Positions 1 to 64,000 of a stretch of 64,000 nt of DNA are shown here, piece after piece; positions within the stretch are counted from its first letter, which is position 1, and every line of letters starts with the position of its first letter. The DNA is from Shigella phage vB_SdyM_006: the sequence record MK295204, one strand, 5' to 3'. The notes beneath the pieces are model-generated. The model was given only the letters and a program-made list of their open reading frames with translations. It was not told the DNA's origin and searched no databases. A program made the position numbers and the translations under genes.

Positions 1-2046
1 TTATAGATCCTTTGGTTTTAAGTTATCATTTATAATTTTAACTTGTTCTGATGTTAATTCCGGTAAGTTAAAAATATAATAATACAATACAGGGTATTTA
101 TCGCGAATATTGTATTCGTTAGATTCAAAAATAGTTTCTGCTTGTAATTCTATTTTTTGTAATTCATCATATAATTCTGGGTCAGAATACATCGTAACAC
201 GTTTTAATTCATGATACTGACTTGGATTAATTTTGGGTTTATAATCTTTAATATTAGCAAGGTCTTTAATCCATGGTAATTTTTTAATTACATCACCATT
301 TAAAAATTTAGTTGAGTAATTAACAGGGATAGAATACGCTGTTAATTTTGCTTTTTTAATCTTTTCAGATACCAAATCTATAGCATTTGTTTCTTCGCAA
401 TAACGATATGCGGCTGGACGTATTACATGGATTTCTTTTATATCTAGATATTCACAAATTTTAACAGCCAAACGTTCTGCAATATATTTTCTATTATCAG
501 GTGAACATATAATGCTATTATCAAATGAATACAACACCGGCCCTTTTATTTCTCTGACTTCAGAAGCTGTCATAAATTTATCACGTTTAGAAAAATATTT
601 GTTCCATTTATCTTCTACTAATGACCATACTTGAACATTAGAAGCTTTAGGACGAGCTTCAGCAGGTTTTACTGATTTATACTTCTGTCTTAGTTCTGAT
701 AATTTATATAGTGTGACATCTTTACCCATAAATTCATTAATTGAATCTATAGCATATGTATCAGTATCTTTTACTACAACACATAATGAGTCAACACGAA
801 AATCAGTTGTCATGCCTCTAATAGTAGAAATTTTATTTTTACCTTTAGCGTCATCAATGATAACTACTAAATTGTCTACAGAAAAATTAAGGACTGAACT
901 TATATTCTTCTTATATTTTGTTGCTGTCTTGTATTGACCAATTCGTACTAATTTAGGAGCATTGCAAATATAATAACCTTGGAGTTCTAAGTTTGGAAAA
1001 TCATTATACTTTTTAACTAAGCCTGCAATTCGACCAAACTTTTCAGAAGAAAACCTTTGAGTAATATATGTGCTTAATGTGTATGGCTTATTATTAACGT
1101 ATCTAAGTAAAGCACGTTCGTCGTCAAAAGAATCAATATCCTTTTTAATTTCAGCAAATAGTTTATCTGTAACTTCTTTTATACGAGTTTTAATATTATT
1201 AGTTGTTTCTTCATCATAAGAAATTTCTTCACGAGAAGGAGCAATATCAAGTTCGCCTAATTTAAAACGTACAAATAACTTTTTATCATAATCTCTTAAG
1301 ACACGTATTCCAGAAAAATCGAAATGTTCACTTTTTAATGGATATCTAATTTTGCCCATAATAGCATAGACTTCAGTTTTATCATAGGCAATACCAGATT
1401 CACTAAAGAATGCTTCTTTATTAGGTAAATATTTAACATCTAATTGTTGACCAATAAAATTAGGCTTGATATCACAGAAAGTAGCAAATACGTAATGTGC
1501 TTCACCATACCATTTAGAAACATCTTTTTCTAAAACAGGAACAGTGACTTCTAATCCAGAAGGACTATCATCTTCAACATCAAATGTTGGAATTAATGAA
1601 GGTTCACCATTGTCTAAGCATGCTGTATATCCACGAGCTCGACCTTCAAAACGAGAAACAATAGAAAATGTTTCTGTATATCCAAATGGAGATTTAGAGC
1701 CAAGACCTAATGCTCCAATAAAATCGTTTGAATCAGATTTTGTTGATTCAAAATATGTTGTGTACATATGTGTAACATCTTCATCTGATAATCCAGGACC
1801 ATAGTCTCGAATAATAAAACGTGGGTCAATAGCAGAAGGAAGTGTAATGTCAAATGATTTAGTGTGCCCAGCTAAAAGATGAGCATCTGCAGCGTTACAA
1901 CTCAATTCACGAATAATTGCTCTAATCTGATTTGAATATAAGTTTTGTGATAAAACTTTAAATGCTTTAGCAGACGTGGCAATTGTAAATTTAGTGGAGC
2001 CTTTTTGGCTCCCTAACATGGTTTCATTAGTATTATGTAACTTCAT
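1..2046 (-). CDS. rIIA: rIIA protein (membrane-associated, GHKL-ATPase-like N-terminus)
   Basis: 681 aa; N-terminus MKLHNTNETMLGSQKGSTKFTIATSAKAFKVLSQNLYSNQIRAIIREL and DFIGALGLGSKSPF match remembered T4 rIIA; first gene of T4-type map; ATG at 2044-2046. Confidence 0.85.
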   Translation of the reverse strand: MKLHNTNETMLGSQKGSTKFTIATSAKAFKVLSQNLYSNQIRAIIRELSCNAADAHLLAGHTKSFDITLPSAIDPRFIIRDYGPGLSDEDVTHMYTTYFESTKSDSNDFIGALGLGSKSPFGYTETFSIVSRFEGRARGYTACLDNGEPSLIPTFDVEDDSPSGLEVTVPVLEKDVSKWYGEAHYVFATFCDIKPNFIGQQLDVKYLPNKEAFFSESGIAYDKTEVYAIMGKIRYPLKSEHFDFSGIRVLRDYDKKLFVRFKLGELDIAPSREEISYDEETTNNIKTRIKEVTDKLFAEIKKDIDSFDDERALLRYVNNKPYTLSTYITQRFSSEKFGRIAGLVKKYNDFPNLELQGYYICNAPKLVRIGQYKTATKYKKNISSVLNFSVDNLVVIIDDAKGKNKISTIRGMTTDFRVDSLCVVVKDTDTYAIDSINEFMGKDVTLYKLSELRQKYKSVKPAEARPKASNVQVWSLVEDKWNKYFSKRDKFMTASEVREIKGPVLYSFDNSIICSPDNRKYIAERLAVKICEYLDIKEIHVIRPAAYRYCEETNAIDLVSEKIKKAKLTAYSIPVNYSTKFLNGDVIKKLPWIKDLANIKDYKPKINPSQYHELKRVTMYSDPELYDELQKIELQAETIFESNEYNIRDKYPVLYYYIFNLPELTSEQVKIINDNLKPKDL

Positions 2047-2258
2047 TATTCACCTTTAGTATAAACTTTTTTAGTATAAACTTTATTTAATTCCCAGATA
2101 CATTTTTCGATACTATGTCCTTTAATATAATATTCTATGTCATTAATAGAAACTTCTAAAATATAGTATATTAAATCAGGATAAAAGCCAACAGAATAAA
2201 CCGGAGTTAATTCACCTTTATAAACTTTCCCTTCAATATCAATTCCAATATCAGCCAT
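2046..2258 (-). CDS. hypothetical protein (rIIA.1 position)
   Basis: 70 aa ORF, ATG start, 1-nt overlap with rIIA start; identity by position only. Confidence 0.4.
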   Translation of the reverse strand: MADIGIDIEGKVYKGELTPVYSVGFYPDLIYYILEVSINDIEYYIKGHSIEKCIWELNKVYTKKVYTKGE

Positions 2259-2267
2259 AATTCTACC

Positions 2268-2498
2268 TTAATCAAAAAAGTCTTGACGTTTTTCTAGTAG
2301 TTTACGAGCACCAAATAACGCATCTTCGATAGTAGTACCAAATTCTACCACGCATTCTTTGTTATCATTATAGACTTTAACTTCATATCCAATTAATTCG
2401 ACATAAAACGTCATCATTTCATAAATGGGAAGTACGGAGACTTCCCGTACTTTTCCTTTAAACCAAAAACCAACTTCACTTGTCATGATTTCATCCAT
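2268..2498 (-). CDS. hypothetical protein
   Basis: 76 aa ORF, ATG start, overlaps stop of topoisomerase gene (translational coupling). Confidence 0.35.
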   Translation of the reverse strand: MDEIMTSEVGFWFKGKVREVSVLPIYEMMTFYVELIGYEVKVYNDNKECVVEFGTTIEDALFGARKLLEKRQDFFD

Positions 2499-4306
2499 TC
2501 TTTTCTAAGCTCTGCATTATCACCAAATAACATTTCAAAAAGTTCTTTATAATTATCAGGCAGCTCAACAACGTCGTATACCGGTTTTTTAAGAACACGT
2601 TCGTATTCTTCAGAAGTTAATGACGCAAGCCCTTTAATATATCTAGGAGAACTCCAACCTTTTAATTTCGGTTTTTCTTTTTCGTATTCTTCAGCATTAT
2701 AATACCATTTTTGTTCTTTACCTTTTTGGATAATAATTAAAGGTGTTTTACAAAAACGGATTCTTTGTTCTTTATACAGTTCTGGCCATTTAGCAAAAAA
2801 TGCTAATAATGAAGGATAAATTGAACCTTGGCCATCGACATCGGCATCCGTCATAATAGCTATATTATCATACATTAAATTTTCAGGTTTTTCGCCAAGA
2901 ACAAGTCCTGTAATAGCCATGATATCAAATGCTTCTTTACTAGCCATAATATCAACATCTTTCATACCCCAAGTATTTAAAAATTTACCACGTAATGGAT
3001 AACCACCTTGTGTATCTTGGTCTCGAGATGTTAATAATTCATTTAAAGCAGAATCACCTTCTGTTAAAAACAGAGTAGTACCAGTTCCAGGTTTTCCATA
3101 TAAGTTAGCTTTAATATGTTTTGCAACTTTAGCCTTAGCAGCTTTTTTTGCTGCTTTTGTAGCCGCAGCCTGTTCAGCAGCAAGTTTACGTGCTAATACT
3201 GCTTCAATAATTGGCATTAAAACCGCTTCATTTCTCATTAACTGAGAAGCTAATTTTTTAACGTCAATATCGACATGGTTTTTAACTTCACCCCATGTAT
3301 TTGATAATCGTTCTTTTGTTTGACTATCAAACTTAAGATTACTCATATCACGAACAAATAAAAGTAGTGTCAAACATTCTTTAATTCGAGCTTTTGTGAT
3401 ATCAATTTTAAACTTACGCTTAATCATAGGCATAAGTTCAGTACATAATTCGTCCATCAACCAATCAACATGAGAGCCACCTTTTTTAGTATGGATATTA
3501 TTAACATAAGAGATATGTCTGAATCCATCAGGTGAGCGTCCAATGGCGACAGAGCAATTAGTTTGGTCTAAGACAATAGATTCTTCATCAAACTGTTTAG
3601 AATACTTCTTGAAGTTCCCTACGACTTTCTTACCATTAAATTTAAATTCAATATCAGGAAATACAACAGCTAGTGTCATTAAACGGTCAAGTGTCACATT
3701 TTTATATACATCAGATAAACTTGTATCATCAAAATGTTCAAAATCTGGAACAAATTTTACTTCTGTTCCGTGATAAGATGCTTTTTTAGTTTTCCATGAA
3801 ATATTTTCTGCACCGTCAGTACAATTAACTGTAATTTCTGTTTCGCCATTACAAGTCACACCAACAAATAATGTAGAGAAAATATTTGTTAACGCAGAAC
3901 CAACACCATTCATCCCACCAGTTTTACGTTCCGAGTCATCGCCAAAATTACCGCCAGCTCGAGGACGTGTCCATGCAGCAACAGGACCTGGGATTTCATC
4001 ACCTTCAGGAGTTAAGACTAAAGCCTGTGGTAATCCGCGACCATTATCTTTAACAGTTACAGTATCATTTTCGATAGAAACTTCAATTTTATTAGCGAAT
4101 TTAAAATTAGTTCTAATAGCTTCATCTACTGAGTTATCAATAATTTCGTCTATAATCTTAACAATACCAGGAACATATTTTATAGTGGTATACTCACCAA
4201 ACAAAAATTGTTCATTATTTTCTGATGATGAAGAACCAATATACATCCCAGAACGTTTAATGATATGTTCACGGTCACTTAAAATTTTAATTTCGTGTTT
4301 ATTCAT
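2483..4306 (-). CDS. 39: DNA topoisomerase II large subunit (gp39 with gp60-equivalent C-terminus fused)
   Basis: 607 aa; MNKHEIKILSDREHIIKRSGMYIGSS, GyrB-like ATPase motifs (DNGRGLP, GGMNGVGS), close to remembered T4 gp39; continuous ORF covering the region split into 39 and 60 in T4. Confidence 0.85.
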   Translation of the reverse strand: MNKHEIKILSDREHIIKRSGMYIGSSSSENNEQFLFGEYTTIKYVPGIVKIIDEIIDNSVDEAIRTNFKFANKIEVSIENDTVTVKDNGRGLPQALVLTPEGDEIPGPVAAWTRPRAGGNFGDDSERKTGGMNGVGSALTNIFSTLFVGVTCNGETEITVNCTDGAENISWKTKKASYHGTEVKFVPDFEHFDDTSLSDVYKNVTLDRLMTLAVVFPDIEFKFNGKKVVGNFKKYSKQFDEESIVLDQTNCSVAIGRSPDGFRHISYVNNIHTKKGGSHVDWLMDELCTELMPMIKRKFKIDITKARIKECLTLLLFVRDMSNLKFDSQTKERLSNTWGEVKNHVDIDVKKLASQLMRNEAVLMPIIEAVLARKLAAEQAAATKAAKKAAKAKVAKHIKANLYGKPGTGTTLFLTEGDSALNELLTSRDQDTQGGYPLRGKFLNTWGMKDVDIMASKEAFDIMAITGLVLGEKPENLMYDNIAIMTDADVDGQGSIYPSLLAFFAKWPELYKEQRIRFCKTPLIIIQKGKEQKWYYNAEEYEKEKPKLKGWSSPRYIKGLASLTSEEYERVLKKPVYDVVELPDNYKELFEMLFGDNAELRKEWMKS

Positions 4307-4320
4307 TATGTCTCCTTGAT

Positions 4321-4659
4321 TTAAGACGGCATCTTATCAAAAATAAAAACATAAGCATTATGTTCTTCTACCGAAAATGGTTTAACAGAAACTTCTAAAT
4401 ATTTTAAGTCTTCTTCATACATATAAGCAGAAAAATCTTTTATATCTCTTAAAGAATGTTCTTGATGTTTAAGAAGATCTCCTATTAATTTAGGATTCTG
4501 GTCCCAAACTTTAACTGGTTTTCTATATACATGAGTGATTCTAAAAGGTCTGTTATCTAACATCCATTGGTATTTGTTGAAAAGCTTCCACTGTTCAGTA
4601 TATTCTGGATTTAATCTATATAAACAATTTTGACTTAGTTCTTTTGCTGGCACCCACAT
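4321..4659 (-). CDS. hypothetical protein (goF position)
   Basis: 112 aa ORF, ATG start; position downstream of gene 39 as goF in T4; no motif recognised. Confidence 0.3.
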   Translation of the reverse strand: MWVPAKELSQNCLYRLNPEYTEQWKLFNKYQWMLDNRPFRITHVYRKPVKVWDQNPKLIGDLLKHQEHSLRDIKDFSAYMYEEDLKYLEVSVKPFSVEEHNAYVFIFDKMPS

Positions 4660-4673
4660 ATTGTCTCCATACT

Positions 4674-4694
4674 AAAAAGGACCCGAAGGTCCTT
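4674..4694 (-). terminator. intrinsic terminator hairpin (GGACC-UUCG-GGUCC plus U-run on minus strand)
   Basis: aaaaaggacccgaaggtcctt; 7-bp stem, tetraloop, A-run on plus = U-run after hairpin on minus; sits between two minus-strand genes. Confidence 0.6.
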
Positions 4695-4707
4695 AATTCA
4701 GATTAGA

Positions 4708-5100
4708 TTAGAAAAATGCTTCTAATAATTTACAAAGAGATTCTGCTTGTTCTTTTGTTTTAACTTCTAGATTCAATTTAATACTTTTACTAGAGACTTC
4801 AGTCACATCATCTTTTGGTTGTATTTCTAAATGAGAAGAATTATCTAAAGAAACACAGTATTTGTCTAAATCAAAATCAGATAGTACATAGGTGGGATAT
4901 TCTTTTGAATCAAAAATATAACCGCCACCCCAATAAAATTTTTCACATGAAATGACTTGGTCATAATCACGAAGAAATGGTTTTTCTATAAGGTCATTAT
5001 CAATTACATACTTTTTAAAATCTTTAGAAGCTTGATGATTTTTATTACTGGTAAAATCTAAAAATGCTGACATGGATTTAAATCTAAAAGTTTTAAACAT
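4708..5100 (-). CDS. hypothetical protein, member of 3-copy tandem paralog family
   Basis: 130 aa; shares FKFKS-like N-terminal motif and LLxxIEK-like C-terminus with the next two ORFs. Confidence 0.45.
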   Translation of the reverse strand: MFKTFRFKSMSAFLDFTSNKNHQASKDFKKYVIDNDLIEKPFLRDYDQVISCEKFYWGGGYIFDSKEYPTYVLSDFDLDKYCVSLDNSSHLEIQPKDDVTEVSSKSIKLNLEVKTKEQAESLCKLLEAFF

Positions 5101-5102
5101 TT

Positions 5103-5531
5103 TTAAGCCTTTTCAATATAATCTAAAAGTGTATTAATAAGTTCACGTGCTTCTTTAACTGATGTCACAGAAGATGATATTAATAATTCCTTTTTAGGTG
5201 TATCAGATTCTTTAAAATCACTTAGTTCTAAATATTCTAGAATACTCGAATCTAACTGAGACCCGATCATAGGAAAAACATAGCTTTCTTCGCCGAAATC
5301 GTCAAAAACTTGCCCATTAGAAAATACAAGTTTTAAACCTGGTAAAGGATCATCAACATTAGCTTGCTCTAATTCATAATCTTCAAAATGGAAAAGTTCA
5401 AATGGGGTGTCAAATAAATTATGATAATTAATAAACCGGATAAATCTTTGTCTAACTGGGATATCATGTCGCTCATAATGTCTAATCAACATATCAGAAG
5501 ATTTAATTTTAAATTTACCTAAACTAGTCAT
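5103..5531 (-). CDS. hypothetical protein, member of 3-copy tandem paralog family
   Basis: 142 aa; MTSLGKFKIKSSD... ...LLDYIEKA. Confidence 0.45.
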   Translation of the reverse strand: MTSLGKFKIKSSDMLIRHYERHDIPVRQRFIRFINYHNLFDTPFELFHFEDYELEQANVDDPLPGLKLVFSNGQVFDDFGEESYVFPMIGSQLDSSILEYLELSDFKESDTPKKELLISSSVTSVKEARELINTLLDYIEKA

Positions 5532-5533
5532 AA

Positions 5534-5947
5534 TTATTTCTCGATAAAATCTAAAAGTTTAATAATTAAAGCCTTTGCATCAGCTTTAGTAATAATAGGG
5601 CTGTCAACTACAATACCGTGACTTAAATTTAATTCAGCAGGACATATATAAGTGAGCATCACTGGATTTAAACGTGTGGCATTGTTTTCAAGATTAAAAA
5701 TATAGTAATCTAAATCTGCATCAGTAAATACCATGCCGTTTTCAAAAACAACTTCAATATCATTCAAATAATAGTCTTTAGATTCTACAATTCTAATATT
5801 AAAAGCAGAATCTCTAAGATTGTTTGACACTAAAAACTCGGCAAATTTAAGTCTTGAGATATTAAAAGTTTCTGCTCCAACATAATCTTTAATACTTTTT
5901 TCTGATTTGAACTTAAAAGTTCCTAGGTCTTTAATTAATTTGCTCAT
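5534..5947 (-). CDS. hypothetical protein, member of 3-copy tandem paralog family
   Basis: Track ORF 5534..5965; start moved to in-frame ATG at 5947 (AAGG Shine-Dalgarno, ATGA overlap with upstream gene); ...LGTFKFKSEK... ...LLDFIEK. Confidence 0.45.
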   Translation of the reverse strand: MSKLIKDLGTFKFKSEKSIKDYVGAETFNISRLKFAEFLVSNNLRDSAFNIRIVESKDYYLNDIEVVFENGMVFTDADLDYYIFNLENNATRLNPVMLTYICPAELNLSHGIVVDSPIITKADAKALIIKLLDFIEK

Positions 5948-6885
5948 AATACGGCCTTTGCCCATTTAGAAGTTTTGGATTTGATTTGTTGATTCAACTC
6001 ATCAATAACAACACACATTAAGTCTTTGTCATTAACCAGTTCATATTCAGGTTTACTACGATAATTCAGCCATAATGTATCGATTAAACAGTTAATAACA
6101 TCAGCTGCTTCACCAGTAGCGCATTCATCAACTTCATCTTGACGAAATGTAGCTTTAGAATATTCGCCAACTTCTTCTACTAAGTGTGCAAATACAATTG
6201 CTAAATCACGTTCAGGTGCTTTAATACACATTTTAACAGTTGGACTAATGTCTAAAATGGGTTCACAATCGAAAGATTCAATTGTCATTTTATCTAGCTC
6301 TTTTTGGTCTGCGTATTGAACAATGCTTAAATGTGTTAATTCAAAAAATTCTTTTTCGCGCTTATTGTATTGTTCTGTTCCAAAATCACCTAAATGGGCA
6401 AATGACCAAAACATTTCACCTTGGTTGTCAAAGTATTCGCCATTTAGACTAATAGATGTAGGATGACCATCTTTATCTGCTTCCAAAATAGTTAAAGTGT
6501 TAATACCTATTTTTGAATATTTTGCATTTAAAATAGGGTATAGCTCCTTTTGTTCACGTGTAATTTGTTGTGGAAGAGCTACAAAAGTATATGTACGTCC
6601 GGCCTGAAGTAATTTACGACGTGTGAATGCTTGTGCTAAACTAGATTTTGATAAAACACACCAAAACTGGTCTTTTTCATAGTCTTCTAATTCAATAATT
6701 TGATTATTGACAAGAATTTTAGACGCGCCTTCAAAGTCAATACCGTTTTGATTTATAGAAACGGTTTCTAAAATTTGAACTTCCATATTATCAAATAGCT
6801 CAATTCCACGTTCTTCTAAAATGTGTGAAAACGAACCAGTTGAAGCAGAAGAAAGATTTAATGTATATAATGCACCGTTATTCAT
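5944..6885 (-). CDS. hypothetical protein with C-terminal MazG-like NTP-pyrophosphohydrolase motif
   Basis: 313 aa; C-terminal segment LAIVFAHLVEEVGEYSKATFRQDEVDECATGEAADVINCLIDTL resembles MazG EExxE/ExxD helices; N-terminal 220 aa unassigned. Confidence 0.4.
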   Translation of the reverse strand: MNNGALYTLNLSSASTGSFSHILEERGIELFDNMEVQILETVSINQNGIDFEGASKILVNNQIIELEDYEKDQFWCVLSKSSLAQAFTRRKLLQAGRTYTFVALPQQITREQKELYPILNAKYSKIGINTLTILEADKDGHPTSISLNGEYFDNQGEMFWSFAHLGDFGTEQYNKREKEFFELTHLSIVQYADQKELDKMTIESFDCEPILDISPTVKMCIKAPERDLAIVFAHLVEEVGEYSKATFRQDEVDECATGEAADVINCLIDTLWLNYRSKPEYELVNDKDLMCVVIDELNQQIKSKTSKWAKAVL

Positions 6886-6889
6886 AATA

Positions 6890-7105
6890 TTATCCTCTTA
6901 AATTTTCAAAAAAGAACTCAGTTTTAGCATCAGTTCCAGTTGAACTGATAACACGTGTATAAACTTCAACGACTTTATTGTTTTCAAACACATAAAGATT
7001 TGTTAAATGAATCATATGAGAAACACAAGATTCTTTTTGGGTCACAGACATTGTATTTGAATATAAAACATCTTCAAATTGGTCACGACTAATTTCGATT
7101 TTCAT
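6890..7105 (-). CDS. hypothetical protein
   Basis: 71 aa ORF, ATG start. Confidence 0.3.
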   Translation of the reverse strand: MKIEISRDQFEDVLYSNTMSVTQKESCVSHMIHLTNLYVFENNKVVEVYTRVISSTGTDAKTEFFFENLRG

Positions 7106-7152
7106 TATAAACTCCGTTGTATTTGTTTTGATGTTTGTATAGTACTAAATAA

Positions 7153-7173
7153 AAGAGGTCTTGTAAACCTCTT
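7153..7173 (-). terminator. putative intrinsic terminator hairpin
   Basis: aagaggt-cttgtaa-acctctt followed by T/A-rich runs on both strands; intergenic after dexA stop. Confidence 0.4.
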
Positions 7174-7180
7174 TTTTGAA

Positions 7181-7861
7181 TTATTTTTTAATTGATACAG
7201 GATCGATATCTTGTTCGTCTGGGACTTCTTCTAATCCAAGAGCATATCGTTCTGCAGTTTTAAGCATAATAATGTCTTTAGCACAGTCATGAATAGAGTC
7301 ATGCAAAACAAACCCGTTTAAAACACCTTTACGAATAGGACACATTGTCATATCACGGTCTAATAAAAGCTTTCTAATAGAAGTTCTTGTGTCATTTTGG
7401 TTCCAGAAAACAATGAATTCTTTTTTAAATGTATCAATATCTTCGATCTTAACACCAGAATCAAGTTCACGTTGTGTTATCATGTGTTTTAAAATTGGAA
7501 AGTCAAAAGACATACCACGAGAATATCCTTGAGACTTCCAGAAATCAATTCCTTGAGAGTCTAAATATTCTTTTAATATATCTAAACCTTCATTAATAGA
7601 CACATCCTGTGGGGACCTGGCTAAATTCTTTTTAGCTTCTTGTGATTGTCCTTTCCACCATTCAACAGTAGATTTATAGAAAACTCTTTTTCCTTTTTGT
7701 GAAGCCAAATCAAATTTAATTCGGAGACCACGTTTAACTAAATCTTCAAACGATTCAACTATAGTTGGGTCTGAATTAAATGTTATAATAGAAAGGTCGA
7801 TAACAGCCGAATCTGGCTGATTACCAAAAGTTTCTAAGTCAAATACAAAATCAATTGCCAT
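7181..7861 (-). CDS. dexA: exonuclease A (DnaQ-like 3'-5' exonuclease)
   Basis: Track ORF 7181..7951 begins at an upstream alternative start; in-frame ATG at 7861 gives MAIDFVFDLETFGNQ (DnaQ exo motif I), 1-nt TAATG overlap with dda stop; T4 order dda-dexA. Confidence 0.7.
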   Translation of the reverse strand: MAIDFVFDLETFGNQPDSAVIDLSIITFNSDPTIVESFEDLVKRGLRIKFDLASQKGKRVFYKSTVEWWKGQSQEAKKNLARSPQDVSINEGLDILKEYLDSQGIDFWKSQGYSRGMSFDFPILKHMITQRELDSGVKIEDIDTFKKEFIVFWNQNDTRTSIRKLLLDRDMTMCPIRKGVLNGFVLHDSIHDCAKDIIMLKTAERYALGLEEVPDEQDIDPVSIKK

Positions 7862-9183
7862 TATATATACCACACATTTTTCTGAGCACGAGTTGTTCCA
7901 ACATACAATAACTGTGAAGCAACATCGACTTCTGCATATTTTATAATACAAGGAGTATAAAGAAAACTATTTTTTACAGTAACACCTTGTGCCTTATGAA
8001 TTGTACTACATGGTATTGGTTTAACTTTGGAAAATGCATCTTTGATTTCCCAGAAATCATCCCAATAAGCACGCCCATTTCCTGATTTATATTGTTGGGC
8101 AACTTTACCTAAAAACATCCAAAGTTGAGTCTGGTTTTCTTCACCATAAACAACGTTAATGTAATTCGTTGTACCTTCGTCAATAGATTGAACTTTTAAA
8201 AGAAAATATGGCAAACTGATTTTAAAATCAACACCACGACATTCTAGTTTACGGTTCATTTCTTTTATTTCTAGAACTTGTACAACTTCGCCGTTATTAA
8301 AGATGATTTCTTTCATCTTTTTACCTTCAAACTTAATAGTTTGCATAAACGGCTCTTGCATTACTAAAGATTCACCCACAATAAATGGTGCTTCAGACTT
8401 ATAAAAATTCTTACGAATGATCTGGTTTAATTTGTCAACAGATTTATTTGTGTATGCAAAAAATCTATTATCAAAAAAATCTTCTTGACATTTAATTTGC
8501 TTAAAATAATCCAGCATCATATCACGTAAAGACGATGGGTGGAAAACGCCTTCTCCATTCTGGATGTTTTCTCGAATCCACCCACCATTTCTAATTTCTG
8601 TAGCAACTTCAATAATAGGTTGATTAGAACGTTTTACTTCTGTTAGATGCATTTGTTTAAAACGCTGATCTGTAAAAAATCTTGATACACCTGGATCGTC
8701 TTGTGGCTTCAACTGGGCTTTATCACCAATAGCAATAACAAGAGTCCAAGGCATAATATTATTCATTAATAACTCAAAAAGCTTAGTGTCATAAAATGAA
8801 GCTTCTTCACAAATAAGAACACGAATTTTATCTAATTCTGGAGCCTTGCGTTGTTCAAAAATACGGTGCTCTTCGTATGTGACTGGGTTTATTTTTAAGA
8901 TACTATGAATTGTAGAAACTTCTCGGCCTGTAAAATCTGCAAGAACTTTTTTAGATGCGTGTGTTGGTGCAGCTAAAACAACCCCAGGAATACCTTCTTG
9001 TTCAATAAAGTCCATAATAAACTTCATTAACAAACTTTTACCTGTACCTGCAGGGCCATTAATAGTTAAATGCGATACTTTAGCTTTCCAATTTGATTCT
9101 TGTTCATAAGCTTGTGTTATTAAATCTGTCGCACATTCATACGCTTCCCTTTGACCTTTTGTCAAGTCGTCAAATTCAATCAT
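7861..9183 (-). CDS. dda: Dda DNA helicase (SF1)
   Basis: 440 aa; HLTINGPAGTGKS Walker A, AAPTHASKKVL, STIHSILKINPVTYEE match remembered T4 Dda. Confidence 0.85.
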   Translation of the reverse strand: MIEFDDLTKGQREAYECATDLITQAYEQESNWKAKVSHLTINGPAGTGKSLLMKFIMDFIEQEGIPGVVLAAPTHASKKVLADFTGREVSTIHSILKINPVTYEEHRIFEQRKAPELDKIRVLICEEASFYDTKLFELLMNNIMPWTLVIAIGDKAQLKPQDDPGVSRFFTDQRFKQMHLTEVKRSNQPIIEVATEIRNGGWIRENIQNGEGVFHPSSLRDMMLDYFKQIKCQEDFFDNRFFAYTNKSVDKLNQIIRKNFYKSEAPFIVGESLVMQEPFMQTIKFEGKKMKEIIFNNGEVVQVLEIKEMNRKLECRGVDFKISLPYFLLKVQSIDEGTTNYINVVYGEENQTQLWMFLGKVAQQYKSGNGRAYWDDFWEIKDAFSKVKPIPCSTIHKAQGVTVKNSFLYTPCIIKYAEVDVASQLLYVGTTRAQKNVWYI

Positions 9184-9473
9184 ACTATTTTCACCCTTTT
9201 AACATAAAGTGTATCTAACATTCTCTTATAGAGTGTCGTCAAATATTCCGGTTTGTTGATTATTGTTTTTTCCTCTCGTTTAAACCAAAGGAATCGATGA
9301 TATTTTATATTGTATTTTGGTTTAAGCTCTTTAGAAAGATATTCTTTAAAACGTTTAAAGGCCTCATTAGAGAGACCTTTTGTTTTATATATCATTAGAA
9401 CTTGAGTATCAGGGTCTTGACATATAACATCAAATCCTGAAGAGTCTTTGTAGACTATCGCATAATAATACAT
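9180..9473 (-). CDS. hypothetical protein (dda.1 position)
   Basis: 97 aa, ATG start, ATGA overlap with dda. Confidence 0.35.
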   Translation of the reverse strand: MYYYAIVYKDSSGFDVICQDPDTQVLMIYKTKGLSNEAFKRFKEYLSKELKPKYNIKYHRFLWFKREEKTIINKPEYLTTLYKRMLDTLYVKRVKIV

Positions 9474-10089
9474 AAAGTTCTTTTCCTACTCTTTTATAAG
9501 AAGAATCTAATGAAATACCTAAATATAATTTTAATTTATCTAATTTAGATAGCTTATTAAATCTTTCTCCAGACTTAATAATAGTTTTTAATATACTAAT
9601 ATCTTTATCTTTAGATTTAACACATTTTTTATATTCTTTATTAAGACGTTTCATTTGCGCTTCTTTTAATCTAACAGATTCTGCTAATTGTTTATCATTT
9701 GGACAACACGCTAAACGCTTTTTAAGTTGGTTCAATTTTATTTGAGCTCTATCAAGTCCAGCTTTTGTTGTCTCTTTTGAGTTTTCACGTGATTTAATTA
9801 TAGCTTTAAGACCTTCTATATCTCGGTCGCCTTTATATTGATTATAAATTCCTTTGATAGGAATAACATTCCCTTTAACATAACCTTTGGAATTATCGAA
9901 TCGTTCAAAAGTAAGAGCATTCGGGTCATTTCGTTTAAATGACACAGAAATCGGTTCATCTGAATAAGCACACTTTGTTTGCTCACAAATATTTTGAACG
10001 TATCGCTTGGATAAATTAAACTCTTTATTGCGGGCTTTAGCAGACTGTTTTAAGTGCTTGAATTTACTACTTAATTGTTTAGAATCCAT
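9430..10089 (-). CDS. hypothetical protein, basic, coiled-coil C-terminus
   Basis: 219 aa, ATG with strong AGGAGG Shine-Dalgarno; occupies the srd/modA/modB region of T4 but no ART or sigma motif recognised. Confidence 0.4.
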   Translation of the reverse strand: MDSKQLSSKFKHLKQSAKARNKEFNLSKRYVQNICEQTKCAYSDEPISVSFKRNDPNALTFERFDNSKGYVKGNVIPIKGIYNQYKGDRDIEGLKAIIKSRENSKETTKAGLDRAQIKLNQLKKRLACCPNDKQLAESVRLKEAQMKRLNKEYKKCVKSKDKDISILKTIIKSGERFNKLSKLDKLKLYLGISLDSSYKRVGKELYVLLCDSLQRLFRI

Positions 10090-10145
10090 TTTTTCCTCCT
10101 AGATTTGATGGAAAGAATAATATAATAATCTAGGAGGAATGTAAA

Positions 10146-10340
10146 CTAATTAATGTAAACTATTTTTCCATTGATAGAGTATGTGATGGAAATTTCTTTT
10201 TTAAATCTATCTTTAATGCTTTCCGGGTAAATAGGAAGAATAGAATCGACAATTCTTAATTGGTCTTCTACACTCATAGAAGGACTAACAGGAAAGCCTT
10301 GTTTTTGAAGGATTCTAGACATTTGCATTAATGTTAGCAT
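10146..10340 (-). CDS. hypothetical protein
   Basis: 64 aa ORF, ATG start, stop-start overlap with gene 56. Confidence 0.3.
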   Translation of the reverse strand: MLTLMQMSRILQKQGFPVSPSMSVEDQLRIVDSILPIYPESIKDRFKKEISITYSINGKIVYIN

Positions 10341-10864
10341 TAATAACCTCGGCTTTGACGATCAAAGTTCTCTGCATTTTTTAAATAATACAAAACAAAG
10401 ATTTCTTCTGAAGACATACCAAGTCCAATAAGTTTATTCATAAAGAAATGCACTTGGTCAATCAATTCAAATTTTACTTCAAGTTGATCTGCTTCCGATA
10501 ACTCATCAAAAGGTTTTTTAGACATTTCTTCATGGCGAGCTTTCCAAGGTTTCCATACTGCTGATGCTTCTTTATCGCCATTAGACATACCGCCTAAAGA
10601 TGTATATAATTCACGGGTTTCGTCGTTTAAATAGTCATCTTGACTACGCATCCATTTAAGGATATCGCCACAAGTTTTTAATTCATCAGGTGACTGATTA
10701 TTAAATGGTTTATTTTTTGCTAAAAACACTTGCAATGATTTTTGCATATCAAGCATAACTTGTAAAGGATCACGTCCTGTTGAAACAATATCAGAATATG
10801 CTTCACGTGCTTTTGATAAAGAGTCTTCATCTACTAAAGTTGAACATACATTAAAATGAGCCAT
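10340..10864 (-). CDS. 56: dCTP pyrophosphatase gp56 (MazG-like)
   Basis: 174 aa; MAHFNVCS...DPLQVMLDMQKSLQ...ETRELYTSLGGMSNGDKEASAVWKPWK...EEIFVLYYLKNAENFDRQSRGY closely matches remembered T4 gp56. Confidence 0.8.
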   Translation of the reverse strand: MAHFNVCSTLVDEDSLSKAREAYSDIVSTGRDPLQVMLDMQKSLQVFLAKNKPFNNQSPDELKTCGDILKWMRSQDDYLNDETRELYTSLGGMSNGDKEASAVWKPWKARHEEMSKKPFDELSEADQLEVKFELIDQVHFFMNKLIGLGMSSEEIFVLYYLKNAENFDRQSRGY

Positions 10865-10872
10865 AATTTTCC

Positions 10873-11436
10873 TTATTCATAATGGATTAAAGTTTTTTGT
10901 GGTTGAGTAACGTTAATAACAGAACAAATTTTATCACATGACGGGTCTAAAGCTGAAATCCAAAAACCTGAGTCGTTCCATAAAGGCTCTTCAGAATATG
11001 CATAGATATCACCGTTTCGGTTTGTAGCAATATAATTTTTATCCTTTTTTATAAAAAGGGTTTTGCCAAAATATTCAACTTGTTTATATATCTCTTCAAC
11101 ACAATGGTCCCAAATAATTGAAGGGTCTTCTTGTTTAATTAAAAAATCTTTTGCTTCTTGTTCGGTATCAAAATAAAGACCTTCTGGTTTATGTGAACCG
11201 ACATAATAAAAAATTCTGTCTGGTGTATTTACTTGTTCTAAATCTTTTAATCTGTATGTATTAAATGCACCATTATCCCAGTTCACTTTAACACAATATC
11301 CATTAGTACCTTGATATTCTTCAGTAATTGTCCCTTCGACATGTGGATTTTCACGTTCTGGATTGGTAGAGTACCATTCAGAAGTTTTAGAAATACGTAC
11401 ACGATTACCTGGATAAAGCTGGTTTTTCTCTAACAT
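10873..11436 (-). CDS. hypothetical protein, tandem paralog family (copy A)
   Basis: 187 aa; N-terminal GNRVRISKTSEW...NP..EGTIT motif and C-terminal NYIATNRNGDIY shared with next ORFs. Confidence 0.45.
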   Translation of the reverse strand: MLEKNQLYPGNRVRISKTSEWYSTNPERENPHVEGTITEEYQGTNGYCVKVNWDNGAFNTYRLKDLEQVNTPDRIFYYVGSHKPEGLYFDTEQEAKDFLIKQEDPSIIWDHCVEEIYKQVEYFGKTLFIKKDKNYIATNRNGDIYAYSEEPLWNDSGFWISALDPSCDKICSVINVTQPQKTLIHYE

Positions 11437-11651
11437 TATACTTTCCTTAAACTTTTAGTCCAATGCACATTAATAGAGCATTTATCAATATAAAATATAT
11501 CACCAGGTGTAACCCAAATATACCCAGGATTTAAATATGGCCTTTTAGTGAATCCATATAAACGCCCATCAGATTCCATAGCAACATATTTTACATCATC
11601 ATTAACAGATAACTGTAGACCTAAATAATCTACAGTTTTTGTATTAACCAT
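11436..11651 (-). CDS. hypothetical protein, truncated paralog (C-terminal domain only)
   Basis: 71 aa; DYLGLQLSVNDDVKYVAMESDGRLYGF resembles C-terminal halves of flanking paralogs. Confidence 0.35.
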   Translation of the reverse strand: MVNTKTVDYLGLQLSVNDDVKYVAMESDGRLYGFTKRPYLNPGYIWVTPGDIFYIDKCSINVHWTKSLRKV

Positions 11652-12201
11652 ATTCTACAAGAGAATTTTTAGCTGTAAACGGTGCAGCACTGTTAAAACT
11701 ACCAATCCAATAGCAATTTTTATCGTAGGCCCGCCATTTTTGTAATAGATTATCGTATTCTGGTTTATCCCAGAATCCATTTACAATACCATCGACATTA
11801 GTAGCAATATAATTAATTGATTCCGGGACTTCAAATTCTTTGCCTAAGTAGTTCAGAACTTTTGTTTTGTCTTTAGGTCTTTCAACAAAAGAGCCCCAAT
11901 CAATAGTTTTTAATTGCAAATTACGTAAATGTTCTTTTGCTTCTTGTTCGGTGTCAAATACTTGAAGTGTTTCATTATTAAGAACACCATACACAAACAC
12001 TGGGTTGTTTACTAAATACAGATCTTCTTCTTTGTATTCATTATAAGACCCAAGGTCCCATTTTACACCAATAGGAAGAGTATTTCCAACAACAATGTCA
12101 GTTATAGTTCCTTCACAATTTGGATTAGCCTCTGTATTACCAGCAGCAATCCAATTAGAATTAGAACTAATTTTTACACGATCGCCTTTTTTAAATTTCA
12201 T
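11644..12201 (-). CDS. hypothetical protein, tandem paralog family (copy B)
   Basis: 185 aa; MKFKKGDRVKISSNSNW...NPNCEGTITD; FDTEQEAKEHL shared with copy A (FDTEQEAKDFL). Confidence 0.45.
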   Translation of the reverse strand: MKFKKGDRVKISSNSNWIAAGNTEANPNCEGTITDIVVGNTLPIGVKWDLGSYNEYKEEDLYLVNNPVFVYGVLNNETLQVFDTEQEAKEHLRNLQLKTIDWGSFVERPKDKTKVLNYLGKEFEVPESINYIATNVDGIVNGFWDKPEYDNLLQKWRAYDKNCYWIGSFNSAAPFTAKNSLVEYG

Positions 12202-12776
12202 TATAATTCCACCAAAGAATTTTTAGGATTTTCGATAACTTCTGCTCTAATAAGCAGTTCTACTTCTATGTCGCCACACTCGTCAGACCAAATACCGTCA
12301 TCTTCGTCATAAGTAGGTTTATGCATAAACGAATAAATATCGCCATCTTCATCAGTAGCAATATAATAATGGTCATCTTTAACTAATAATTCAACACCAA
12401 GATAATTAACAGATTTATATCCAGGAATATGTTGTTTATACGAAACTTTAAGTTTTGGTTCTTTATATGTAAGTTTTTCTAATTCCAAATTAGCCGTATG
12501 TAGTGAAGCAAATGTGCCATTTTTAGGGTCACCAAAAAATCCAATAGTGTAAAGAATTTTAGGCTCTATATTTTTAGCAGAAACTAAATCTTCTCCACGA
12601 TAAGTATTCGTGTAGCCCGAGTCCCATTGAACCTTGATAAAATGAGTGTCTTCATCGATTTGAGGGTACAATTCAATAACTATTCCTTTTACATCAGATG
12701 GGTTGTGGTCTGACTTGCCAAAATATTGTGAGCCAGGAGCAAGTAATACTTTATCACCGATATTAAATTCGCTCAT
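12201..12776 (-). CDS. hypothetical protein, tandem paralog family (copy C)
   Basis: 191 aa; MSEFNIGDKVLLAPGSQYF...NPSDVKGIVIE; HYYIATDEDGDIYSF. Confidence 0.45.
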   Translation of the reverse strand: MSEFNIGDKVLLAPGSQYFGKSDHNPSDVKGIVIELYPQIDEDTHFIKVQWDSGYTNTYRGEDLVSAKNIEPKILYTIGFFGDPKNGTFASLHTANLELEKLTYKEPKLKVSYKQHIPGYKSVNYLGVELLVKDDHYYIATDEDGDIYSFMHKPTYDEDDGIWSDECGDIEVELLIRAEVIENPKNSLVEL

Positions 12777-12786
12777 TATGAGTCCT

Positions 12787-13239
12787 TTATTTTAAGATAT
12801 TTGAAGCTAATTGGATATCATAAAAGGATAACCCAATTAAGCCATTAACTTGAATGAAGTTGCCTTCTAGGCCATATACATAATGCTGAATAGAATCATC
12901 TAATACAACATATTTTTCGACTTTATGGTCTAAAACATACCTTAAGATACTTACACCGCGTGATCGTCCGCCACCAGTATAATCTATTGTATCATAGATG
13001 TCTATTCCTAGAGCTTCAGAGATTTCTTTTTCTCGCTCTTTGCATTTGGGGTCTCCAGACGGTCTGGCCCAAGAAGAAATTAAAACAACTTTAGCGTCGA
13101 CACACGATAATAGGTCATGGAAACGTTGCAATTCATAGTGTCCAATATAACCTAAACGTGTTCTAACTGCTAAATCATCGTCAAAACATGATCGTTGGCT
13201 ATTTAACACACCGTCAATATCAAGAAATATCACATTCAT
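12787..13239 (-). CDS. HAD-superfamily hydrolase-like protein
   Basis: Track ORF 12787..13254; start moved to ATG at 13239 (TAATG coupling); MNVIFLDIDGVLN = HAD motif I (DxDG). Confidence 0.45.
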   Translation of the reverse strand: MNVIFLDIDGVLNSQRSCFDDDLAVRTRLGYIGHYELQRFHDLLSCVDAKVVLISSWARPSGDPKCKEREKEISEALGIDIYDTIDYTGGGRSRGVSILRYVLDHKVEKYVVLDDSIQHYVYGLEGNFIQVNGLIGLSFYDIQLASNILK

Positions 13240-13424
13240 TAGTTTTCTTCCCATGCATCACATTCTGTTGTGTCATCACGAACTACGTCTTCGTCAATTA
13301 ACACACCACAACCGTATTCTTCAACATCTTTTAAAGCCTCTTCAATTGTTTCAGCTTCAACTTCATAAATCCGTCGTCCGCGAACATATCCTGAAAAGTT
13401 TACTCCAACTTTAAATTTGGCCAT
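13239..13424 (-). CDS. hypothetical acidic small protein
   Basis: Track start is TTG; first ATG at 13424 with GGAG Shine-Dalgarno; 61 aa. Confidence 0.3.
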   Translation of the reverse strand: MAKFKVGVNFSGYVRGRRIYEVEAETIEEALKDVEEYGCGVLIDEDVVRDDTTECDAWEEN

Positions 13425-13740
13425 ATTCTTCTCCAATTTTAATTAAAATTTTTGCCAATGCTTCTTGGTATGTTTTTCCTGCTAAACTAGAGTCAAAATT
13501 AGAACTTATTAAGCTATCACTTTCCGAAGTCCAAAAATCTCTATGATGTGTAACAGAAATTTTATGCTTCTCGATAACTTCAAAAATATTCTTAGGTGGA
13601 TTTTTAAAGAAGTCGAATTCATACCAATTATATCCATCACCCCAATGAATAGTATCACCAGAACCATCAGACACATCTTCCCAGTCAACAAACAAAGAAA
13701 GTAATTTTTGATTCATTTCTTTTTTAGTCATATCAGACAT
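13411..13740 (-). CDS. hypothetical protein
   Basis: 109 aa ORF, ATG start. Confidence 0.35.
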   Translation of the reverse strand: MSDMTKKEMNQKLLSLFVDWEDVSDGSGDTIHWGDGYNWYEFDFFKNPPKNIFEVIEKHKISVTHHRDFWTSESDSLISSNFDSSLAGKTYQEALAKILIKIGEEYGQI

Positions 13741-13742
13741 AA

Positions 13743-14762
13743 TTATCCCTTACAGTATTTTGCATGTCTAAGTTTAGCTTCCAATCCAGAACATATATTA
13801 TCTTTCATATATTGCTCTATTTCTTCTGCAGTAGCACCTTCTTTAACAATCATATCATTGACATCTTTGGATGTAAACTTTAATTTATCCCACATAACAA
13901 CTTTTTCACCGGCTTCAATTAATTTTTCCAGACGTTTTGATGTATCTGGATGTCTAGGTTCATTATCTAGTACCCACACACGAGTATGCGGGAATGGAAC
14001 AAAATCAAGACTTAAAGTACCGCCTGTTATTGCACAGGAATTAGGAATAAACAAAGAATCTAACGGCCCTTCAAACATAAAAACAGTTTTATTTGGGTCA
14101 ACTGTATCTTGTCCGTATATCTTAGTAGAACTCTCAGAAGCTTTTATTGTCACATATTTTGCATTAGATTTCTTTAAAGCCCTTCCTTGGAAACTTTCTA
14201 TCTCACCATCTTTATTGAAAATAGGAATAACTAATCTATATTCTTGTTTTGGCGTGTCGTAAGTCCCAGGAACAACACTGTTACATAATCCTTGCCAATC
14301 TGTAGTAAACCATAACCTTGACCATTTGTCTTTAGGAATCTTCCTGGCCTTAACATAAGATATAATAGGGTGCGATTCCGGTAATTTATCTAATCGTTCA
14401 GAAAAATTTAATTTTTCTATTATCTTTTTAGGGGCATGTTTGGGTTCGAATTTTTCTACGGGTTTATAAAAAACATTTTGTTCTTTTCTGCGCTCCATTA
14501 ATAAAGAAGGCCAGAGTTCAGGATGATGGTCTTTAACAAATTCAGTAAAAGGTCTGCTATAATCACAGTTAAAGCATTTTACCCAGAGACAATCCATTTC
14601 TTGGAGTTCTATAATCCAGAATCTAGCTTTAGTTTCAGAAACAGCCGAATCACCACAAATAGGACACCTACAGTTAACCCTAAATGGTGAATTACTAGTC
14701 TTTTTATACATTGGTTCAAATCTGACAATATTGTCAGCAAAATCATAATCAGCTAAAAACAT
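13743..14762 (-). CDS. 61: DNA primase gp61
   Basis: 339 aa; zinc ribbon CRCPICGDS...C..C, then VKARKIPKDKWSRLWFTTDW, ESFQGRALKK, RVWVLDNEPRHPDT, SKDVNDMIVKEGAT match remembered T4 gp61. Confidence 0.85.
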   Translation of the reverse strand: MFLADYDFADNIVRFEPMYKKTSNSPFRVNCRCPICGDSAVSETKARFWIIELQEMDCLWVKCFNCDYSRPFTEFVKDHHPELWPSLLMERRKEQNVFYKPVEKFEPKHAPKKIIEKLNFSERLDKLPESHPIISYVKARKIPKDKWSRLWFTTDWQGLCNSVVPGTYDTPKQEYRLVIPIFNKDGEIESFQGRALKKSNAKYVTIKASESSTKIYGQDTVDPNKTVFMFEGPLDSLFIPNSCAITGGTLSLDFVPFPHTRVWVLDNEPRHPDTSKRLEKLIEAGEKVVMWDKLKFTSKDVNDMIVKEGATAEEIEQYMKDNICSGLEAKLRHAKYCKG

Positions 14763-14775
14763 ATATCCTCTATAC

Positions 14776-14798
14776 CAAAAAAGGAGCCATGGCTCCTT
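14776..14798 (-). terminator. intrinsic terminator hairpin
   Basis: aaaaaaggagccatggctcctt palindrome with A-run (U-run on minus) between 123-aa ORF and gene 61. Confidence 0.5.
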
Positions 14799-14809
14799 TA
14801 TATCATAAT

Positions 14810-15181
14810 TTAATTAGTAGCATCTTTTTTCTTTTTCTTGCCTAATTTATTAGGGCCTTTTGAAGTAATAGAACCGGTGGTTTTTCCTGATGCAATGTTT
14901 TCTATACTTCCACCAGAATCGCCAGCTACCATTTCTTCTATAATCGGATGTTCTAAAAATGATTCATCCAAATTATAGTCATCCATTATCTCATATACTT
15001 TTTTAACCCGTTCAGCATAAATTTTTGAACCTTGCTTTAACCACCTTACATCTTTGTGTAACCGGGTATAAGAAGGGTCATGCATAACAAATTTAATAAC
15101 ATCACCGTTTTCATTAATGATGCCTTTTTTAAAGGCATCCCATTCAGTAAAAGGCATTTCTAATAATTCAATTATGCTCAT
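14810..15181 (-). CDS. hypothetical protein with lysine-rich C-terminal tail
   Basis: 123 aa, ATG start, ATGA overlap with gene 41. Confidence 0.35.
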   Translation of the reverse strand: MSIIELLEMPFTEWDAFKKGIINENGDVIKFVMHDPSYTRLHKDVRWLKQGSKIYAERVKKVYEIMDDYNLDESFLEHPIIEEMVAGDSGGSIENIASGKTTGSITSKGPNKLGKKKKKDATN

Positions 15182-16599
15182 AAAATTAATCCTTCTAAAC
15201 TATCTGCTAATTTATCAATCTTATCACGAGTATTTAATTCTGCTTGGTTAATCATTTTACCTTGGACTACATTAAGGTCTGGTTCTTCTTTGATAGTCGA
15301 ATCAGTTTCTACCCAGCGTTGATTACCCTTTTTAACAATTAAATTAAACTTGTTCCATTTATTTTTATCTCCATATCGAGATTTAATTTGTTTAATTAAT
15401 TGTTGTCCCATTTGGGCCAGTTCTTCTGTTTCTACAACACCCAACATAAAATCTGCTGTGGCTGGTAAACCTGCTGATTCAGCCACATCTGCCATTTCCA
15501 TATCAGACGCTGACCAGGCTTGTCTTCCGGTTTGAGCAGCTGTCCATAGTACTGTTTGGGTTTCAATAGCAAGACCACGTAATTCTTCAGCAATTGCTTT
15601 AATTAAAGTATAGCTATTTTCTGTGAATTTTAAACGAGTACTACCACAAATGCCAAGATAGTCGATAATAATAACATCTGGAATAAACCCATCTTTTAAT
15701 TTAAGTTCATTTAAAAGAGCTCGGAATGTATTAGCATTAGCGCCGCCAGTCGGATATTGTTTGAATTTTAATCTTCCTGGGGTTTTTCCACCGGAACCTT
15801 TTTTAAGGCGTTCCATTTTTGCCTTAAATTCCGCATAAGTAATATTATTATTATCAATGTCATCTAATGAGACATCCAGTAAATTGGCGTCAATACGTTT
15901 TGCACAGACATGCTCTGCCATTTCCATACTGATATATAAAACGTTATATCCAGTTTGTAAATAGTCTGCAGCTAAAGAACATAGACCAAGTGATTTACCA
16001 ACGTTAACACCTGCCATTAAAATGTTAAGTGTACCTTTTTCAGCACCACCTTTAGTTATTCTATTAAGAATAGATAGTTTAAAAGGAATCTTATTAGCTT
16101 TTGTTTGGTACAATAACCAGCGTTTTTCATAATCATCAAAATAATCATGACCAATATCAGAATCAAAGCAAATAGACAATGCTTCTTGAAGAATCTCAGG
16201 AATAATTCCTTTATCTGGGAGTCTTTTATCGCGTTTGGATTCTTCTAAAGTTGCATTAGTTTGAATTTCGATACTTTTAGACATAGCATTATAAAGAGCT
16301 ATATCTTGGACATACTTTTCTGTAGATTTGACCAGCCAATCAAAATCTTCAGGAGTATTTTTCATTTTCCCTAAAAATTCTTTAGCGGCTTTAAATTGGG
16401 CTTCACCAAGAGAACTATTATCAATAGCAATATCTAATGCTGTCATTGATGGGACAGATTTAAATTCTTCTACGTGTTTTTTAATAGTGTCAAAAACCGT
16501 TTTAGAAGACCCGTCAAAATATTCTTGTTTTAAATATGGCCATACTTTAATGAAATAGTCTTTATTATAAATTAGCTGAGATAATATTACATTAACCAT
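15178..16599 (-). CDS. 41: replicative DNA helicase gp41 (DnaB-like)
   Basis: 473 aa; NILMAGVNVGKSLGL Walker A, RecA-like core, size and position as T4 gp41. Confidence 0.85.
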   Translation of the reverse strand: MVNVILSQLIYNKDYFIKVWPYLKQEYFDGSSKTVFDTIKKHVEEFKSVPSMTALDIAIDNSSLGEAQFKAAKEFLGKMKNTPEDFDWLVKSTEKYVQDIALYNAMSKSIEIQTNATLEESKRDKRLPDKGIIPEILQEALSICFDSDIGHDYFDDYEKRWLLYQTKANKIPFKLSILNRITKGGAEKGTLNILMAGVNVGKSLGLCSLAADYLQTGYNVLYISMEMAEHVCAKRIDANLLDVSLDDIDNNNITYAEFKAKMERLKKGSGGKTPGRLKFKQYPTGGANANTFRALLNELKLKDGFIPDVIIIDYLGICGSTRLKFTENSYTLIKAIAEELRGLAIETQTVLWTAAQTGRQAWSASDMEMADVAESAGLPATADFMLGVVETEELAQMGQQLIKQIKSRYGDKNKWNKFNLIVKKGNQRWVETDSTIKEEPDLNVVQGKMINQAELNTRDKIDKLADSLEGLIL

Positions 16600-16961
16600 T
16601 AGTGTCCCTTAAAGATGTCAAAAATACTAAAACCTTTTTTAACTTCAGTATTTTCAATTTGTGTTTTAATACATTTTTCTATGTGAGGTTCTAAAATATC
16701 TTTAGGTAAATCAGAAAGCGTAGAATAATCATATTCTACTTTACCGTTTTTAATATCTATAGAATGGATATACACTAAGTGTGGAGTATTATTGATTAAT
16801 ACAATTATTTCTTGGATAACATTTTTCATAGATTCTTTAACAACTTCTAATGACTTTTCATATATCTCTTGGTCATTTCCGATGTCATCAAGAATCTTAA
16901 ATTCTTGGTCAAAGTTTTGCATAGATATAGTTTCCGCAGTCCCAAATTCGTCGAAGACCAT
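16599..16961 (-). CDS. hypothetical protein (gene 40 position)
   Basis: 120 aa, ATG start; lies between gene 41 and the uvsX side as gene 40 does in T4; sequence not recognised. Confidence 0.3.
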   Translation of the reverse strand: MVFDEFGTAETISMQNFDQEFKILDDIGNDQEIYEKSLEVVKESMKNVIQEIIVLINNTPHLVYIHSIDIKNGKVEYDYSTLSDLPKDILEPHIEKCIKTQIENTEVKKGFSIFDIFKGH

Positions 16962-18288
16962 TATTATAACAGTTTTCTACTTCAGTTAATTTAGGATTAA
17001 AATAGTTAAGTTTATCTTTTAATTTATGTTTCATAAAAGACGATCGATGATATAACTTATCCTTTACAACATAATAATAACATGGTTCTGTTGTTCCAAT
17101 ATAAGTAAGGGCTAGTTTATTATACACATTACCTTGAGACCATCGTCTATTGGCATAAGATATAAACGATAAACCATTAAGAAGTCTAGAAGCTCCGCCA
17201 ACAACAGTATGTCCTATTTTAGAACATAATCTAAGAAGTTCTAGGTCATAATTATTATTATATCTAGTTTTACCTAAAACAGCCACTTGGACTAGTTCAT
17301 TATTATAAAATAGGCCTTTGTATATCGAACCAGGGCATTTTCCTTGTAAATGATTCTGTTCAACGAACTCATTAGCAAGCTGCTTATCTATATCCTTTAA
17401 TTCACACTTACGAGCATAAATTCTTTTAGATAACCCAAGTTTGTTTTTTATGACAGATTTCCATATTTCTTTTTTAATAGGGTCAATCCATTCGCTTTCA
17501 AAAATATGAAGAAGATGTATTCCTTTAGATTCACATAATTCGGTTTTATCTAAATGATACTTAGATAATCGTTTATCATCTTCTTTTGTTCCTGAAGAAT
17601 GCCAATAAATGCCATTAAATTCTATTGCCAGGGAATGACCAGGAACATAAATATCTAATTCATATGGTAATATAACTTGTTTAGTGTTGTGTTCACAGGA
17701 CACACCTAGAGAACACACGTAGTCATATACTTCTTGTTCTAATTGAGATTTTCCTGATAATGATTTAATAGGATACCCATGTTTTTCCATGAACTTAAAA
17801 GCAGAGGAATGAGAATTTAAAGATAGTCCAAAATGCTCAGCAACATAAGTCCAATGTTTATTTGATAAAGATTCCATTATCTCTTTATTTTTTATGTCAT
17901 CCAGGTTTTTATATTCCAATTGTAGTGGATGTTCACCTAGATTATATTTCTTTCCTCCCCATTTTCGTTGTTTACCGTATTTAGAAACACACGTTGCTTT
18001 TGTTTTGTCTTGGACTTTTTTAGATTTAATAGAACATCTATTAGAACAGACTTCAAGAAGTTTATTTCTATATACAATAACTGGTTTACCACAATGGCAT
18101 TTAGGTATATCATTAGAACAATTTATTCCATTTTCAAGAAACACAACAACCTGGGGTAAAGACACCCCAGGAAAGTTTTTAGTTATTTCTTGAAATAAGT
18201 CTTTACGGTTCTTTTCTAGCCAGGCTAAATTTCTTTTAGAAACTAATCGCCCATTAGAATAGCATAAAGATTTTATTTCATTTATCAT
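16909..18288 (-). CDS. putative freestanding nuclease (homing-endonuclease-like), Cys-rich N-terminus plus Vsr/DUF559-like PD-(D/E)xK motif
   Basis: 459 aa inserted between uvsX and gene 40 (absent in T4 there); CHCGKP...CSNRC; ELDIYVPGHSLAIEFNGIYWHS resembles Vsr-type endonuclease core; ATGA coupling to uvsX. Confidence 0.4.
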   Translation of the reverse strand: MINEIKSLCYSNGRLVSKRNLAWLEKNRKDLFQEITKNFPGVSLPQVVVFLENGINCSNDIPKCHCGKPVIVYRNKLLEVCSNRCSIKSKKVQDKTKATCVSKYGKQRKWGGKKYNLGEHPLQLEYKNLDDIKNKEIMESLSNKHWTYVAEHFGLSLNSHSSAFKFMEKHGYPIKSLSGKSQLEQEVYDYVCSLGVSCEHNTKQVILPYELDIYVPGHSLAIEFNGIYWHSSGTKEDDKRLSKYHLDKTELCESKGIHLLHIFESEWIDPIKKEIWKSVIKNKLGLSKRIYARKCELKDIDKQLANEFVEQNHLQGKCPGSIYKGLFYNNELVQVAVLGKTRYNNNYDLELLRLCSKIGHTVVGGASRLLNGLSFISYANRRWSQGNVYNKLALTYIGTTEPCYYYVVKDKLYHRSSFMKHKLKDKLNYFNPKLTEVENCYNNGLRRIWDCGNYIYAKL

Positions 18289-19436
18289 AGTTCGTCCATA
18301 GCATTAAGTTCTTCAATAGTAGAACGAATACCAGATGAACCAAAAACGTGTTCTTCCACTTTTAGATTCATTAAGTCTTCAACTTCTTGTTCTACTGATT
18401 CGTCATTAATCATCTGTCCTAATTTATAACGTGTTTCAATAGCTTCACGGAACGGGCCATGTTTTAATAATGGTCCCCAGAATGCTACGCATCTTGTATC
18501 TTTAGCACGCCAATTCTTTTCTTCAGGAACGATTTCACCCGTTTCTGTGTCTAAAAATGCTTGAGTATACCAGCCATTTTTAGGTTTAACAACAAATCCT
18601 AATTCCAGACCCATATCAAGCAAACCAGAATAAGGGTCAATACCGCCATCAAATGTGACATCAATAAAGAATTTAGATTTTTCTTTAACTGTACGTGATT
18701 TTTCGACATTTAATACAAATTGATAACCTTGAAGATCTGTACCATCTTTAATTTGACGTCGACCAATAATATATACATTATCAGCAGAATACATTACACC
18801 TGTTCCGCCTGTCATAACAGTTTTACTAAACATTTCCATTGTTTCAATTGTATGGTTAATCCCGACACATGGAATATCTTTTAATGTAAAATATGGAGTG
18901 GCCATACGGAACAATGATTTTAACTGCTTGGCCCGTGTCATATCTGCAACAGATTTTTCATTTAATGCATCTTCAACTTCTTTCTTAGAAGCCAGGTTAC
19001 CAATAGAGTCGATAAATACAATAACCTTTTCACCTCGTTCAATAGTTTCTAATTGATTAATCATATCAATTTTAAGTTCTTCAACGTTTTTAACTGGTGT
19101 ATGAACAACACGGTCTGGGTCAACACCCATAGAACGAAGATAAGCACTTGTGATACCAAATTCTGAGTCATAAAATAAGCAAATTGCATCTTTATATGCT
19201 TTCATATAAGCAGCAACTAATGTTAAACCCATATTTGATTTAAAGTGTTTACTTGGACCAGCTAAAATAGTAATACCAGATTGAAGGCCACCTGTGATAT
19301 CACCGGACAATGCAATATTTAATGTTGGAATTTTAGTTCTTACAACAGACTTCTCATTAAAAAACTTTGATTCACTAAGTACAGAAGTCATTTTATTTGT
19401 TGAAGCTTTCATTAAACGTGTTTTTAAGTCTGACAT
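18285..19436 (-). CDS. uvsX: UvsX recombinase (RecA/Rad51-like)
   Basis: 383 aa; MSDLKTRLMKASTNK...ILAGPSKHFKSN...near-collinear with remembered T4 UvsX. Confidence 0.9.
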   Translation of the reverse strand: MSDLKTRLMKASTNKMTSVLSESKFFNEKSVVRTKIPTLNIALSGDITGGLQSGITILAGPSKHFKSNMGLTLVAAYMKAYKDAICLFYDSEFGITSAYLRSMGVDPDRVVHTPVKNVEELKIDMINQLETIERGEKVIVFIDSIGNLASKKEVEDALNEKSVADMTRAKQLKSLFRMATPYFTLKDIPCVGINHTIETMEMFSKTVMTGGTGVMYSADNVYIIGRRQIKDGTDLQGYQFVLNVEKSRTVKEKSKFFIDVTFDGGIDPYSGLLDMGLELGFVVKPKNGWYTQAFLDTETGEIVPEEKNWRAKDTRCVAFWGPLLKHGPFREAIETRYKLGQMINDESVEQEVEDLMNLKVEEHVFGSSGIRSTIEELNAMDEL

Positions 19437-19490
19437 TTTTTATCCTTTAAAAATGACAAACATAATATTTTACTCAAATCACAAATTAAT

Positions 19491-20405
19491 TTAGATTTCC
19501 CAAATTGGGCCTTGAACTATAATATCTTCGTATTTAGGTAATGCATAAATGCATTGTACATTACATTTAAAATATATAAATTCTGCTAAACCTGGATGGA
19601 ATACTTTTTCTGGGTTTTCTTCATATATGATAGTTGGTTTAGACTTCAATGCATGGTAATAATTAGGCTTATTTAATTTTAATAATTCACAATCAGGATA
19701 TTTTTCTTTATCCCAAGAATCATTAGGGTCTGTTATAACCAATTTCAAATCATATCTTTTACATAGTTTATACACATAATCAAAATCATAACATTTATCT
19801 GATATCCTAAACGGAAAGAATACTGTATTCTTCCAATCAAAGTCTATACAAGATTGTTGCATAAACTTCTCAGGAACACCAGGACGAATTACTTCTTGTG
19901 TGACAAGTATTTTATCACTATACGCCCCATAACTAACTAGAACGTCTTTCTGGCACTTATTTAAGACTGTTGTATAGATACTTGAGTTAACAGATTCAAC
20001 ATCAGTATAAATGAACTCGTCTATATATGATCTTGGATTCAAAGGGTCTTTAGTAATATTAAAATTATAAAATACTGGAAAGGTTCCTTTATATCCTGTT
20101 ATATCAGAAACTACTGCATCTAAATGGTAAAATTCGGCAATAGAATCGATAATAAATGTATTATATTCCCAGAAATATTTTCGAGTTTTATATGCATTTT
20201 CTTGATAAACAACTTCTTCAAAAATCACGTTAGGAAAATATTCTTTAAGTTCAGTTATATCTTCGCATTGTAAACTATGAGGAATTACAATTACATCTCC
20301 ATCTTGGTACCGATTTAAATGTAATTGAAGATTACCGTCTTTTAACAGGGAGTATTTCCCTGTTTTATAAGACCTCATAGAATAGATAGGCACAATTAAA
20401 TTCAT
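19491..20405 (-). CDS. hypothetical protein in beta-gt position (candidate transferase, unproven)
   Basis: 304 aa, ATG start; occupies the slot of beta-glucosyltransferase next to gene 42 but shows no resemblance to remembered T4 beta-gt. Confidence 0.3.
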   Translation of the reverse strand: MNLIVPIYSMRSYKTGKYSLLKDGNLQLHLNRYQDGDVIVIPHSLQCEDITELKEYFPNVIFEEVVYQENAYKTRKYFWEYNTFIIDSIAEFYHLDAVVSDITGYKGTFPVFYNFNITKDPLNPRSYIDEFIYTDVESVNSSIYTTVLNKCQKDVLVSYGAYSDKILVTQEVIRPGVPEKFMQQSCIDFDWKNTVFFPFRISDKCYDFDYVYKLCKRYDLKLVITDPNDSWDKEKYPDCELLKLNKPNYYHALKSKPTIIYEENPEKVFHPGLAEFIYFKCNVQCIYALPKYEDIIVQGPIWEI

Positions 20406-20415
20406 AATTATTCTC

Positions 20416-21108
20416 TTATAGAAATGAATTTACATATTCTATATCACGTTCAAAAATATGCGCAGAAACCATTGAATGTGTGTAATGGCCAATTTCTACG
20501 TTACATTCTGAAGCAATATATTCCATTAATTTACCTTGTAAGTAAATATCAAGTTGTAATACTATAGCACAATTTTGAGAACGCATATGAGTATGGGCAT
20601 ATAATTTATTATCACGAATATAATATGTGACAGAATCAGTACATGGATATTCCAATGTTTCGTCGTCAAGTGATAATAATGCTTGGTCTTGTTCTTGAAG
20701 AATTTGAAAAACAACACGTCTCGAACCAGGTTTTTCTTTAAGTTCTTTAAGTAAAACTGGAAGTTGAGCTACAATACGAGGACCATAGAATGTATTGAAG
20801 TTTTCTGGAAGGATATCGCTTTTAGGCTTATCAATAAATTTAGCAACATTAGGATATTCTTTAAATGCTTCAATAGCGTTGGTCCCACCAGAAATCATAA
20901 ATTGCCAGAAATCTTCTGCGTACTTATAATCAATACGGTTTATTTTTTCGTCACTAAATTTATATGTAGAAGGGTCCATTACACGAAATGTTAATGACCC
21001 TATTTCTCTACATGGCCCAATACGAGAATCTACTTTAAATTCATATAGATCAATAACGGTTTCATTAACAGCTTTAAAAGCTTCTTCAAAAGTATTTCTG
21101 ATAATCAT
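20416..21108 (-). CDS. 42: dCMP hydroxymethylase-like (thymidylate synthase superfamily) gp42
   Basis: 230 aa; EYPCTDSVTYYIRD (active-site Cys region) and RSQNCAIVLQLD resemble gp42/TS motifs; position as T4 gene 42. Confidence 0.7.
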   Translation of the reverse strand: MIIRNTFEEAFKAVNETVIDLYEFKVDSRIGPCREIGSLTFRVMDPSTYKFSDEKINRIDYKYAEDFWQFMISGGTNAIEAFKEYPNVAKFIDKPKSDILPENFNTFYGPRIVAQLPVLLKELKEKPGSRRVVFQILQEQDQALLSLDDETLEYPCTDSVTYYIRDNKLYAHTHMRSQNCAIVLQLDIYLQGKLMEYIASECNVEIGHYTHSMVSAHIFERDIEYVNSFL

Positions 21109-21479
21109 AACATTTCCTGTAATTTTTTAGAGTAATTCATTAAAAACACTAATAATGGTTGTGCCTCTGGTGGTGTTTGTTGTAATTTTTTAGATTCAAC
21201 GACACCATTATACACTGGAAATCCTTTAGCCTTTTTGGTTTGACCTATTTTAATGGCTAATTTATTACGTGCATTAAACAATTCGATCATTTGTTTATCT
21301 ATTTCTTGAATAGCTTTACGATCTTCGTCTAATGTGTCTTTAACATGCCCTTTTAATTGTTCTTTTAATTGTTCTTTGATTAATCTTTGATTACATTCTT
21401 TAATAAATCCTTTAGGAAACGGTGGTACTTCTATCCCAGGATAAATAGGCCAAACCGGTGCGCCATCTATATGATGCAT
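21105..21479 (-). CDS. chorismate mutase-like (AroQ class) protein
   Basis: 124 aa; residues ~45-124 DRKAIQEIDKQMIELFNARNKLAIKIGQTKK...YSKKLQE align to AroQ catalytic positions (R, R, K, E, S, Q); ATGA coupling with gene 42. Confidence 0.45.
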   Translation of the reverse strand: MHHIDGAPVWPIYPGIEVPPFPKGFIKECNQRLIKEQLKEQLKGHVKDTLDEDRKAIQEIDKQMIELFNARNKLAIKIGQTKKAKGFPVYNGVVESKKLQQTPPEAQPLLVFLMNYSKKLQEML

Positions 21480-21664
21480 TATTTCACCTCTATTGAAATG
21501 TTTATACGTTCTACAGGTCTAGGAAGTTCTAAATAAATATTATTTCCTTTAGACCTTACTTTATATCCTTGGGCTTTAAATGTATCTATAATGATTTGTT
21601 TACAGCTACTTGAATAAATCACACCATTTTTATTAGGAGTATCGGTCTCAATTAATTTTACCAT
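21479..21664 (-). CDS. hypothetical protein
   Basis: 61 aa, ATG start, 1-nt overlaps on both sides. Confidence 0.3.
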   Translation of the reverse strand: MVKLIETDTPNKNGVIYSSSCKQIIIDTFKAQGYKVRSKGNNIYLELPRPVERINISIEVK

Positions 21665-21873
21665 TATTTACCTACTATTTTGCCAGTTTCTGGTCCTTCA
21701 TACAAAGTGGACTTTACTATAAAGTCACTTAACCCTTTATTATATCTTTTAAACTTTGACACTTCAGAATCACATATTAATTGAGCTAGATTCTCTTGAT
21801 ACATCATTAAGCAGGGAATAACCCTGCTTAAAAAGGTTTTCTTTGTATTAATTTTCTGGATATCTTGATTCAT
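21664..21873 (-). CDS. hypothetical protein
   Basis: Track start is GTG at 21882; first ATG at 21873; overlaps 3' end of next ORF. Confidence 0.25.
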   Translation of the reverse strand: MNQDIQKINTKKTFLSRVIPCLMMYQENLAQLICDSEVSKFKRYNKGLSDFIVKSTLYEGPETGKIVGK

Positions 21874-23014
21874 CGTCAGCACCGTCTAAAACTTTAATTT
21901 CAATTTCGTCTGGACGACGATCATTTTTAGATAATTGACGTTTATAATATCGTTCACAATATTTACAAGTCGTTCCGCAGATTTCGTTAGCACAATCAAA
22001 ATCAGGGTGTTTAAACCATCGTTTCTCTAAAAATCCATCTAACAATGATGTTTCTAAATACACCTGGTGTTCATGATCTAATTCTGATTTACCATTATAA
22101 ATTGTTTCTAATGGTTTCCAAAGTTCAAGTAAATTACCTGTGAATTGTTCTGATGCATAGGCTTCTAGAACTTTAACAATATATTCTGTTGTGCCTGTAC
22201 GTCCAGAAACTTTAAATTGAGAAATACCAATAGAACGATATAACTCTAAATCTTGTGGACGAACAAATCGAGTTCTAAGCCAGTTAAACGGGTCTGTATC
22301 ACGGGCTTTAATACAATGTTGCATTGGATATCCACCTAAAGATTGAGCATCTTCAGCTGTTATATCTGTAGAATGGAAAATATAACAAGAATCTCTGTAA
22401 GAACAGTGTGTTGTATATCCTTTACCAGCATTAGAACAAAATTCATTAACTAAGACTTCAAAAATAATATTATTTTTATTACAGAACTCAGCTGCACGTT
22501 TTAAGAACGAAACACTTCGGTTTTTATGAATACCACAACAAACTTTTTTAATATTATATTGGTCATGAAGATATTTTATTTGTGTGACAGCATCAACGTG
22601 TAGAATAGTCGAAACTTCAAATTGAATATGTTTATTTACTTCACGGATGATTTCCATAATAATTGGATTGGCAACAGTCACACGATAAACGCCAATACTC
22701 CATAAATATTGAACATAATCTTGGATGGCTTTCTTTTTCCAATCCTGTAGTTCACGTTTAGAGCCAGGGTTAATCGTGTTCAAAGTATAGTTGAAACATA
22801 TTCCTAAATCATTACAACGTTGTACGTATATTTCTAGTTGTTCGTCTTTGACATCCGGTAATCTAAAATCTGGTCGTGCTGCAGCAAAAGCCATTGCACG
22901 TGTACTTCCATAAACTTCATTAATAACACTATTAGGATATTTTTCGTTTAATTCAACGATTTTATCAAGTAAAGCCAAATCAAAATTTGTTCCTACTTTA
23001 AATGTATTTTTCAT
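21848..23014 (-). CDS. peptidase U32-family-like protein (RlhA/TrhP/UbiU-type, candidate Fe-S hydroxylase)
   Basis: Track start TTG 23032 lies in terminator hairpin; ATG at 23014 has AAGGA Shine-Dalgarno; GISQFKVSGRTGTTEY resembles U32 signature G[VI]xx[FL]K[IV]EGR; EFCSNAGKGYTTHCS Cys motif; C-terminal CxxxxCxxxCxxC. Confidence 0.45.
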   Translation of the reverse strand: MKNTFKVGTNFDLALLDKIVELNEKYPNSVINEVYGSTRAMAFAAARPDFRLPDVKDEQLEIYVQRCNDLGICFNYTLNTINPGSKRELQDWKKKAIQDYVQYLWSIGVYRVTVANPIIMEIIREVNKHIQFEVSTILHVDAVTQIKYLHDQYNIKKVCCGIHKNRSVSFLKRAAEFCNKNNIIFEVLVNEFCSNAGKGYTTHCSYRDSCYIFHSTDITAEDAQSLGGYPMQHCIKARDTDPFNWLRTRFVRPQDLELYRSIGISQFKVSGRTGTTEYIVKVLEAYASEQFTGNLLELWKPLETIYNGKSELDHEHQVYLETSLLDGFLEKRWFKHPDFDCANEICGTTCKYCERYYKRQLSKNDRRPDEIEIKVLDGADDESRYPEN

Positions 23015-23030
23015 TTTAGTCCTTATTACC

Positions 23031-23049
23031 AAAAAGGCCTTTCGGCCTT
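23031..23049 (-). terminator. intrinsic terminator hairpin (AAGGCC-GAAA-GGCCUU plus U-run)
   Basis: aaaaaggcctttcggcctt; near-identical copy at 47483-47502. Confidence 0.55.
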
Positions 23050-23052
23050 ATA

Positions 23053-23259
23053 TTATTTTTTCTTTAACTGTGTTGCTGCGTCTTCTAATTTAAGAGACAT
23101 ATCTTTAAAATTAACATCTTTGCCTTGAATACCAGAAACAATGCCAGAAACAAGAATCATAAATGCTAATAATACCGCAAACAATAATACAAAAACCGAA
23201 CACGCTACACCAATAAGAATACCTAATACAAGATTTTTAAAATAGTTTAATACTTTCAT
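23053..23259 (-). CDS. small membrane protein (imm-like by position)
   Basis: 68 aa, hydrophobic LVLGILIGVACSVFVLLFAVLLAFMILVSGIV; lies between genes 42 and 43 as imm in T4. Confidence 0.35.
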   Translation of the reverse strand: MKVLNYFKNLVLGILIGVACSVFVLLFAVLLAFMILVSGIVSGIQGKDVNFKDMSLKLEDAATQLKKK

Positions 23260-23819
23260 AATTGTCCTAATTTCGTGTTAATATAATTTGTTACATCTGC
23301 ATAAGAATAACCAGATAGAACATTATTATTTGAATCATGTTCTAATAACTTAAAATTTCTAATACCAAATTCTTCATAAAACATGTCATACACCGTAATG
23401 ATATCATTGAACTGTTCTTTTGATAACTTAATTAAGTCATCTTCAAAATCAGAATTAATTTTATTTCTAGTTAATCCGATAACCAAACATTTGTTTTTTA
23501 AATTAATAAGGTCCATAACATAATTATTAAATGTTTCTTGAGTCTCTTTAATAACAAATGATTTACCATGGTGTTTACGATAGATATAATAAACCATATT
23601 ACTTAAAAAGCAACGGTCTAATATATACTTTTTAGATGGGTCTAAATGATTTAGCATTGTATCAAAAATTGCTACTTCATTACGAGTAGCAATAGTAAAT
23701 AATCCATCTGAAGTTTTCTTAGGGAACTCTAATAAAGTAAATCCTTCATTATTGATTAAGTGTTGTATTAGAGTTGTTTTACCAGTATTATCAGGTCCTT
23801 CAATAGCAACAATATTCAT
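23256..23819 (-). CDS. P-loop kinase (thymidylate/nucleoside-kinase-like)
   Basis: 187 aa; MNIVAIEGPDNTGKTTL Walker A at N-terminus typical of small nucleotide/sugar kinases; ATGA coupling. Confidence 0.5.
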   Translation of the reverse strand: MNIVAIEGPDNTGKTTLIQHLINNEGFTLLEFPKKTSDGLFTIATRNEVAIFDTMLNHLDPSKKYILDRCFLSNMVYYIYRKHHGKSFVIKETQETFNNYVMDLINLKNKCLVIGLTRNKINSDFEDDLIKLSKEQFNDIITVYDMFYEEFGIRNFKLLEHDSNNNVLSGYSYADVTNYINTKLGQL

Positions 23820-24193
23820 TTTATCTCCGGAGTATATGGTTTGGCCGATTCTAAAGTAGACATTCTAACATGGTTTTTAAATGTTTGTGGGTCCATTGCT
23901 TTGTCATCGATAATCCAGTCATAAGATGGTTTATGGGTCAAAAGCTCATGATATTTCAATCCAATTTTATTAAGATTAATAACGAGTCCAGGAACTATTT
24001 CTGATGCTATTTTACCAGGTCCAACAGAAGTCATACCACGAGAAGTATAAAGTGTGATATGATGGCCCTGGTCGTACAGGGCGTTAATCATAGCTACCAT
24101 TTCTTCATCAGGTACAAAGTTCTCATAATCTCTATTATTATTCCATAATGTGATTGTATTATCAATGTCAAAAAACAGTTTTAAAGGTTTCAT
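23816..24193 (-). CDS. HAD-superfamily phosphatase
   Basis: 125 aa; LFFDIDNTIT = HAD motif I DxDxT; ATGA coupling with flanking genes. Confidence 0.55.
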   Translation of the reverse strand: MKPLKLFFDIDNTITLWNNNRDYENFVPDEEMVAMINALYDQGHHITLYTSRGMTSVGPGKIASEIVPGLVINLNKIGLKYHELLTHKPSYDWIIDDKAMDPQTFKNHVRMSTLESAKPYTPEIK

Positions 24194-25839
24194 TTAATTA
24201 AAATCCATTGTTTATGCAATTCTGATTGAATATGATTCATCATATAAACTTGTCCGGTTTCTCTATCATGGAGTTCCCATTTAGAAGGACATTTAGTAAT
24301 AATAGAGGCTGTCACGGGTTCTTTTGTTTCAGGAACTATTGCTCCATCTGTAAGGACACGTGGAAGCCCTTTAACAAATGAAGTTAATAAGTACATTCCA
24401 TAAAAATATGCAGATACCGCTTTTAATGGATTATTTTTAAAATATCCACCTAATGCTATCCAGATAATTCCTAGCCATAATTTATGTTTTGGCGTAACAA
24501 AATCTTGGTCTAAATAATCTGTCATTAAAGGTTTAATATCAACTATTGCTGAATCTCCTTCAATAGATAGACCACCCCATAATGGGTCTGCATTAAACTC
24601 GTCATATCCACTTAAAGCATAGAGAATTTTAGCTTCGTCATAAGTTCGTGGACCATAAAGTTCAGTGTGTCCAAAATATCCTCGTGGGTCAATAAATTTT
24701 ATTTCATTATCATCACTAAGCATAATATTACTAAAATTTAAGTCACCATGAATTAATTGATATTCTGTTTCTTTTAAATGAGGTAAAACTCTTTTTAAAA
24801 GACGGTTCAATGAGCCAATTTTAACCCCGTTAACATATTTGATTCCAAAAGAATCAATCATGTCTTGAATAGATGCACACCGGTCAATAACTTTTGTATA
24901 AGCTTCTTGTTTAATGTCGGCATCAATCTGATTCTTTTCAGGAATATATCTATCCCCAAATACACTTTCTTTGAGAATTTTTGGCAATAATTCTGGTGTA
25001 AACTTTTCATACATAGAAGAACCGTAGATTCTTTCCATTGTCATGATATTACATGTTTCTGTAGGTGTCATATAAATCATAGGAACATTACGGACACCTT
25101 TTAAATTAAGATACCAATTAAGTTCCTTTTTCTGAAGTTCTTCACCTTTAGGGTTTAAAGCTTTTTTAATAACATAACCATCTTTTAATGTAATTTCATT
25201 AAACTCTCGATTTAATTCTTTACTATCATGGGCTTGCCTTAATTTAGGAATATCGCCAATATCAATTAAATCAAATAAACTTTCTTCTTGAAAATCTGAA
25301 GCTTTTAAAAACTCTACAAAATCATGCCCTTTAGTTATATAATCAGGAATAGGTTCTAAAAAATCAAAATTTGTTTGATAGATACCAACGATGTTTCCAC
25401 CTGTAGCACCAACGTTATCGATTTTTCCATCTTTAAAACTATATCGACATTTATCCCCGTAAGTATAAATTTTATTTTTACCCCATTCGAATTCACGTCG
25501 TCCGTAAAATTTAGGAATAACATCACACCAATTGTAAATGACATTATGTCCATCAACATCAGAATGGATTTTATTAATTGCATACATAGAACCGTATGCT
25601 TCATCAACACATCTAACAGTTATAGTTAAGCCCATAGTTTTTGCATAACCTTGAACAAGGTCTTTAAATTTACTATGGACTACAACAATAATTTCTTCTG
25701 CCCCAACATTAGTATACAAATCATATAAATGTTTTAAAACAGTATGTTGTTTATAATTGACTAAGACTTTTGGAATATGTGATGTAATAGGATAAAGTCT
25801 GGTCGCAAGACCAGAACCAAGAATAACAACTTTCTTCAT
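24190..25839 (-). CDS. bifunctional sugar-1-phosphate nucleotidyltransferase / APH-choline-kinase-like kinase
   Basis: 549 aa; N-terminal VVILGSGLATRLYP (G-x-G-T-R-L NTP-transferase motif); C-terminal LIHGDLNFSNIML...IDPRG (Brenner kinase motif). Confidence 0.6.
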   Translation of the reverse strand: MKKVVILGSGLATRLYPITSHIPKVLVNYKQHTVLKHLYDLYTNVGAEEIIVVVHSKFKDLVQGYAKTMGLTITVRCVDEAYGSMYAINKIHSDVDGHNVIYNWCDVIPKFYGRREFEWGKNKIYTYGDKCRYSFKDGKIDNVGATGGNIVGIYQTNFDFLEPIPDYITKGHDFVEFLKASDFQEESLFDLIDIGDIPKLRQAHDSKELNREFNEITLKDGYVIKKALNPKGEELQKKELNWYLNLKGVRNVPMIYMTPTETCNIMTMERIYGSSMYEKFTPELLPKILKESVFGDRYIPEKNQIDADIKQEAYTKVIDRCASIQDMIDSFGIKYVNGVKIGSLNRLLKRVLPHLKETEYQLIHGDLNFSNIMLSDDNEIKFIDPRGYFGHTELYGPRTYDEAKILYALSGYDEFNADPLWGGLSIEGDSAIVDIKPLMTDYLDQDFVTPKHKLWLGIIWIALGGYFKNNPLKAVSAYFYGMYLLTSFVKGLPRVLTDGAIVPETKEPVTASIITKCPSKWELHDRETGQVYMMNHIQSELHKQWILIK

Positions 25840-25886
25840 TTCAAATCCTTATTAATTTAGTGTATAAGAATAGTATCATTAAATTC

Positions 25887-26519
25887 TTATAAGCTCTCAC
25901 TTTTAAGGGCTTTACCTAATGACCCACCAGGATGAAATGTTAAAAAGTCTTGACGTGTAAATCCACGTTCTGCAGATAGATTAATAGCAAAGGTGTCAAT
26001 TAGTGCTAAAAGAACTGTTGTGCTTGTAGTTGGAGCGAGATTGTTCTCATCTGATTCTACAACGTTACCAGTACAAAAATCATAGTCAAAAATAGAACGT
26101 GTACCTTGGTATAGGTCTTCATTACAATGTAACAAGATTTGTTTAACATTTGGTCTAATCTGACGTAGATGTTGAGCAGCATATAAAAGTTCTTGTGTTT
26201 TACCAGAACGAGAAATATGAATAATAACATCATTAGGACCAATAAAACCTGCATCGCCGTGAGAATAATGAGCTGTATTTAAATACATACTTGGAATTCC
26301 AAGTGAAGCAAATGTTTCTGAAGCCTTAGTGGCGATATTAGCATTTTTACCAATGCCTGTTATGATTACTCGACTTTCATAGTTAGATAAACCAGGCGCT
26401 CTTAGAACGTCTAATATTTGATTATACTTATCGGCATCCATTGTAATAGTAAGTCCAAGCGCATGTAAAGTTTTAGCTTGAATCATAATAGAACTACAAG
26501 CTCTTTTAATTGGATTCAT
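25887..26519 (-). CDS. SIS-domain sugar-phosphate isomerase (KdsD/GutQ-like arabinose-5-phosphate isomerase)
   Basis: 210 aa; VIITGIGKNANIATK...HISRSGKTQEL...APTTSTTVLLALIDTFA...HPGGSLGKAL aligns with KdsD SIS domain. Confidence 0.65.
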   Translation of the reverse strand: MNPIKRACSSIMIQAKTLHALGLTITMDADKYNQILDVLRAPGLSNYESRVIITGIGKNANIATKASETFASLGIPSMYLNTAHYSHGDAGFIGPNDVIIHISRSGKTQELLYAAQHLRQIRPNVKQILLHCNEDLYQGTRSIFDYDFCTGNVVESDENNLAPTTSTTVLLALIDTFAINLSAERGFTRQDFLTFHPGGSLGKALKSESL

Positions 26520-26969
26520 TTATTTTTTCTCGCAAAGTTTCTTTAATGTAGGAATGTCATACTTAACAACCTGAGAATAATCACCAGTTGTCATTGCATT
26601 TTGTTGCATAACACGGTATGTGATAACAGCTCGTTGATAACAATTGAGCTCAACTTTTTTAGGTTGTTCCATTGGAGGAAGATTTCTATCTTTAGCTAAT
26701 TGAGCGTCAACTCGTGCTGAAGCTTCTGCGATTTCAGCACGAACACGTAATCTGTCTGCTTCTCTTTTGGCATCAAGTTGACGTTCTAATTCAGCTCTAG
26801 ATTGATATTGTGGATTTTTATTAAAATAAGCGATTCCATTAGATGTTGATGCTAACTGCCCAGATTGTTGCATTCTAGCTTCACGTTTAGCTTTATAAGC
26901 TTCGTATTCAGCTTGGCTCATACATCCAGTCATAGTTAAACAAATAAGGCCGATTAAAATGTGTTTCAT
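26520..26969 (-). CDS. predicted lipoprotein
   Basis: Track start TTG; ATG at 26969 with GAGGAG Shine-Dalgarno; MKHILIGLICLTMTGC signal plus lipobox; Ala/Arg/Gln-rich mature part. Confidence 0.45.
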   Translation of the reverse strand: MKHILIGLICLTMTGCMSQAEYEAYKAKREARMQQSGQLASTSNGIAYFNKNPQYQSRAELERQLDAKREADRLRVRAEIAEASARVDAQLAKDRNLPPMEQPKKVELNCYQRAVITYRVMQQNAMTTGDYSQVVKYDIPTLKKLCEKK

Positions 26970-27024
26970 AATATGTCTCCTCAATAAATTTAATCGGAAC
27001 TATATCACTTATTTTGTGTCAGCA

Positions 27025-29736
27025 TTAAAAATCAAACAAATCAGCTAAAGAAGATTTTTTCTCATAATCGATTTTAGCGGCTGATGTAAATGATGTTAAA
27101 GGTTTAACAAAAGTTTTATTAAACAATTCTTGATAGTCAAGATTCCGTTTAACAAATTCTTCAATTTCTTGTGGTAAATCAGATCCAGATGGCCAAGAAA
27201 TACATTTTTCATTGAACGGATTGCCTTCTTTTAATGGAAGAACTTTAACTTTCTCACCTTCAAAAATAGGAGGAGCACCATCAACATGTTTTGTTGCTCG
27301 ATTATATGCTAATACACCTTTAACATGATAAGGACATCCTTTAGTAGGAAATCCTTCTGCATCAGAATACTTCATAAGATTATTAGCACTTGATACAGAA
27401 GCTATTGAGCTATAATCGTTTTCTCTGAATTGTTTTTCAAATTCTTTATAATATTCTTGTAATGATTCTTCACCTTCTTGAAGCATTCTTCGAATACATT
27501 CTTTTAACGCAACTTGACAACTTTTTGGTGTACTAGATTTTTGTGTTTCTAGACCCATGATTTTTAATTCTGGTGTTTCGTATCTGGTACCTTCCATATC
27601 CCAGACATTTAATGCATATCGTTTCTTAGCAGTCCAGAATCCACCAAGACCTTTTGTTCCTAGAGGAGGACCAGCAATGGCTTCTCGGTCCATGAACATC
27701 AAATGTTCTCTGTTGTTCATGTATTCTTTTAATTCACGATACGCTGTATCAATTGCAGGTTCCATTTTCTTAGAAGCAAATTCTGATAAGAAATCTACTA
27801 ATTTTTGTGTATCATTATTAAATTTGTGTTCAATTTTATCAACTAAATTATCAACACACACATAAACAGAATCCGTGTCACCTGCAATGACATAAGAATG
27901 ATTTTCTGTTCCAAGTGTTGCATTTAAATATTCGTTAATTTTACGTTCAATCCATTGGATTGCTAGTTGTCCAAATAATGTAATAGCTGATGCATTTCGT
28001 AAATCATAGTAACGGAAGTAAATATTACCTAAAGCGCCATAACAAGAGTTAATCAATAATTTTCTGTTAATTTGGGCTGTATTAGATGTTACAATAACCC
28101 ACTCGCAGTATTCTAATAATTTCTCTAAAGATTCTTTAGAAGCAGTATTTAATAAAGCTTTAAAGTCTTCATTAAAATCAAATCTGCCGTCAACTTCTGG
28201 TAATGTTAAGTTACCAAATTGATCTTTATGAATTGCAGCTTTTACTAATTCTGCATTACGTTTAGCTGCTAACATATATCCTTTATGTTCTTTACGCTGT
28301 AAGAATACTTTTTCTACTTCTTCAGGAATAACGCCTTTATATGTTTTATCATACATCCAACCATTAGGAGAACATGAATAAACATCACTTGGTCTTGGAG
28401 CAGTTTTATTAATATAATCCGACATTGGCGAAACAGGGAAGCTTCCTACTAATGTTTCTGGACTAATATTACCTTGTCTAATGATACTTGGGTACAGACT
28501 TGTAAGGTCAAAACTTAAGACCCAACGATACGCATTAGGAATAGGTTCTTTAACATAAGCACCTGGATAACTCTGTCTGATATGTTGTTTTAATTCAGGA
28601 ATAACTTTCTTTTTATCTTTAAGTGAGTTAAAGATAATTGCATCCCAAGTTTTAATAGGACTAAACACTGATTGAATTTGCATTTTAGAATAATATCCAA
28701 GAGATAATGCAAGTTCAATAAACTGACGTTTCTTATCAATTGCCTGTACACGATTAACGTCTTCGATGTTATAACTAATATATCGGTTATGATTTAACAT
28801 CCTTAATTTATTAATCGCCCCGTCATATTTTAATTTACCTTTACCAGTTTCGTATTCAGCAATAAAATCTAAATTATAAGCTGGCTGATTAGTAAAACTA
28901 AATTTCTTATATAAGTCTAAATAATCAAGAATAGAAACACCCATGATATCAAAAATTTGTTTATCACCATAAATGTTTTGAATTACTTTAGAACGTATTT
29001 TACGACATGGAGACATTCTCTTTGCAACTCGTTCACCTAAAACATTAGTGATTCTATTAATGATATAAGGAATATCAAAACCTTCTACGTTCCAACCAGT
29101 AAAAATAACAGGAGGTTTTTCTTCCCATAATCGAACATATTCTAATAATAATTCTTCTTCTGTTTCGAAAGGAAGATAAACAACTTTATCAATAATTTCT
29201 TGAGATAATTCGTCACCACCTTGATTTTCTGGTAACGCAGCTAATTTAGAGTCCCATTTAGAGACACTGCCAAAAGCAGAATTTAATAAGTCAAATACAT
29301 AAAACTTATCATCAATCGAATCGTAATGGGTGATTGCATCTATTTCGTATAGAGCTAGTTCTGGTTTAGGAAAATCAGTACCAGTAACTTCGATATCACA
29401 GTTTGCAATACGAATGTATTTTCGATTATACATAACATCGTAAGCATAATTATCGCTGATGTACGCTAATTTAAAATCATCCATACCCATGACTTCTTGG
29501 CCTACATCTTTCATTCGTTTAGACCAATCACGTGCATCTTGGATAGTCTTAAATTTTTTACGTGTACAATACTTTCCATAGATATCTTTATATTTTGTTT
29601 CAGTTCCTTCTACTGTGTGCCAAAACAATGATGGTTCATATTGTACCGTTCGACGTCGTTCTTTACCATCTGAATCGATATATCGTTCAAAAATGTTATT
29701 ACCAATTTGTTCTACATTTAAATAAAATGGTTTCAT
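27025..29736 (-). CDS. 43: DNA polymerase gp43 (family B)
   Basis: 903 aa; MKPFYLNVEQIGNNIFERYID..., exo and pol motifs (FDIE, YGDTDS-like GDTDSVYV, SLYPSII) collinear with remembered T4 gp43. Confidence 0.9.
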   Translation of the reverse strand: MKPFYLNVEQIGNNIFERYIDSDGKERRRTVQYEPSLFWHTVEGTETKYKDIYGKYCTRKKFKTIQDARDWSKRMKDVGQEVMGMDDFKLAYISDNYAYDVMYNRKYIRIANCDIEVTGTDFPKPELALYEIDAITHYDSIDDKFYVFDLLNSAFGSVSKWDSKLAALPENQGGDELSQEIIDKVVYLPFETEEELLLEYVRLWEEKPPVIFTGWNVEGFDIPYIINRITNVLGERVAKRMSPCRKIRSKVIQNIYGDKQIFDIMGVSILDYLDLYKKFSFTNQPAYNLDFIAEYETGKGKLKYDGAINKLRMLNHNRYISYNIEDVNRVQAIDKKRQFIELALSLGYYSKMQIQSVFSPIKTWDAIIFNSLKDKKKVIPELKQHIRQSYPGAYVKEPIPNAYRWVLSFDLTSLYPSIIRQGNISPETLVGSFPVSPMSDYINKTAPRPSDVYSCSPNGWMYDKTYKGVIPEEVEKVFLQRKEHKGYMLAAKRNAELVKAAIHKDQFGNLTLPEVDGRFDFNEDFKALLNTASKESLEKLLEYCEWVIVTSNTAQINRKLLINSCYGALGNIYFRYYDLRNASAITLFGQLAIQWIERKINEYLNATLGTENHSYVIAGDTDSVYVCVDNLVDKIEHKFNNDTQKLVDFLSEFASKKMEPAIDTAYRELKEYMNNREHLMFMDREAIAGPPLGTKGLGGFWTAKKRYALNVWDMEGTRYETPELKIMGLETQKSSTPKSCQVALKECIRRMLQEGEESLQEYYKEFEKQFRENDYSSIASVSSANNLMKYSDAEGFPTKGCPYHVKGVLAYNRATKHVDGAPPIFEGEKVKVLPLKEGNPFNEKCISWPSGSDLPQEIEEFVKRNLDYQELFNKTFVKPLTSFTSAAKIDYEKKSSLADLFDF

Positions 29737-29790
29737 GTATTTTCCTAGTTTTAATTCCGAGTGATTAGAATATTAAAAGGGACGTTGTCC

Positions 29791-29988
29791 CTATATTTCG
29801 ACTACTGTTCTTTCCCAGTTTGGAAATCTATCTGCGTTGTATGTAAAAACCGATATACATTTTATTTCTGGGTTAGTTCGAACAGCTTTAGATACTTGTG
29901 TTGCTATTTGTTGGGTCATTGATTGTGATTCGAAAAAAGAAGGGCCTCTAGAGGCCACATTCCAAAATTCTTTATTATAATAATCCAT
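29791..29988 (-). CDS. hypothetical protein
   Basis: Track start GTG; first ATG at 29988 immediately after regA stop; 65 aa. Confidence 0.3.
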   Translation of the reverse strand: MDYYNKEFWNVASRGPSFFESQSMTQQIATQVSKAVRTNPEIKCISVFTYNADRFPNWERTVVEI

Positions 29989-29989
29989 A

Positions 29990-30355
29990 TTAATTACCAA
30001 TTCGATATTTGTGGATAAGTTTCCAATCTTCTTTTTGTTTAAAAGAAATAACACGGAAATTATGTTCTTCTGGAAGGTCTAAACTTTGTCCTTTAATAAT
30101 ATCACAAAGTTCCCAAGACTCTAATAAAGTTGCGATAGAATCTCGACGTTGAATGTCTTCTTTAGAAATATCAACTTTACGTCCGTCTAATTTTAATAAT
30201 TCTTTAAAATGGACAATAAAGTATTTTCCTTGTTTTTGGAGAATATGACAGCTTTGATATAGTTCTTTTTTAGAATTATTCGCAATACCAATTCGAGTTA
30301 ATGTTTCACGGATTTTTAGAAAATCTTCAGGAGTTTTTAATTTAATTTCAATCAT
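29990..30355 (-). CDS. regA: translational repressor RegA
   Basis: Start moved from TTG to ATG at 30355; MIEIKLKTPEDFLKIRETLTRIGIANN...NFRVISFKQKEDWKL matches remembered T4 RegA (122 aa). Confidence 0.8.
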   Translation of the reverse strand: MIEIKLKTPEDFLKIRETLTRIGIANNSKKELYQSCHILQKQGKYFIVHFKELLKLDGRKVDISKEDIQRRDSIATLLESWELCDIIKGQSLDLPEEHNFRVISFKQKEDWKLIHKYRIGN

Positions 30356-30357
30356 AA

Positions 30358-30930
30358 TTACCAAGCCTTTACAAGTTTATTGATTTTTGTTCTATCGGTT
30401 TTATTTTTAATAACTGTTTTTAAGAAATCTTCAGTTACCATAGCCTTAGTTTTCTTTAAAAAATTAGTTAAAGTTCCTTTGGCTTTCATTATTTTATAAT
30501 ATTCATCTGCATCTCTTGTATTAATTACAAAATAATTAGAGATTAATTGTAATATTACTTTATATTCGGAATCATCATTATATTTTGCCCATTTTCCATA
30601 GCGTTTTCCAGCTTGTATCGATGCACGATAATAATTATAATGGGCCTCATCTGATAATTCAGAACCATATAGATTCATATAATGAACTGGGATAATACAA
30701 TCTACATGTTGACTCAAAGCATTGTCAACCCAATGCTTTGAGTATTGTTCAGATTGCTCAATTGTTAAATCATTTTTTGATACGGTTATCCCATTTAAAA
30801 TAGAAAACATAACATTTTCGGAATCTTCTTTAAAGGAATCTGCTAGTTTCTTAACAGTGTCCCAATCTTGATTCATCCATGCTAATTCGTGTTCGTTTAA
30901 ATCAGGTTCGTCTTCAAATAAATTATACAT
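30358..30930 (-). CDS. 62: clamp loader small subunit gp62
   Basis: 190 aa; LNEHELAWMNQDW...GKRYGKWAK resembles T4 gp62; position between 44 and regA. Confidence 0.8.
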   Translation of the reverse strand: MYNLFEDEPDLNEHELAWMNQDWDTVKKLADSFKEDSENVMFSILNGITVSKNDLTIEQSEQYSKHWVDNALSQHVDCIIPVHYMNLYGSELSDEAHYNYYRASIQAGKRYGKWAKYNDDSEYKVILQLISNYFVINTRDADEYYKIMKAKGTLTNFLKKTKAMVTEDFLKTVIKNKTDRTKINKLVKAW

Positions 30931-31885
30931 TCCATGTTAATCCCACAGCTAAGCTGACAAAAGTTGACATTAACAAAAGTTCTGTATTAGATGCTAGGCC
31001 AAAAAATTTATTAGCATCACCTACGGTCTCATACATATGGACAACACCTACTGGTTTTAATAGTGGGTATAATTCATTAGCTAGTTGAAGTATAAAGGTT
31101 TTAAAGTCTGGGGCATATTTTATTGCAAGAACTCGTAAATCTTTTATATTTTTATTCTTTAATGCTGTTATCACATCATCAATTTGTGATTTTTTGTCTA
31201 CAATACGACTTAAAATACCAGTATCAATTTTACCGTTTACAGAATAGATATCAAGTTCATTAACGGTTTTTCTTAAATCAGGAAAATTCTGTTTAACTAA
31301 ATGAGCCAAGATCTTAATATCTTCTATTTCAATATTTTCGGCTTTACAAATTTCAGTACAACGTTTAATCATGTCCTTCATCATCGTGATTTTATCTTCA
31401 TCTGATGGGTCAGTGAATTTAATAACACGAGCACGAGACTGAAGTGGTTTAATAATACCTTCTAAATTATTTGCCGTAATAATAATTGAGCAATTTTTAG
31501 AATAGGTTTCCATAAAAGACCGTAAATGACGTTGTGCATCACCTAATCCAGCTCTATCAAATTCATCAATAATGATAATTTTATTGCGTCCTTCTAAAGA
31601 ACCAGATGAAGCAAAAGGTGTTAATTGTGTTCTAATAAAGTCAATCTTACAGTCTGCACCATTAACAAACATATATTCAGAATTAGTTTGTTTAGCCAGG
31701 ATTAAAGCTGTTGTAGTTTTACCTGTTCCTGGGCTAGGTGATGTTAAAATTAAATGCGGAATACGGCCCTTATTAATAAGGGCATTAAACGTTTCTTTAT
31801 CATGTTTAGGTAAAATACATTCATCAATAGTTTGAGGGCGATATTTCTGCTCAAACATAAACTCGTCTTTATTAATAGAAATCAT
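30923..31885 (-). CDS. 44: clamp loader large subunit gp44 (AAA+)
   Basis: 320 aa; FEQKYRPQTIDECILP, SPSPGTGKTT Walker A, IIIIDEFD Walker B. Confidence 0.85.
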   Translation of the reverse strand: MISINKDEFMFEQKYRPQTIDECILPKHDKETFNALINKGRIPHLILTSPSPGTGKTTTALILAKQTNSEYMFVNGADCKIDFIRTQLTPFASSGSLEGRNKIIIIDEFDRAGLGDAQRHLRSFMETYSKNCSIIITANNLEGIIKPLQSRARVIKFTDPSDEDKITMMKDMIKRCTEICKAENIEIEDIKILAHLVKQNFPDLRKTVNELDIYSVNGKIDTGILSRIVDKKSQIDDVITALKNKNIKDLRVLAIKYAPDFKTFILQLANELYPLLKPVGVVHMYETVGDANKFFGLASNTELLLMSTFVSLAVGLTWNV

Positions 31886-31899
31886 AACATTAGTTTACC

Positions 31900-32580
31900 T
31901 TAAAATGTGTGAGATGATTCTTGTTCCAGTACAATAACGTATTTAAATGTAGGTGTTTCGAATTTAATTGCGCCTTTACTTGAAATCATAATTTTATAAT
32001 CAGCCATCAGTAACTTCATGTTATTCATGTTGATAACAAATTTAAATGTTTCTGAAGATTCCCATTCACCTACTTCGATGGAAAATAAAACTTTTTCTAA
32101 ACTAGAATCCACAGCTTTATTATAACCGTTAATCACAATTTTATTGTCTAATGATTCAATAGCAATAGTATCAGCACCAACAGCACGAGTCATTTTAGTG
32201 ATTTGCTGGAGATCTTCAGCTTTTAATTCAAAAATAACGTCAGCAACAGGAAAACCAATCGGATTTTTCGGAACAACAATCGTACTTAAATCTGCTGTAG
32301 CAAAAAATACTTCAGTTCGATCATTTTTAATGACAGCCACACGTTCGCGTTCATTATGGGTAATTGTCGCATCTTCACCAACAAGACTCAAAATAGATAA
32401 AAATCCAGGTAAATCATAAATAGGCATTTCTGAATCGATTTCATCAGCAATAGTTGCATCAGCATAAATTGTCTTGTTAATAGCTCGGGTCATGATAAAA
32501 TTGCCTGGTTTTAAAACAATACCAGGATTAATAGAACTAAAGTTTTTAAGAACAGTTAAAGTGTCTTTACTAAATTTCAT
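31900..32580 (-). CDS. 45: sliding clamp gp45
   Basis: 226 aa; MKFSKDTLTVLKNFSSINPGIVLKPGNFIMTRAIN collinear with remembered T4 gp45. Confidence 0.85.
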   Translation of the reverse strand: MKFSKDTLTVLKNFSSINPGIVLKPGNFIMTRAINKTIYADATIADEIDSEMPIYDLPGFLSILSLVGEDATITHNERERVAVIKNDRTEVFFATADLSTIVVPKNPIGFPVADVIFELKAEDLQQITKMTRAVGADTIAIESLDNKIVINGYNKAVDSSLEKVLFSIEVGEWESSETFKFVINMNNMKLLMADYKIMISSKGAIKFETPTFKYVIVLEQESSHTF

Positions 32581-32589
32581 TATATTACC

Positions 32590-32910
32590 TTATTTCAAAT
32601 TTTTAATTACTATTGAGGCTGCTTTTAATAATACATCAGAAGTATCGATTTGATATTTCTCTTCAAGAATATCAGTTCCTGGAATTAACTTTGCGCCGTT
32701 AGCAATGGCTGTTGTTTTATAATCTTTTAACCATTGAACATATTCTTTAGATACTTTTGAATCAAGGTCTTTATATAAAGAAAACCGTTGTTCTTTTGGT
32801 AAAGAGAGGAATTTTGTTTTATGTTTTTCCGGTAATTGTGATACCCATGCTTGACGAATTGCATTTTTAAAATCTTTATCTTTGAGTTTAGTTTCTTTAA
32901 TCATATACAT
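32590..32910 (-). CDS. hypothetical protein (rpbA position)
   Basis: Track start TTG; first ATG at 32910; position as rpbA after gene 45. Confidence 0.35.
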   Translation of the reverse strand: MYMIKETKLKDKDFKNAIRQAWVSQLPEKHKTKFLSLPKEQRFSLYKDLDSKVSKEYVQWLKDYKTTAIANGAKLIPGTDILEEKYQIDTSDVLLKAASIVIKNLK

Positions 32911-33079
32911 CCTCAACAGTCCAGTAATTGTGTCTGTTATTCATAATTTTAGGAAGTTCGTCTCCGAACTTCTCTTCAAGTTGTTGTTTTGTAACCAGTA
33001 TTATATCATCTGAGTATCTATTGCAAAGATAATATTTTTTTATTTCTGGATAAGTTTCTAAATCTGTAAATAATCTCAT
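32897..33079 (-). CDS. hypothetical protein
   Basis: 60 aa, ATG start, ATGA coupling with gene 46. Confidence 0.3.
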   Translation of the reverse strand: MRLFTDLETYPEIKKYYLCNRYSDDIILVTKQQLEEKFGDELPKIMNNRHNYWTVEDVYD

Positions 33080-34761
33080 TGTTCTTCTTTAACTGTAAAT
33101 CGGCCAACTTTATTCATTATAATATGTCTATCATAATCTTGTGGATTATGGTCACTATGAGAAATAATAAACACGTTATGATCTTCCATTGAATTAAGAA
33201 TTGACATGATTCCTTTAGAAGCCTCAGAATCCATACTACCATCAAAAACTTCATCTAAAAACAACGTTTTTATATTAACACCAGATATCATCGATGCAAT
33301 ATCATGCCATGTAAATAAAATTGCCGAATCAATTCTTGCCTTTTCACCTTCACTAAACGAAAAATAAGAAAATGTTTCTCGTCCACGAGAATTAATAGTT
33401 TCTACAAATTCTTCGTTTAAAGTGACTTGATAATCAGCACCTAATTTAGATAAATGTTTATTCAGTTGTTTATTAAACAAAGGAATATATTTAGAAATTA
33501 TGGCGCCTTTAATACCAGAATCTTTTAACATCTCTGTTAAAATACCTCTATGATATTTTTCCATAACCATATCGGTTTTAAGTTTAACAATTTTATCAAG
33601 ATCTTTTAGTAAAGCTTCGATTTTATCTGTGTTATCGATTTTTTCTTTTGATGCTTGCTCTATTGCTGAATTTAATTTATCAACATTGCTTGACGCCTTT
33701 AATATTGATTCTGTAATAGACCGGATTTCCATGTTCAGTTCAGAAACTTTTCGTTCTTGCTGTCTAAACATATCAAGTTTGTGTTCAACGTCTTTAGACA
33801 TATCAGAAAGCTTATTTAAGGCATTATCACACTTAGTAATAGATTCTTTAATGACTGGGACTTTAGACGTTCCTTGAAGTTCCTGCATACATGTAGGACA
33901 TGCACCACCTTTATCATATAATGATACAACTCGTGTGTAATTATCCTTTTCAGCCTTGACTTTAGAAATAGCTTGAACAATTTTAGTCATAGATAATTGT
34001 GGATTATCGCCTAAAACTATTTCTGATAATTGTTTTTGCAATTCTTCTATTTTAGCTTTACCTTCTTGTATTTCAGAAAGTTGTTTATCTTTTAATTCTT
34101 GGTACCGTTCAATATTAGCAGAAGACATTTTTTCTTGAGATTCTGCAAATTCTTTTTGGACCTTTAATTGGGCATCAATAGAATCTTTTTTAGTATCAAC
34201 AATAGCAAGCTTTTGATTTAATTCTCTGATGTAAGTTTTATTAAGTTTATCCATCACCCCTAATGTGTTTACATTTAAAAGGTCTTCTACTAACCTACGT
34301 CTTTCCGGGGTCTTTTGTTGCATAAAAGGAATAAAGCCTGCAGTACCAAGGACAATTGTATTTTTAAACGTTTCCATATTCATTCCAATCATTTGTTCAA
34401 ACTTTTCTTGGAAATCTTTTACAGAAGCATCTTCGTCTAAAGGTTGTCCATTAACTTGGATTTCAAATACAGTTGGCTTTTGTCCTCGTTTAACATAATA
34501 TTCATCAGAGCCGTATTTAAACCACAAGTCAACTAATAATTCTTTTTTATTAAATGTGTTAACTAATAAACCCTTTTTAATAGGTCTAAATGGTTTTCCG
34601 AATAATGCAAAACATACTGCTTCTAGCATAGTACTTTTACCAGCACCATTTTTACCTGTAATAAGTGTTTTATGGTGTTGGTCTAATGAAATATCAATAG
34701 GAGATTGTCCTACTGATAATATGTTTTTGTATTTTACTCTAATTAATTTAAATTCTTTCAT
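33076..34761 (-). CDS. 46: recombination endonuclease subunit gp46 (SbcC/Rad50-like ATPase)
   Basis: 561 aa; TGKNGAGKSTMLEA Walker A, long coiled coil, C-terminal LFLDEVFDGSMD signature/Walker B. Confidence 0.85.
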   Translation of the reverse strand: MKEFKLIRVKYKNILSVGQSPIDISLDQHHKTLITGKNGAGKSTMLEAVCFALFGKPFRPIKKGLLVNTFNKKELLVDLWFKYGSDEYYVKRGQKPTVFEIQVNGQPLDEDASVKDFQEKFEQMIGMNMETFKNTIVLGTAGFIPFMQQKTPERRRLVEDLLNVNTLGVMDKLNKTYIRELNQKLAIVDTKKDSIDAQLKVQKEFAESQEKMSSANIERYQELKDKQLSEIQEGKAKIEELQKQLSEIVLGDNPQLSMTKIVQAISKVKAEKDNYTRVVSLYDKGGACPTCMQELQGTSKVPVIKESITKCDNALNKLSDMSKDVEHKLDMFRQQERKVSELNMEIRSITESILKASSNVDKLNSAIEQASKEKIDNTDKIEALLKDLDKIVKLKTDMVMEKYHRGILTEMLKDSGIKGAIISKYIPLFNKQLNKHLSKLGADYQVTLNEEFVETINSRGRETFSYFSFSEGEKARIDSAILFTWHDIASMISGVNIKTLFLDEVFDGSMDSEASKGIMSILNSMEDHNVFIISHSDHNPQDYDRHIIMNKVGRFTVKEEQ

Positions 34762-35780
34762 TATGAGTTAACCGATTCAACATGTAGGCTTAAGGCATAT
34801 TTAAATAATATTTCTTTTTCGTCTTCAGACAAGCCTTCTAATGCATTGATATATTCTCGAATGATAGTTTCTAAACTTTCAACAACAATATCATCAGAGT
34901 CATCAACTTCAGGTCCATCTGTAGCTACTTTAGAAACAACCTTTAATGAATGGACTACGGATTCTAATTTAGATTCAAATTCTGTAAATTTATCATCCAT
35001 TTTATTAACAATAACACGAACAGCGATATCTTTATAATCTTCAGGGTTAATATCTGAAGGATATTGAACACGTTGGTGCCACATTGTTTTATTTTGAACA
35101 AACTCTACACTAGAATCTTTAGGGTTAAATATCCATACACCTCTAGGGTCATCCTCATCGCCAGCAGTAATTGAATATGGAGTTCCAATATATAATACAT
35201 TACCAGCTTCAGAAATCGTATGGAAGTGGCCTGAATAGACTTTATCATATTTTTTAAGAAAGTCTGGTTCTAGTCCATGGGATTTCATTCCTTTATAAAA
35301 ATAAAATCCGTTTAATTCCCAATGTCCAATACATATTTTAGCATTAGACTTTTTAATATGGTCTAAAATCTCTTTAGTGTTTTCATCGCACATCCAAGGA
35401 ATTAAATCAATTAATGTTCCTTCTATTTCGACTGTTGTTGGTTTATCATAAATTGTTATATTATCATGTTTTGATAATAATTCCGAAACCGAGTTAGGAT
35501 GGATTTTATTTTTGAAATGTAAATCATGATTACCAATAATAACATGCAAGTTAATACCAGCTTCTTTAAGTAAATCCACATTTTCTCTACTAAATTCCAT
35601 TGTGACATGTGTAATGGCTTTACGTACATCGAACCAATCACCAAATTGAATAACTTCTGTGATTTTGTTTTGTTTACAAATTTCGATAATTTGTTTTATT
35701 GAATCTCTTTGGATATTTTGAATCCAAGGGTCGTCTTTAGCGACCCCATAATGTAAATCACCTACAAATAAAATCATCAT
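34761..35780 (-). CDS. 47: recombination endonuclease subunit gp47 (SbcD/Mre11-like phosphoesterase)
   Basis: Track start is GTG at 35810; ATG at 35780 with AAGGA Shine-Dalgarno gives MMILFVGDLHYG (Mre11 motif I), GNHD motif present. Confidence 0.8.
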   Translation of the reverse strand: MMILFVGDLHYGVAKDDPWIQNIQRDSIKQIIEICKQNKITEVIQFGDWFDVRKAITHVTMEFSRENVDLLKEAGINLHVIIGNHDLHFKNKIHPNSVSELLSKHDNITIYDKPTTVEIEGTLIDLIPWMCDENTKEILDHIKKSNAKICIGHWELNGFYFYKGMKSHGLEPDFLKKYDKVYSGHFHTISEAGNVLYIGTPYSITAGDEDDPRGVWIFNPKDSSVEFVQNKTMWHQRVQYPSDINPEDYKDIAVRVIVNKMDDKFTEFESKLESVVHSLKVVSKVATDGPEVDDSDDIVVESLETIIREYINALEGLSEDEKEILFKYALSLHVESVNS

Positions 35781-35794
35781 AATATCCTTGTCAA

Positions 35795-35989
35795 TTAAAA
35801 TTGATACCACTTTTTAATTCGTGCATTATCAGCAATAACTTCTTCTTTACCAGAGAAATTATAAGGAACCTGTGTAGATATCATCTTTGCACTTTTTTTA
35901 TTAAGCTTTACAAAATAATCATTGCCAAATTCAAATAAAGAATCAGGCTTAAGTTTTTTAAATGTCGTCTTTAGTATCATTTTTAGCAT
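35795..35989 (-). CDS. hypothetical protein
   Basis: Track start TTG; first ATG at 35989; 64 aa. Confidence 0.3.
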   Translation of the reverse strand: MLKMILKTTFKKLKPDSLFEFGNDYFVKLNKKSAKMISTQVPYNFSGKEEVIADNARIKKWYQF

Positions 35990-36287
35990 CTTCAATTATT
36001 TTAAATAAGGCTTTTCTTGATGTTTCATAACAATAGTCAAGAACTGCTTTATCTGTTGATTGTTTATAAATTTTACGAAGTTTACCTAAAGCATAAACAA
36101 ATTGTTCTTTATTACCTTTAAGTAAAGAATCTTCATAAAGTCCTTTTAAACGTTTAATTTCTCGTCGTTCTTTACGAAGAATAACGTCGGCCCGTTTTTT
36201 AGCTTCTTCAAAAAGTTTTTCTTCATAGTCTTTAACTTCAGGGTCTAATTGAGATAAAGAATCAATTTTTATTTCTTGATTAGTCAT
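35958..36287 (-). CDS. hypothetical protein
   Basis: Track start TTG; first ATG at 36287; 109 aa. Confidence 0.3.
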   Translation of the reverse strand: MTNQEIKIDSLSQLDPEVKDYEEKLFEEAKKRADVILRKERREIKRLKGLYEDSLLKGNKEQFVYALGKLRKIYKQSTDKAVLDYCYETSRKALFKIIEDAKNDTKDDI

Positions 36288-36483
36288 TATATTTCCATTC
36301 AAAATCAAAATAAATATTAAAATCCTCTATAGTATAGAAATAAGAAAACTCTCCCTGTTCAACAGAGATTGTCTCATCATATACATTAGTCGGATCAATT
36401 AAAACTGGTATATTGTACTTCTCTTTTAATAGAAGCTTAATAAGATATGGTAATGCATTTATATCGTTATATTCTTCAATCAT
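36280..36483 (-). CDS. hypothetical small protein
   Basis: Full track ORF (to 36588) overlaps gene 55 by >100 nt; internal ATG at 36483 avoids overlap; weak call. Confidence 0.2.
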
Positions 36484-37024
36484 CGGGGTTAGATTGAGTT
36501 TCTGCTTTAAGTAATTCATAAAAATCATCCAATGTCGGTCCTGTATCATCAGCCTTTTTTGACCCGCTAGATTTAACAGAACTTTCATAAGAGTTTAATT
36601 TATCATATATGTCTTGTATAAACGTTTCGTCTGCAATTTGAGATAAATCTGTATCAAATTCATCATAAACGTTATGGACAAAGTAGCTATATTTTATTGC
36701 CATTTCTTTTCGTTCTTTTTTAATACGCTGAACAAATGCATTAAAACAAGCCTTAGTGATGTAAGCATGTGGATTATTATATTTCTTCTCATCAAAGCCA
36801 TATAAACCTTTTATAGTAGCTTCAATACCGTCCCAATACATTTCTTGTTTCCAATCAGGTGTATATCCAGAAAAGTTATAACGATAGGAAAGGCCTTCAG
36901 CTATAAGCATAATAGCGCGTCCAATAGAATCAGGGATTTTTACCTGATAACCAGCATCATAACAGTCTTGTTTCCACTTACAAATTTCTTTATATAATTC
37001 TTTATTGTTAATATAATTATTCAT
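36476..37024 (-). CDS. 55: late-transcription sigma factor gp55
   Basis: Start moved from TTG to ATG at 37024 (GGAGG Shine-Dalgarno 6 nt upstream); [22 protein letters not shown]...[24 protein letters not shown] matches remembered T4 gp55. Confidence 0.85.
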
Positions 37025-37073
37025 CAAGAACCTCCAAGTTAATTATATACAAAAATAATATTTTGCATTTGCA

Positions 37074-37096
37074 ATCAAGGAGCTGCGCTCCTTGAT
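37074..37096. terminator. GC-rich perfect hairpin with T-run on plus strand only
   Basis: atcaaggagc-tgc-gctccttgat (10-bp stem) followed by atatttttattatttt on plus strand; on minus strand no U-run follows. Confidence 0.35.
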
Positions 37097-37129
37097 ATTT
37101 TTATTATTTTATTAAGTTCTTTATATATT

Positions 37130-37232
37130 ATATATAACTATTAAGTAATAAATTAGTAACTCTAGTAAATTAATTTATTAAAAGTCTAGTATATTCTATA
37201 TAACTATTAAGTAATAAATTAATAACTCTATG
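37130..37232. repeat. two ~34-bp direct repeats (1 mismatch) spaced ~67 bp in intergenic region
   Basis: tatataactattaagtaataaatta[g/a]taactcta at ~37131-37164 and ~37197-37230; minus-strand reading contains GTTACT...17 nt...TATATAAT-like sigma70/T4-early promoter elements. Confidence 0.6.
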
Positions 37233-37235
37233 TTA

Positions 37236-38657
37236 CTATTTTCTGGTATGTTCTATCCAGTCTTTTACTATTTTTTGATCTTCTATATTATCAGGGTCTA
37301 ATTTTCTACCTAGTTTTCTTAGAAGATACATATAACGATATTTTTCTTTAGTAGTCATTTCGTATTGTTTTTGAAATGATAATCGCTTTCTTGTTTGTTT
37401 TGCTTTAGGAACTTCTAACATGTAATCAGTACAGATAGTAGCATTTTTAAAATACTTATCTTTTATATACTTTGCTAATCTCATATCAGGAACAAATAAA
37501 TTAACTTTTTTATTGCTTTTATTGACCCGGATATTAGTTCTTGCACATAATTGAAAAGCCGGTTCAAGATATTTTGATACTATATAAGCGTTAACTAATT
37601 CATCTTCTTCTAACCCTGCTGATATAGCAAGTTCTTTTAGTATAGGAATTTGCCATGGTAATGGGTTAAAGCTAAACATGACTACAACGTTCCTATAATC
37701 CGTATAGGAGTTTAATCCATGTGGGTTATATGGAACTTCAAGTCCTTTATTAAAACGCGCCCTGTATGAATTCCTGGTGTATATAAATGGCTCATCTCCA
37801 ATTAACCCGTCAAGAATATTTTTGATTCTGGAATAATTGGTTAAACCATCAATTTCTTTATCAGCATTATGTTTAGACCAAGAATTTTCAAACATAACGT
37901 TTATTTGGATTCTTGAAGTATTAGAATATTCTTTAAATACGAGTTTATCTTCTAGAGGTGATTTAACAAAATCCCATTTGTTAAAATATTTTAGAATTTT
38001 ACCAGTAAAAGTGTCTTCTATATTTGCTGCAGAAATAGTTACTTTATCAAAAACTTCCCAATCTTTACTAGACACGTCATTAATAAAATAGCATGTTGCG
38101 CCAGATTCCGTTTTAGATATTTTTGTTGGAATACCTTGTAATAAAGCTTTGTATAAAGGGAGTAAACTCACACAGATATCATCTAATTGGTTAATACCCT
38201 GTAATGCAAGTTCTTCTATTTCTTCTTTATATTTTTCATCTAAAATAAGATCTGATAATCCATCACTTATAGGAAGACAATATTTAAGGATTTCTTCTAA
38301 ATTATGAGAAAACGTAAATTTATTAAATGACACTAATTCTGGGACTTCATCAATATATAGACTAAATCCTTTGAACTTACTAAAATCCGTAATTGATAAC
38401 AATGCAGAATGAGTTATAAACAAAACATCTGCTTGTGTTTCTTCAATAGCTTTATTAACAGACTTTGAGCCAAGTTTATTGTCAGAATCAATTAATACCC
38501 CTTGTCCGCCCAACGAGCAAAAATAATCAAAGGATTGCTTAGACAAAAGCCTCGATATCGAGGCTATAATTGATTTTTCTTTTTTATTGACAATATTTTC
38601 TACAATGGCTTTAGTCTTTCCAGCAGCTGGAATTGCTTTTAAGACTTCAATTTTCAT
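37236..38657 (-). CDS. P-loop NTPase (Walker A and B), function unknown
   Basis: 473 aa; KAIPAAGKTKA Walker A near N-terminus, LYIDEVPE Walker B; no counterpart of this size remembered between nrdH and 55 in T4. Confidence 0.45.
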   Translation of the reverse strand: MKIEVLKAIPAAGKTKAIVENIVNKKEKSIIASISRLLSKQSFDYFCSLGGQGVLIDSDNKLGSKSVNKAIEETQADVLFITHSALLSITDFSKFKGFSLYIDEVPELVSFNKFTFSHNLEEILKYCLPISDGLSDLILDEKYKEEIEELALQGINQLDDICVSLLPLYKALLQGIPTKISKTESGATCYFINDVSSKDWEVFDKVTISAANIEDTFTGKILKYFNKWDFVKSPLEDKLVFKEYSNTSRIQINVMFENSWSKHNADKEIDGLTNYSRIKNILDGLIGDEPFIYTRNSYRARFNKGLEVPYNPHGLNSYTDYRNVVVMFSFNPLPWQIPILKELAISAGLEEDELVNAYIVSKYLEPAFQLCARTNIRVNKSNKKVNLFVPDMRLAKYIKDKYFKNATICTDYMLEVPKAKQTRKRLSFQKQYEMTTKEKYRYMYLLRKLGRKLDPDNIEDQKIVKDWIEHTRK

Positions 38658-38968
38658 TATTTAAATCCATTTGCACGTAATTTTTTATATTTACGAATAC
38701 CTTTTGTAGTAATTTCTGTAGGACCTTGGATATTAGGCTCGACACCAAATGCCTGAATACCAAAGTTATTTAGAATAGACTCTACCATAATTTCTCTAAT
38801 ACCTGTTTTAGAAATTTGGTGATGGTCTTTGTTAAGAGAGGAATGAAGCTTTTGTTCATGTATATCTAAAAATCTTGGAGTTACAATTTTATCTTCACTT
38901 AATAATTCTTCAGCGATAGGAAAAATATAATTTTTAATTTCATTGCGAAGTAACTTACTCATAATCAT
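38657..38968 (-). CDS. hypothetical protein
   Basis: Track start TTG; ATG at 38968; 1-nt overlap with ATPase gene. Confidence 0.3.
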   Translation of the reverse strand: MIMSKLLRNEIKNYIFPIAEELLSEDKIVTPRFLDIHEQKLHSSLNKDHHQISKTGIREIMVESILNNFGIQAFGVEPNIQGPTEITTKGIRKYKKLRANGFK

Positions 38969-39233
38969 CTCCAATATATTTTTTTAATCCAGATAAACCA
39001 CCAACTGATTTATCATTAATGAATATTTGTGGGTATATAATACTAAGGTTTTGTTTATTAAGCATTTTTGCTAGAGAAATAATTGTTTCTCTGTGATAAT
39101 CAAATCCTTCTGGTGTATTATATAGAACCGGGATAAAAGTGTACTCTAATTTATGTTCTTCACATAATCTAACAGCTTCTTTACATGAATAACAACGACC
39201 AACTTCTTCAGGAATGCCATAAATTATTATCAT
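38955..39233 (-). CDS. nrdH: glutaredoxin-like protein NrdH
   Basis: 92 aa; CYSC redox motif near N-terminus, thioredoxin-fold length; adjacent to nrdG/nrdD. Confidence 0.6.
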   Translation of the reverse strand: MIIIYGIPEEVGRCYSCKEAVRLCEEHKLEYTFIPVLYNTPEGFDYHRETIISLAKMLNKQNLSIIYPQIFINDKSVGGLSGLKKYIGDDYE

Positions 39234-39466
39234 AAAAATTTAGTAAGGCCAACATTCATATAAAATCTATGTTTGATATTAGGACCTTTAACTTCAATTG
39301 CCATTTTGTCATAAATTATCCAAATATACTGATAATCTACATCAGAAGGGAGATTGAACATATTATTGTCTTCTAATTTAGCATTTAAAAATTTAATGCT
39401 TAAAAAGCCTAATCCAAAGTCACATTCTTCCCAACTTCGGATTCCTAGTTGTTCTTCAATTGTCAT
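39230..39466 (-). CDS. hypothetical protein (paralog of next ORF)
   Basis: 78 aa; GIRSWEECDF...NMFNLP similar to GIESWESDWF...NIFGLP in neighbour. Confidence 0.35.
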   Translation of the reverse strand: MTIEEQLGIRSWEECDFGLGFLSIKFLNAKLEDNNMFNLPSDVDYQYIWIIYDKMAIEVKGPNIKHRFYMNVGLTKFL

Positions 39467-39467
39467 A

Positions 39468-39710
39468 TTATTCTCTTTCTAAAATAAATTTTTTAATATT
39501 GTAATCTATACCATCAGATTCTTCAACGTCTTTAACATTGAAGCCATCGCCATAATAAGTTATAGAATAATAATTAGGCAAATTTTCTGGTTTAGGAGGC
39601 AATCCAAATATGTTATTTTCTTTTAGGACAACACCACAAAAACATTCTTGTTCTCTATCAAACCAATCAGATTCCCAGCTTTCAATACCATAAGCATCAT
39701 CTAAAATCAT
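39468..39710 (-). CDS. hypothetical protein (paralog of previous ORF)
   Basis: 80 aa, ATG start. Confidence 0.35.
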   Translation of the reverse strand: MILDDAYGIESWESDWFDREQECFCGVVLKENNIFGLPPKPENLPNYYSITYYGDGFNVKDVEESDGIDYNIKKFILERE

Positions 39711-39718
39711 AATAACCC

Positions 39719-40195
39719 CTAGTTATAGTTAACCCATTTATTATTAATTTTTCTATACATTTTTTGATTATCTGAACCACGATAAGGCTTATCAGTTGGT
39801 TTAGTATAGTCATACTTTCCATCTATAATAACATCAACATACTCTAAAAGCTCTAAGGCTTCTTCTGGGATATCATTAAATTCATATCCGGTCCAAAGCC
39901 ATACATCTTTCCCTGTTTGTTCTTTAACTTTTTTACAGATATCAATAACGGATTTAATGTTAGAACGATACAAAGGGTCGCCGCCTGTGATTGTTAAACC
40001 TTTAATATATGATTTATTAACCATAGAGATTAAATCGTCTAGAGTTGATTCTGTGAACTCCTGTCCATTACGCTGGTTCCAAGTAGACTTGTTATAGCAT
40101 TGTTCACATTTATGAGAACATCCAGTAACAAAAAGGACCGTTCTAAATCCTTCGCCGTTTAAAGAATCACATGGGACAAGTGATGCATAATTCAT
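39719..40195 (-). CDS. nrdG: anaerobic ribonucleotide reductase activating protein NrdG (radical SAM)
   Basis: Start moved to ATG at 40195 (GGAG Shine-Dalgarno); MNYASLVPCD...FVTGCSHKCEQCYN (CxxxCxxC), GGDPLY; matches T4 NrdG. Confidence 0.8.
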   Translation of the reverse strand: MNYASLVPCDSLNGEGFRTVLFVTGCSHKCEQCYNKSTWNQRNGQEFTESTLDDLISMVNKSYIKGLTITGGDPLYRSNIKSVIDICKKVKEQTGKDVWLWTGYEFNDIPEEALELLEYVDVIIDGKYDYTKPTDKPYRGSDNQKMYRKINNKWVNYN

Positions 40196-40209
40196 TTTAT
40201 TCTCCATAC

Positions 40210-40231
40210 CAAAAAGGACCCGAAGGTCCTT
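40210..40231 (-). terminator. intrinsic terminator hairpin (identical to 4674-4694 element)
   Basis: aaaaaggacccgaaggtcctt; U-run on minus strand; upstream of nrdG start. Confidence 0.6.
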
Positions 40232-40233
40232 AA

Positions 40234-40566
40234 TTAACAATAAGCGTAGCATTCATTAGATTTTTTCTTATATACAGAATCACTATTTGTCCAGTCAACA
40301 TCTTCGGGGTCAAAATAACATTCTGCATCTTCATATGAACTTTCTAATCTAAGAGCTTTATGGGCAATTAGACGTTTGTCAGAACGAGATATTTTAGCTT
40401 GAACATTTTTAACTTCGGAAGAGATTCCTTTCCAACGTTTAGGTTTATCAGAGTGAAAAATATTATTTGATACTTCTGTTTGACAGATATTACCACGTGG
40501 TTTTCTTGAAGTAACATCATAATAACCATTATTTTTAACAGTTTTTCTTCTAATAGTTTTACCCAT
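40234..40566 (-). CDS. hypothetical basic protein
   Basis: 110 aa, ATG start. Confidence 0.35.
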   Translation of the reverse strand: MGKTIRRKTVKNNGYYDVTSRKPRGNICQTEVSNNIFHSDKPKRWKGISSEVKNVQAKISRSDKRLIAHKALRLESSYEDAECYFDPEDVDWTNSDSVYKKKSNECYAYC

Positions 40567-40575
40567 ATTAATTCC

Positions 40576-40839
40576 TTATGCTAAATGTCTACTCAAATGC
40601 GAAAACCCATTATCTTCTAACTTTTTAATATTTCTTTCTAAAGAATCTTTGTCGTATACAAAATACCCATCATCGGCTTTTATAATAGTACTTTGGCCAG
40701 TTTCAGGGTCTCTTGCAATAGCCAAACCAATATGATGAAGGACTGTTGTATTAATAAAATACAAAAGACCTAAATCCGACATATCATTCCAGTCTAATTC
40801 TGGTTTTTCTGGAATAATATTAATTCCTCTTTGTTGCAT
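40576..40839 (-). CDS. hypothetical protein
   Basis: 87 aa, ATG start. Confidence 0.3.
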   Translation of the reverse strand: MQQRGINIIPEKPELDWNDMSDLGLLYFINTTVLHHIGLAIARDPETGQSTIIKADDGYFVYDKDSLERNIKKLEDNGFSHLSRHLA

Positions 40840-40849
40840 ATATTAATCC

Positions 40850-41041
40850 TTAAAACAATTGGATTCGTTCTTCTAAAATATTTTCATATTCTATCATAGT
40901 GTTTAATTGAACTGTTAATAAAGCTTGTTCTTTTTCACTTAAAGAGTTAAACATGTCGGTCGTTCTAAAAGATGATAATTTATAAATTTTATCACTTAAT
41001 TCGGTCTTTTCATCAATTACTCGTTGTTGATGTGGTTGCAT
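40850..41041 (-). CDS. hypothetical protein
   Basis: 63 aa, ATG start. Confidence 0.3.
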   Translation of the reverse strand: MQPHQQRVIDEKTELSDKIYKLSSFRTTDMFNSLSEKEQALLTVQLNTMIEYENILEERIQLF

Positions 41042-41084
41042 ATATTAATCCTTTATCAAATCCAGTGGCAGGATGCCATGGTAA

Positions 41085-42956
41085 TTAGTCTAATTTATCA
41101 TTTAATATTGGTTTAGCAATATGTTTTGTTCTATGGATAACTTCTTTTTGTTTACCTTCGTTAAACCCACGAGAAGCAGGATTTCCAAGATATCCACAGG
41201 TACGACGGACAACAGACATTTTCTTTACATCCATTTCACCACATTTTGGACATTTAAACCCATTTTCTGTAGGAATAAATTCTCCATGGAATTCACATGT
41301 AAAGCATTGGTCAACAGGAGTATTTGTTCCAAAATAATCTAGATTTTCTACAGCATAATCCCAGACCTGTTCTAATGCATCAAGATTATCCTTCATATTA
41401 GGGAGCTCAACATAAGAAATATGACCACCAGATGCAATACGGTGATAATCCTTTTCAAATTCAATTTTCTCAAATGGATTAACTTTACGTTCAACATCAA
41501 GATGGAAACTATTTGTGTACCAACCTTTATCTGTAATTCCTTTAACAGAACCAAATTCTGCTTTATCTAATTTGCAGAATCTGTGACATAAACTTTCTGC
41601 GGGAGTAGAATAAAGACTAAATGCATATCCAGTTTCTTCTTTCCATTTAGAAAGATAATAATTTATTTCTTTAAGAATATGTTTACCAAATTCTTGGGCT
41701 TCTTTATTATCAAATGGTTCATCATTAAAAATCAGTTTTAATGTTTCGTGTAAACCAATATATCCTAGCGAAATAGAACTTCGTCCATTTTTAAATAATG
41801 ATAATATTTCGTCATTAGGGTTCATACGAACACCAAAAGCGCCACCACAATATAAAATTGGAGCTACAGAAGCTTTTGCACCACGTAAAGAATCAATTCT
41901 AGTCATAAGAGCAGTATAACAGAGGCCAAGACGATCTCTCAATGATTGGATATATGATTCTTTAGATAAATTGTCACTACCTAATTCCAGGGCTATTCTA
42001 GGAAGATTTAATGTGACTACACCTAGATTATTGCGTCCATCTAAAATTTCTTTGCCATTTTCTTTATAGACACTTAAAAAAGATCTACACCCCATAGGAG
42101 AAACTGGGACCGAACTACCGGTTATTTCTTTATTAATTTTAGACGAAATAATATCTGGGTACATTCTTTTAGCTGAACATTCTAATGCTAATTTTTTAAT
42201 AAAATAATTAGGGTCTTCAGGTTTAAGATTAATTCCTTCTTCAATAAAGAAGACTAATTTAGGAAATATCGCAGTTACTTCATCTTTGCCTAAGCCTTTA
42301 ATTCTATTTTTAAGAATAGCTTCTTGGATAACTGTGCCGGCCCATGAAGTAGAAGTTCCAAAAGAAATAGTCACAAATGGCGTTTGTCCATTAGAGCTAA
42401 AAAGCGTATTTATTTCATATTCATACGCTTGGAAAGCGTCATAAACATCTTTTTCTGTCTTCTTCATAGCATAATCTTCCCAATCAGGAATACGCCATTC
42501 AAAAGCTTCATTAAGATGTTTTTGGTATGTAGCTTCTACGTAAGGCTCAAGAACAACATCAACATTTGCAAATGTTGTTCCACCATATTGATGAGAAGCA
42601 ACTTGGGCTGTGACTTGGGCCATAATTGCACAAGCTACACCAATTGATTTAGGTGTTTCTATTTCCGCGTTACCAAGCTTAAATCCATTTTCAAACATGC
42701 CTTTTAAATCAACTAAACAACAATTTGTAAAAGGCAGTGATACACTATAATCTAAGTCATGATAATGAATAATACCTTTGTCGTGTGCTTCTACGACATT
42801 AGAAGGCAATCTACTACGAGCCACGTACTTGGAAGCAATTCCGGCCAGTAAGTCACGTTGAGTAGGAAAGACACCATAGGGCTTGTTTGCATTTTCTGTA
42901 GAAAGTTCATTTGATTCACGATTACATACCTCATTAATTTGAGAAATTAAGTTCAT
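41085..42956 (-). CDS. nrdD: anaerobic ribonucleoside-triphosphate reductase NrdD (glycyl radical enzyme)
   Basis: 623 aa; C-terminal zinc ribbon CFTCEF...CPKCG and glycyl radical motif RRTCGYLG; continuous ORF (no intron). Confidence 0.85.
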   Translation of the reverse strand: MNLISQINEVCNRESNELSTENANKPYGVFPTQRDLLAGIASKYVARSRLPSNVVEAHDKGIIHYHDLDYSVSLPFTNCCLVDLKGMFENGFKLGNAEIETPKSIGVACAIMAQVTAQVASHQYGGTTFANVDVVLEPYVEATYQKHLNEAFEWRIPDWEDYAMKKTEKDVYDAFQAYEYEINTLFSSNGQTPFVTISFGTSTSWAGTVIQEAILKNRIKGLGKDEVTAIFPKLVFFIEEGINLKPEDPNYFIKKLALECSAKRMYPDIISSKINKEITGSSVPVSPMGCRSFLSVYKENGKEILDGRNNLGVVTLNLPRIALELGSDNLSKESYIQSLRDRLGLCYTALMTRIDSLRGAKASVAPILYCGGAFGVRMNPNDEILSLFKNGRSSISLGYIGLHETLKLIFNDEPFDNKEAQEFGKHILKEINYYLSKWKEETGYAFSLYSTPAESLCHRFCKLDKAEFGSVKGITDKGWYTNSFHLDVERKVNPFEKIEFEKDYHRIASGGHISYVELPNMKDNLDALEQVWDYAVENLDYFGTNTPVDQCFTCEFHGEFIPTENGFKCPKCGEMDVKKMSVVRRTCGYLGNPASRGFNEGKQKEVIHRTKHIAKPILNDKLD

Positions 42957-43423
42957 TTTAAAGATTTCCTTAAAGCTTTTTTGTATCTTTTAGTTAACTC
43001 GGTTTTTGTATCTGTTTCTAGATATTCAAATCCGTGTAATACCATTTCTTCTATCATTTCTTCTTTAGACAACCGAGAAAACTCTTTAGATTTGTCTATT
43101 ATATACTGTGGATGGATAGGATTTTCACTGCTGTCTTTTTTTAAGTAAAATAAAAGGTTCTCCATCCAATTAATATATTCTACTTTAGATTTTAGTCCTG
43201 AACGATTAAATTTATGCTTCAACTGTCCTTCTGCTGCATTACATAAAGGGCATAATAATCCACGAACTCTTCCAGCTTCAGGACCAGATAACGCATGGTC
43301 ATGGTCCAAATGATTTTTTTGAACATCTTTATCTAATTCTAAACGACAAATACAACAAAGGCCCTTTTGGGCCTTATATAATTTTTCTTTTTCTTGTTTA
43401 AATGATTTTCCGGATAATAACAT
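42953..43423 (-). CDS. 49: recombination endonuclease VII gp49
   Basis: 156 aa; GLCCICRLELD...NHLDHDHALSGPEAGRVRGLLCPLCNAAEGQLKHKFNRSGLK closely matches remembered T4 endo VII. Confidence 0.85.
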   Translation of the reverse strand: MLLSGKSFKQEKEKLYKAQKGLCCICRLELDKDVQKNHLDHDHALSGPEAGRVRGLLCPLCNAAEGQLKHKFNRSGLKSKVEYINWMENLLFYLKKDSSENPIHPQYIIDKSKEFSRLSKEEMIEEMVLHGFEYLETDTKTELTKRYKKALRKSLK

Positions 43424-43462
43424 TATAACCCCTATAATTTATCATATAGAGGTATTTATTAA

Positions 43463-43717
43463 TCACCAAACCAAATATTGTGGAGTCAGCTTTTTAGTAT
43501 ACTTAATAAGATTTCTTATTTGTTTTCTTGTAGGTTTAACATCAAAAACATTTAAAGCCACACGTTCATGTGGATATTCACCCACTTTAACTTTTAATGT
43601 CCATCCTAAAACTATATGTGGAGCCATTTTACAATAAGAAATTTGTACCTTTACCGGATTTTTAGCATCATTACTTGAATACTGTATAATTGATGGTGTA
43701 TTAATTTCATAGCTCAT
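43463..43717 (-). CDS. hypothetical protein
   Basis: 84 aa, ATG start. Confidence 0.3.
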   Translation of the reverse strand: MSYEINTPSIIQYSSNDAKNPVKVQISYCKMAPHIVLGWTLKVKVGEYPHERVALNVFDVKPTRKQIRNLIKYTKKLTPQYLVW

Positions 43718-43720
43718 AGC

Positions 43721-43876
43721 TCATAGTTCACCTGTCTCATACCATTTTTGTTCTTGCTCATCTGTATCAAAGAAACCTTCAAGTCCAGTAGGAAGAGCAC
43801 CCGAAATTCTACTTAGAAGGCTATATAATTTTTCGTTTTGGTCTTCTAAATAAGCAATACGATCTTTATCGTTCAT
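43721..43876 (-). CDS. hypothetical small protein
   Basis: Track ORF extends to 43924 overlapping nrdC; ATG at 43876 follows nrdC stop with AAGGA Shine-Dalgarno. Confidence 0.25.
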   Translation of the reverse strand: MNDKDRIAYLEDQNEKLYSLLSRISGALPTGLEGFFDTDEQEQKWYETGEL

Positions 43877-44138
43877 TAATATATTCCTTAAATTTATCAA
43901 ATCCACCAATAGATTTATCATCAATAAAAATCTGTGGCATTGTTAATCCAACTTCTGAGCGTCGGTTTAAACGTTGTACTAATTCATCAATAACTTGTTT
44001 ATTAAGAACAGGTCCTTCAGATTCTGAAACAGGAATAAAAGTATATTCGAGTTTTTTAACATCTGCTAATCGTTTAGCGTTAATACATGGAACACATTTA
44101 AAGTGTTTAGGGTCAAATCCGTAAATTTCTATTTTCAT
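43866..44138 (-). CDS. nrdC: glutaredoxin NrdC
   Basis: 90 aa; MKIEIYGFDPKHFKCVPCINAKRL...GLTMPQIFIDDKSIGGFDKFKEY matches remembered T4 NrdC. Confidence 0.75.
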   Translation of the reverse strand: MKIEIYGFDPKHFKCVPCINAKRLADVKKLEYTFIPVSESEGPVLNKQVIDELVQRLNRRSEVGLTMPQIFIDDKSIGGFDKFKEYINER

Positions 44139-44404
44139 TTAGATACTGCCATTCTTGTTAATACTGCAGGTAAAGTGAATAATGTAATACTTGGGTGGTC
44201 GACCCAATCGATTTCTTCTACTTCGCCATCATCATCTACAATAGTTTCTTTAAAGAAATCGGCTTCACGAAAATATTGACCTGCAACAGAAGAAAATTGT
44301 TCGCGATTAAGGCCATATTTAGCTAGGGTTTCATCAGAAACTTCTTCATTAGTTAAAACATCAATAGAATGAAAATATTTAGATTTTGTTCTTGTTACTT
44401 GCAT
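44135..44404 (-). CDS. hypothetical protein
   Basis: 89 aa, ATG, ATGA coupling. Confidence 0.3.
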   Translation of the reverse strand: MQVTRTKSKYFHSIDVLTNEEVSDETLAKYGLNREQFSSVAGQYFREADFFKETIVDDDGEVEEIDWVDHPSITLFTLPAVLTRMAVSK

Positions 44405-44414
44405 ATAAATGACC

Positions 44415-44639
44415 TTATTTAATTAAAAAATTGACATAACGTTTACACACGGTATGGATAAAAATAAACACATTTGAAATGATAGTGAGAGTAAAAATTA
44501 ATGGCCACAACAATAAAAGTATAACAAAAGCCTGTACAGGGCTCTCGATATCCATTGTTTTTAATCTAGAATCAAATTTAAAACAAGCAGAAGCTATAAC
44601 GAAAGATACTACAATATAACTAATAATATACAATAGCAT
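44415..44639 (-). CDS. hypothetical membrane protein
   Basis: 74 aa, two hydrophobic segments. Confidence 0.3.
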   Translation of the reverse strand: MLLYIISYIVVSFVIASACFKFDSRLKTMDIESPVQAFVILLLLWPLIFTLTIISNVFIFIHTVCKRYVNFLIK

Positions 44640-44652
44640 TTTATTTCCTCAA

Positions 44653-44832
44653 TTAAAAAGTCATTTTGCAATGTCGACATTTATATTTTAAGTCTTTATA
44701 TTGCCATGATACTAATTGCACCTGGTTTGTCCCACACCCCGGACAGTGCGGAATATTTTTAGAAGCATCTTCACGACGCTTCACCATTTCTTCTACTTTT
44801 TCCCAATTAATAATATCTTTATGAAGAACCAT
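44653..44832 (-). CDS. small zinc-ribbon protein (not in ORF track, 59 aa)
   Basis: Hand-translated: MVLHKDIINWEKVEEMVKRREDASKNIPHCPGCGTNQVQLVSWQYKDLKYKCRHCKMTF; CPGCG...CRHC four-Cys ribbon; fills gap between flanking genes. Confidence 0.35.
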   Translation of the reverse strand: MVLHKDIINWEKVEEMVKRREDASKNIPHCPGCGTNQVQLVSWQYKDLKYKCRHCKMTF

Positions 44833-44834
44833 TA

Positions 44835-45830
44835 TTATTCCTTAAAATTGTAGTAGCTTTTTACTTCTTGTAAATAAACATCATGGATAAACTTATTCCA
44901 AAATTCTGTATCAACCTGTTTAGGCATACCATTTTTAGCAGCAATTATTGCTTTCTTTTCAACATCATCTACAATTGCTTCTAAATTCTGTTGAACGAGT
45001 TTAAAATCGATTTTACCTTGTTTGATATCTAATATTTGTCCTGACATTTTTAATGGCATAACTAAATCGCCAGTATCATAGATTTCGGCTAATTGTACAC
45101 CTGCTCTATATGCATGGCTTAAAGCTTTCCAATCAATACCTTCATTAGCTTCTGCTTTACGAGCTCGTTCGCCATAATTTTGTTCTAGTTTAACAAGAAC
45201 TTTGTTGAATTCAGCATTAGTGAGTGTATCTTGGAATTTTCGGTCTAATAGGCTATAAAATGTTTGTTTACCCGTTTTTTCATTTTCTGTGCTTGTCCAG
45301 AATGCAACACTTGATTTAGGAAGAGCACCTTTCATATGTTCTAAACGAATTGGTGCTCCATTATCAAACACAGGACCCCAGTCATTTGAAACTTTTAACG
45401 CAGCTCTTAACGCAGCTAATCTTGAACCTTTTACACCGTATTTCGATGCCTGTTTACGAACATATCCTAAATAGGCCTTCATATTAGTTGTATAAAATCT
45501 CGAACGATTATCTCTAATAAACCGCCATACTTCTGGTAAATCAGAATGAATGACCATTTGGTCTGGTGCATGGATTAAATCAAGCGCTACGGTTTCACCA
45601 GATGCCGCTAGGTTTAAAAAGTATTTTAACGAATATAATTCATGATCAACATCATCTGAAGTGTTCTTAGATGACCCAGGATTGGTATTCATGTTAAAAT
45701 GCTCTTTAACACGACATGAAATAATACTTTTGGCATCTGGAATATAAATTTCTTTATAATCTAAATCCGATTCTGGAGTACTAGTTCCATATAAATGAGA
45801 ACCAAATAAAATTTTTGCTACAGATTTCAT
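44835..45830 (-). CDS. hypothetical protein with Pol-beta-type nucleotidyltransferase-like N-terminal motif
   Basis: 331 aa; FGSHLYGTSTPESDLDYK resembles G[SG]x(9-13)DxD NTase signature. Confidence 0.35.
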   Translation of the reverse strand: MKSVAKILFGSHLYGTSTPESDLDYKEIYIPDAKSIISCRVKEHFNMNTNPGSSKNTSDDVDHELYSLKYFLNLAASGETVALDLIHAPDQMVIHSDLPEVWRFIRDNRSRFYTTNMKAYLGYVRKQASKYGVKGSRLAALRAALKVSNDWGPVFDNGAPIRLEHMKGALPKSSVAFWTSTENEKTGKQTFYSLLDRKFQDTLTNAEFNKVLVKLEQNYGERARKAEANEGIDWKALSHAYRAGVQLAEIYDTGDLVMPLKMSGQILDIKQGKIDFKLVQQNLEAIVDDVEKKAIIAAKNGMPKQVDTEFWNKFIHDVYLQEVKSYYNFKE

Positions 45831-45832
45831 TA

Positions 45833-46306
45833 TTATTCCTGTTCTTGTAAAGAATTAATAGTATCATTATAAATTCGTTTAGCTTTTTCTTTGTCCGAAA
45901 CGTATCCAAAAAGATAATCTAAAGCTTCTTTCGAAATATCTTGATACTTCACTTTCCACTCTTTGTAGTATTCGGTCAATTGCTGGTCTTTTTTAAACAA
46001 TTCATCTAATAAAGGAATGACTTTTTTATAATGGAAAATACAGGTTCCAATAACTTCCGAAATGTATTCATCTTTAACAGGAGTGCCAGACGTAATTAAA
46101 TTATCTGTGATTTGTAAATTAAAGAACGCTGTTTTGCAATCTGATAACACTGGATTGTTAAAAGCATACAAGTCTTCACATAATTCAGTTATTCGTTTTT
46201 CTGCTTTCTTTTGTTTTGCTGACGGGTTAACAAGCCCACCGAATAATTGGATTGGAGGATATTTTGCAATATTAGAAATAAAAGTTCTTTGTAATTGTAA
46301 AGACAT
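45833..46306 (-). CDS. hypothetical protein
   Basis: 157 aa, ATG start. Confidence 0.3.
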   Translation of the reverse strand: MSLQLQRTFISNIAKYPPIQLFGGLVNPSAKQKKAEKRITELCEDLYAFNNPVLSDCKTAFFNLQITDNLITSGTPVKDEYISEVIGTCIFHYKKVIPLLDELFKKDQQLTEYYKEWKVKYQDISKEALDYLFGYVSDKEKAKRIYNDTINSLQEQE

Positions 46307-46315
46307 ACTTTATCC

Positions 46316-46534
46316 TTATAATAAAACCCATTTGCCATTGTAGTTATTATCATCATTATCTGTAGACACAATAAGATGATCACCGTCAGTCCAAAGTTTA
46401 ATTTTGTAAAGATCATCGCATATACGCCTAGCGTAGTAAATTCTGTTTTCTTCAATGCCATTAACTAAGTTATTATGGTCATCTTTATTACTAATACAGC
46501 CTAATTTAACTAATTGTGTCATTCTTTCATCCAT
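46316..46534 (-). CDS. hypothetical protein
   Basis: 72 aa, ATG start. Confidence 0.3.
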   Translation of the reverse strand: MDERMTQLVKLGCISNKDDHNNLVNGIEENRIYYARRICDDLYKIKLWTDGDHLIVSTDNDDNNYNGKWVLL

Positions 46535-46752
46535 CCATACACAGAATATTTAATTTTAAAATCCATTTCTTCAGAATATGTATATGACTGTGTCATTCTA
46601 TTATACTCAACAACTATATCTTTAGCGTTTGGATTTGAAAAAATAGCTACAGGATTTAATCCCATAGCAGAATAAACAACATCACTTTTAAATTTATAAT
46701 CTAAGCCATTAACTTTGTATACTTTATTTTCTTTTAACATTGTGGTTCCCAT
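46519..46752 (-). CDS. hypothetical protein
   Basis: 77 aa, ATG start. Confidence 0.3.
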   Translation of the reverse strand: MGTTMLKENKVYKVNGLDYKFKSDVVYSAMGLNPVAIFSNPNAKDIVVEYNRMTQSYTYSEEMDFKIKYSVYGWMKE

Positions 46753-47312
46753 TTTAAATTAAAGGCGTCCATTGCTGTGTTATCGGAGCTGCGAATAAGA
46801 ATTGGTTCTTTATCGTCTTCTTGTATTAATACAGTCTTATCTGTTAAATACAAAACTTTAAATTGTTTGCCTTTATTCGAAGTGATAACATCATCTTCTT
46901 TAAGTTGTACCCAAGAATAGCCTTTAGTTTCTTTTGACCAGGTCATATCGGATAAATTAATCGGATTATTATTTTTATAAACTGTCAAAATCATATTTGC
47001 AGGAATTATAATAGACCCTGAAGAAATAAACTCATATAAATTGACACCTTTAAAAGATGACATGATGTTCCCAAGAACAGCACCAGAGCTAAATTGTTTA
47101 GAAATCACGCTTATTGTATCTCTTAAAGGACTTACATAAATTACTTTGGCCTTAAGACGAAATGGAAGAGCAGTGTTTTGATATAAAGGGGCCCACATAT
47201 CTATAGGGTCTTTAATTGGCTTTTCTGATAAAATAATTTCAATTTGATCATCTTCTTTTAAATGAACCGCTGTTTTAGTTGTAGTTCCGTATTTACTTTG
47301 TAAAATAGCCAT
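46734..47312 (-). CDS. hypothetical protein
   Basis: 192 aa, ATG start. Confidence 0.35.
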   Translation of the reverse strand: MAILQSKYGTTTKTAVHLKEDDQIEIILSEKPIKDPIDMWAPLYQNTALPFRLKAKVIYVSPLRDTISVISKQFSSGAVLGNIMSSFKGVNLYEFISSGSIIIPANMILTVYKNNNPINLSDMTWSKETKGYSWVQLKEDDVITSNKGKQFKVLYLTDKTVLIQEDDKEPILIRSSDNTAMDAFNLKWEPQC

Positions 47313-47482
47313 TATGCACCTTGATATACTTGTTCAATAATTAATTTAAGTTTTAATGCATCTTCTTTAGATAAAACAACAAGGTCATCATCTTGTTCAA
47401 TAATAAAATTATCGGTTTTATCTGAAATGCCTGCTTTAAAATCATCACTAATAAATTTATTTCCAATCCACATAATTTCTCC

Positions 47483-47502
47483 AAAAAAGGCCTTTCGGCC
47501 TT
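47483..47502 (-). terminator. intrinsic terminator hairpin (AAGGCC-GAAA-GGCCUU plus U6)
   Basis: aaaaaaggcctttcggcctt immediately downstream of stop at 47506; same element as 23031-23049. Confidence 0.6.
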
Positions 47503-47505
47503 GTA

Positions 47506-48228
47506 TTATTTAAATTCGATAAAGTTACAATGTTTGCCTTTAAAAGATTCATGGATTTCTTCAGTTAAAGATTTCTCACGTAATTCAATATCTTTTTTGA
47601 TATTAGTATGTTCTAAACGAGCTTTAAGTTTTCTTTGTGCAATCTTTTTAGGGATATAATCACAGAATAGCCAAACACCGCCAACAATAATGACAAACAC
47701 AAGACAACATACAACTGCAAATAGAATAGCACCTAGAATATAAGCACCGATTGTTAATCCAGTTCCAAGAGTAATACCATAATAAGTAAGAATATTAATT
47801 AATGCTGTTCCACCTAAAGAACCAAAAGCACCACATAAAGCAGCAATAAGGAATGTAAAGAACAAACTTCGACCTAATAAATTCCAGAAATACCCACAGA
47901 TGCTTTTTGGCATACTAGCTTTAGGTGTAATTAATTTAGTTAATTTATAGTGCCAAGTATCTTTTTTAATTTCAATTTTCGGTGCAACAGAAGATAATCT
48001 GATGTCAACAATATCATTACCCCAGATATGATACTCATTATCAATAACTTTAAAATCTGTATTAACAATATAGCCATTTGAAAATACAAAGATATCGTGT
48101 TTATTAGATTTAGCGAGTTCAATTAAATTATTTGCAATTATAGATGCTTCTTCTTTAGTGGCCCATTCAGAATTAATACGGTGCCATTTAGGAGTTTCGG
48201 TATTAATTAAAAGTTCAATAGTATACAT
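47506..48228 (-). CDS. hypothetical membrane protein
   Basis: 240 aa; central Gly/Ala-rich transmembrane block (FFTFLIAALCGAFGSLGG...VFVIIVGGVWL). Confidence 0.35.
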   Translation of the reverse strand: MYTIELLINTETPKWHRINSEWATKEEASIIANNLIELAKSNKHDIFVFSNGYIVNTDFKVIDNEYHIWGNDIVDIRLSSVAPKIEIKKDTWHYKLTKLITPKASMPKSICGYFWNLLGRSLFFTFLIAALCGAFGSLGGTALINILTYYGITLGTGLTIGAYILGAILFAVVCCLVFVIIVGGVWLFCDYIPKKIAQRKLKARLEHTNIKKDIELREKSLTEEIHESFKGKHCNFIEFK

Positions 48229-48446
48229 TATATTTCCTTAAAAGAGTTTAGTAAAGCTTTAAATCTACGAAGTTCATCAATATCTGCACCAGAAGTTATA
48301 ACACCACTAAATTCAAAAGCATAGTCAAATTCGTCTTTATATTTGTGTTGAATTAAAACTGTTTGACGACGATTTAACGGTCCATAATTAATAATGCGTT
48401 TTGTTCTAACAGGAACACCTTCGGTAATTTCAGTTTTTATTTCCAT
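48228..48446 (-). CDS. hypothetical protein
   Basis: 72 aa, ATG start. Confidence 0.3.
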   Translation of the reverse strand: MEIKTEITEGVPVRTKRIINYGPLNRRQTVLIQHKYKDEFDYAFEFSGVITSGADIDELRRFKALLNSFKEI

Positions 48447-48708
48447 CTCGGTTCTCTAGCTCTGTCTCTGGTAAACAAGAAATGCCAGAAGAAGCGTTTT
48501 GATATGAGGCCATGACCCAACATGTCACTTTATACTCAGAATCTTTAATTTTAAAAATAGTTGGCTCATACTCAAACTTGTACCAGCCGGATTTAGATTT
48601 AAGGCTGATTGATGTTGTCTTTACATCTAAGACATCTAATGTTTTTTGTTTATCTTCGGCATAAGCACTAACAGATAAAGCAACTAACAAAGCAATTAAG
48701 TACTTCAT
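48430..48708 (-). CDS. hypothetical secreted protein
   Basis: 92 aa; MKYLIALLVALSVSAYA signal peptide. Confidence 0.35.
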   Translation of the reverse strand: MKYLIALLVALSVSAYAEDKQKTLDVLDVKTTSISLKSKSGWYKFEYEPTIFKIKDSEYKVTCWVMASYQNASSGISCLPETELENRDGNKN

Positions 48709-48915
48709 TTAAAGCCCTTTATTCTTAATAAAATGAGTATTCCATGTATTTGAATTGAATGCCCAGATTAAAATAGCAAGCCATCCAAAAACAGTCCATC
48801 CAAAAACAAAGTTAGCAATAAAAATAGAAGTCTTTGCACAATGATCTCTGTACCATGCCACAAAGAATGGTAAAAAATAAACAACAACTAAAGCTATCAG
48901 AGTTAAAAGTTCCAT
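48709..48915 (-). CDS. hypothetical membrane protein
   Basis: 68 aa, hydrophobic. Confidence 0.3.
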   Translation of the reverse strand: MELLTLIALVVVYFLPFFVAWYRDHCAKTSIFIANFVFGWTVFGWLAILIWAFNSNTWNTHFIKNKGL

Positions 48916-49109
48916 TACTGTTCCTTTTTAATTAAACGAGATGCATAAGGAATTTCGTCATTAAATTTAATAAAACGTTCTTTTTCAATGAGAAGTCCAA
49001 GACCATAAACAACTATACCAGTTAAACCAGTATACATAACAATATACTCCATAGATTCAACAATAATTGTATCACCTATGTTAATAAGACCTAATTCTGA
49101 TAGCTTCAT
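48915..49109 (-). CDS. hypothetical membrane protein
   Basis: 64 aa, hydrophobic core. Confidence 0.3.
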   Translation of the reverse strand: MKLSELGLINIGDTIIVESMEYIVMYTGLTGIVVYGLGLLIEKERFIKFNDEIPYASRLIKKEQ

Positions 49110-49110
49110 T

Positions 49111-49296
49111 TTAACCTCTATCTTTTAAAGATTGACGACGTTGGTCGTATTGATATTCTTGAACAAGACGTTCTATTTGTGACTGTGACAGAACTACACA
49201 ATCATGACCTTGGTCTAGCATATACGAACCAGATTCGGTAGATGTTACTCTTACATCTAAGTTTCTGTTTTTATTATCAACCAAATAAAAATGCAT
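49111..49296 (-). CDS. hypothetical protein
   Basis: 61 aa, ATG start. Confidence 0.3.
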   Translation of the reverse strand: MHFYLVDNKNRNLDVRVTSTESGSYMLDQGHDCVVLSQSQIERLVQEYQYDQRRQSLKDRG

Positions 49297-49422
49297 TAAT
49301 CCTCCAGAAACTGCTTTTTATGTTTTTGTTTACGATTTGAATCTTGTTCACATTTCTTTTTATCTTTGTGAACTGAAGCACGATTAAAGTCGTGTTTAGC
49401 TACAAAATTATTTTGTTTCATA

Positions 49423-49686
49423 TTACCTCAACTGTGAGTCTTTAGAACCACGTCTGTTGTAATAAGATGTGGTTATAATATCATGACTTTCTTGACAAGT
49501 ACAACAATAATTACAATTTTTTATTATTTGTCTACGACGTTCAGGGATCTCTTCACCACAATCAAGACAGTATATATCATTATTTGAAGAAGAATTGAGC
49601 AGGCTTAACCTGGCCCACTCAATAGCATCTTTTATGATAGCTTCTTTAGTTGCAAAACTATCATCTGAAGGACCCCATCCGTTCAT
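49423..49686 (-). CDS. DksA/TraR-like C4 zinc-finger protein
   Basis: 87 aa; CLDCGEEIPERRRQIIKNCNYCCTCQ resembles DksA/TraR C4 finger. Confidence 0.4.
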   Translation of the reverse strand: MNGWGPSDDSFATKEAIIKDAIEWARLSLLNSSSNNDIYCLDCGEEIPERRRQIIKNCNYCCTCQESHDIITTSYYNRRGSKDSQLR

Positions 49687-50001
49687 TTAAGCACCTATAA
49701 AAACCATCATTGCAGCAATAAGAACATTTTCATGAGAAGCCGATAAATCAAAAGTAAATGTAGTAGGGCCTACATGTTTAAGATTTTTATACGCAGCTGG
49801 GTTAAGATGTTCTTCAAAATTAATAGAAATATTGTGTTTGCTCATAATAGGTAAAGCTTGTTCAACGTTAAAACACGGATTAAAAATAATCCAAGAATCA
49901 CGAAGACGGATTTCAAAATTGTGCTTAAAGCAAACCACTTCCAGGCCTAATTTTTCTGCTACTTTTTTATTAAGATAAAATACATTTTCTGCACTAATCA
50001 T
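49687..50001 (-). CDS. hypothetical protein
   Basis: 104 aa, ATG start. Confidence 0.3.
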   Translation of the reverse strand: MISAENVFYLNKKVAEKLGLEVVCFKHNFEIRLRDSWIIFNPCFNVEQALPIMSKHNISINFEEHLNPAAYKNLKHVGPTTFTFDLSASHENVLIAAMMVFIGA

Positions 50002-50570
50002 TTCTGCACCATAAAATTGTAAATAAATCGATAAACATCATCAGGGTTTTTCTGTTCCCAGATATCTAATTTTGGCTCATGGGAGACAATCTTCTGATAA
50101 TGATTGTGCACATTTAAATGATTTTGATGAAGCCAATTAACAAATGCTTGGCCAATTCGCTGAGTACCCTTATCAGCTTCTTTATCCCAATACATGTACC
50201 AATCATGCATGTCACAGTAATTTAAAAGTTTAGGGATGTCTTTTTGAAGAGAATCAATAAATTTTTGTTTTTCATGCGCAGATAATGCTTCGTAATCATC
50301 AAGAGTCATTGTGGGCTCACATTTTGTATTGCTGAATTTTAAAGCATCTACATACATATTAAAGGCTTTAACATTTTTATTTCCATTAAAACCTAAATCA
50401 TCAATGCAGACGGTTTTGACTTGTAGGTTATTAGTCAGAACAGAAATACTTCTGTTAGATGGATTCCAATGACTAACAACTTCATATTCAATAACATTTT
50501 TATTTTGGCCTGAAACACCAACATAAAACTTTTTACCGATATTTAAATCAGTCAGTTTAATACTAGACAT
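49998..50570 (-). CDS. hypothetical protein
   Basis: 190 aa, ATG start. Confidence 0.35.
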   Translation of the reverse strand: MSSIKLTDLNIGKKFYVGVSGQNKNVIEYEVVSHWNPSNRSISVLTNNLQVKTVCIDDLGFNGNKNVKAFNMYVDALKFSNTKCEPTMTLDDYEALSAHEKQKFIDSLQKDIPKLLNYCDMHDWYMYWDKEADKGTQRIGQAFVNWLHQNHLNVHNHYQKIVSHEPKLDIWEQKNPDDVYRFIYNFMVQK

Positions 50571-50573
50571 AAA

Positions 50574-50738
50574 TCACCGTTTAAAGTTTTTAGAATGATA
50601 AGATTTATCTTGAGCAACTGGTAAGTCAAGAACGTCAGAAATACCAATTTTAGCTGGGCGAGCTGTCAGCCTATCTTGGACATCAACTTTCTTTTCAAAC
50701 TGACCAGCTAACAGGTAATATAAACGATCATTAGACAT
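50574..50738 (-). CDS. hypothetical small protein (not in ORF track, 54 aa)
   Basis: Hand-translated MSNDRLYYLLAGQFEKKVDVQDRL...; ATG with GGAGAG Shine-Dalgarno. Confidence 0.25.
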   Translation of the reverse strand: MSNDRLYYLLAGQFEKKVDVQDRLTARPAKIGISDVLDLPVAQDKSYHSKNFKR

Positions 50739-50803
50739 AATTCTCTCCATTTGTTTTAATGAGGCTATACTATTACAAAATATAGCCTTTGTACACTTAT
50801 TTT

Positions 50804-51226
50804 TTAGATTTTTTCAAAACCTGATTCGTCGCAATCATTTTCATCATAAAACACGGTGTACCCAAGTTTTATCATAGCTTGTAGAGTAGCATTCATGATA
50901 TCAATATTTTCTTCAGAATGGTTCATATTTAAATAAACATAAGCAGAATCACCTGTATGCTCTTTATACTCGTCTTCATTAATTGTCACAACAAAAATAG
51001 ATTTTGGTGATTTGTTTCGTGTAAAATACAGTCGAAAGCACTCTAAATTGTAAGCAATAAGTTCACAAATGGAATTAGTTTTATTTCTCACATTTAAAGA
51101 TTCAAATGAATCTTTAAAAATAGATGAATTTAATTCTTTAGATTCTAAATTGATGCAATCAATAATATCGTTTACTGCTTTGATTTTATCATCACAAAGA
51201 ATCAAAGCTCTAGAACACATTCCCAT
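50804..51226 (-). CDS. hypothetical protein
   Basis: 140 aa, ATG start. Confidence 0.3.
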   Translation of the reverse strand: MGMCSRALILCDDKIKAVNDIIDCINLESKELNSSIFKDSFESLNVRNKTNSICELIAYNLECFRLYFTRNKSPKSIFVVTINEDEYKEHTGDSAYVYLNMNHSEENIDIMNATLQAMIKLGYTVFYDENDCDESGFEKI

Positions 51227-51227
51227 T

Positions 51228-51839
51228 TTATTGTCCCTCTACTTTTTTAGTCATGGAATCAAAAACTAAACCAACACTTTCATTCAAAACAGATTTTAAA
51301 GAATTAAACATCTGTCCATCATTCATATGACTCAACCGATCATAAGCGACCCAACCTGCATCATTAGTAAATGTACCCCATTCAGATTCAAAAAATGCAC
51401 GAACTTTCTCGATTTCTTCTTTAGTTGGCACTTTTAATCCAACAAAAGTGTCTTCTAATTTTTGTTCCAAGTTACGAGACGTTTCTCTGTATACTGCTTC
51501 TAAAGAACCAATAAGAATTGACGGATCACGAGTATACGCTAAAGCTTCTTCATAAGTATAAAATGAAAAGTGATTATTGTAACGAGAACGATCAGGATTA
51601 GGCATAATGATGTTCATATCTTGTAAAGAACGCTTAACAATTTGGTCTGGGTCATAAGGCGATTTACAATCTACCCACCAGGCCCATGCCTCAGTATATC
51701 TGAATTTTTCATTGTATGGCAAAGAAACAACGGTCAATTTAACTGCATTATTAATATTAGAACCACTAATAGTTTGACCATACCCAACATAAAAAGTAAA
51801 TCCAGGAACAAGGTCTTCAAACTTAACATTCTTAATCAT
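51228..51839 (-). CDS. hypothetical protein
   Basis: 203 aa, ATG start. Confidence 0.35.
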   Translation of the reverse strand: MIKNVKFEDLVPGFTFYVGYGQTISGSNINNAVKLTVVSLPYNEKFRYTEAWAWWVDCKSPYDPDQIVKRSLQDMNIIMPNPDRSRYNNHFSFYTYEEALAYTRDPSILIGSLEAVYRETSRNLEQKLEDTFVGLKVPTKEEIEKVRAFFESEWGTFTNDAGWVAYDRLSHMNDGQMFNSLKSVLNESVGLVFDSMTKKVEGQ

Positions 51840-51916
51840 GATAATTCTCCTTTGATTTGATAAAGCTTATAATATCATAGACCAAGGCAAAGTAAACAAT
51901 TATTTTCATTTAAAAC

Positions 51917-51941
51917 CAAAAAAGGAACCTTTTGGTTCCTT
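51917..51941 (-). terminator. intrinsic terminator hairpin overlapping stop codon
   Basis: aaaaaaggaaccttttggttcctt; U-run on minus; same stem as 63721-63746 element. Confidence 0.55.
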
Positions 51942-52314
51942 ATGATAACGATAACAAATACTTAGTCTTTTTACAAAGTGTCATAATTTCATCTAATGCA
52001 GATTGTCCTGCACTACAAGTCGAGTCGTAGATTTCTTCTCCTAAAGAAATTATTTTATCTAATATTTCTGTAGATGATTCTATTTTTGTTGGGAAATTTC
52101 TAGTGTAAGCACCACCACTCCCTAGATATATCTCAACAAATGTGTCTATTAATTCTGGCATATCTTCATAGAAATCTTCATATACTTTATGATGCGCATA
52201 GCTTTTTGTTTCGAAGTGATATGAGTGCATGTAAGAAGAACTTATTAAACATAATCCAATAAATTCACTATGCCTTGTAGACTTGGGTTTTACAAACGTA
52301 GAAAAATCATTCAT
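51940..52314 (-). CDS. hypothetical protein (rI.-1 position)
   Basis: 124 aa, ATG, overlaps rI stop. Confidence 0.3.
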   Translation of the reverse strand: MNDFSTFVKPKSTRHSEFIGLCLISSSYMHSYHFETKSYAHHKVYEDFYEDMPELIDTFVEIYLGSGGAYTRNFPTKIESSTEILDKIISLGEEIYDSTCSAGQSALDEIMTLCKKTKYLLSLS

Positions 52315-52609
52315 CGTGTACTAATTCCTTTTTAAGATTGTATACGTATTCTTGTGCTGCTGTTTTGCCATCTTCACTACATTTGTTATTTTGACAGTTT
52401 GTTTCTTCCCATTTGGTTCTAATGAAAGCATAAAACTGCTCAGATTCTTCTTTAGAAGGTTCTTTCAATTTACTGTACACAGACATGGCACCTTCAGCGT
52501 ATACATTAAAATATTTATCGTCTGATGCATACGCGCTAGAAAACCCAATGCATAGTGTTAAAACACATGCAATTATGCCAGGTGAAAAGTAATTTTTGAA
52601 CTCGGCCAT
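52307..52609 (-). CDS. rI: lysis-inhibition regulator rI-like (signal-anchored periplasmic protein)
   Basis: 100 aa; N-terminal hydrophobic anchor GIIACVLTLCIGFSSAYA; EQFYAFIRTKWEE resembles remembered rI segment; located just 5'-distal of tk as in T4. Confidence 0.5.
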   Translation of the reverse strand: MAEFKNYFSPGIIACVLTLCIGFSSAYASDDKYFNVYAEGAMSVYSKLKEPSKEESEQFYAFIRTKWEETNCQNNKCSEDGKTAAQEYVYNLKKELVHDE

Positions 52610-52636
52610 AAGGCCTCCATTATTCTAGTAAATCAT

Positions 52637-52849
52637 TTAATGACTTATAATCTTAAATTTATAAATCATCTTGACTTCAGAGAAATAGTTGAGTAGCTTT
52701 TTATACTGCAAATAATCAGCATGACTTTGGGTTTTATCAAACTCAAGCTCTGCCATTTTTAAACACGGCTTAAATTCTCTTATATGAATACCTAGTTCTA
52801 ATGCTGACATATTTCTTAAAGTTTTTTTAGAAAGCATATCAATAGTCAT
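52637..52849 (-). CDS. hypothetical protein
   Basis: 70 aa, ATG start. Confidence 0.3.
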   Translation of the reverse strand: MTIDMLSKKTLRNMSALELGIHIREFKPCLKMAELEFDKTQSHADYLQYKKLLNYFSEVKMIYKFKIISH

Positions 52850-52870
52850 AAAATCTCCAGTCAGTTTATA

Positions 52871-53437
52871 TTATTTATTAAATTCAAAATAATGCTTACG
52901 ACAAAATGATTTGTACTTATCATCACCTCCTATTTCAATTGTGTCTCCTTCTTTAACTGCTTTTCCTGAAGGGCTACACTTTGCTGTATGGGTTGCTTTT
53001 CTTCCACACCAACAAACTGCTTTTAGTTCTTCTAATTTATCAGCCCAGGCTAATAAAGCAGCTGAGCCTTCAAACAATTCACCTTTAAAATCAGTTTTTA
53101 ACCCAAAGCACATAACTGGGATCTGATGATTGTCGACAATTTTTGTCAATTGAAGAACCTGAGCCTTTGTTAAAAATTGACATTCATCAATAAGAATAGC
53201 TGCATTGTTTGTACCAATACTTAAATAAAGATTATACAAATCAGTTTCTTTAGAAAATAAAATACACTGTTCTTTTATCCCAACCCTACTAGAAATAACA
53301 CCTTTATCACGAGTATCAATATCGGGTTTAAGAAGTAAACAACTCATTTTTTGCTCTTTATAATTATTATTAACGGATAACAATTTTAAAGATTTACCAG
53401 CTGCCATAGAACCATATACAAAATACAATTGAGCCAT
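52871..53437 (-). CDS. tk: thymidine kinase
   Basis: Start moved to ATG at 53437 (AAGGA Shine-Dalgarno); MAQLYFVYGSMAAGKS Walker A, ILIDECQFL, C-terminal zinc site CWCG...CRKH; matches remembered T4 Tk. Confidence 0.8.
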   Translation of the reverse strand: MAQLYFVYGSMAAGKSLKLLSVNNNYKEQKMSCLLLKPDIDTRDKGVISSRVGIKEQCILFSKETDLYNLYLSIGTNNAAILIDECQFLTKAQVLQLTKIVDNHQIPVMCFGLKTDFKGELFEGSAALLAWADKLEELKAVCWCGRKATHTAKCSPSGKAVKEGDTIEIGGDDKYKSFCRKHYFEFNK

Positions 53438-53438
53438 A

Positions 53439-53651
53439 TTATTCCTTAATCCATTTAACCCAAAGAACACATTCTGCTTCTTTAGGTTTACCTGTTTTTG
53501 TTTTATAAGTATATACTACTTTGTGTTCTAAAAATTTAATAGGGTCTGTTAAGCCTACCCATGTCTTAGTTTCTCTAATAGATTCATGATGACTCAGAGA
53601 AATAAGGCGTCCTTCTTTTTCCATTTTAAATGGATGCGGTAAATGTGTCAT
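53439..53651 (-). CDS. hypothetical protein
   Basis: 70 aa, ATG start. Confidence 0.3.
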   Translation of the reverse strand: MTHLPHPFKMEKEGRLISLSHHESIRETKTWVGLTDPIKFLEHKVVYTYKTKTGKPKEAECVLWVKWIKE

Positions 53652-53767
53652 TCAAATGTACCTCTAAAAGCAAAAAATATACAAATAGCCAAAACTGGAA
53701 AAAGAATAACAGAAACTAAGGTATTAATAAACAATTCGCTAAGTAAAAATTCCATATTTGTTCCAAA

Positions 53768-54208
53768 TTATTTTAATTCTTTAAATCTCATTTTATCATG
53801 ACCATCTATTCGATAAGTCCCGTATTGTCCAACATTATCCACTATATTAACAACAATTTCACCATTGCAAACTCTAAATAGTCTAGCAAGTTTAGTCACT
53901 TCATACTTATTGATAATAAACTGGGGACCAAGAATGTCCCCATGAACTGCTCGATTACACCCAGAAACAAAAAATTTACCATTAGGAATAGATATAGAAT
54001 CAGAATGGTCAATTAAAGAATAAAATGTTGCTCCAAAGACACGTTTTTTAGGTTGCCAAACAATTTCTATATTTGACTTTTTGAGACCTGCATTTTCTAT
54101 CAAAGACCCAGATATTCCGTATAATTTAGGATTTACATATCCTGGGACTTCATACCATGAGAAAGTGCAAGAACTAAAAAATATAAGACATGCTAATAAG
54201 TATTTCAT
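53768..54208 (-). CDS. hypothetical secreted protein or lipoprotein
   Basis: 146 aa; MKYLLACLIFFSSCTF signal/lipobox-like. Confidence 0.35.
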   Translation of the reverse strand: MKYLLACLIFFSSCTFSWYEVPGYVNPKLYGISGSLIENAGLKKSNIEIVWQPKKRVFGATFYSLIDHSDSISIPNGKFFVSGCNRAVHGDILGPQFIINKYEVTKLARLFRVCNGEIVVNIVDNVGQYGTYRIDGHDKMRFKELK

Positions 54209-54519
54209 TGATTTATCCCTGCAATGTATTTGTCCATTAATGCTCCTCTATATGTTTCACATATTTCGCTATTAGGCGCCTTTTCGCATAAAGAAGATAG
54301 TGAATTTGCTTTATTTTTTAAAGCAGATATTTTGTACTCCGCATCTTTTTTTGATTGTAAAAATCCTTCATGAAAAGAAGTGCTCAATTCAACAGATAAA
54401 ATATTGATACATTCTATATCATCACCACAAAAGTATTTTGCTACATCTATAGATTCTGACATATTATTAGATGCAATCACCGGAAATGTTACTAAAAATA
54501 ACAATAAAAGTTTTTTCAT
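54205..54519 (-). CDS. hypothetical secreted protein
   Basis: 104 aa; MKKLLLLFLVTFPVIAS signal peptide. Confidence 0.35.
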   Translation of the reverse strand: MKKLLLLFLVTFPVIASNNMSESIDVAKYFCGDDIECINILSVELSTSFHEGFLQSKKDAEYKISALKNKANSLSSLCEKAPNSEICETYRGALMDKYIAGINQ

Positions 54520-54522
54520 AAC

Positions 54523-55083
54523 TTACTCCATTGTGTTTCCTACAATAGAATTAGATTTAAGATATTCTGCAATTGTTCGAACTTCATAAGAATATGTTTG
54601 TCCAGGTTTATATTTCCAATTATAGCCGGCATTGTAGCTTGCCAAAGCTTTATTGATATCTCCTTTATGGACTTTTAACCAACTTTTAAGTTCTACATGG
54701 CTCCAATATGCAGAATTTCCTCTATCTAATAGTTCTTTAATTATATCAGAATCTGGCTTAGGAGTTCCGGCTAATTTAAGACGGTTCCTAACAGTTTTAA
54801 TATAATTTTGGAACATACCATAAGCATGGTGGTTTTTCCGGTAAACTACCAAATTTGGGTTCTCGTACCCAGAACTTTCTTTAAATGCTATAGCAGCAAA
54901 TATATACCCAAGATGCTCTTCATCTTTTTCAAAGTCTCTTGGTTCTCCGTTTTTGTTAAATTGTTGTCCAAAATGGTATGCATAATTTAGATTATCATAT
55001 TGTTCGTATGATAAATTATTAGGCAAATAAACTGCACTACAAGAAACCGAGACAAATAATAAAGCGATTAATAAATATTTCAA
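54523..55083 (-). CDS. secreted lytic transglycosylase (SLT domain)-like protein
   Basis: 186 aa; signal peptide; AIAFKESSG (catalytic E-S), AYGMFQ, SYNAGYN SLT-like motifs; apparent TTG start overlapping regB stop. Confidence 0.5.
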   Translation of the reverse strand: MKYLLIALLFVSVSCSAVYLPNNLSYEQYDNLNYAYHFGQQFNKNGEPRDFEKDEEHLGYIFAAIAFKESSGYENPNLVVYRKNHHAYGMFQNYIKTVRNRLKLAGTPKPDSDIIKELLDRGNSAYWSHVELKSWLKVHKGDINKALASYNAGYNWKYKPGQTYSYEVRTIAEYLKSNSIVGNTME

Positions 55084-55499
55084 AATTTAATTACCTTTGT
55101 TGAAATTTTAGATGATAAACGTGTTGGATTAACTATAGCCATACGACATGTTAATCCATATGTTCCCTGTGTTCCTTCAGATGAAGTGAATCCAATCCAT
55201 AGTTTCCCATCTGTAATTTCTAACCTAGTAGGTCTATATTCGATATTAGGGTCTGGATTTTCTATAGGCATATCAGGCAATTTACAGTAGTCTAAAATAG
55301 ATTCCTTTGCCTGATATAATTTATTTAATAGACTAAAAATATCACTTAACGGAATTCCACGTTCTAAAGTCCTGTCAATAATATGACTTTGGAATTTAAT
55401 ATGGAACCCAGCGTTTTCTTGATTTAATTTTGAGTTAATTTCTGAGAAAGCATCAGCGAACTTCCTACGTGCTTTGGCTCGTTCTACATGAATGTTCAT
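55080..55499 (-). CDS. regB: endoribonuclease RegB
   Basis: 139 aa; ...IEYRPTRLEITDGKLWIGFT...CRMAIVNPTRLSSKISTKVIKF matches remembered T4 RegB. Confidence 0.75.
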   Translation of the reverse strand: MNIHVERAKARRKFADAFSEINSKLNQENAGFHIKFQSHIIDRTLERGIPLSDIFSLLNKLYQAKESILDYCKLPDMPIENPDPNIEYRPTRLEITDGKLWIGFTSSEGTQGTYGLTCRMAIVNPTRLSSKISTKVIKF

Positions 55500-55897
55500 T
55501 AAATAGTCTCCAATTTTTTACCATAAAACTTATACCAATCAGGTTTTTGAGCGATTTTTTCATCTAATCTTGATTTAGATAAAGATATATCGTCTTCAGA
55601 CGGTGTATAATCATTATACCATTCTTTAGGAAAAATGAAATCAATTTTTTCAAAAGAAATGTTAAAGCCACGTTTTTTACATTCTTGGACTATCTGTTGT
55701 TGGCGAATTTCTAAAAATTTGAGTTTGTTATAAAAGAATTTGACATGACCTGTACCAAGGACGTAGTTGGCAGGAATTTTGACTGGTTTACCAAAAGCTT
55801 TTAAAGCCAAAGTAAACACACGTGGAAGTTCGCGATATTCAGCGATGAGATGTTGATCGGTAAGAAGTGCTGGGTCTAAAAGATTAATACGTGTCAT
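55499..55897 (-). CDS. denV: endonuclease V (pyrimidine dimer DNA glycosylase) DenV
   Basis: 132 aa; MTRINL...DQHLIAEYRELPRVF...GTGHVKFFYNKLKFL...RLDEKIAQKPDWYKFYG matches remembered T4 DenV. Confidence 0.85.
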   Translation of the reverse strand: MTRINLLDPALLTDQHLIAEYRELPRVFTLALKAFGKPVKIPANYVLGTGHVKFFYNKLKFLEIRQQQIVQECKKRGFNISFEKIDFIFPKEWYNDYTPSEDDISLSKSRLDEKIAQKPDWYKFYGKKLETI

Positions 55898-55949
55898 ATA
55901 TCCTCCATTAATTTAAGAATATACTAACACGTATTTTTATTAAAGTAAA

Positions 55950-56318
55950 CTAAATTGTATCAGTAAATGTTCTGTTAATTACATCTTCTTTCTGTTCATC
56001 AGTTAAAGAATTAAATCTAACAGCGTATCCAGAAACTCGGATAGTTAACTGTGGGTATTTTTCTGGATTTTCTCTTGCGTCTAATAACATTTCTTTGTTC
56101 AATACATTAACATTTAGATGCTGGCCACCTTCGATTCGTGGAGCAAATTCTAAAGCTAAATCTTTTTGAGTAGAATTACCAAATGAAGTCATTGGAACAA
56201 CTTCATCTTCTTTAAAATATTTTGATGCTAAAATTCTACAATTATTTGTTTCTGTATCTACTAAAAAGATTGTTCCATAAAAAGGACCAGAAACAAGTTG
56301 TCTTGCTTGAATTGACAT
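55950..56318 (-). CDS. autonomous glycyl radical cofactor (GrcA/YfiD-like; T4 Y06I-type)
   Basis: 122 aa; [11 protein letters not shown]...[34 protein letters not shown] nearly identical in pattern to E. coli GrcA glycyl-radical domain. Confidence 0.85.
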
Positions 56319-56482
56319 TATTTTACCTCGTACATGTATGGATTAGTATCGTTAATATCTTTAACAAATCCATAGAATTTTTTATTGACATATAATGCAA
56401 TAGCATTTTTATGTTGGACCCATGCTAAATTATATAACTTATCAGAATTACCAAACGCACCTTTAGCTTCATTTAAAATCAT
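56318..56482 (-). CDS. hypothetical small protein (not in ORF track, 54 aa)
   Basis: Hand-translated [54 protein letters not shown]; TAATG coupling to GrcA-like gene. Confidence 0.25.
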
Positions 56483-56484
56483 AA

Positions 56485-56973
56485 TCAACACCCAATAAAA
56501 TATATAATAGGATAATAGCCAGTAAAAGCTATTGTACTTGTTAAAGCATCAATAAAATCAAAAGTGTTAAGTCCCATAGGTTCTTCAATAATAAAAATTG
56601 GAGAATTTAAACAACGGCCTCTAAAACGATTATGCCAACTTGGATTGGATAATGCTCTTCTGGAAGCTTTAATAAACTCTACACTTTTAATAGGTTTAAT
56701 GCCTGTCTTTTCAACATGGCCATTATATTTTAGTTTTGTGTCTAAAGCAGTATGCCCGATAATAAAAATATCTCTATGTGGATTTCTTAGTTTTTGTTCT
56801 AAAGCAAATTCTGATATTTGAGTAGATTTGTAAGTTTGACGTCCAAAATCAAGTTTGCATTGACGATATTCATAAACTACACTAAATATTGAACGTGTTA
56901 CCGTCCTCATTTTATTAGTATCATTTGCTTCACATTTATCTAAAAATTGTGTCATTAAATCATAGTAGTTCAT
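56485..56973 (-). CDS. hypothetical protein
   Basis: 162 aa, ATG start. Confidence 0.35.
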   Translation of the reverse strand: MNYYDLMTQFLDKCEANDTNKMRTVTRSIFSVVYEYRQCKLDFGRQTYKSTQISEFALEQKLRNPHRDIFIIGHTALDTKLKYNGHVEKTGIKPIKSVEFIKASRRALSNPSWHNRFRGRCLNSPIFIIEEPMGLNTFDFIDALTSTIAFTGYYPIIYFIGC

Positions 56974-57164
56974 TTGTTTCTCCTAATGGCCTTACTAGAT
57001 GAAATAGTAAGGCGTAGTGATAATTTAAGTTAAAATAGCCTTTTCTAATATTTCTGCTTTGGTCCAAGTAATGCCAAAACATTCCATTGGCGTTTTATCG
57101 TTAGTAAATAAATTGTTTACTAGTTGTTTGCACTCAATTTCTATGAGTTTTAAATCGGTTTCTG

Positions 57165-57347
57165 TCATAGATTTACTTCTTTAATTACAATTTTTTCGCT
57201 ATACCCAGGATAATCACATTTAATATAACTATCTTGGGATAATTTACTTTCAAACATCCAATCTTCTAATTGTTGTTCACCAGAACATGACATAAAGGCC
57301 ATAAACGATTCGGCTAAATGGTCATCAATCTCTATAGTAATTTGCAT
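57165..57347 (-). CDS. hypothetical acidic small protein
   Basis: 60 aa, ATG start. Confidence 0.3.
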   Translation of the reverse strand: MQITIEIDDHLAESFMAFMSCSGEQQLEDWMFESKLSQDSYIKCDYPGYSEKIVIKEVNL

Positions 57348-57348
57348 A

Positions 57349-57720
57349 TTATCTCTTTAATTGGAAATGAGGACCATCTTTAAATGTTTTCCAATCACCA
57401 CCCCATTCTATAGCAATACCAAGTTCATTTGCTGCTTGTTTCATTGCTTTGGCAACGAGTTCAAATTTAGACCAATCTTGCCATGGGATAGCTTTATTAA
57501 CTAATGGTCCTAAGTCTACGGCTTCACCTGTCAAATGATAAGAATTCATAGTTTTAGAAACGCCTTTTCGGACATTTTCTTTTTGCTGTTCTACCGAACG
57601 TAGGCCTTCAATAACCATAAAATCTATCTCGGTTATTTGAATTGCTCGCTCTACAACTTTAACAAGCTCAGGTTTAACGCCTTTTAATCTATCTTTTGAT
57701 CTTTGTGATAATACGTACAT
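57349..57720 (-). CDS. endolysin, L-alanyl-D-glutamate peptidase (peptidase M15C)
   Basis: 123 aa; NSYHLTGEAVDL (SxHxxGxAxD) and DGPHFQL (zinc ligands) as in T5-type M15 endolysin; replaces T4 e-lysozyme in this region. Confidence 0.65.
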   Translation of the reverse strand: MYVLSQRSKDRLKGVKPELVKVVERAIQITEIDFMVIEGLRSVEQQKENVRKGVSKTMNSYHLTGEAVDLGPLVNKAIPWQDWSKFELVAKAMKQAANELGIAIEWGGDWKTFKDGPHFQLKR

Positions 57721-57759
57721 AAGTTTCTCCTTTGTTTGCTTATGTACGTATTTATTAAA

Positions 57760-58209
57760 TTAGAAATCCTTATATCCTGGTGATAATTCACTAAGCATGT
57801 CTAAAAAGTGTTTAGAATCTGCAGCTAGCTCATCTTTGTTAACAGCCAATAGAATTGGTTCATTAAGTAGATTATACTTTTTAACCATTGCTTTAAAATA
57901 TGCTAAAAGATGATTATCAGTTTTTACTGATACATGGATATCGTCATCATAAGAATCAAACCCGTCATCATAAGTAGTATATCCATAAATGGTAAATACA
58001 ACATTTTTTAATTCTTCTAAAGGATTTTCTACATCAGGGAAATGCTTAGTTAATAAAGGTTTTAGACTTTCGCCATAAGAAGCAAGCACTTTATCTGTTA
58101 GTTCTAAAGTAATCTCACATTCAACCATGTCGTGTTTAATTCGTCCACCTTCTTCAAAATCACCAACTTCAGCAATTAAATCAAATAGTTCTTTATCGTT
58201 AATAATCAT
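57760..58209 (-). CDS. hypothetical acidic protein
   Basis: 149 aa, ATG start. Confidence 0.3.
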   Translation of the reverse strand: MIINDKELFDLIAEVGDFEEGGRIKHDMVECEITLELTDKVLASYGESLKPLLTKHFPDVENPLEELKNVVFTIYGYTTYDDGFDSYDDDIHVSVKTDNHLLAYFKAMVKKYNLLNEPILLAVNKDELAADSKHFLDMLSELSPGYKDF

Positions 58210-58450
58210 TTTGTTTCCTTAAAATAGATGTACCATAATTAATATAATAAACATCATCTTTGTCTAAGCAACAGGTTCCAATAAAAATCTTATGGGTACA
58301 AGATTGCAATGAAGCTAATGCTTCTTTAAATGTTATTGCATTAACTACAGCAAGTTCATTTGTTAAGATGGTATGATTGCCTACATAAGCAAAATCATAT
58401 TCACTATTATTGATGACCCTAATAATAGTTGTTGGATGTATTTCGGTCAT
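58199..58450 (-). CDS. hypothetical protein
   Basis: 83 aa, ATG start. Confidence 0.3.
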   Translation of the reverse strand: MTEIHPTTIIRVINNSEYDFAYVGNHTILTNELAVVNAITFKEALASLQSCTHKIFIGTCCLDKDDVYYINYGTSILRKQNDY

Positions 58451-58740
58451 TGAATTTTATCCTTAAACCGTTCTTGTGTCCATTCGTCAAGTCGTATAAT
58501 AAAGTCGTTATCAGTAGGGCCTATATATTTTTCTACTGCTAAAATATGAAGTTCTACTACAGAAGACGTATCATTATAAACAGCTTGGGCCAATTCTTCT
58601 AGAGACCCTTTAAATGCTCTAGAATAACATTGACCTAAAACACCTGAACTAATAAAAACTGGCTCAGTTTGTCGTTTTACAGATAAATTAGGATAAAAAT
58701 ATTTTACAAGATTAATAAACTCTTCAGTTAAGTCTGTCAT
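58447..58740 (-). CDS. hypothetical protein
   Basis: 97 aa, ATG, ATGA coupling. Confidence 0.3.
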   Translation of the reverse strand: MTDLTEEFINLVKYFYPNLSVKRQTEPVFISSGVLGQCYSRAFKGSLEELAQAVYNDTSSVVELHILAVEKYIGPTDNDFIIRLDEWTQERFKDKIQ

Positions 58741-59147
58741 AAATCTAGTACCTTAATTAACAATTTAGCCTGGGATTTTGAGCAATATTTAGAGATATCA
58801 TTCAAATCAACCCATTTAAATTGGTCGTTTTCTGGGAATGTTTTACCATATTTAGTATACATACTAGTACATACACAGGTCTCAGCATCAGGAAAGTGTT
58901 CACTATCATATAAAAACAAATGCATGTTTTTGCCTTTATAATAAAAGTGTTCGCCCAAATCAATTAGTTCTTCAGGGTCTTTAACATCAAAATTTGTTTC
59001 TTCTTTAACTTCTCTTAAAGCGGCTTCTAATGCTGTTTCACCTTCATCAATATGGCCTTTAGGAATACCCCAATAAGGAGTATTTGTTGCATGGCATAAA
59101 AGGATTTGTTCGTTTTTTATAAAAATAATTCCAGATGAGATTTCCAT
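58737..59147 (-). CDS. nudE: Nudix hydrolase NudE
   Basis: 136 aa; Nudix box GHIDEGETALEAALREVKEETN. Confidence 0.7.
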   Translation of the reverse strand: MEISSGIIFIKNEQILLCHATNTPYWGIPKGHIDEGETALEAALREVKEETNFDVKDPEELIDLGEHFYYKGKNMHLFLYDSEHFPDAETCVCTSMYTKYGKTFPENDQFKWVDLNDISKYCSKSQAKLLIKVLDL

Positions 59148-59155
59148 TTTTATCC

Positions 59156-59377
59156 TTAATATTCAGCGTTATATAATCGAGACATAAGGTCTCTTAACAT
59201 TTTTGCTTCTTCATTAGATAGACTTAATGATTCGCGATAATTAATGTCACTTGGGATATCTGAATTATTTTTTAAAGTGTCAAATAAAACATCCATGCCA
59301 TGTTCTGTAAATTCTACATCCTCACAGAACAAATAATGATCACTAGATTCGCTAGTGATATGAAAAGCTATATACAT
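59156..59377 (-). CDS. hypothetical protein
   Basis: 73 aa. Confidence 0.3.
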   Translation of the reverse strand: MYIAFHITSESSDHYLFCEDVEFTEHGMDVLFDTLKNNSDIPSDINYRESLSLSNEEAKMLRDLMSRLYNAEY

Positions 59378-59637
59378 TTTATATCCTCTATAATTGAAAG
59401 AGTGTAATTAAGACTATATTTAAATTGTGTGGATTCACTCCATGAGACATCTCCTCGATATCCATACATAGTATCATAAACTATAAGAACACGGTCAGCA
59501 CCATTATCTAATAAAAAGCCATAATAAATTGTAAATTGACGGTCTTTAACACTATTATAGATATAGCAGTCTTTATATCCTAAAGTGGTTTTTATTTTTA
59601 AGGTGCTTCCAATTTCAATTACTAAATTAGGGTTCAT
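59368..59637 (-). CDS. hypothetical protein
   Basis: 89 aa. Confidence 0.3.
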   Translation of the reverse strand: MNPNLVIEIGSTLKIKTTLGYKDCYIYNSVKDRQFTIYYGFLLDNGADRVLIVYDTMYGYRGDVSWSESTQFKYSLNYTLSIIEDIKCI

Positions 59638-59897
59638 TTTCTTTTGGCCTTTATATAATCGTTTATATTTTCTATGCGTTCTAATTCTTTTTCTTTTTTA
59701 ATAGACCTGTAATTAAACACATATTTTATGCCTTCATAAATGAAAATCATAATAGGTATAACTACCATTACAGAACTACATAGTAAAAATATTTGTCCTT
59801 TATTAAAATCTTCTGATAAAGTCTCGTCAATTAGTCCGGATATTAAAACTGCTATGCATGACCACATAAGCCAGATTACTAAAATTGTCTCAACCAT
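59634..59897 (-). CDS. hypothetical membrane protein
   Basis: 87 aa; two hydrophobic helices. Confidence 0.3.
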   Translation of the reverse strand: MVETILVIWLMWSCIAVLISGLIDETLSEDFNKGQIFLLCSSVMVVIPIMIFIYEGIKYVFNYRSIKKEKELERIENINDYIKAKRK

Positions 59898-60163
59898 TAT
59901 AAATGTCCTCGCTTAGAGTTAATGTATGTCTCGACTTCTCTTTTTGTACGGTCAAAAGCTTCTTTTTGCTCATATACTTCTTGAGATTTTTTATATTGCT
60001 TATTAGCATTGATTTCTTTATAATTAGCAGCATATACGTAAATATAAAAGGCCCAGACCATAGGACAAATCATGGATGTAAATTTAGTATAAAACGGTTT
60101 GTTTACAATAGGATATAAACACCAAAAGAAGAACGTAAATATAATATAATTAGCCCAAATCAT
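59897..60163 (-). CDS. hypothetical membrane protein
   Basis: 88 aa; hydrophobic N-terminal half. Confidence 0.3.
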   Translation of the reverse strand: MIWANYIIFTFFFWCLYPIVNKPFYTKFTSMICPMVWAFYIYVYAANYKEINANKQYKKSQEVYEQKEAFDRTKREVETYINSKRGHL

Positions 60164-60639
60164 TTTGTGTCTCCTTTAATTTCATCAAGAAAGTCAAAAT
60201 AAGCGTTAGGATAAAACAATAGAATAAATGGTGTCATTGCTAGCCCAATAGAATACAATATCATACTCAATAAATCTGTAGAATAATGTATAAAGAAAGG
60301 CCAAACTATTAAAATATACATCATTATCATAAAAATAGTGTTCATCATATAAATATTGGACAATTTATGCGGTACACTGTAATACCCGTTTTGGTATCTA
60401 TTGTTATTATTACTTAATGAAATTACAATATCACCTACCGTCTCTTTATCGAAACCTAAATTTATTGTTTCAAACATGACAAAGAGTCCTAAAACTATAC
60501 AACTTATTAAAAATAATAATGAATATGCAAACCCTGCTCCTGTGTTTGCCCACATATCAAATGAGAACAATGTATTTCCAGATAACACAAGTAAAAATAT
60601 AAAGACAACTTTGTTGATTTGAGATAATAAATAATTCAT
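60160..60639 (-). CDS. hypothetical polytopic membrane protein
   Basis: 159 aa; several hydrophobic segments. Confidence 0.35.
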   Translation of the reverse strand: MNYLLSQINKVVFIFLLVLSGNTLFSFDMWANTGAGFAYSLLFLISCIVLGLFVMFETINLGFDKETVGDIVISLSNNNNRYQNGYYSVPHKLSNIYMMNTIFMIMMYILIVWPFFIHYSTDLLSMILYSIGLAMTPFILLFYPNAYFDFLDEIKGDTK

Positions 60640-61127
60640 AATTTTTTCCTACATTGCATAATATATTCTTCAAGAAAAGTTAATTTATTTTCCAGAACGT
60701 CTAAATATTCTTTTTCAAAATTAAAAACAAATTCAATAAGGTCAACATTAGTATTAAAGCATTTTCTATAAGATTCAAAAGATGAAAAATAATGTGCATT
60801 ATCTACGCCAACAAAAAAAGTAATGGCTATATCATCCTTTTTAAAACCAAATAACACATTTGATGATTTTAATGTATCTTCAATTTGGTCAAACTGTATA
60901 ATTGTTTTATTTTTGTCGTCTTTATAAGAAGTAGAATAACACCATATGGATTTAAATGGGTACACTATATCATTTAAAGAACAGTGATTCAACAAGATAT
61001 TTTTTATAGCATTAGCTTTAGCTTCAGGCATATTAAATAGTGGAATCACATAAGAAGTATCGCTTAGTTTTGAATATTTAGAAATAGGGTCTACTAATCT
61101 TAGTACTTCATTAAGCCATTGTTGCAT
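60636..61127 (-). CDS. hypothetical protein
   Basis: 163 aa; ATG with GGAGG Shine-Dalgarno. Confidence 0.35.
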   Translation of the reverse strand: MQQWLNEVLRLVDPISKYSKLSDTSYVIPLFNMPEAKANAIKNILLNHCSLNDIVYPFKSIWCYSTSYKDDKNKTIIQFDQIEDTLKSSNVLFGFKKDDIAITFFVGVDNAHYFSSFESYRKCFNTNVDLIEFVFNFEKEYLDVLENKLTFLEEYIMQCRKKL

Positions 61128-61144
61128 TATAACCTCCTAGTAAA

Positions 61145-61162
61145 ATGGGCCTTTCGGCCCAT
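61145..61162 (-). terminator. putative terminator hairpin
   Basis: atgggcc-tttc-ggcccat followed on minus strand by TTTT then Shine-Dalgarno of next gene. Confidence 0.4.
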
Positions 61163-61177
61163 TAATCAGTTTACTGA

Positions 61178-61774
61178 TTATTTGTTAAAAGTATCAACAT
61201 ATAATTCGAGTTCAGACATATTAACCGAAACATTAGAGCTTTCTGTAAATGTGTCAACTTCTGTAATAATAGTATCAACATCTACTAATACATGGTCTGT
61301 AGAAGCCATTACATCTTCAGGTAATTTGATACCTAATGCATCAGTTTCTTTGTTCAATTTAATAACTTCTAAATTAGCTTTAATTTCTTCTAATTTATCA
61401 GCAAGTTCAACAACTTTTTCTGCGATCGTAATAATAGATTTTTTACGATTTTCAACTTCGGTTTCTAAAGCTTCACCCAATTTTTTATATTGCAAAGCAG
61501 CGATAAAATATGCTTTTGGCACGGCTTGTTCTTTGCTTTTTAAGAGACGAATATGGTCTTCTTTTAGTTTACTGTTTTTAAAGTGGTCTTGAGCCTTGGC
61601 TTTTAAGTGCTCAATGCTTTGAGTTGCAGTAATTTCAGCATGACGTAAACTGTCAATTTTATTGATGATTAACGTCGCAGCTTGGGTATAACGTTCTTCA
61701 GCAGATAAATTGCTTTTGAAGAAAGAAGTTAATTTAGTAGATACGAAGTTTTTAGCAGTTTTTAATAAGCTCAT
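61178..61774 (-). CDS. hypothetical coiled-coil protein
   Basis: 198 aa; heptad-rich, Lys/Glu-rich. Confidence 0.35.
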   Translation of the reverse strand: MSLLKTAKNFVSTKLTSFFKSNLSAEERYTQAATLIINKIDSLRHAEITATQSIEHLKAKAQDHFKNSKLKEDHIRLLKSKEQAVPKAYFIAALQYKKLGEALETEVENRKKSIITIAEKVVELADKLEEIKANLEVIKLNKETDALGIKLPEDVMASTDHVLVDVDTIITEVDTFTESSNVSVNMSELELYVDTFNK

Positions 61775-61965
61775 TTTATTTCCTTACATGTATTAGTTTC
61801 AAAATCAACAATAATATTTTTACGTTCAATGCCAAGATTAATTAATTTAGAAATACATTGACCTTGGATTTTTTGGTCTTCTAAACCTTTAGAAACACTT
61901 TTAGATAATGCACTCCATGAAAAACAAATAACTATTAAAATAACACATCCAATTAAATATTTCAT
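61771..61965 (-). CDS. hypothetical secreted small protein
   Basis: Track ORF to 62025; ATG at 61965 with GGAG Shine-Dalgarno gives MKYLIGCVILIVICFSWSALS signal peptide. Confidence 0.3.
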   Translation of the reverse strand: MKYLIGCVILIVICFSWSALSKSVSKGLEDQKIQGQCISKLINLGIERKNIIVDFETNTCKEIK

Positions 61966-62031
61966 GATATACTCCATTTGTTTTGATGTGTCTATAGTAT
62001 TATAGATTTTTTGTGTTGTAAACATTTATTT

Positions 62032-62487
62032 TTAATTTTTTGAAATTAATTTTCGACATTGGTTTATGTATGCTTTGCGCTGGTTGTCCTCTAATTTTTC
62101 TAGATACGCAGCTTTTTGATCTTTAAAATTAACTAATCTTTCACTTATCTTATTAAATGTATCAGATTTAAGATAAAATACAGATCTTTTAGATTTAAAT
62201 TCAAAATAAGCTATAACAGTTCTTGACACATTTTCTCCTGGCTTCACTTGTGTCCTAGTACTTAATGGAAAATTCAAGTACATTGCAGCTGTGTATTCAG
62301 CCAAGAAGAAAGTCACTTTATCGACGTTATATAAGAGCCAGGACAATATATCATCTTCATTGATATATCTAAATTCAGATTCAATTAAAAGCCTATACCG
62401 AAGATCTGAGACTTGACATTTGCCAGCTTCATAAGAAGGCTCAAAACTTTCTGTGATGACAGAAAGTTCATCTAAATTATAATTCAT
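62032..62487 (-). CDS. hypothetical protein, tandem paralog family (copy 1)
   Basis: 151 aa; shares YxxxxxxVxFxxAEYTAAMYLNFPL and C-terminal AYIxxCRK with next two ORFs. Confidence 0.4.
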   Translation of the reverse strand: MNYNLDELSVITESFEPSYEAGKCQVSDLRYRLLIESEFRYINEDDILSWLLYNVDKVTFFLAEYTAAMYLNFPLSTRTQVKPGENVSRTVIAYFEFKSKRSVFYLKSDTFNKISERLVNFKDQKAAYLEKLEDNQRKAYINQCRKLISKN

Positions 62488-62914
62488 TTAGAGATTCCTT
62501 TATTTTATTTCTACATGATTCAATATAAGCTAAACGTTCAGAAGTTTTGATGGCTTCAATAAATTTGGTTCTTTTATTTTTAAAATCGTCAAACTCAGAA
62601 TATACACTATTGAAAAAATCAGCATCTAAATATACTACGTATTTTTTGTCGTCAAGCATAAATTCAGCTATAACCATACTAGTATATTTTGGGGCTTTTG
62701 AGCCAAGATATATTTTATTTAAACCTTTTAATGGAAAATTCCCGTATGTAGCATACTCGTAGTCAGCGCAATAAAATCTAACAGAACTTACATTATGGTA
62801 CATCCAATTGACAAAGTACTTAGTATACTGTTTATTTTTTCTACGTAAATCAGCAACTAAATATCCTGCTTCTTCTTCATCAAATAATGCAATAAAGTCA
62901 AAATTATTTTTCAT
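62477..62914 (-). CDS. hypothetical protein, tandem paralog family (copy 2)
   Basis: Track start TTG at 62950; first ATG 62914; YCADYEYATYGNFPL, AYIESCRNKIK. Confidence 0.4.
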   Translation of the reverse strand: MKNNFDFIALFDEEEAGYLVADLRRKNKQYTKYFVNWMYHNVSSVRFYCADYEYATYGNFPLKGLNKIYLGSKAPKYTSMVIAEFMLDDKKYVVYLDADFFNSVYSEFDDFKNKRTKFIEAIKTSERLAYIESCRNKIKESLNEL

Positions 62915-63374
62915 GGGTATGACCTTTAATTTTACGACGACATTTTTCAATATAGAAGTCTAATTCATTGGTATACTTAGAATTTACATAAATTTGTTTA
63001 TTTTTACTAAAACCTGAAATACCTTTTAAAACACCTTTGGCTTGATTATAGTCTATAAAGAACACATGTTCTTTATTATCGTACATAAATCTTAAAGCAA
63101 AAGTATCTTTATAGATATTAGATTCTTTTGTAACGATAGAATTAGTAGATTTATCAAGTGGCAAATTACATGCAAGAGCACAAGTATACTCACACTCATA
63201 TAATGTCACATAATTTGTATTAGTATACAAAAAATCTAGAATCTCATCAGAGGTCCAAGCTTTCTCAATATCATTTCCTAGAACACGTAGTTTCCAAAAA
63301 GTGGATTGACGTATATCAGCCCAGATAACATTATTATCTTTGCCTGCTTCAGGTCCTTTAAAAATATCAATCAT
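62904..63374 (-). CDS. hypothetical protein, tandem paralog family (copy 3)
   Basis: 156 aa; ECEYTCALACNLPL, FYIEKCRRKIK. Confidence 0.4.
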   Translation of the reverse strand: MIDIFKGPEAGKDNNVIWADIRQSTFWKLRVLGNDIEKAWTSDEILDFLYTNTNYVTLYECEYTCALACNLPLDKSTNSIVTKESNIYKDTFALRFMYDNKEHVFFIDYNQAKGVLKGISGFSKNKQIYVNSKYTNELDFYIEKCRRKIKGHTHEK

Positions 63375-63664
63375 TATATCCTCTCACAAAAAGCCCAATT
63401 AGCATGATAAACTGAAGCGCCTTTAGTATCATTCATGCACACTAAGTCTACAGGAGACACCACTCTATATAAAACAGGTTCTCCACCTAATGAACGCGCA
63501 GCTCTTCCGGCATAAATTTTAGCCAAACCTAAATCTTCAGTAAAGAAAACTCGGTCTAAATTTTTCTTACGTCCTTTTTCAGAAATAGTCTCAGTTGTTT
63601 CTGGTGGAAGTAACATATGTTCAATACCACATACAGAAGAAGAACCATGATAAAAAGTTTTCAT
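63374..63664 (-). CDS. small protein with Arr-like (rifampin ADP-ribosyltransferase-type) motif pattern
   Basis: 96 aa; FYHGSSS near N-terminus, then RVFFTEDL and GGEPVLYRV resemble Arr H-G-T / Y-F-S / Y-I-Y-x-V-E pattern; weak, by eye. Confidence 0.3.
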   Translation of the reverse strand: MKTFYHGSSSVCGIEHMLLPPETTETISEKGRKKNLDRVFFTEDLGLAKIYAGRAARSLGGEPVLYRVVSPVDLVCMNDTKGASVYHANWAFCERI

Positions 63665-63720
63665 TATAGACTCCGTTTTTAAATTATGTAGCTATTATAC
63701 ACACAATTTTTAATTTGTAC

Positions 63721-63746
63721 ATACTATAAACGAAAAAAGGAACCAA
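63721..63746 (-). terminator. intrinsic terminator hairpin (bidirectional-looking)
   Basis: cgaaaaaaggaaccaaaaggttcctt; U-run on minus strand; follows stop of partial gene at 63752. Confidence 0.55.
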
Positions 63747-63751
63747 AAGGT

Positions 63752-64000
63752 TCCTTTAATTTTAGATACATCCACCACAAGAACTATGTCGCCAATCTTC
63801 TTCGTTAATATGTGGATAAAGAGCATATAAGATTTTTTCGATATCTTTAAATCCATGTCTTTTTAAAGACGAAACTAATGAGTTAGTATCGTGTTTCAAC
63901 ATTAATTGGACCCAACTTTCTGGACTTAACCCTGCTGTATAAGAATCCCATTCTTCAGACCAATTATCGTCAAAACGCCAGGTGTCATAAGATTTACGTG
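63752..64000 (-). CDS. hypothetical protein, C-terminal fragment (N-terminus beyond window end)
   Basis: Hand-translated open frame ending ...HINEEDWRHSSCGGCI-stop at 63752; no start inside window. Confidence 0.35.

What the first reader, a model, noticed from the sequence alone, without database searches (positions are those of the whole stretch)
19491..26984. The uvsX-gene 43 interval is rebuilt as a hypermodification island; no T4-type alpha-gt or beta-gt recognised
In T4 this interval holds segA, beta-gt, 42, imm. Here gene 42 is retained (with gp56 dCTPase elsewhere, implying hmC-type DNA), but the beta-gt slot holds an unrelated 304-aa ORF and about 6 kb of biosynthetic genes are inserted. 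The 47-55 interval, where T4 has alpha-gt, contains only small ORFs. Together this argues for a non-glucose cytosine modification.
Basis: partly seen in the sequence, partly recalled or inferred. Interest (0 to 1): 0.7.

Follow-up and report, generated by a model that had tools for sequence, protein, structure and literature searches.

The report
Arabinosyl-5-hydroxycytosine DNA modification gene island
This stretch of a T4-like Proteus phage carries the already described RB69-type gene set that replaces cytosine with sugar-coated 5-hydroxycytosine (not hydroxymethylcytosine), and it also holds an unexplained, extremely conserved enzyme pair that may let the phage make that base without oxygen.

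Summary
The window is 99.5% identical to Proteus phage phiP4-3 (Bragavirus). The uvsX–gene 43 interval (19491–26984, all minus strand) is, gene for gene, the RB69 gp45–gp55 cluster. Lee et al. (NAR 2026), and as cited there He et al. 2026 and Mahler et al. 2025, showed that this cluster makes arabinosylated 5-hydroxycytosine.

It is a hypermodification island. No T4 alpha-gt or beta-gt exists anywhere in the genome. The sugar is not glucose.

The "gene 42" is not a dCMP hydroxymethylase. It is 73% identical to RB69 gp48, only 25% to T4 gp42, and carries the D169N signature of 5-hydroxy-dCMP synthases. The base is therefore predicted to be 5hoC, not hmC. The "unrelated" 304-aa ORF is the GT-B DNA arabinosyltransferase. 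Only one such transferase was found, which predicts mono-arabinosylation.

The main finding is therefore already known, and Bragaviruses are named in the 2026 paper.

What is not explained in the literature I could read is a peptidase-U32 protein. It is more conserved than the DNA polymerase and is paired with a chorismate mutase, and the related genome also encodes a DAHP synthase. In uncultivated phages the same U32 sits next to DAHP synthase–chorismate mutase fusions, in clusters without the TS-type hydroxylase. I propose it is a prephenate-dependent, O2-independent cytosine 5-hydroxylase.

The parts
19491..20405 (-). DNA arabinosyltransferase 1 (Aat1-like, GT-B fold), 304 aa
   Evidence: It is 49-54% identical to RB69 gp46:47 and 56% to the Serratia phage LC53 homologue. 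It has no Pfam hit. The AF2 model has pLDDT 95.5. The top PDB folds are UDP-sugar GT-B enzymes, with MshA 3c4q at TMq 0.60-0.62.
20416..21108 (-). 5-hydroxy-dCMP synthase (thymidylate-synthase superfamily), 230 aa; not a T4-type dCMP hydroxymethylase
   Evidence: Pfam Thymidylat_synt, E 5.6e-14. It is 73% identical to RB69 gp48 against 25% to T4 gp42. It carries the signature L143E, D169N, N177D.
21105..21479 (-). AroQ-type chorismate mutase, 124 aa, with a ~50-aa N-terminal extension
   Evidence: Pfam CM_2, E 9.5e-11. The EcCM catalytic residues R11, R28, K39, E52, S84 and Q88 are conserved. It is 37% identical to the LC53 chorismate mutase. Its stop overlaps the start of the TS-homologue gene by 4 bp.
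21479..21664 (-). 61-aa ORF, unknown function
   Evidence: Only a PHROG of unknown function matches. It overlaps both neighbouring genes by 1 bp.
21664..21882 (-). 72-aa ORF, unknown function (RefSeq annotates a shorter 47-aa version)
   Evidence: Only a PHROG of unknown function matches.
21848..23032 (-). Peptidase-U32-family protein with two invariant Cys clusters, 388-394 aa. Proposed prephenate-dependent, O2-independent pyrimidine C5 hydroxylase.
   Evidence: Pfam Peptidase_U32 scores 42.7 bits against a cut-off of 22.4. It is 83% identical to RB69 gp50, which is more conserved than gp43 or UvsX. Invariant Cys are C199, C210, C216, C240 and C347, C352, C356, C359. The AF2 model has pLDDT 92.9 and its top fold match is the U32 protein 5d88. 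The best E. coli paralogue by hhalign is RlhA.
23053..23259 (-). 68-aa predicted membrane protein, unknown function
   Evidence: The sequence is hydrophobic. Only a PHROG of unknown function matches.
23256..23819 (-). Thymidylate-kinase-like nucleotide kinase, 187 aa (RB69 gp45 homologue, at a different position in the cluster)
   Evidence: It is 39% identical to RB69 gp45. The Pfam Thymidylate_kin hit is weak. PHROG thymidylate kinase, E 1e-35.
23816..24193 (-). HAD-family sugar phosphatase, 125 aa (AfhF / RB69 gp51 homologue)
   Evidence: It is 66% identical to RB69 gp51. NCBIfam capsule biosynthesis phosphatase, E 4e-11.
24190..25839 (-). Bifunctional sugar-1-phosphate nucleotidyltransferase (N-terminal) and sugar kinase (C-terminal), 549 aa (AfhE / RB69 gp52:53 homologue)
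   Evidence: Pfam NTP_transferase covers residues 3-81 and kinase families cover residues 338-407. It is 47-58% identical to RB69 gp52 and gp53.
25887..26519 (-). D-arabinose-5-phosphate isomerase (SIS domain, KpsF/GutQ/KdsD type), 210 aa
   Evidence: Pfam SIS. NCBIfam KpsF/GutQ E 3e-31 and KdsD E 4e-29. It is 71% identical to RB69 gp55.
26520..26984 (-). 150-154-aa predicted lipoprotein. It sits in the slot of T4 imm/imm.1 and is probably not part of the modification pathway.
   Evidence: It has a signal peptide with a lipobox-like LTMTGC. Only a PHROG of unknown function matches. LC53 has a signal-peptide protein in the same slot.
10340..10864 (-). gp56 dCTPase, 174 aa. It removes dCTP so that only the modified nucleotide is incorporated.
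   Evidence: It is 62% identical to RB69 gp56, E 1e-81.

Best explanation
The interval is the Bragavirus version of the RB69-type arabosyl-5-hydroxycytosine (ara-5hoC) pathway.

Steps inferred by orthology to enzymes tested in RB69, DLP3 and HY126:
- gp56 dCTPase returns dCTP to dCMP.
- The TS homologue (20416-21108) hydroxylates dCMP to 5-hydroxy-dCMP, using flavin and O2.
- The phage dNMP kinase and host enzymes raise it to the triphosphate, and gp43 incorporates it into DNA.
- In parallel, the SIS isomerase turns ribulose-5-P into arabinose-5-P.
- The 549-aa kinase/nucleotidyltransferase and the HAD phosphatase convert that into UDP-arabinofuranose.
- The 304-aa GT-B transferase puts arabinose on the 5-OH of cytosine in DNA.

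Only one transferase is recognisable, so I predict a single arabinose per cytosine.

A further step is my inference and is not shown anywhere I could read. The U32 protein (21848-23032), fed by the adjacent chorismate mutase and by the phage's own DAHP synthase, would be a second route to the 5-hydroxyl. It would be O2-independent, with prephenate as oxygen donor, as in RlhA, TrhP and UbiU/V. That would let the phage replicate in anoxic hosts. The confidence given here is for the ara-5hoC assignment. I put the U32 part at about 0.5.
For: Identity of the window:
- It is 99.5% identical to Proteus phage phiP4-3 over 7.7 kb.

Orthology to the RB69 cluster:
- TS homologue 73%, U32 83%, HAD 66%, NT-kinase 47-58%, SIS 71%, transferase 49-54%, Tmk-like 39%.
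- The gene content matches RB69 gp45-55 and Serratia phage LC53.

Individual enzymes:
- The TS signature D169N/N177D/L143E is present. PMC13326640 gives D169N as predictive of 5hodCMP synthases and names Bragaviruses among the syntenic clusters.
- The transferase has a GT-B fold.
- The dCTPase and the dNMP kinase are present.
- No alpha-gt or beta-gt exists anywhere in the genome.

For the U32 part:
- It belongs to the U32 family by Pfam and by fold.
- It has nine invariant Cys across 54 homologues that go down to 46% identity.
- Its closest E. coli paralogue is the 5-hydroxycytidine synthase RlhA.
- A chorismate mutase lies next to U32 in 13 of 15 T4-like IMG/VR loci and in Thanatos-2, despite rearrangement of the cluster.
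- DAHP synthase is found in about the same phage genomes as U32. Both are missing from Dhakavirus Bp7: U32 from its cluster, and DAHP synthase from the syntenic pseT-cd slot, the only place checked.
- Acinetobacter phage PhT2 lacks U32 in its cluster, and at most 3 of 57 Acinetobacter-phage records carry U32 by count.
- In 39 uncultivated-phage loci, U32 sits with the transferase (26 loci), the NT-kinase (18 loci), and DAHP synthase and/or chorismate mutase, including fusions (12 loci). None has a 5hodCMP-synthase-type TS within 10 kb.
Against: Against the main assignment:
- No chemistry has been done on this phage, so the sugar and the number of sugars are inferred.
- A second transferase too divergent to detect cannot be excluded. 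Aat1 itself has no Pfam hit.

Against the U32 part:
- RB69 gp48 plus a dNMP kinase is enough to make 5hodC in E. coli, and Acinetobacter phage DLP3 makes tri-arabinosyl-5hoC without U32 (PMC13326640). U32 is therefore dispensable in air.
- Dhakaviruses infect E. coli without it.
- No U32 protein has yet been shown to hydroxylate in vitro (PMC10990095).
- The Cys spacing differs from the canonical CX6CX15CX3-4C.
- Known U32 substrates are RNA or quinones, not nucleotides.
- The 10-kb flanks cannot exclude a TS-type hydroxylase elsewhere in the uncultivated genomes.
- Two key papers (Mahler 2025, He 2026) could not be read and may already assign this gene.
Confidence: 0.85

Rival explanations
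1. One reading: the phage makes hydroxymethylcytosine with a retained gene 42, then attaches a novel non-glucose group to the hydroxymethyl.
For: A TS-superfamily gene occupies the gene 42 slot next to a transferase-sized ORF. dCTPase is present. N177D (dCMP specificity) is shared with T4 gp42.
Against: The protein is only 25% identical to T4 gp42 against 73% to RB69 gp48, which was shown to make 5hodCMP (PMC13326640). D169N is present, whereas T4 gp42 keeps D169.
Confidence: 0.03
2. The base is 5-hydroxycytosine, but the attached sugar is not arabinose, or it is further altered. In this reading the U32 protein acts on the sugar or the heterocycle as a reductase or epimerase, as annotated in two 2026 papers.
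For: PMC13326640 Table 1 labels RB69 gp50 'sugar or heterocycle reductase'. PMC13390438 lists an 'epimerase' in the cluster. U32 travels with the sugar-activation genes in uncultivated phages. Rhizobium phage RL38J1 puts hexoses on 5hoC.
Against: The SIS enzyme is a KdsD/GutQ-type arabinose-5-P isomerase. According to PMC13326640, AfhE and AfhF suffice to make UDP-arabinose from A5P. DLP3 makes arabinosyl-5hoC without U32. A sugar role does not explain the repeated linkage to chorismate mutase and DAHP synthase.
Confidence: 0.1
3. The U32 protein, chorismate mutase and DAHP synthase are host-takeover genes unrelated to DNA. They would either hydroxylate host tRNA or rRNA (as TrhP and RlhA do) to tune translation, or simply boost aromatic amino-acid supply.
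For: The closest E. coli paralogue is the rRNA enzyme RlhA. In phiP4-3 the DAHP synthase lies far from the island, among auxiliary genes.
Against: U32 is embedded inside the DNA-modification cluster in every T4-like locus. In uncultivated phages it lies directly beside the transferase, the NT-kinase, DNA polymerase III alpha and dCMP deaminase. The host already has RlhA and TrhP.
Confidence: 0.1

Closest known systems
RB69 / HY126 / Bas46-47 arabinosyl-5-hydroxycytosine cluster (RB69 gp45-gp55; Afh and Aat genes)
   Same: The location is the same, between uvsX and gene 43. The enzyme set is the same: 5hodCMP synthase with D169N, GT-B arabinosyltransferase 1, U32 protein, HAD phosphatase, kinase/nucleotidyltransferase, arabinose-5-P isomerase and Tmk-like kinase. 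Identities run from 39% to 83%.
   Different: A chorismate mutase and two small ORFs lie between the TS homologue and U32, where RB69 has the unrelated gp49. The Tmk-like gene is moved. There is no homologue of the second arabinosyltransferase RB69 gp3. An extra lipoprotein gene lies next to gene 43. No chemical data exist for this phage.
T4 glucosyl-hydroxymethylcytosine system (gp42, alpha-gt, beta-gt, gp56)
   Same: The strategy is the same: destroy dCTP, modify dCMP with a TS-superfamily enzyme, then glycosylate the base in DNA with a GT-B enzyme. The genes occupy the same map slots.
   Different: The hydroxyl sits directly on C5 rather than on a hydroxymethyl group. The hydroxylase depends on flavin and O2 instead of folate. 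The sugar donor is made by the phage. No alpha-gt or beta-gt homologue exists.
Bacterial U32 prephenate-dependent hydroxylation proteins (RlhA for ho5C2501 in 23S rRNA, TrhP for ho5U34 in tRNA, UbiU/UbiV for anaerobic ubiquinone)
   Same: It has the U32 domain and TIM-barrel fold, invariant Cys at the position of the Fe-S motif, and a genomic link to prephenate synthesis. It would be a second, O2-independent route beside an O2-dependent enzyme, as with TrhO/TrhP and UbiIHF/UbiUV.
   Different: The sequence relationship is very distant: 18-21% identity, hhalign E 8.5e-6 at best. The Cys spacing is different. It has an extra invariant C-terminal CX4CX3CX2C. The presumed substrate is a deoxynucleotide. 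No activity has been tested.

Membership tests
RB69-type arabinosyl-5-hydroxycytosine DNA modification cluster | TS-superfamily 5hodCMP synthase with D169N (plus N177D and an acidic residue at L143) | tested here: met
   Alignment A2 shows L143E, D169N and N177D. The protein is 73% identical to RB69 gp48.
RB69-type arabinosyl-5-hydroxycytosine DNA modification cluster | UDP-arabinose supply: arabinose-5-P isomerase, bifunctional kinase/nucleotidyltransferase and HAD phosphatase | tested here: met
   The domains are present and the proteins are 47-71% identical to RB69 gp55, gp52:53 and gp51.
RB69-type arabinosyl-5-hydroxycytosine DNA modification cluster | GT-B DNA arabinosyltransferase (Aat1 / RB69 gp46:47) | tested here: met
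   It is 49-54% identical to RB69 gp46:47. The model has a GT-B fold with pLDDT 95.5.
RB69-type arabinosyl-5-hydroxycytosine DNA modification cluster | dCTPase and dNMP kinase to channel the modified nucleotide | tested here: met
   gp56 is 62% identical to RB69 gp56. The phiP4-3 genome has a DNMK-family kinase, E 6e-54, outside the window.
RB69-type arabinosyl-5-hydroxycytosine DNA modification cluster | Second or third arabinosyltransferase (RB69 gp3 type) giving poly-arabinosylation | tested here: not met
   No tblastn hit at E <= 1 anywhere in the genome. This feature is optional in the family. Its absence predicts a single arabinose.
RB69-type arabinosyl-5-hydroxycytosine DNA modification cluster | Arabinosyl-5-hydroxy-dC replacing dC in virion DNA | not testable with these tools
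   This needs LC-MS/NMR of nucleosides from the phage.
T4-type glucosyl-hmC system | dCMP hydroxymethylase (gp42 type, D169 retained) | tested here: not met
   The protein is 25% identical to T4 gp42, and D169 is replaced by N.
T4-type glucosyl-hmC system | alpha- and/or beta-glucosyltransferase | tested here: not met
   The best tblastn hit in the whole genome is E 0.079 over 27 aa. Neither is among the top 50 fold matches of the 304-aa protein.
Peptidase-U32 prephenate-dependent hydroxylases (RlhA/TrhP/UbiU/UbiV) | Peptidase_U32 domain and fold | tested here: met
   Pfam scores 42.7 bits against a cut-off of 22.4. The top PDB fold match is the U32 protein 5d88, E 1.9e-7. hhalign to RlhA gives E 8.5e-6.
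Peptidase-U32 prephenate-dependent hydroxylases (RlhA/TrhP/UbiU/UbiV) | Four conserved Cys binding a 4Fe-4S cluster (CX6CX15CX3-4C) | tested here: inconclusive
   C199, C210, C216 and C240 are invariant in 54 homologues and lie at the equivalent place. The spacing is CX10CX5CX23C. No coordinates were available to check the geometry.
Peptidase-U32 prephenate-dependent hydroxylases (RlhA/TrhP/UbiU/UbiV) | Dependence on prephenate and independence from O2 | not testable with these tools
   There is only indirect support, from adjacency to chorismate mutase and to DAHP synthase or DAHPS::CM fusions.
AroQ chorismate mutase | CM_2 domain with catalytic residues R11, R28, K39, E52, S84 and Q88 (EcCM numbering) | tested here: met
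   Pfam CM_2 scores 42.2 bits against a cut-off of 27. All six residues align with E. coli PheA.

The most novel reading that the evidence does not exclude
The U32 protein in this island is a prephenate-dependent, oxygen-independent 5-hydroxylase of dCMP, or of another pyrimidine DNA precursor. The phage boosts its co-substrate with its own chorismate mutase and DAHP synthase. In T4-like phages of facultative anaerobes it would back up the O2/flavin-dependent TS-type hydroxylase, in the same way that these phages carry both aerobic and anaerobic ribonucleotide reductases. In many uncultivated phages, whose transferase/sugar clusters carry U32 and DAHPS::CM but no TS-type hydroxylase nearby, it would be the only hydroxylase. 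That would be the first U32 enzyme acting on DNA precursors, and the first viral use of prephenate as an oxygen donor.
Probability: 0.5. Interest if true: 0.8.

Novelty: new member of a known kind. Interest (0 to 1): 0.45.

Why it matters
As a finding about this phage it adds little. The island is the published arabinosyl-5-hydroxycytosine system, and the useful correction is that the base is 5hoC, not hmC. That correction changes which restriction, CRISPR and type IV systems the DNA should resist or trigger, which matters if this Proteus phage is used therapeutically.

The part worth following is the U32 / chorismate mutase / DAHP synthase trio. The known hydroxylase of these phages needs O2, yet their hosts live largely without it. 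A prephenate-driven route would explain three things:
- why a 'peptidase' is the most conserved gene of the island;
- why T4-like phages carry shikimate-pathway genes;
- how a large group of uncultivated phages might hydroxylate their DNA bases.

It would also give a soluble nucleotide substrate for the still unreconstituted U32 hydroxylase chemistry.

Tried and rejected
- Promoter and terminator consensus scan of 19000-27200: promoter-like sites were no more frequent than in shuffles (43 against 46.6), so it was uninformative.
- PDB sequence search with the U32 profile found nothing at E <= 0.01. Only the fold search found 5d88.
- RB69 gp49 as a degenerate chorismate mutase was rejected. It has no Pfam hit at E 10, no BLAST similarity, and no hit to a phage-CM HMM.
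- The 248-aa DAHP_synth_1 proteins next to U32 as KDO-8-P synthases (which would use the arabinose-5-P) were rejected. DAHP synthase models score about 237 bits against about 63 bits for KDO8PS.
- The TS homologues near U32 in loci L021 and L043 as 5hodCMP synthases were rejected. Both keep L143, D169 and N177, so they are ordinary ThyA type.
- A search for a second transferase gave nothing: RB69 gp3 and Aat1 paralogues by tblastn, and Pfam on ten other large unknown ORFs.
- The papers of He et al. 2026 and Mahler et al. 2025 could not be read. Full-text searches linking U32, RlhA, prephenate or chorismate mutase to phage 5hoC found nothing.
- Composition shows no foreign-DNA signal: GC is 0.28-0.35 across the island, like the rest of the window.

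Full report
**What the window is.** A megablast of 19400-27100 against GenBank phages gives 100% coverage at 99.5% identity to Proteus phage phiP4-3 (Bragavirus, host Proteus penneri). Other Proteus T4-like phages match at 80-83%. The coordinate offset between window and record changes by 245 bp between the island and the dCTPase gene. The window is therefore a very close relative of the deposited genome, or a variant of it, not a byte-identical copy.

**Checking the observation.**
- The finding's coordinates match ORF boundaries exactly.
- Between uvsX (18285-19436) and DNA polymerase (27025-29736) lie twelve minus-strand ORFs. Most overlap their neighbours by 1-4 bp, as expected of one transcription and translation unit.
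- T4 has segA, beta-gt, 42, imm and imm.1 in this interval.
- I fetched the rest of the phiP4-3 genome and searched it with T4 alpha-gt and beta-gt. The best hit was E 0.079 over 27 residues.
- The gene 47-gene 55 interval holds only two small ORFs.
- A gp56 dCTPase is at 10340-10864, 62% identical to RB69 gp56.
- GC content across the island is like the rest of the window.
- So the descriptive part holds, with one exception discussed next.

**The 'gene 42' is not gene 42.**
- The 230-aa ORF (20416-21108) is a thymidylate-synthase-superfamily protein.
- It is 25% identical to T4 gp42 and 73% identical to RB69 gp48.
- Lee et al. (NAR 2026, PMC13326640) showed that RB69 gp48 and DLP3 gp80 convert dCMP to 5-hydroxy-dCMP. 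These enzymes bind a flavin and take the oxygen from O2. The authors give D169N (E. coli ThyA numbering) as the predictive signature.
- In my alignment the window protein, RB69 gp48 and the LC53 homologue have L143E, D169N and N177D. T4 gp42 has L143D, N177D and keeps D169.
- The predicted base is therefore 5-hydroxycytosine, not hydroxymethylcytosine.

**The rest of the island is the RB69 gp45-55 cluster.** Identities to RB69 are, and the RB69 map is.
- 304-aa ORF: 49-54% to gp46:47, arabinosyltransferase 1.
- U32 protein: 83% to gp50.
- HAD phosphatase: 66% to gp51.
- Kinase/nucleotidyltransferase: 47-58% to gp52:53.
- SIS isomerase: 71% to gp55.
- Tmk-like kinase: 39% to gp45.

Domain searches agree: NTP_transferase plus a kinase domain, SIS/KdsD-type arabinose-5-P isomerase, and a capsule-type HAD phosphatase. 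According to PMC13326640, He et al. showed for phage HY126 that the bifunctional enzyme (AfhE) and the phosphatase (AfhF) make UDP-arabinofuranose from arabinose-5-P. The same paper lists Bragaviruses among the genera with syntenic clusters.

**The 304-aa ORF and the number of sugars.**
- The ORF has no Pfam hit.
- An AlphaFold model built on 49 homologues has pLDDT 95.5.
- It matches GT-B UDP-sugar enzymes best, including MshA 3c4q, the same top hit reported for RB69 gp46:47. So it is 'unrelated' to beta-gt only at the sequence level.
- RB69 gp3, the second arabinosyltransferase, has no homologue in the genome.
- Ten other large unassigned ORFs showed no transferase domain.
- I therefore predict mono-arabosylation. 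The caveat is that divergent transferases can escape these searches.

**What the readable literature does not explain: the U32 protein and its partners.**
- Lee et al. label RB69 gp50 'sugar or heterocycle reductase'.
- Another 2026 paper lists an 'epimerase' among the cluster's sugar-modifying genes.
- Yet gp50 is a Peptidase_U32 protein.
- All four characterised bacterial U32 members work in O2-independent hydroxylation that requires prephenate. RlhA makes 5-hydroxycytidine 2501 in 23S rRNA and needs Fe-S clusters and prephenate (PMC5727448). TrhP makes ho5U in tRNA, beside the O2-dependent TrhO (PMC6599085). UbiU/UbiV work in anaerobic ubiquinone synthesis with prephenate as oxygen donor (PMC10990095).

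**Evidence gathered on the U32 hypothesis.**
1. Directly next to the TS homologue, and three genes from U32, the window encodes an AroQ chorismate mutase. All six EcCM catalytic residues are conserved.
2. The phiP4-3 genome also encodes a bona fide class I-alpha DAHP synthase, scoring 389 bits on TIGR00034 against a cut-off of 173. It lies outside the window. These are the committed step and the branch-point step towards prephenate.
3. U32 is 82-83% identical between Bragavirus, Mosigvirus and Winklervirus. That is more conserved than gp43 (65-69%) or UvsX (64-75%).
4. Across 54 homologues down to 46% identity, nine Cys are invariant. C199, C210, C216 and C240 lie where the U32 Fe-S motif lies. 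A C-terminal CX4CX3CX2C motif (C347, C352, C356, C359) is also invariant.
5. The model (pLDDT 92.9) matches the U32 structure 5d88 best. Among the E. coli paralogues the family profile aligns best with RlhA (E 8.5e-6). TrhP scores 0.0023, UbiU 0.0054 and UbiV 0.19.
6. In GenBank phages, U32 occurs in 221 records, all at 80% identity or more, on Enterobacterales and Shewanella hosts. DAHP synthase occurs in 212 records with almost the same taxon counts and many shared accessions.
7. The 5hodCMP synthase occurs in about 340 records, including 57 Acinetobacter and 10 Rhizobium phages, whose hosts are strict aerobes (my own knowledge). Too few of these carry U32 to appear in the counts. Acinetobacter phage PhT2 has the cluster without U32 or chorismate mutase.
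8. Dhakavirus Bp7 (E. coli) lacks U32 in its cluster. It also lacks DAHP synthase in the syntenic pseT-cd slot; the rest of its genome was not searched.
9. A chorismate mutase directly follows U32 in 13 of 15 T4-like IMG/VR loci. It also does so in Shewanella phage Thanatos-2, where the pair has moved to another place in the cluster. Mosigviruses such as RB69 are the exception.
10. I examined 39 loci from uncultivated phages whose U32 is 40-53% identical. The transferase homologue is present in 26, the NT-kinase in 18, and DAHP synthase and/or chorismate mutase within 10 kb in 12.
11. Those 12 include class I-beta DAHPS::CM fusions wedged between the NT-kinase and U32 (L045, L053), a chorismate mutase right after U32 (L063-66, L072), and a DAHP synthase right after U32 (L020, L040).
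12. Only two of the 39 loci have any TS homologue nearby, and both keep the ordinary ThyA residues.
13. Several of these loci are close relatives of each other, and flanks are limited to 10 kb. The counts are therefore not independent events, and a distant TS-type hydroxylase cannot be excluded.

**Proposed mechanism, with status of each step.**
- Shown by others for orthologues: dCMP is converted to 5hodCMP by the TS homologue with flavin and O2. UDP-Araf is made by the isomerase, AfhE and AfhF. Arabinose is transferred onto 5hoC in DNA.
- Inferred here by orthology and signature: the same happens in this phage, with one arabinose.
- Inferred here from family membership, conserved Cys, gene linkage and host distribution: the U32 protein hydroxylates the same precursor without O2, using prephenate made available by the phage's chorismate mutase and DAHP synthase. 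Because gp56 removes dCTP, a phage whose only hydroxylase needs O2 would have no cytosine nucleotide to polymerise in an anoxic cell.
- The window also carries NrdD and a GrcA-like glycyl-radical protein. That is consistent with growth in anoxic hosts.
- I put this hypothesis at about 0.5. The points against it: U32 is dispensable in air, some coliphages lack it, U32 chemistry has never been reconstituted in vitro, the Cys spacing is non-canonical, and two key papers could not be read.

**Verdict.**
- The hmC premise is wrong.
- The island is an already described system in a genus already named as carrying it.
- The residual interest lies in the U32 / chorismate mutase / DAHP synthase association, which points to a testable oxygen-independent route to 5-hydroxycytosine.

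Noticed in passing
window 16909-18288 (-): A 459-aa ORF is inserted between gp40 and uvsX. It belongs to a PHROG homing-endonuclease family (E 5e-152). It also has weak similarity to Mom-like DNA-modification proteins: Pfam PF25680 at 24 bits (below cut-off) and phrog_1384 at E 3e-7. T4 and RB69 have no gene at this position.
   Followed up: partly
phiP4-3 record NC_055737.1 33007-33969 (locus L004; outside the window): A bona fide class I-alpha DAHP synthase (TIGR00034, 389 bits) lies between pseT and cd. The slot is empty in Dhakavirus Bp7. Across GenBank phages its distribution nearly coincides with that of the U32 gene.
   Followed up: yes
window 55950-56318 (-) and 41085-42956 (-): A GrcA-like autonomous glycyl-radical protein (Pfam Gly_radical, E 9e-17) and the anaerobic ribonucleotide reductase NrdD are present. 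This is equipment for growth in oxygen-poor hosts.
   Followed up: partly
window 5944-6885 (-): A 313-aa ORF with no Pfam hit has a C-terminal part resembling MazG-like pyrophosphatases (phrog_1247, E 4e-19). It may be a second nucleotide-pool-cleansing enzyme besides gp56.
   Followed up: no
window 26520-26984 (-): A 150-154-aa predicted lipoprotein (lipobox-like LTMTGC) lies next to gene 43, in the slot where T4 has imm/imm.1. Serratia phage LC53 has a signal-peptide protein in the same place. It may be a superinfection-exclusion function. A T4 imm homologue lies elsewhere in the window (about 48736-48915, E 3e-8).
   Followed up: no
loci L023 7972-9000 and L024 7980-9011; L012 1-249: In several uncultivated phages a radical-SAM (SPASM) protein lies immediately upstream of the transferase-U32 pair and next to DNA polymerase III alpha. 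This suggests a further, uncharacterised step in those DNA-modification clusters.
   Followed up: no
window 21848-23032, residues 347-359 of the U32 protein: The C-terminal motif CX4CX3CX2C (…FDCANEICGTTCKYC…) is invariant in 54 homologues. Its last three Cys follow the CX3CX-aromatic-C pattern typical of radical-SAM clusters, although the position in the protein is atypical.
   Followed up: partly
window about 10340 versus 19400 relative to NC_055737.1: The offset between window and deposited phiP4-3 coordinates changes by 245 bp. The window therefore carries an indel relative to the record somewhere between the dCTPase gene and uvsX.
   Followed up: no

What the first reader, a model, noticed from the sequence alone, without database searches (positions are those of the whole stretch)
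19491..20405. Unassigned 304-aa protein in the beta-glucosyltransferase slot: candidate novel DNA sugar transferase
By synteny the gene between uvsX and gene 42 should be the DNA glycosyltransferase, but this protein does not resemble T4 beta-gt at sequence level. If the island makes an unusual NDP-sugar, a dedicated transferase is required and this is the best positional candidate. This is inference only; no GT motif was confidently recognised.
Basis: inference. Interest (0 to 1): 0.5.

Follow-up and report, generated by a model that had tools for sequence, protein, structure and literature searches.

The report
Predicted first sugar transferase for 5-hydroxycytosine DNA
This phage gene sits where T4 keeps its DNA glucosyltransferase and is predicted to fold like a sugar transferase, but it belongs to a family that 2025-26 papers already proposed adds the first arabinose to 5-hydroxycytosine (not hydroxymethylcytosine), an activity nobody has yet shown.

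Summary
The ORF is real: 19491-20405, minus strand, 304 aa, 100% identical to gp174 of Proteus phage phiP4-3. It lies between uvsX and a thymidylate-synthase homologue, in the T4 beta-gt slot.

It is the orthologue of RB69 ORF046c+047c, DLP3 gp79 and Thanatos TH1_063. Lee et al. (NAR 2026) proposed this family as "arabinosyltransferase 1" and named Bragaviruses among the carriers.

The neighbouring enzyme carries the D169N signature of 5-hydroxy-dCMP synthases, so the acceptor should be 5-hydroxycytosine, and the donor should be UDP-D-arabinofuranose made by the island.

What I add:
- The family co-occurs one-to-one with that synthase.
- phiP4-3 has no other detectable glycosyltransferase, so mono-arabinosylation is predicted.
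- The family overlaps, and is sometimes fused to, a thymidylate-kinase-like gene. This leaves open that the first sugar goes onto the free nucleotide rather than DNA.

Activity is unproven; one orthologue was reported as a UDP-xylose pyrophosphorylase. This is a new member of a known, still putative, kind.

The parts
19491..20405 (-). Target gene: 304-aa GT-B-fold protein (phiP4-3 gp174). It is the orthologue of RB69 ORF046c+047c, DLP3 gp79, Thanatos TH1_063 and HY126 XAN60474. Predicted base-proximal (first) alpha-D-arabinofuranosyltransferase acting on 5-hydroxycytosine.
20416..21108 (-). Thymidylate-synthase homologue of the 5-hydroxy-dCMP synthase type, which makes the acceptor base.
   Evidence: PF00303; 73% id to the HY126 enzyme; PDB 9iqc/9iqu/9ir2 E 1e-110; C146 kept, D169N, N177D, while T4 gp42 keeps D169; signature defined in PMC13326640.
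23256..23819 (-). Thymidylate-kinase-like P-loop protein (PHROG 761). In other phages it directly adjoins, overlaps or is fused to the target family; here it is displaced by about 2.9 kb within the island.
   Evidence: PHROG 761 E 9.6e-36; adjacency in HY126, Thanatos, DLP1, L007, L009 and phiM9; GT-Tmk fusions P0219, P0224, P0246 and the EGFDRIGKD P-loop in 9 fusion proteins.
23816..24193 (-). HAD phosphatase, AfhF-like (Araf-1,5-bisphosphate to Araf-1-P).
   Evidence: PHROG 1238 E 3.5e-37; 64% id to the HY126 protein; function of the HY126 enzyme as reported in PMC13326640.
24190..25839 (-). Bifunctional NTP-transferase + kinase, AfhE-like (arabinose-5-P kinase / UDP-arabinose pyrophosphorylase).
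   Evidence: PF00483 at residues 3-81 and kinase-family hits at 330-407; PHROG 4098 E 6.8e-243; 51% id to the HY126 protein; function as reported in PMC13326640.
25887..26519 (-). SIS-domain arabinose-5-phosphate isomerase (Ru5P to Ara5P).
   Evidence: PF01380 E 1.7e-10; PHROG 5670 E 1.8e-108; 71% id to the HY126 protein.
21848..23032 (-). Peptidase-U32-family protein. It is an accessory member of the island and its role is unknown.
   Evidence: PF01136 E 5.3e-11; PHROG 5757; 221 phage records, 214 of them at 80-90% identity, absent from Acinetobacter phages.
21105..21479 (-). Chorismate-mutase-like protein. It is lineage-specific, found only in Proteus, Providencia and Morganella phages.
   Evidence: PF01817 E 9.5e-11; NCBIfam chorismate-mutase models, below their cut-offs; 10 phage records only.
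18285..19436 (-). UvsX recombinase, the downstream boundary of the island.
   Evidence: PF21134 E 1.7e-34 and PF00154.

Best explanation
The gene encodes a divergent GT-B-fold, retaining-type glycosyltransferase that installs the first, base-proximal sugar on 5-hydroxycytosine. In the proposed pathway, the neighbouring ThyA homologue hydroxylates dCMP to 5-hydroxy-dCMP. The island's isomerase, AfhE-like kinase/uridylyltransferase and HAD phosphatase convert ribulose-5-P into UDP-D-arabinofuranose. The target binds that donor in its inter-domain cleft and transfers alpha-D-Araf to the 5-OH of 5-hydroxycytosine, by default after the base is in replicated DNA. phiP4-3 lacks the second, gp3-type transferase, so its DNA is predicted to carry only mono-arabinosyl-5-hydroxycytosine. 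Shown here: the fold, the orthology, the synteny, the co-occurrence and the absence of other glycosyltransferases. Inferred: the donor, the acceptor, the stereochemistry and the timing.
Against: No family member has shown transferase activity. DLP3 GTs tested one at a time, gp79 among those cloned, gave no arabinosylation of 5hoC-DNA with UDP-Araf or UDP-Arap (data not shown in PMC13326640). The Thanatos orthologue TH1_063 gave UDP-xylose from UTP + xylose-1-P and no transfer to (unhydroxylated) DNA, dCMP or dCTP. There is no sequence-level link to any GT family: Pfam at E <= 10 for 66 members, profile against PDB, hhalign against the gp3 family at probability 0.14%. The canonical GT4 EX7E motif is not present as such. 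The family is acidic (median pI 5.4) whereas T4 beta-GT is basic, though one DNA-active DLP-type GT is equally acidic. Two key papers (He et al. 2026, Mahler et al. 2025) could not be read.
Confidence: 0.68

Rival explanations
1. Same enzyme class, different acceptor and timing. The protein glycosylates the free nucleotide (5-hydroxy-dCMP) before replication. The associated Tmk-like kinase then phosphorylates arabinosyl-5hodCMP, and the sugar enters DNA through the polymerase.
For: The Tmk-like gene is the family's most constant neighbour: adjacent or overlapping in HY126, Thanatos, DLP1, L007, L009 and phiM9. It is fused to the family in at least 9 representative proteins, in either order. 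The T4 gp1-type dNMP kinase already converts 5hodCMP to 5hodCDP and phiP4-3 has one (gp129), so the Tmk-like kinase has no assigned substrate. Lee et al. state they cannot tell whether the first arabinosylation is on the mononucleotide or after replication, and saw no activity of single GTs on 5hoC-DNA. Loss of UDP-sugar synthesis is near-lethal in Thanatos. The family is acidic.
Against: Gene adjacency and fusion show functional linkage, not consecutive steps; HAD phosphatase fusions also exist. 5hodCTP is incorporated into DNA in E. coli, so a DNA acceptor exists. The distal arabinoses are added on DNA, and all known phage DNA glycosylation is post-replicative. In phiP4-3 itself the kinase is not adjacent to the target. 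The charge argument is inconclusive.
Confidence: 0.2
2. The protein is a UDP-pentose pyrophosphorylase that makes the activated sugar, as reported for the Thanatos orthologue, and the real transferase is something else.
For: TH1_063, 47% identical and syntenic, produced UDP-xylose from UTP + xylose-1-phosphate in vitro. The AfhE-like TH1_060 did not under the same conditions (PMC12838424).
Against: The fold is GT-B, not the nucleotidyltransferase fold. The island already has an NTP-transferase domain protein, and its HY126 homologue was shown to be the UDP-arabinose pyrophosphorylase. No other transferase candidate exists in phiP4-3. The observed product could arise from a reversible GT-B reaction (sugar-1-P + UDP) or a co-purifying host enzyme; this last point is my inference.
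Confidence: 0.06
3. The protein is a GT-B-fold enzyme that is not a transferase to the base. Options are an NDP-sugar 2-epimerase-like or sugar-remodelling enzyme, or a transferase for a non-nucleic-acid acceptor.
For: The top Foldseek PDB hits are UDP-GlcNAc 2-epimerases (E 7.6e-7 to 1e-5). There is no canonical GT4 sequence motif.
Confidence: 0.05

Closest known systems
RB69 gp46:47 / DLP3 gp79 / HY126 XAN60474 ('arabinosyltransferase 1' of Lee et al., NAR 2026, PMC13326640)
   Different: The Tmk-like kinase is displaced rather than adjacent. phiP4-3 has no second, gp3-type GT, so mono- rather than di- or tri-arabinosylation is predicted. The island has an extra chorismate-mutase-like gene. 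Function is putative in all of them.
Shewanella phage Thanatos TH1_063 (PMC12838424)
   Same: 47% identical, syntenic, and the sole GT-fold protein in a phage that Lee et al. describe as mono-arabinosylated.
   Different: It was reported as a UDP-xylose pyrophosphorylase in vitro, with no transfer seen on unhydroxylated acceptors. No arabinose-5-P isomerase homologue was found among TH1_057-066.
Pootjesviridae RL38J1 gp215 / phiM9 gp269 ('galactosyltransferase 1')
   Same: phiM9 gp269 is a distant family member (HMM E 9.6e-34). The same overlapping order is found there: D169N ThyA homologue, GT, Tmk-like gene.
   Different: The base-proximal sugar is galactose, not arabinose. Identity to the target is only about 26%.
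T4 beta-glucosyltransferase (and T4 alpha-glucosyltransferase)
Retaining GT4-type GT-B glycosyltransferases (sucrose-phosphate synthase 6kih, BshA, MshA, PimA)
   Different: No match to Pfam Glycos_transf_1 or Glyco_trans_4 even at E <= 10. It is shorter (304 aa against about 360-400). HPGxx[E/D] replaces EX7E.
RB69 gp3 / HY126 GT (PDB 9iqz) / DLP3 gp76, gp77 (distal arabinosyltransferases)
   Different: It is an unrelated family at sequence level (hhalign probability 0.14%). It is restricted to Escherichia, Shigella and Acinetobacter phages and absent from phiP4-3. DLP3 gp76+gp77 together add the third arabinose on DNA.

Membership tests
PHROG 3891 / RB69 gp46:47-DLP3 gp79 family (putative 5hoC arabinosyltransferase 1) | Full-length sequence homology to RB69 ORF046c+047c, DLP3 gp79-type proteins and TH1_063 | tested here: met
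   PHROG 3891 E 3e-138 over residues 2-303; 51% to HY126, 47% to TH1_063, 42% to DLP1-type proteins; BFVD hits RB69ORF047c and ORF046c.
PHROG 3891 / RB69 gp46:47-DLP3 gp79 family (putative 5hoC arabinosyltransferase 1) | Located beside a ThyA homologue with the D169N 5hodCMP-synthase signature | tested here: met
   The adjacent gene 20416-21108 has C146, D169N and N177D; T4 gp42 keeps D169.
PHROG 3891 / RB69 gp46:47-DLP3 gp79 family (putative 5hoC arabinosyltransferase 1) | Co-encoded UDP-arabinofuranose pathway (API, AfhE-like, AfhF-like) | tested here: met
   All three are present and 51-71% identical to the HY126 proteins.
PHROG 3891 / RB69 gp46:47-DLP3 gp79 family (putative 5hoC arabinosyltransferase 1) | Transfers arabinose from UDP-Araf to 5-hydroxycytosine | not testable with these tools
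   This needs biochemistry. It is unproven for every member in the literature I could read.
GT-B glycosyltransferase superfamily (GT4-like) | Two Rossmann-like beta/alpha/beta domains with an inter-domain cleft | tested here: met
GT-B glycosyltransferase superfamily (GT4-like) | Sequence match to GT4 models (Pfam Glycos_transf_1 / Glyco_trans_4) or to a GT4 family profile | tested here: not met
   No GT family at E <= 10 for any of 66 members; no PDB sequence hit with the family profile; hhalign against the gp3 family gives probability 0.14%.
GT-B glycosyltransferase superfamily (GT4-like) | EX7E donor-binding motif in the C-terminal domain | tested here: inconclusive
   The family has invariant H270, P/G 271-272 and E/D275 at the equivalent helix start, but no first Glu. 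No coordinates were available for superposition.
T4 beta-glucosyltransferase (GT63) | Sequence or close structural similarity to T4 BGT | tested here: not met
T4 beta-glucosyltransferase (GT63) | Gene between uvsX and the ThyA-superfamily (gene 42) locus | tested here: met
T4 beta-glucosyltransferase (GT63) | Acceptor is 5-hydroxymethylcytosine | tested here: not met
   This is indirect. The phage's ThyA homologue has the 5-hydroxy-dCMP synthase signature, not the hydroxymethylase one.
NDP-sugar pyrophosphorylase (nucleotidyltransferase) | Nucleotidyltransferase fold / NTP_transferase domain | tested here: not met
   The fold is GT-B. The NTP_transferase domain lies in the separate 549-aa protein.
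UDP-GlcNAc 2-epimerase family | GT-B-like fold with epimerase catalytic residues | tested here: inconclusive

The most novel reading that the evidence does not exclude
The family is a nucleotide-level glycosyltransferase. It arabinosylates free 5-hydroxy-dCMP and hands the product to its dedicated, often fused, Tmk-like kinase, so a glycosylated dNTP is polymerised into DNA. That would be pre-replicative DNA glycosylation, unlike every known phage DNA sugar modification. It would also explain why single GTs were inactive on 5hoC-DNA in vitro.
Probability: 0.2. Interest if true: 0.8.

Novelty: new member of a known kind. Interest (0 to 1): 0.4.

Why it matters
Arabinosyl-5-hydroxycytosine is a recently recognised DNA hypermodification that shields phages from restriction enzymes, some CRISPR systems and DNA glycosylases. 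The enzyme that attaches the first sugar is the one step of the pathway still without biochemical proof.

phiP4-3 and its Bragavirus relatives appear to be a minimal system with a single candidate transferase and no distal transferases. That makes them a clean place to test the activity.

The tight coupling to a thymidylate-kinase-like gene gives a concrete, testable alternative: glycosylation of the nucleotide rather than of DNA. For genome annotation, several hundred 'hypothetical proteins' (PHROG 3891) could be given a provisional function.

Tried and rejected
- **Family libraries.** Pfam, PHROGs and NCBIfam scans of the target gave no functional family. Pfam at E <= 10 on all 66 aligned members gave only scattered chance hits.
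- **Profile searches.** The family profile against PDB sequences found nothing. A profile-profile comparison with the gp3/9iqz GT4 family gave probability 0.14%.
- **Charge test.** Net charge and pI as a proxy for DNA binding were inconclusive, because one DNA-active DLP-type GT is as acidic as the target family.
- **Fusion contexts.** The contigs carrying the fusion proteins P0219 and P0141 are only 1.8-2.5 kb, so they give no context. Single-sequence phmmer of island proteins against the fusions detected only the GT domain; PHROG profiles and motif inspection were needed to identify the partners.
- **Literature.** He et al. 2026 (Nat Chem Biol) and Mahler et al. 2025 (Cell Host Microbe) are not held, and the AfhA-D names were not found in any held paper. 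I therefore cannot exclude that the HY126 orthologue has been characterised there.
- **Transcription signals.** Promoter-like matches are at chance level (53 observed, 54.5 expected), so no transcription start is claimed.
- **Structure limits.** No model coordinates were available, so I could not superpose the model on GT4, AGT or epimerase active sites. Residue roles are assigned from secondary-structure position only.
- **Rejected reading.** That the gene is a diverged T4 beta-gt: there is no sequence similarity, and its structural neighbours are retaining GT4-type enzymes.

Full report
**Observation.** It starts 10 nt after the stop of the upstream gene, behind an AGAG Shine-Dalgarno-like element. 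No terminator-like site separates it from its neighbours, and promoter-like matches in the region are at chance level. Downstream lies UvsX (18285..19436). Upstream lies a thymidylate-synthase-superfamily gene (20416..21108). T4 itself has the order uvsX - segA - b-gt - 42, so the gene does occupy the beta-glucosyltransferase slot. The window is 99.3% identical to Proteus phage phiP4-3, genus Bragavirus. The protein is identical to gp174, YP_010093776.1, which every public source calls 'hypothetical protein'.

**Sequence methods see nothing.** The target matches no Pfam or NCBIfam family. None of 66 diverse family members reaches any glycosyltransferase model even at E <= 10. A family profile finds no solved structure by sequence. 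The only sequence-level label is PHROG 3891, 'unknown function', at E 3e-138. The family is compact. It comprises 118 clusters in the 5.8-billion-protein set, 269 representatives at E <= 1e-3 among 1.84 billion proteins and 352 phage records.

**The fold is a glycosyltransferase fold.** An AlphaFold2 model built on a 66-sequence alignment is very confident (pLDDT 96.1, pTM 0.91) and shows two Rossmann-like halves.
- Foldseek against the PDB returns only GT-B proteins. These are UDP-GlcNAc 2-epimerases at about 1e-6, plus MshA, HepE and BshA with TM-scores up to 0.6.
- In the viral structure library the best hits are an Acinetobacter phage KARL-1 orthologue (TM 0.92), RB69ORF047c (54% identity) and RB69ORF046c (45% identity).

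**This family is already in the literature.** Lee et al. (NAR 2026, PMC13326640) show that RB69 and Acinetobacter phage DLP3 carry arabinosylated 5-hydroxycytosine, not arabinosyl-hmC.
- The ThyA homologue is a flavin- and O2-dependent 5-hydroxy-dCMP synthase, recognisable by Asn at E. coli ThyA position 169.
- RB69 ORFs 46 and 47 are one gene split by a sequencing error.
- Bragaviruses are named among the clades with the conserved cluster.
- The assignment is not experimental. Only DLP3 gp76+gp77 (acting together, adding the third arabinose on DNA) and the synthases are marked as confirmed.
- Single GTs gave no activity on 5hoC-DNA. [quoted passage not shown]
- A later paper from June 2026 still calls these enzymes putative.
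- He et al. 2026 and Mahler et al. 2025 could not be read.

**The window's island matches that pathway.**
- The ThyA homologue keeps Cys146 and has D169N and N177D, whereas T4 gp42 keeps Asp169. Its best PDB matches are the 2025 entries 9iqc, 9iqu and 9ir2 at E 1e-110.
- The isomerase, AfhE-like bifunctional enzyme, HAD phosphatase, Tmk-like kinase and U32 protein are 39-83% identical to those of HY126.
- The acceptor should therefore be 5-hydroxycytosine and the donor UDP-D-arabinofuranose.

**New comparative evidence.**
1. The family and the 5hodCMP-synthase type of ThyA co-occur essentially one-to-one: 352 against 342 records. Counts match for the main genera: Escherichia 177/177, Acinetobacter 57/57, Klebsiella 26/26, Shigella 14/14, Proteus 7/7, Yersinia 6/6.
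2. The second transferase type (RB69 gp3, the protein solved as 9iqz) is confined to Escherichia, Shigella and Acinetobacter phages.
3. The complete phiP4-3 genome has no annotated glycosyltransferase. It has no homologue of T4 AGT, T4 BGT, RB69 gp3 or the DLP-type GTs. The gp3 and alpha-gt slots hold only small ORFs, and the larger unannotated proteins have no Pfam GT domain. The target is therefore the only detectable candidate, and mono-arabinosylation is predicted.
4. The trio of D169N synthase, family member and Tmk-like protein, with overlapping genes, recurs in Sinorhizobium phage phiM9 of the Pootjesviridae. The related RL38J1 has galactose as the proximal sugar. The family thus tracks the hydroxylated base rather than a particular sugar.
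5. Conserved residues sit in loops just after beta-strands in both halves, where GT-B enzymes bind the NDP-sugar: S9-M-R-S12, D23-G-N25, F-R200-x-S-D203, T-D-P-N228, K246 and H270-P-G-x-x-[E/D]275. The assignment of roles is by position only.

**A lead on mechanism.** The gene most tightly tied to the family is the thymidylate-kinase-like gene (PHROG 761).
- It is adjacent or overlapping in HY126, Thanatos, DLP1, a Pol III-alpha-type metagenomic phage (L007), a 216-kb phage contig (L009) and phiM9.
- It is fused to the family in at least nine representative proteins, in either order, with an intact EGFDRIGKD P-loop. Another eight representatives are fusions with a HAD phosphatase.
- The T4 gp1-type dNMP kinase already phosphorylates 5hodCMP, and phiP4-3 has one. 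The Tmk-like kinase therefore lacks an assigned substrate.
- This keeps open that the first sugar is added to 5hodCMP and the kinase acts on the glycosylated nucleotide. I rate this at about 0.2.
- Linkage does not prove consecutive steps. 5hodCTP is incorporated into DNA in E. coli, and the distal sugars are added on DNA.

**Verdict.** The gene is a new member of a family that is already described but still putative. Its biochemical activity, acceptor form and stereochemistry remain to be shown. phiP4-3 appears to be a minimal, single-transferase system in which to show them.

Noticed in passing
window 21848-23032 (U32), window 21105-21479 (chorismate mutase-like), L013:33007-33969 (phiP4-3 gp052, outside the window): The island holds a peptidase-U32-family protein next to a chorismate-mutase-like protein, and elsewhere the phage encodes a bona fide DAHP synthase (TIGR00034 E 1.6e-116). 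From my own knowledge, U32-family enzymes such as RlhA, TrhP and UbiU/V are O2-independent, prephenate-dependent hydroxylases, and RlhA makes 5-hydroxycytidine in rRNA. DAHP synthase plus chorismate mutase would supply prephenate. This suggests an oxygen-independent route to 5-hydroxycytosine alongside the O2/flavin ThyA-type synthase. The NAR paper labels RB69 gp50 a 'sugar or heterocycle reductase' and never mentions U32 or prephenate.
   Followed up: partly
window 21848-23032; L007:9002-10105: The U32 protein is by far the most conserved island gene: 80-90% identity in 214 of 221 phage records, and 81% even to Shewanella phage Thanatos-2, against about 51% for the target. Yet it is absent from the Acinetobacter phages. 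In a Pol III-alpha-type metagenomic phage it sits directly after the Tmk-like gene and the family member, with no ThyA homologue within 8 kb.
   Followed up: partly
window 21105-21479: The chorismate-mutase-like ORF occurs only in phages of Proteus, Providencia and Morganella (10 records), always beside the ThyA homologue. It has a weak match (E 1e-4) to Thanatos TH1_066, which lies next to that phage's U32 gene.
   Followed up: partly
proteins P0141, P0162, P0164, P0171, P0183, P0186, P0195, P0215 (metagenomic): These are natural fusions of a KdsC-like HAD phosphatase (motifs DFDGIF, ITGDS, GDDxYD) to the N-terminus of the target-family domain. They may point to variants that use a different activated sugar. 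The contigs checked were too short to show context.
   Followed up: partly
L009:605-1745: In a 216-kb phage contig the island also contains a Flavodoxin_2 (NAD(P)H-dependent flavin reductase-type) gene next to the SIS isomerase. It could supply reduced flavin for the flavin-dependent 5hodCMP synthase.
   Followed up: no
window 16909-18288: A 459-aa ORF between the gp40-like gene and uvsX is annotated as a Hef-like homing endonuclease. It has weak hits to the Mom protein family (E 3e-5, below the cut-off) and to REase_MTES_1575. A bidirectional terminator-like hairpin lies inside it at 18150-18171.
   Followed up: no
window 26520-26984: A 154-aa ORF lies between the arabinose-5-P isomerase and the DNA polymerase. 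Its N-terminus looks like a lipoprotein signal (…LICLTMTGC…), and it has no HY126 counterpart.
   Followed up: no
L013:20481-22387 (phiP4-3, outside the window): The phage's conventional thymidylate synthase (td) appears split into two annotated fragments flanking a homing endonuclease gene. This looks like an intron or intein-type arrangement, as in T4 td.
   Followed up: no
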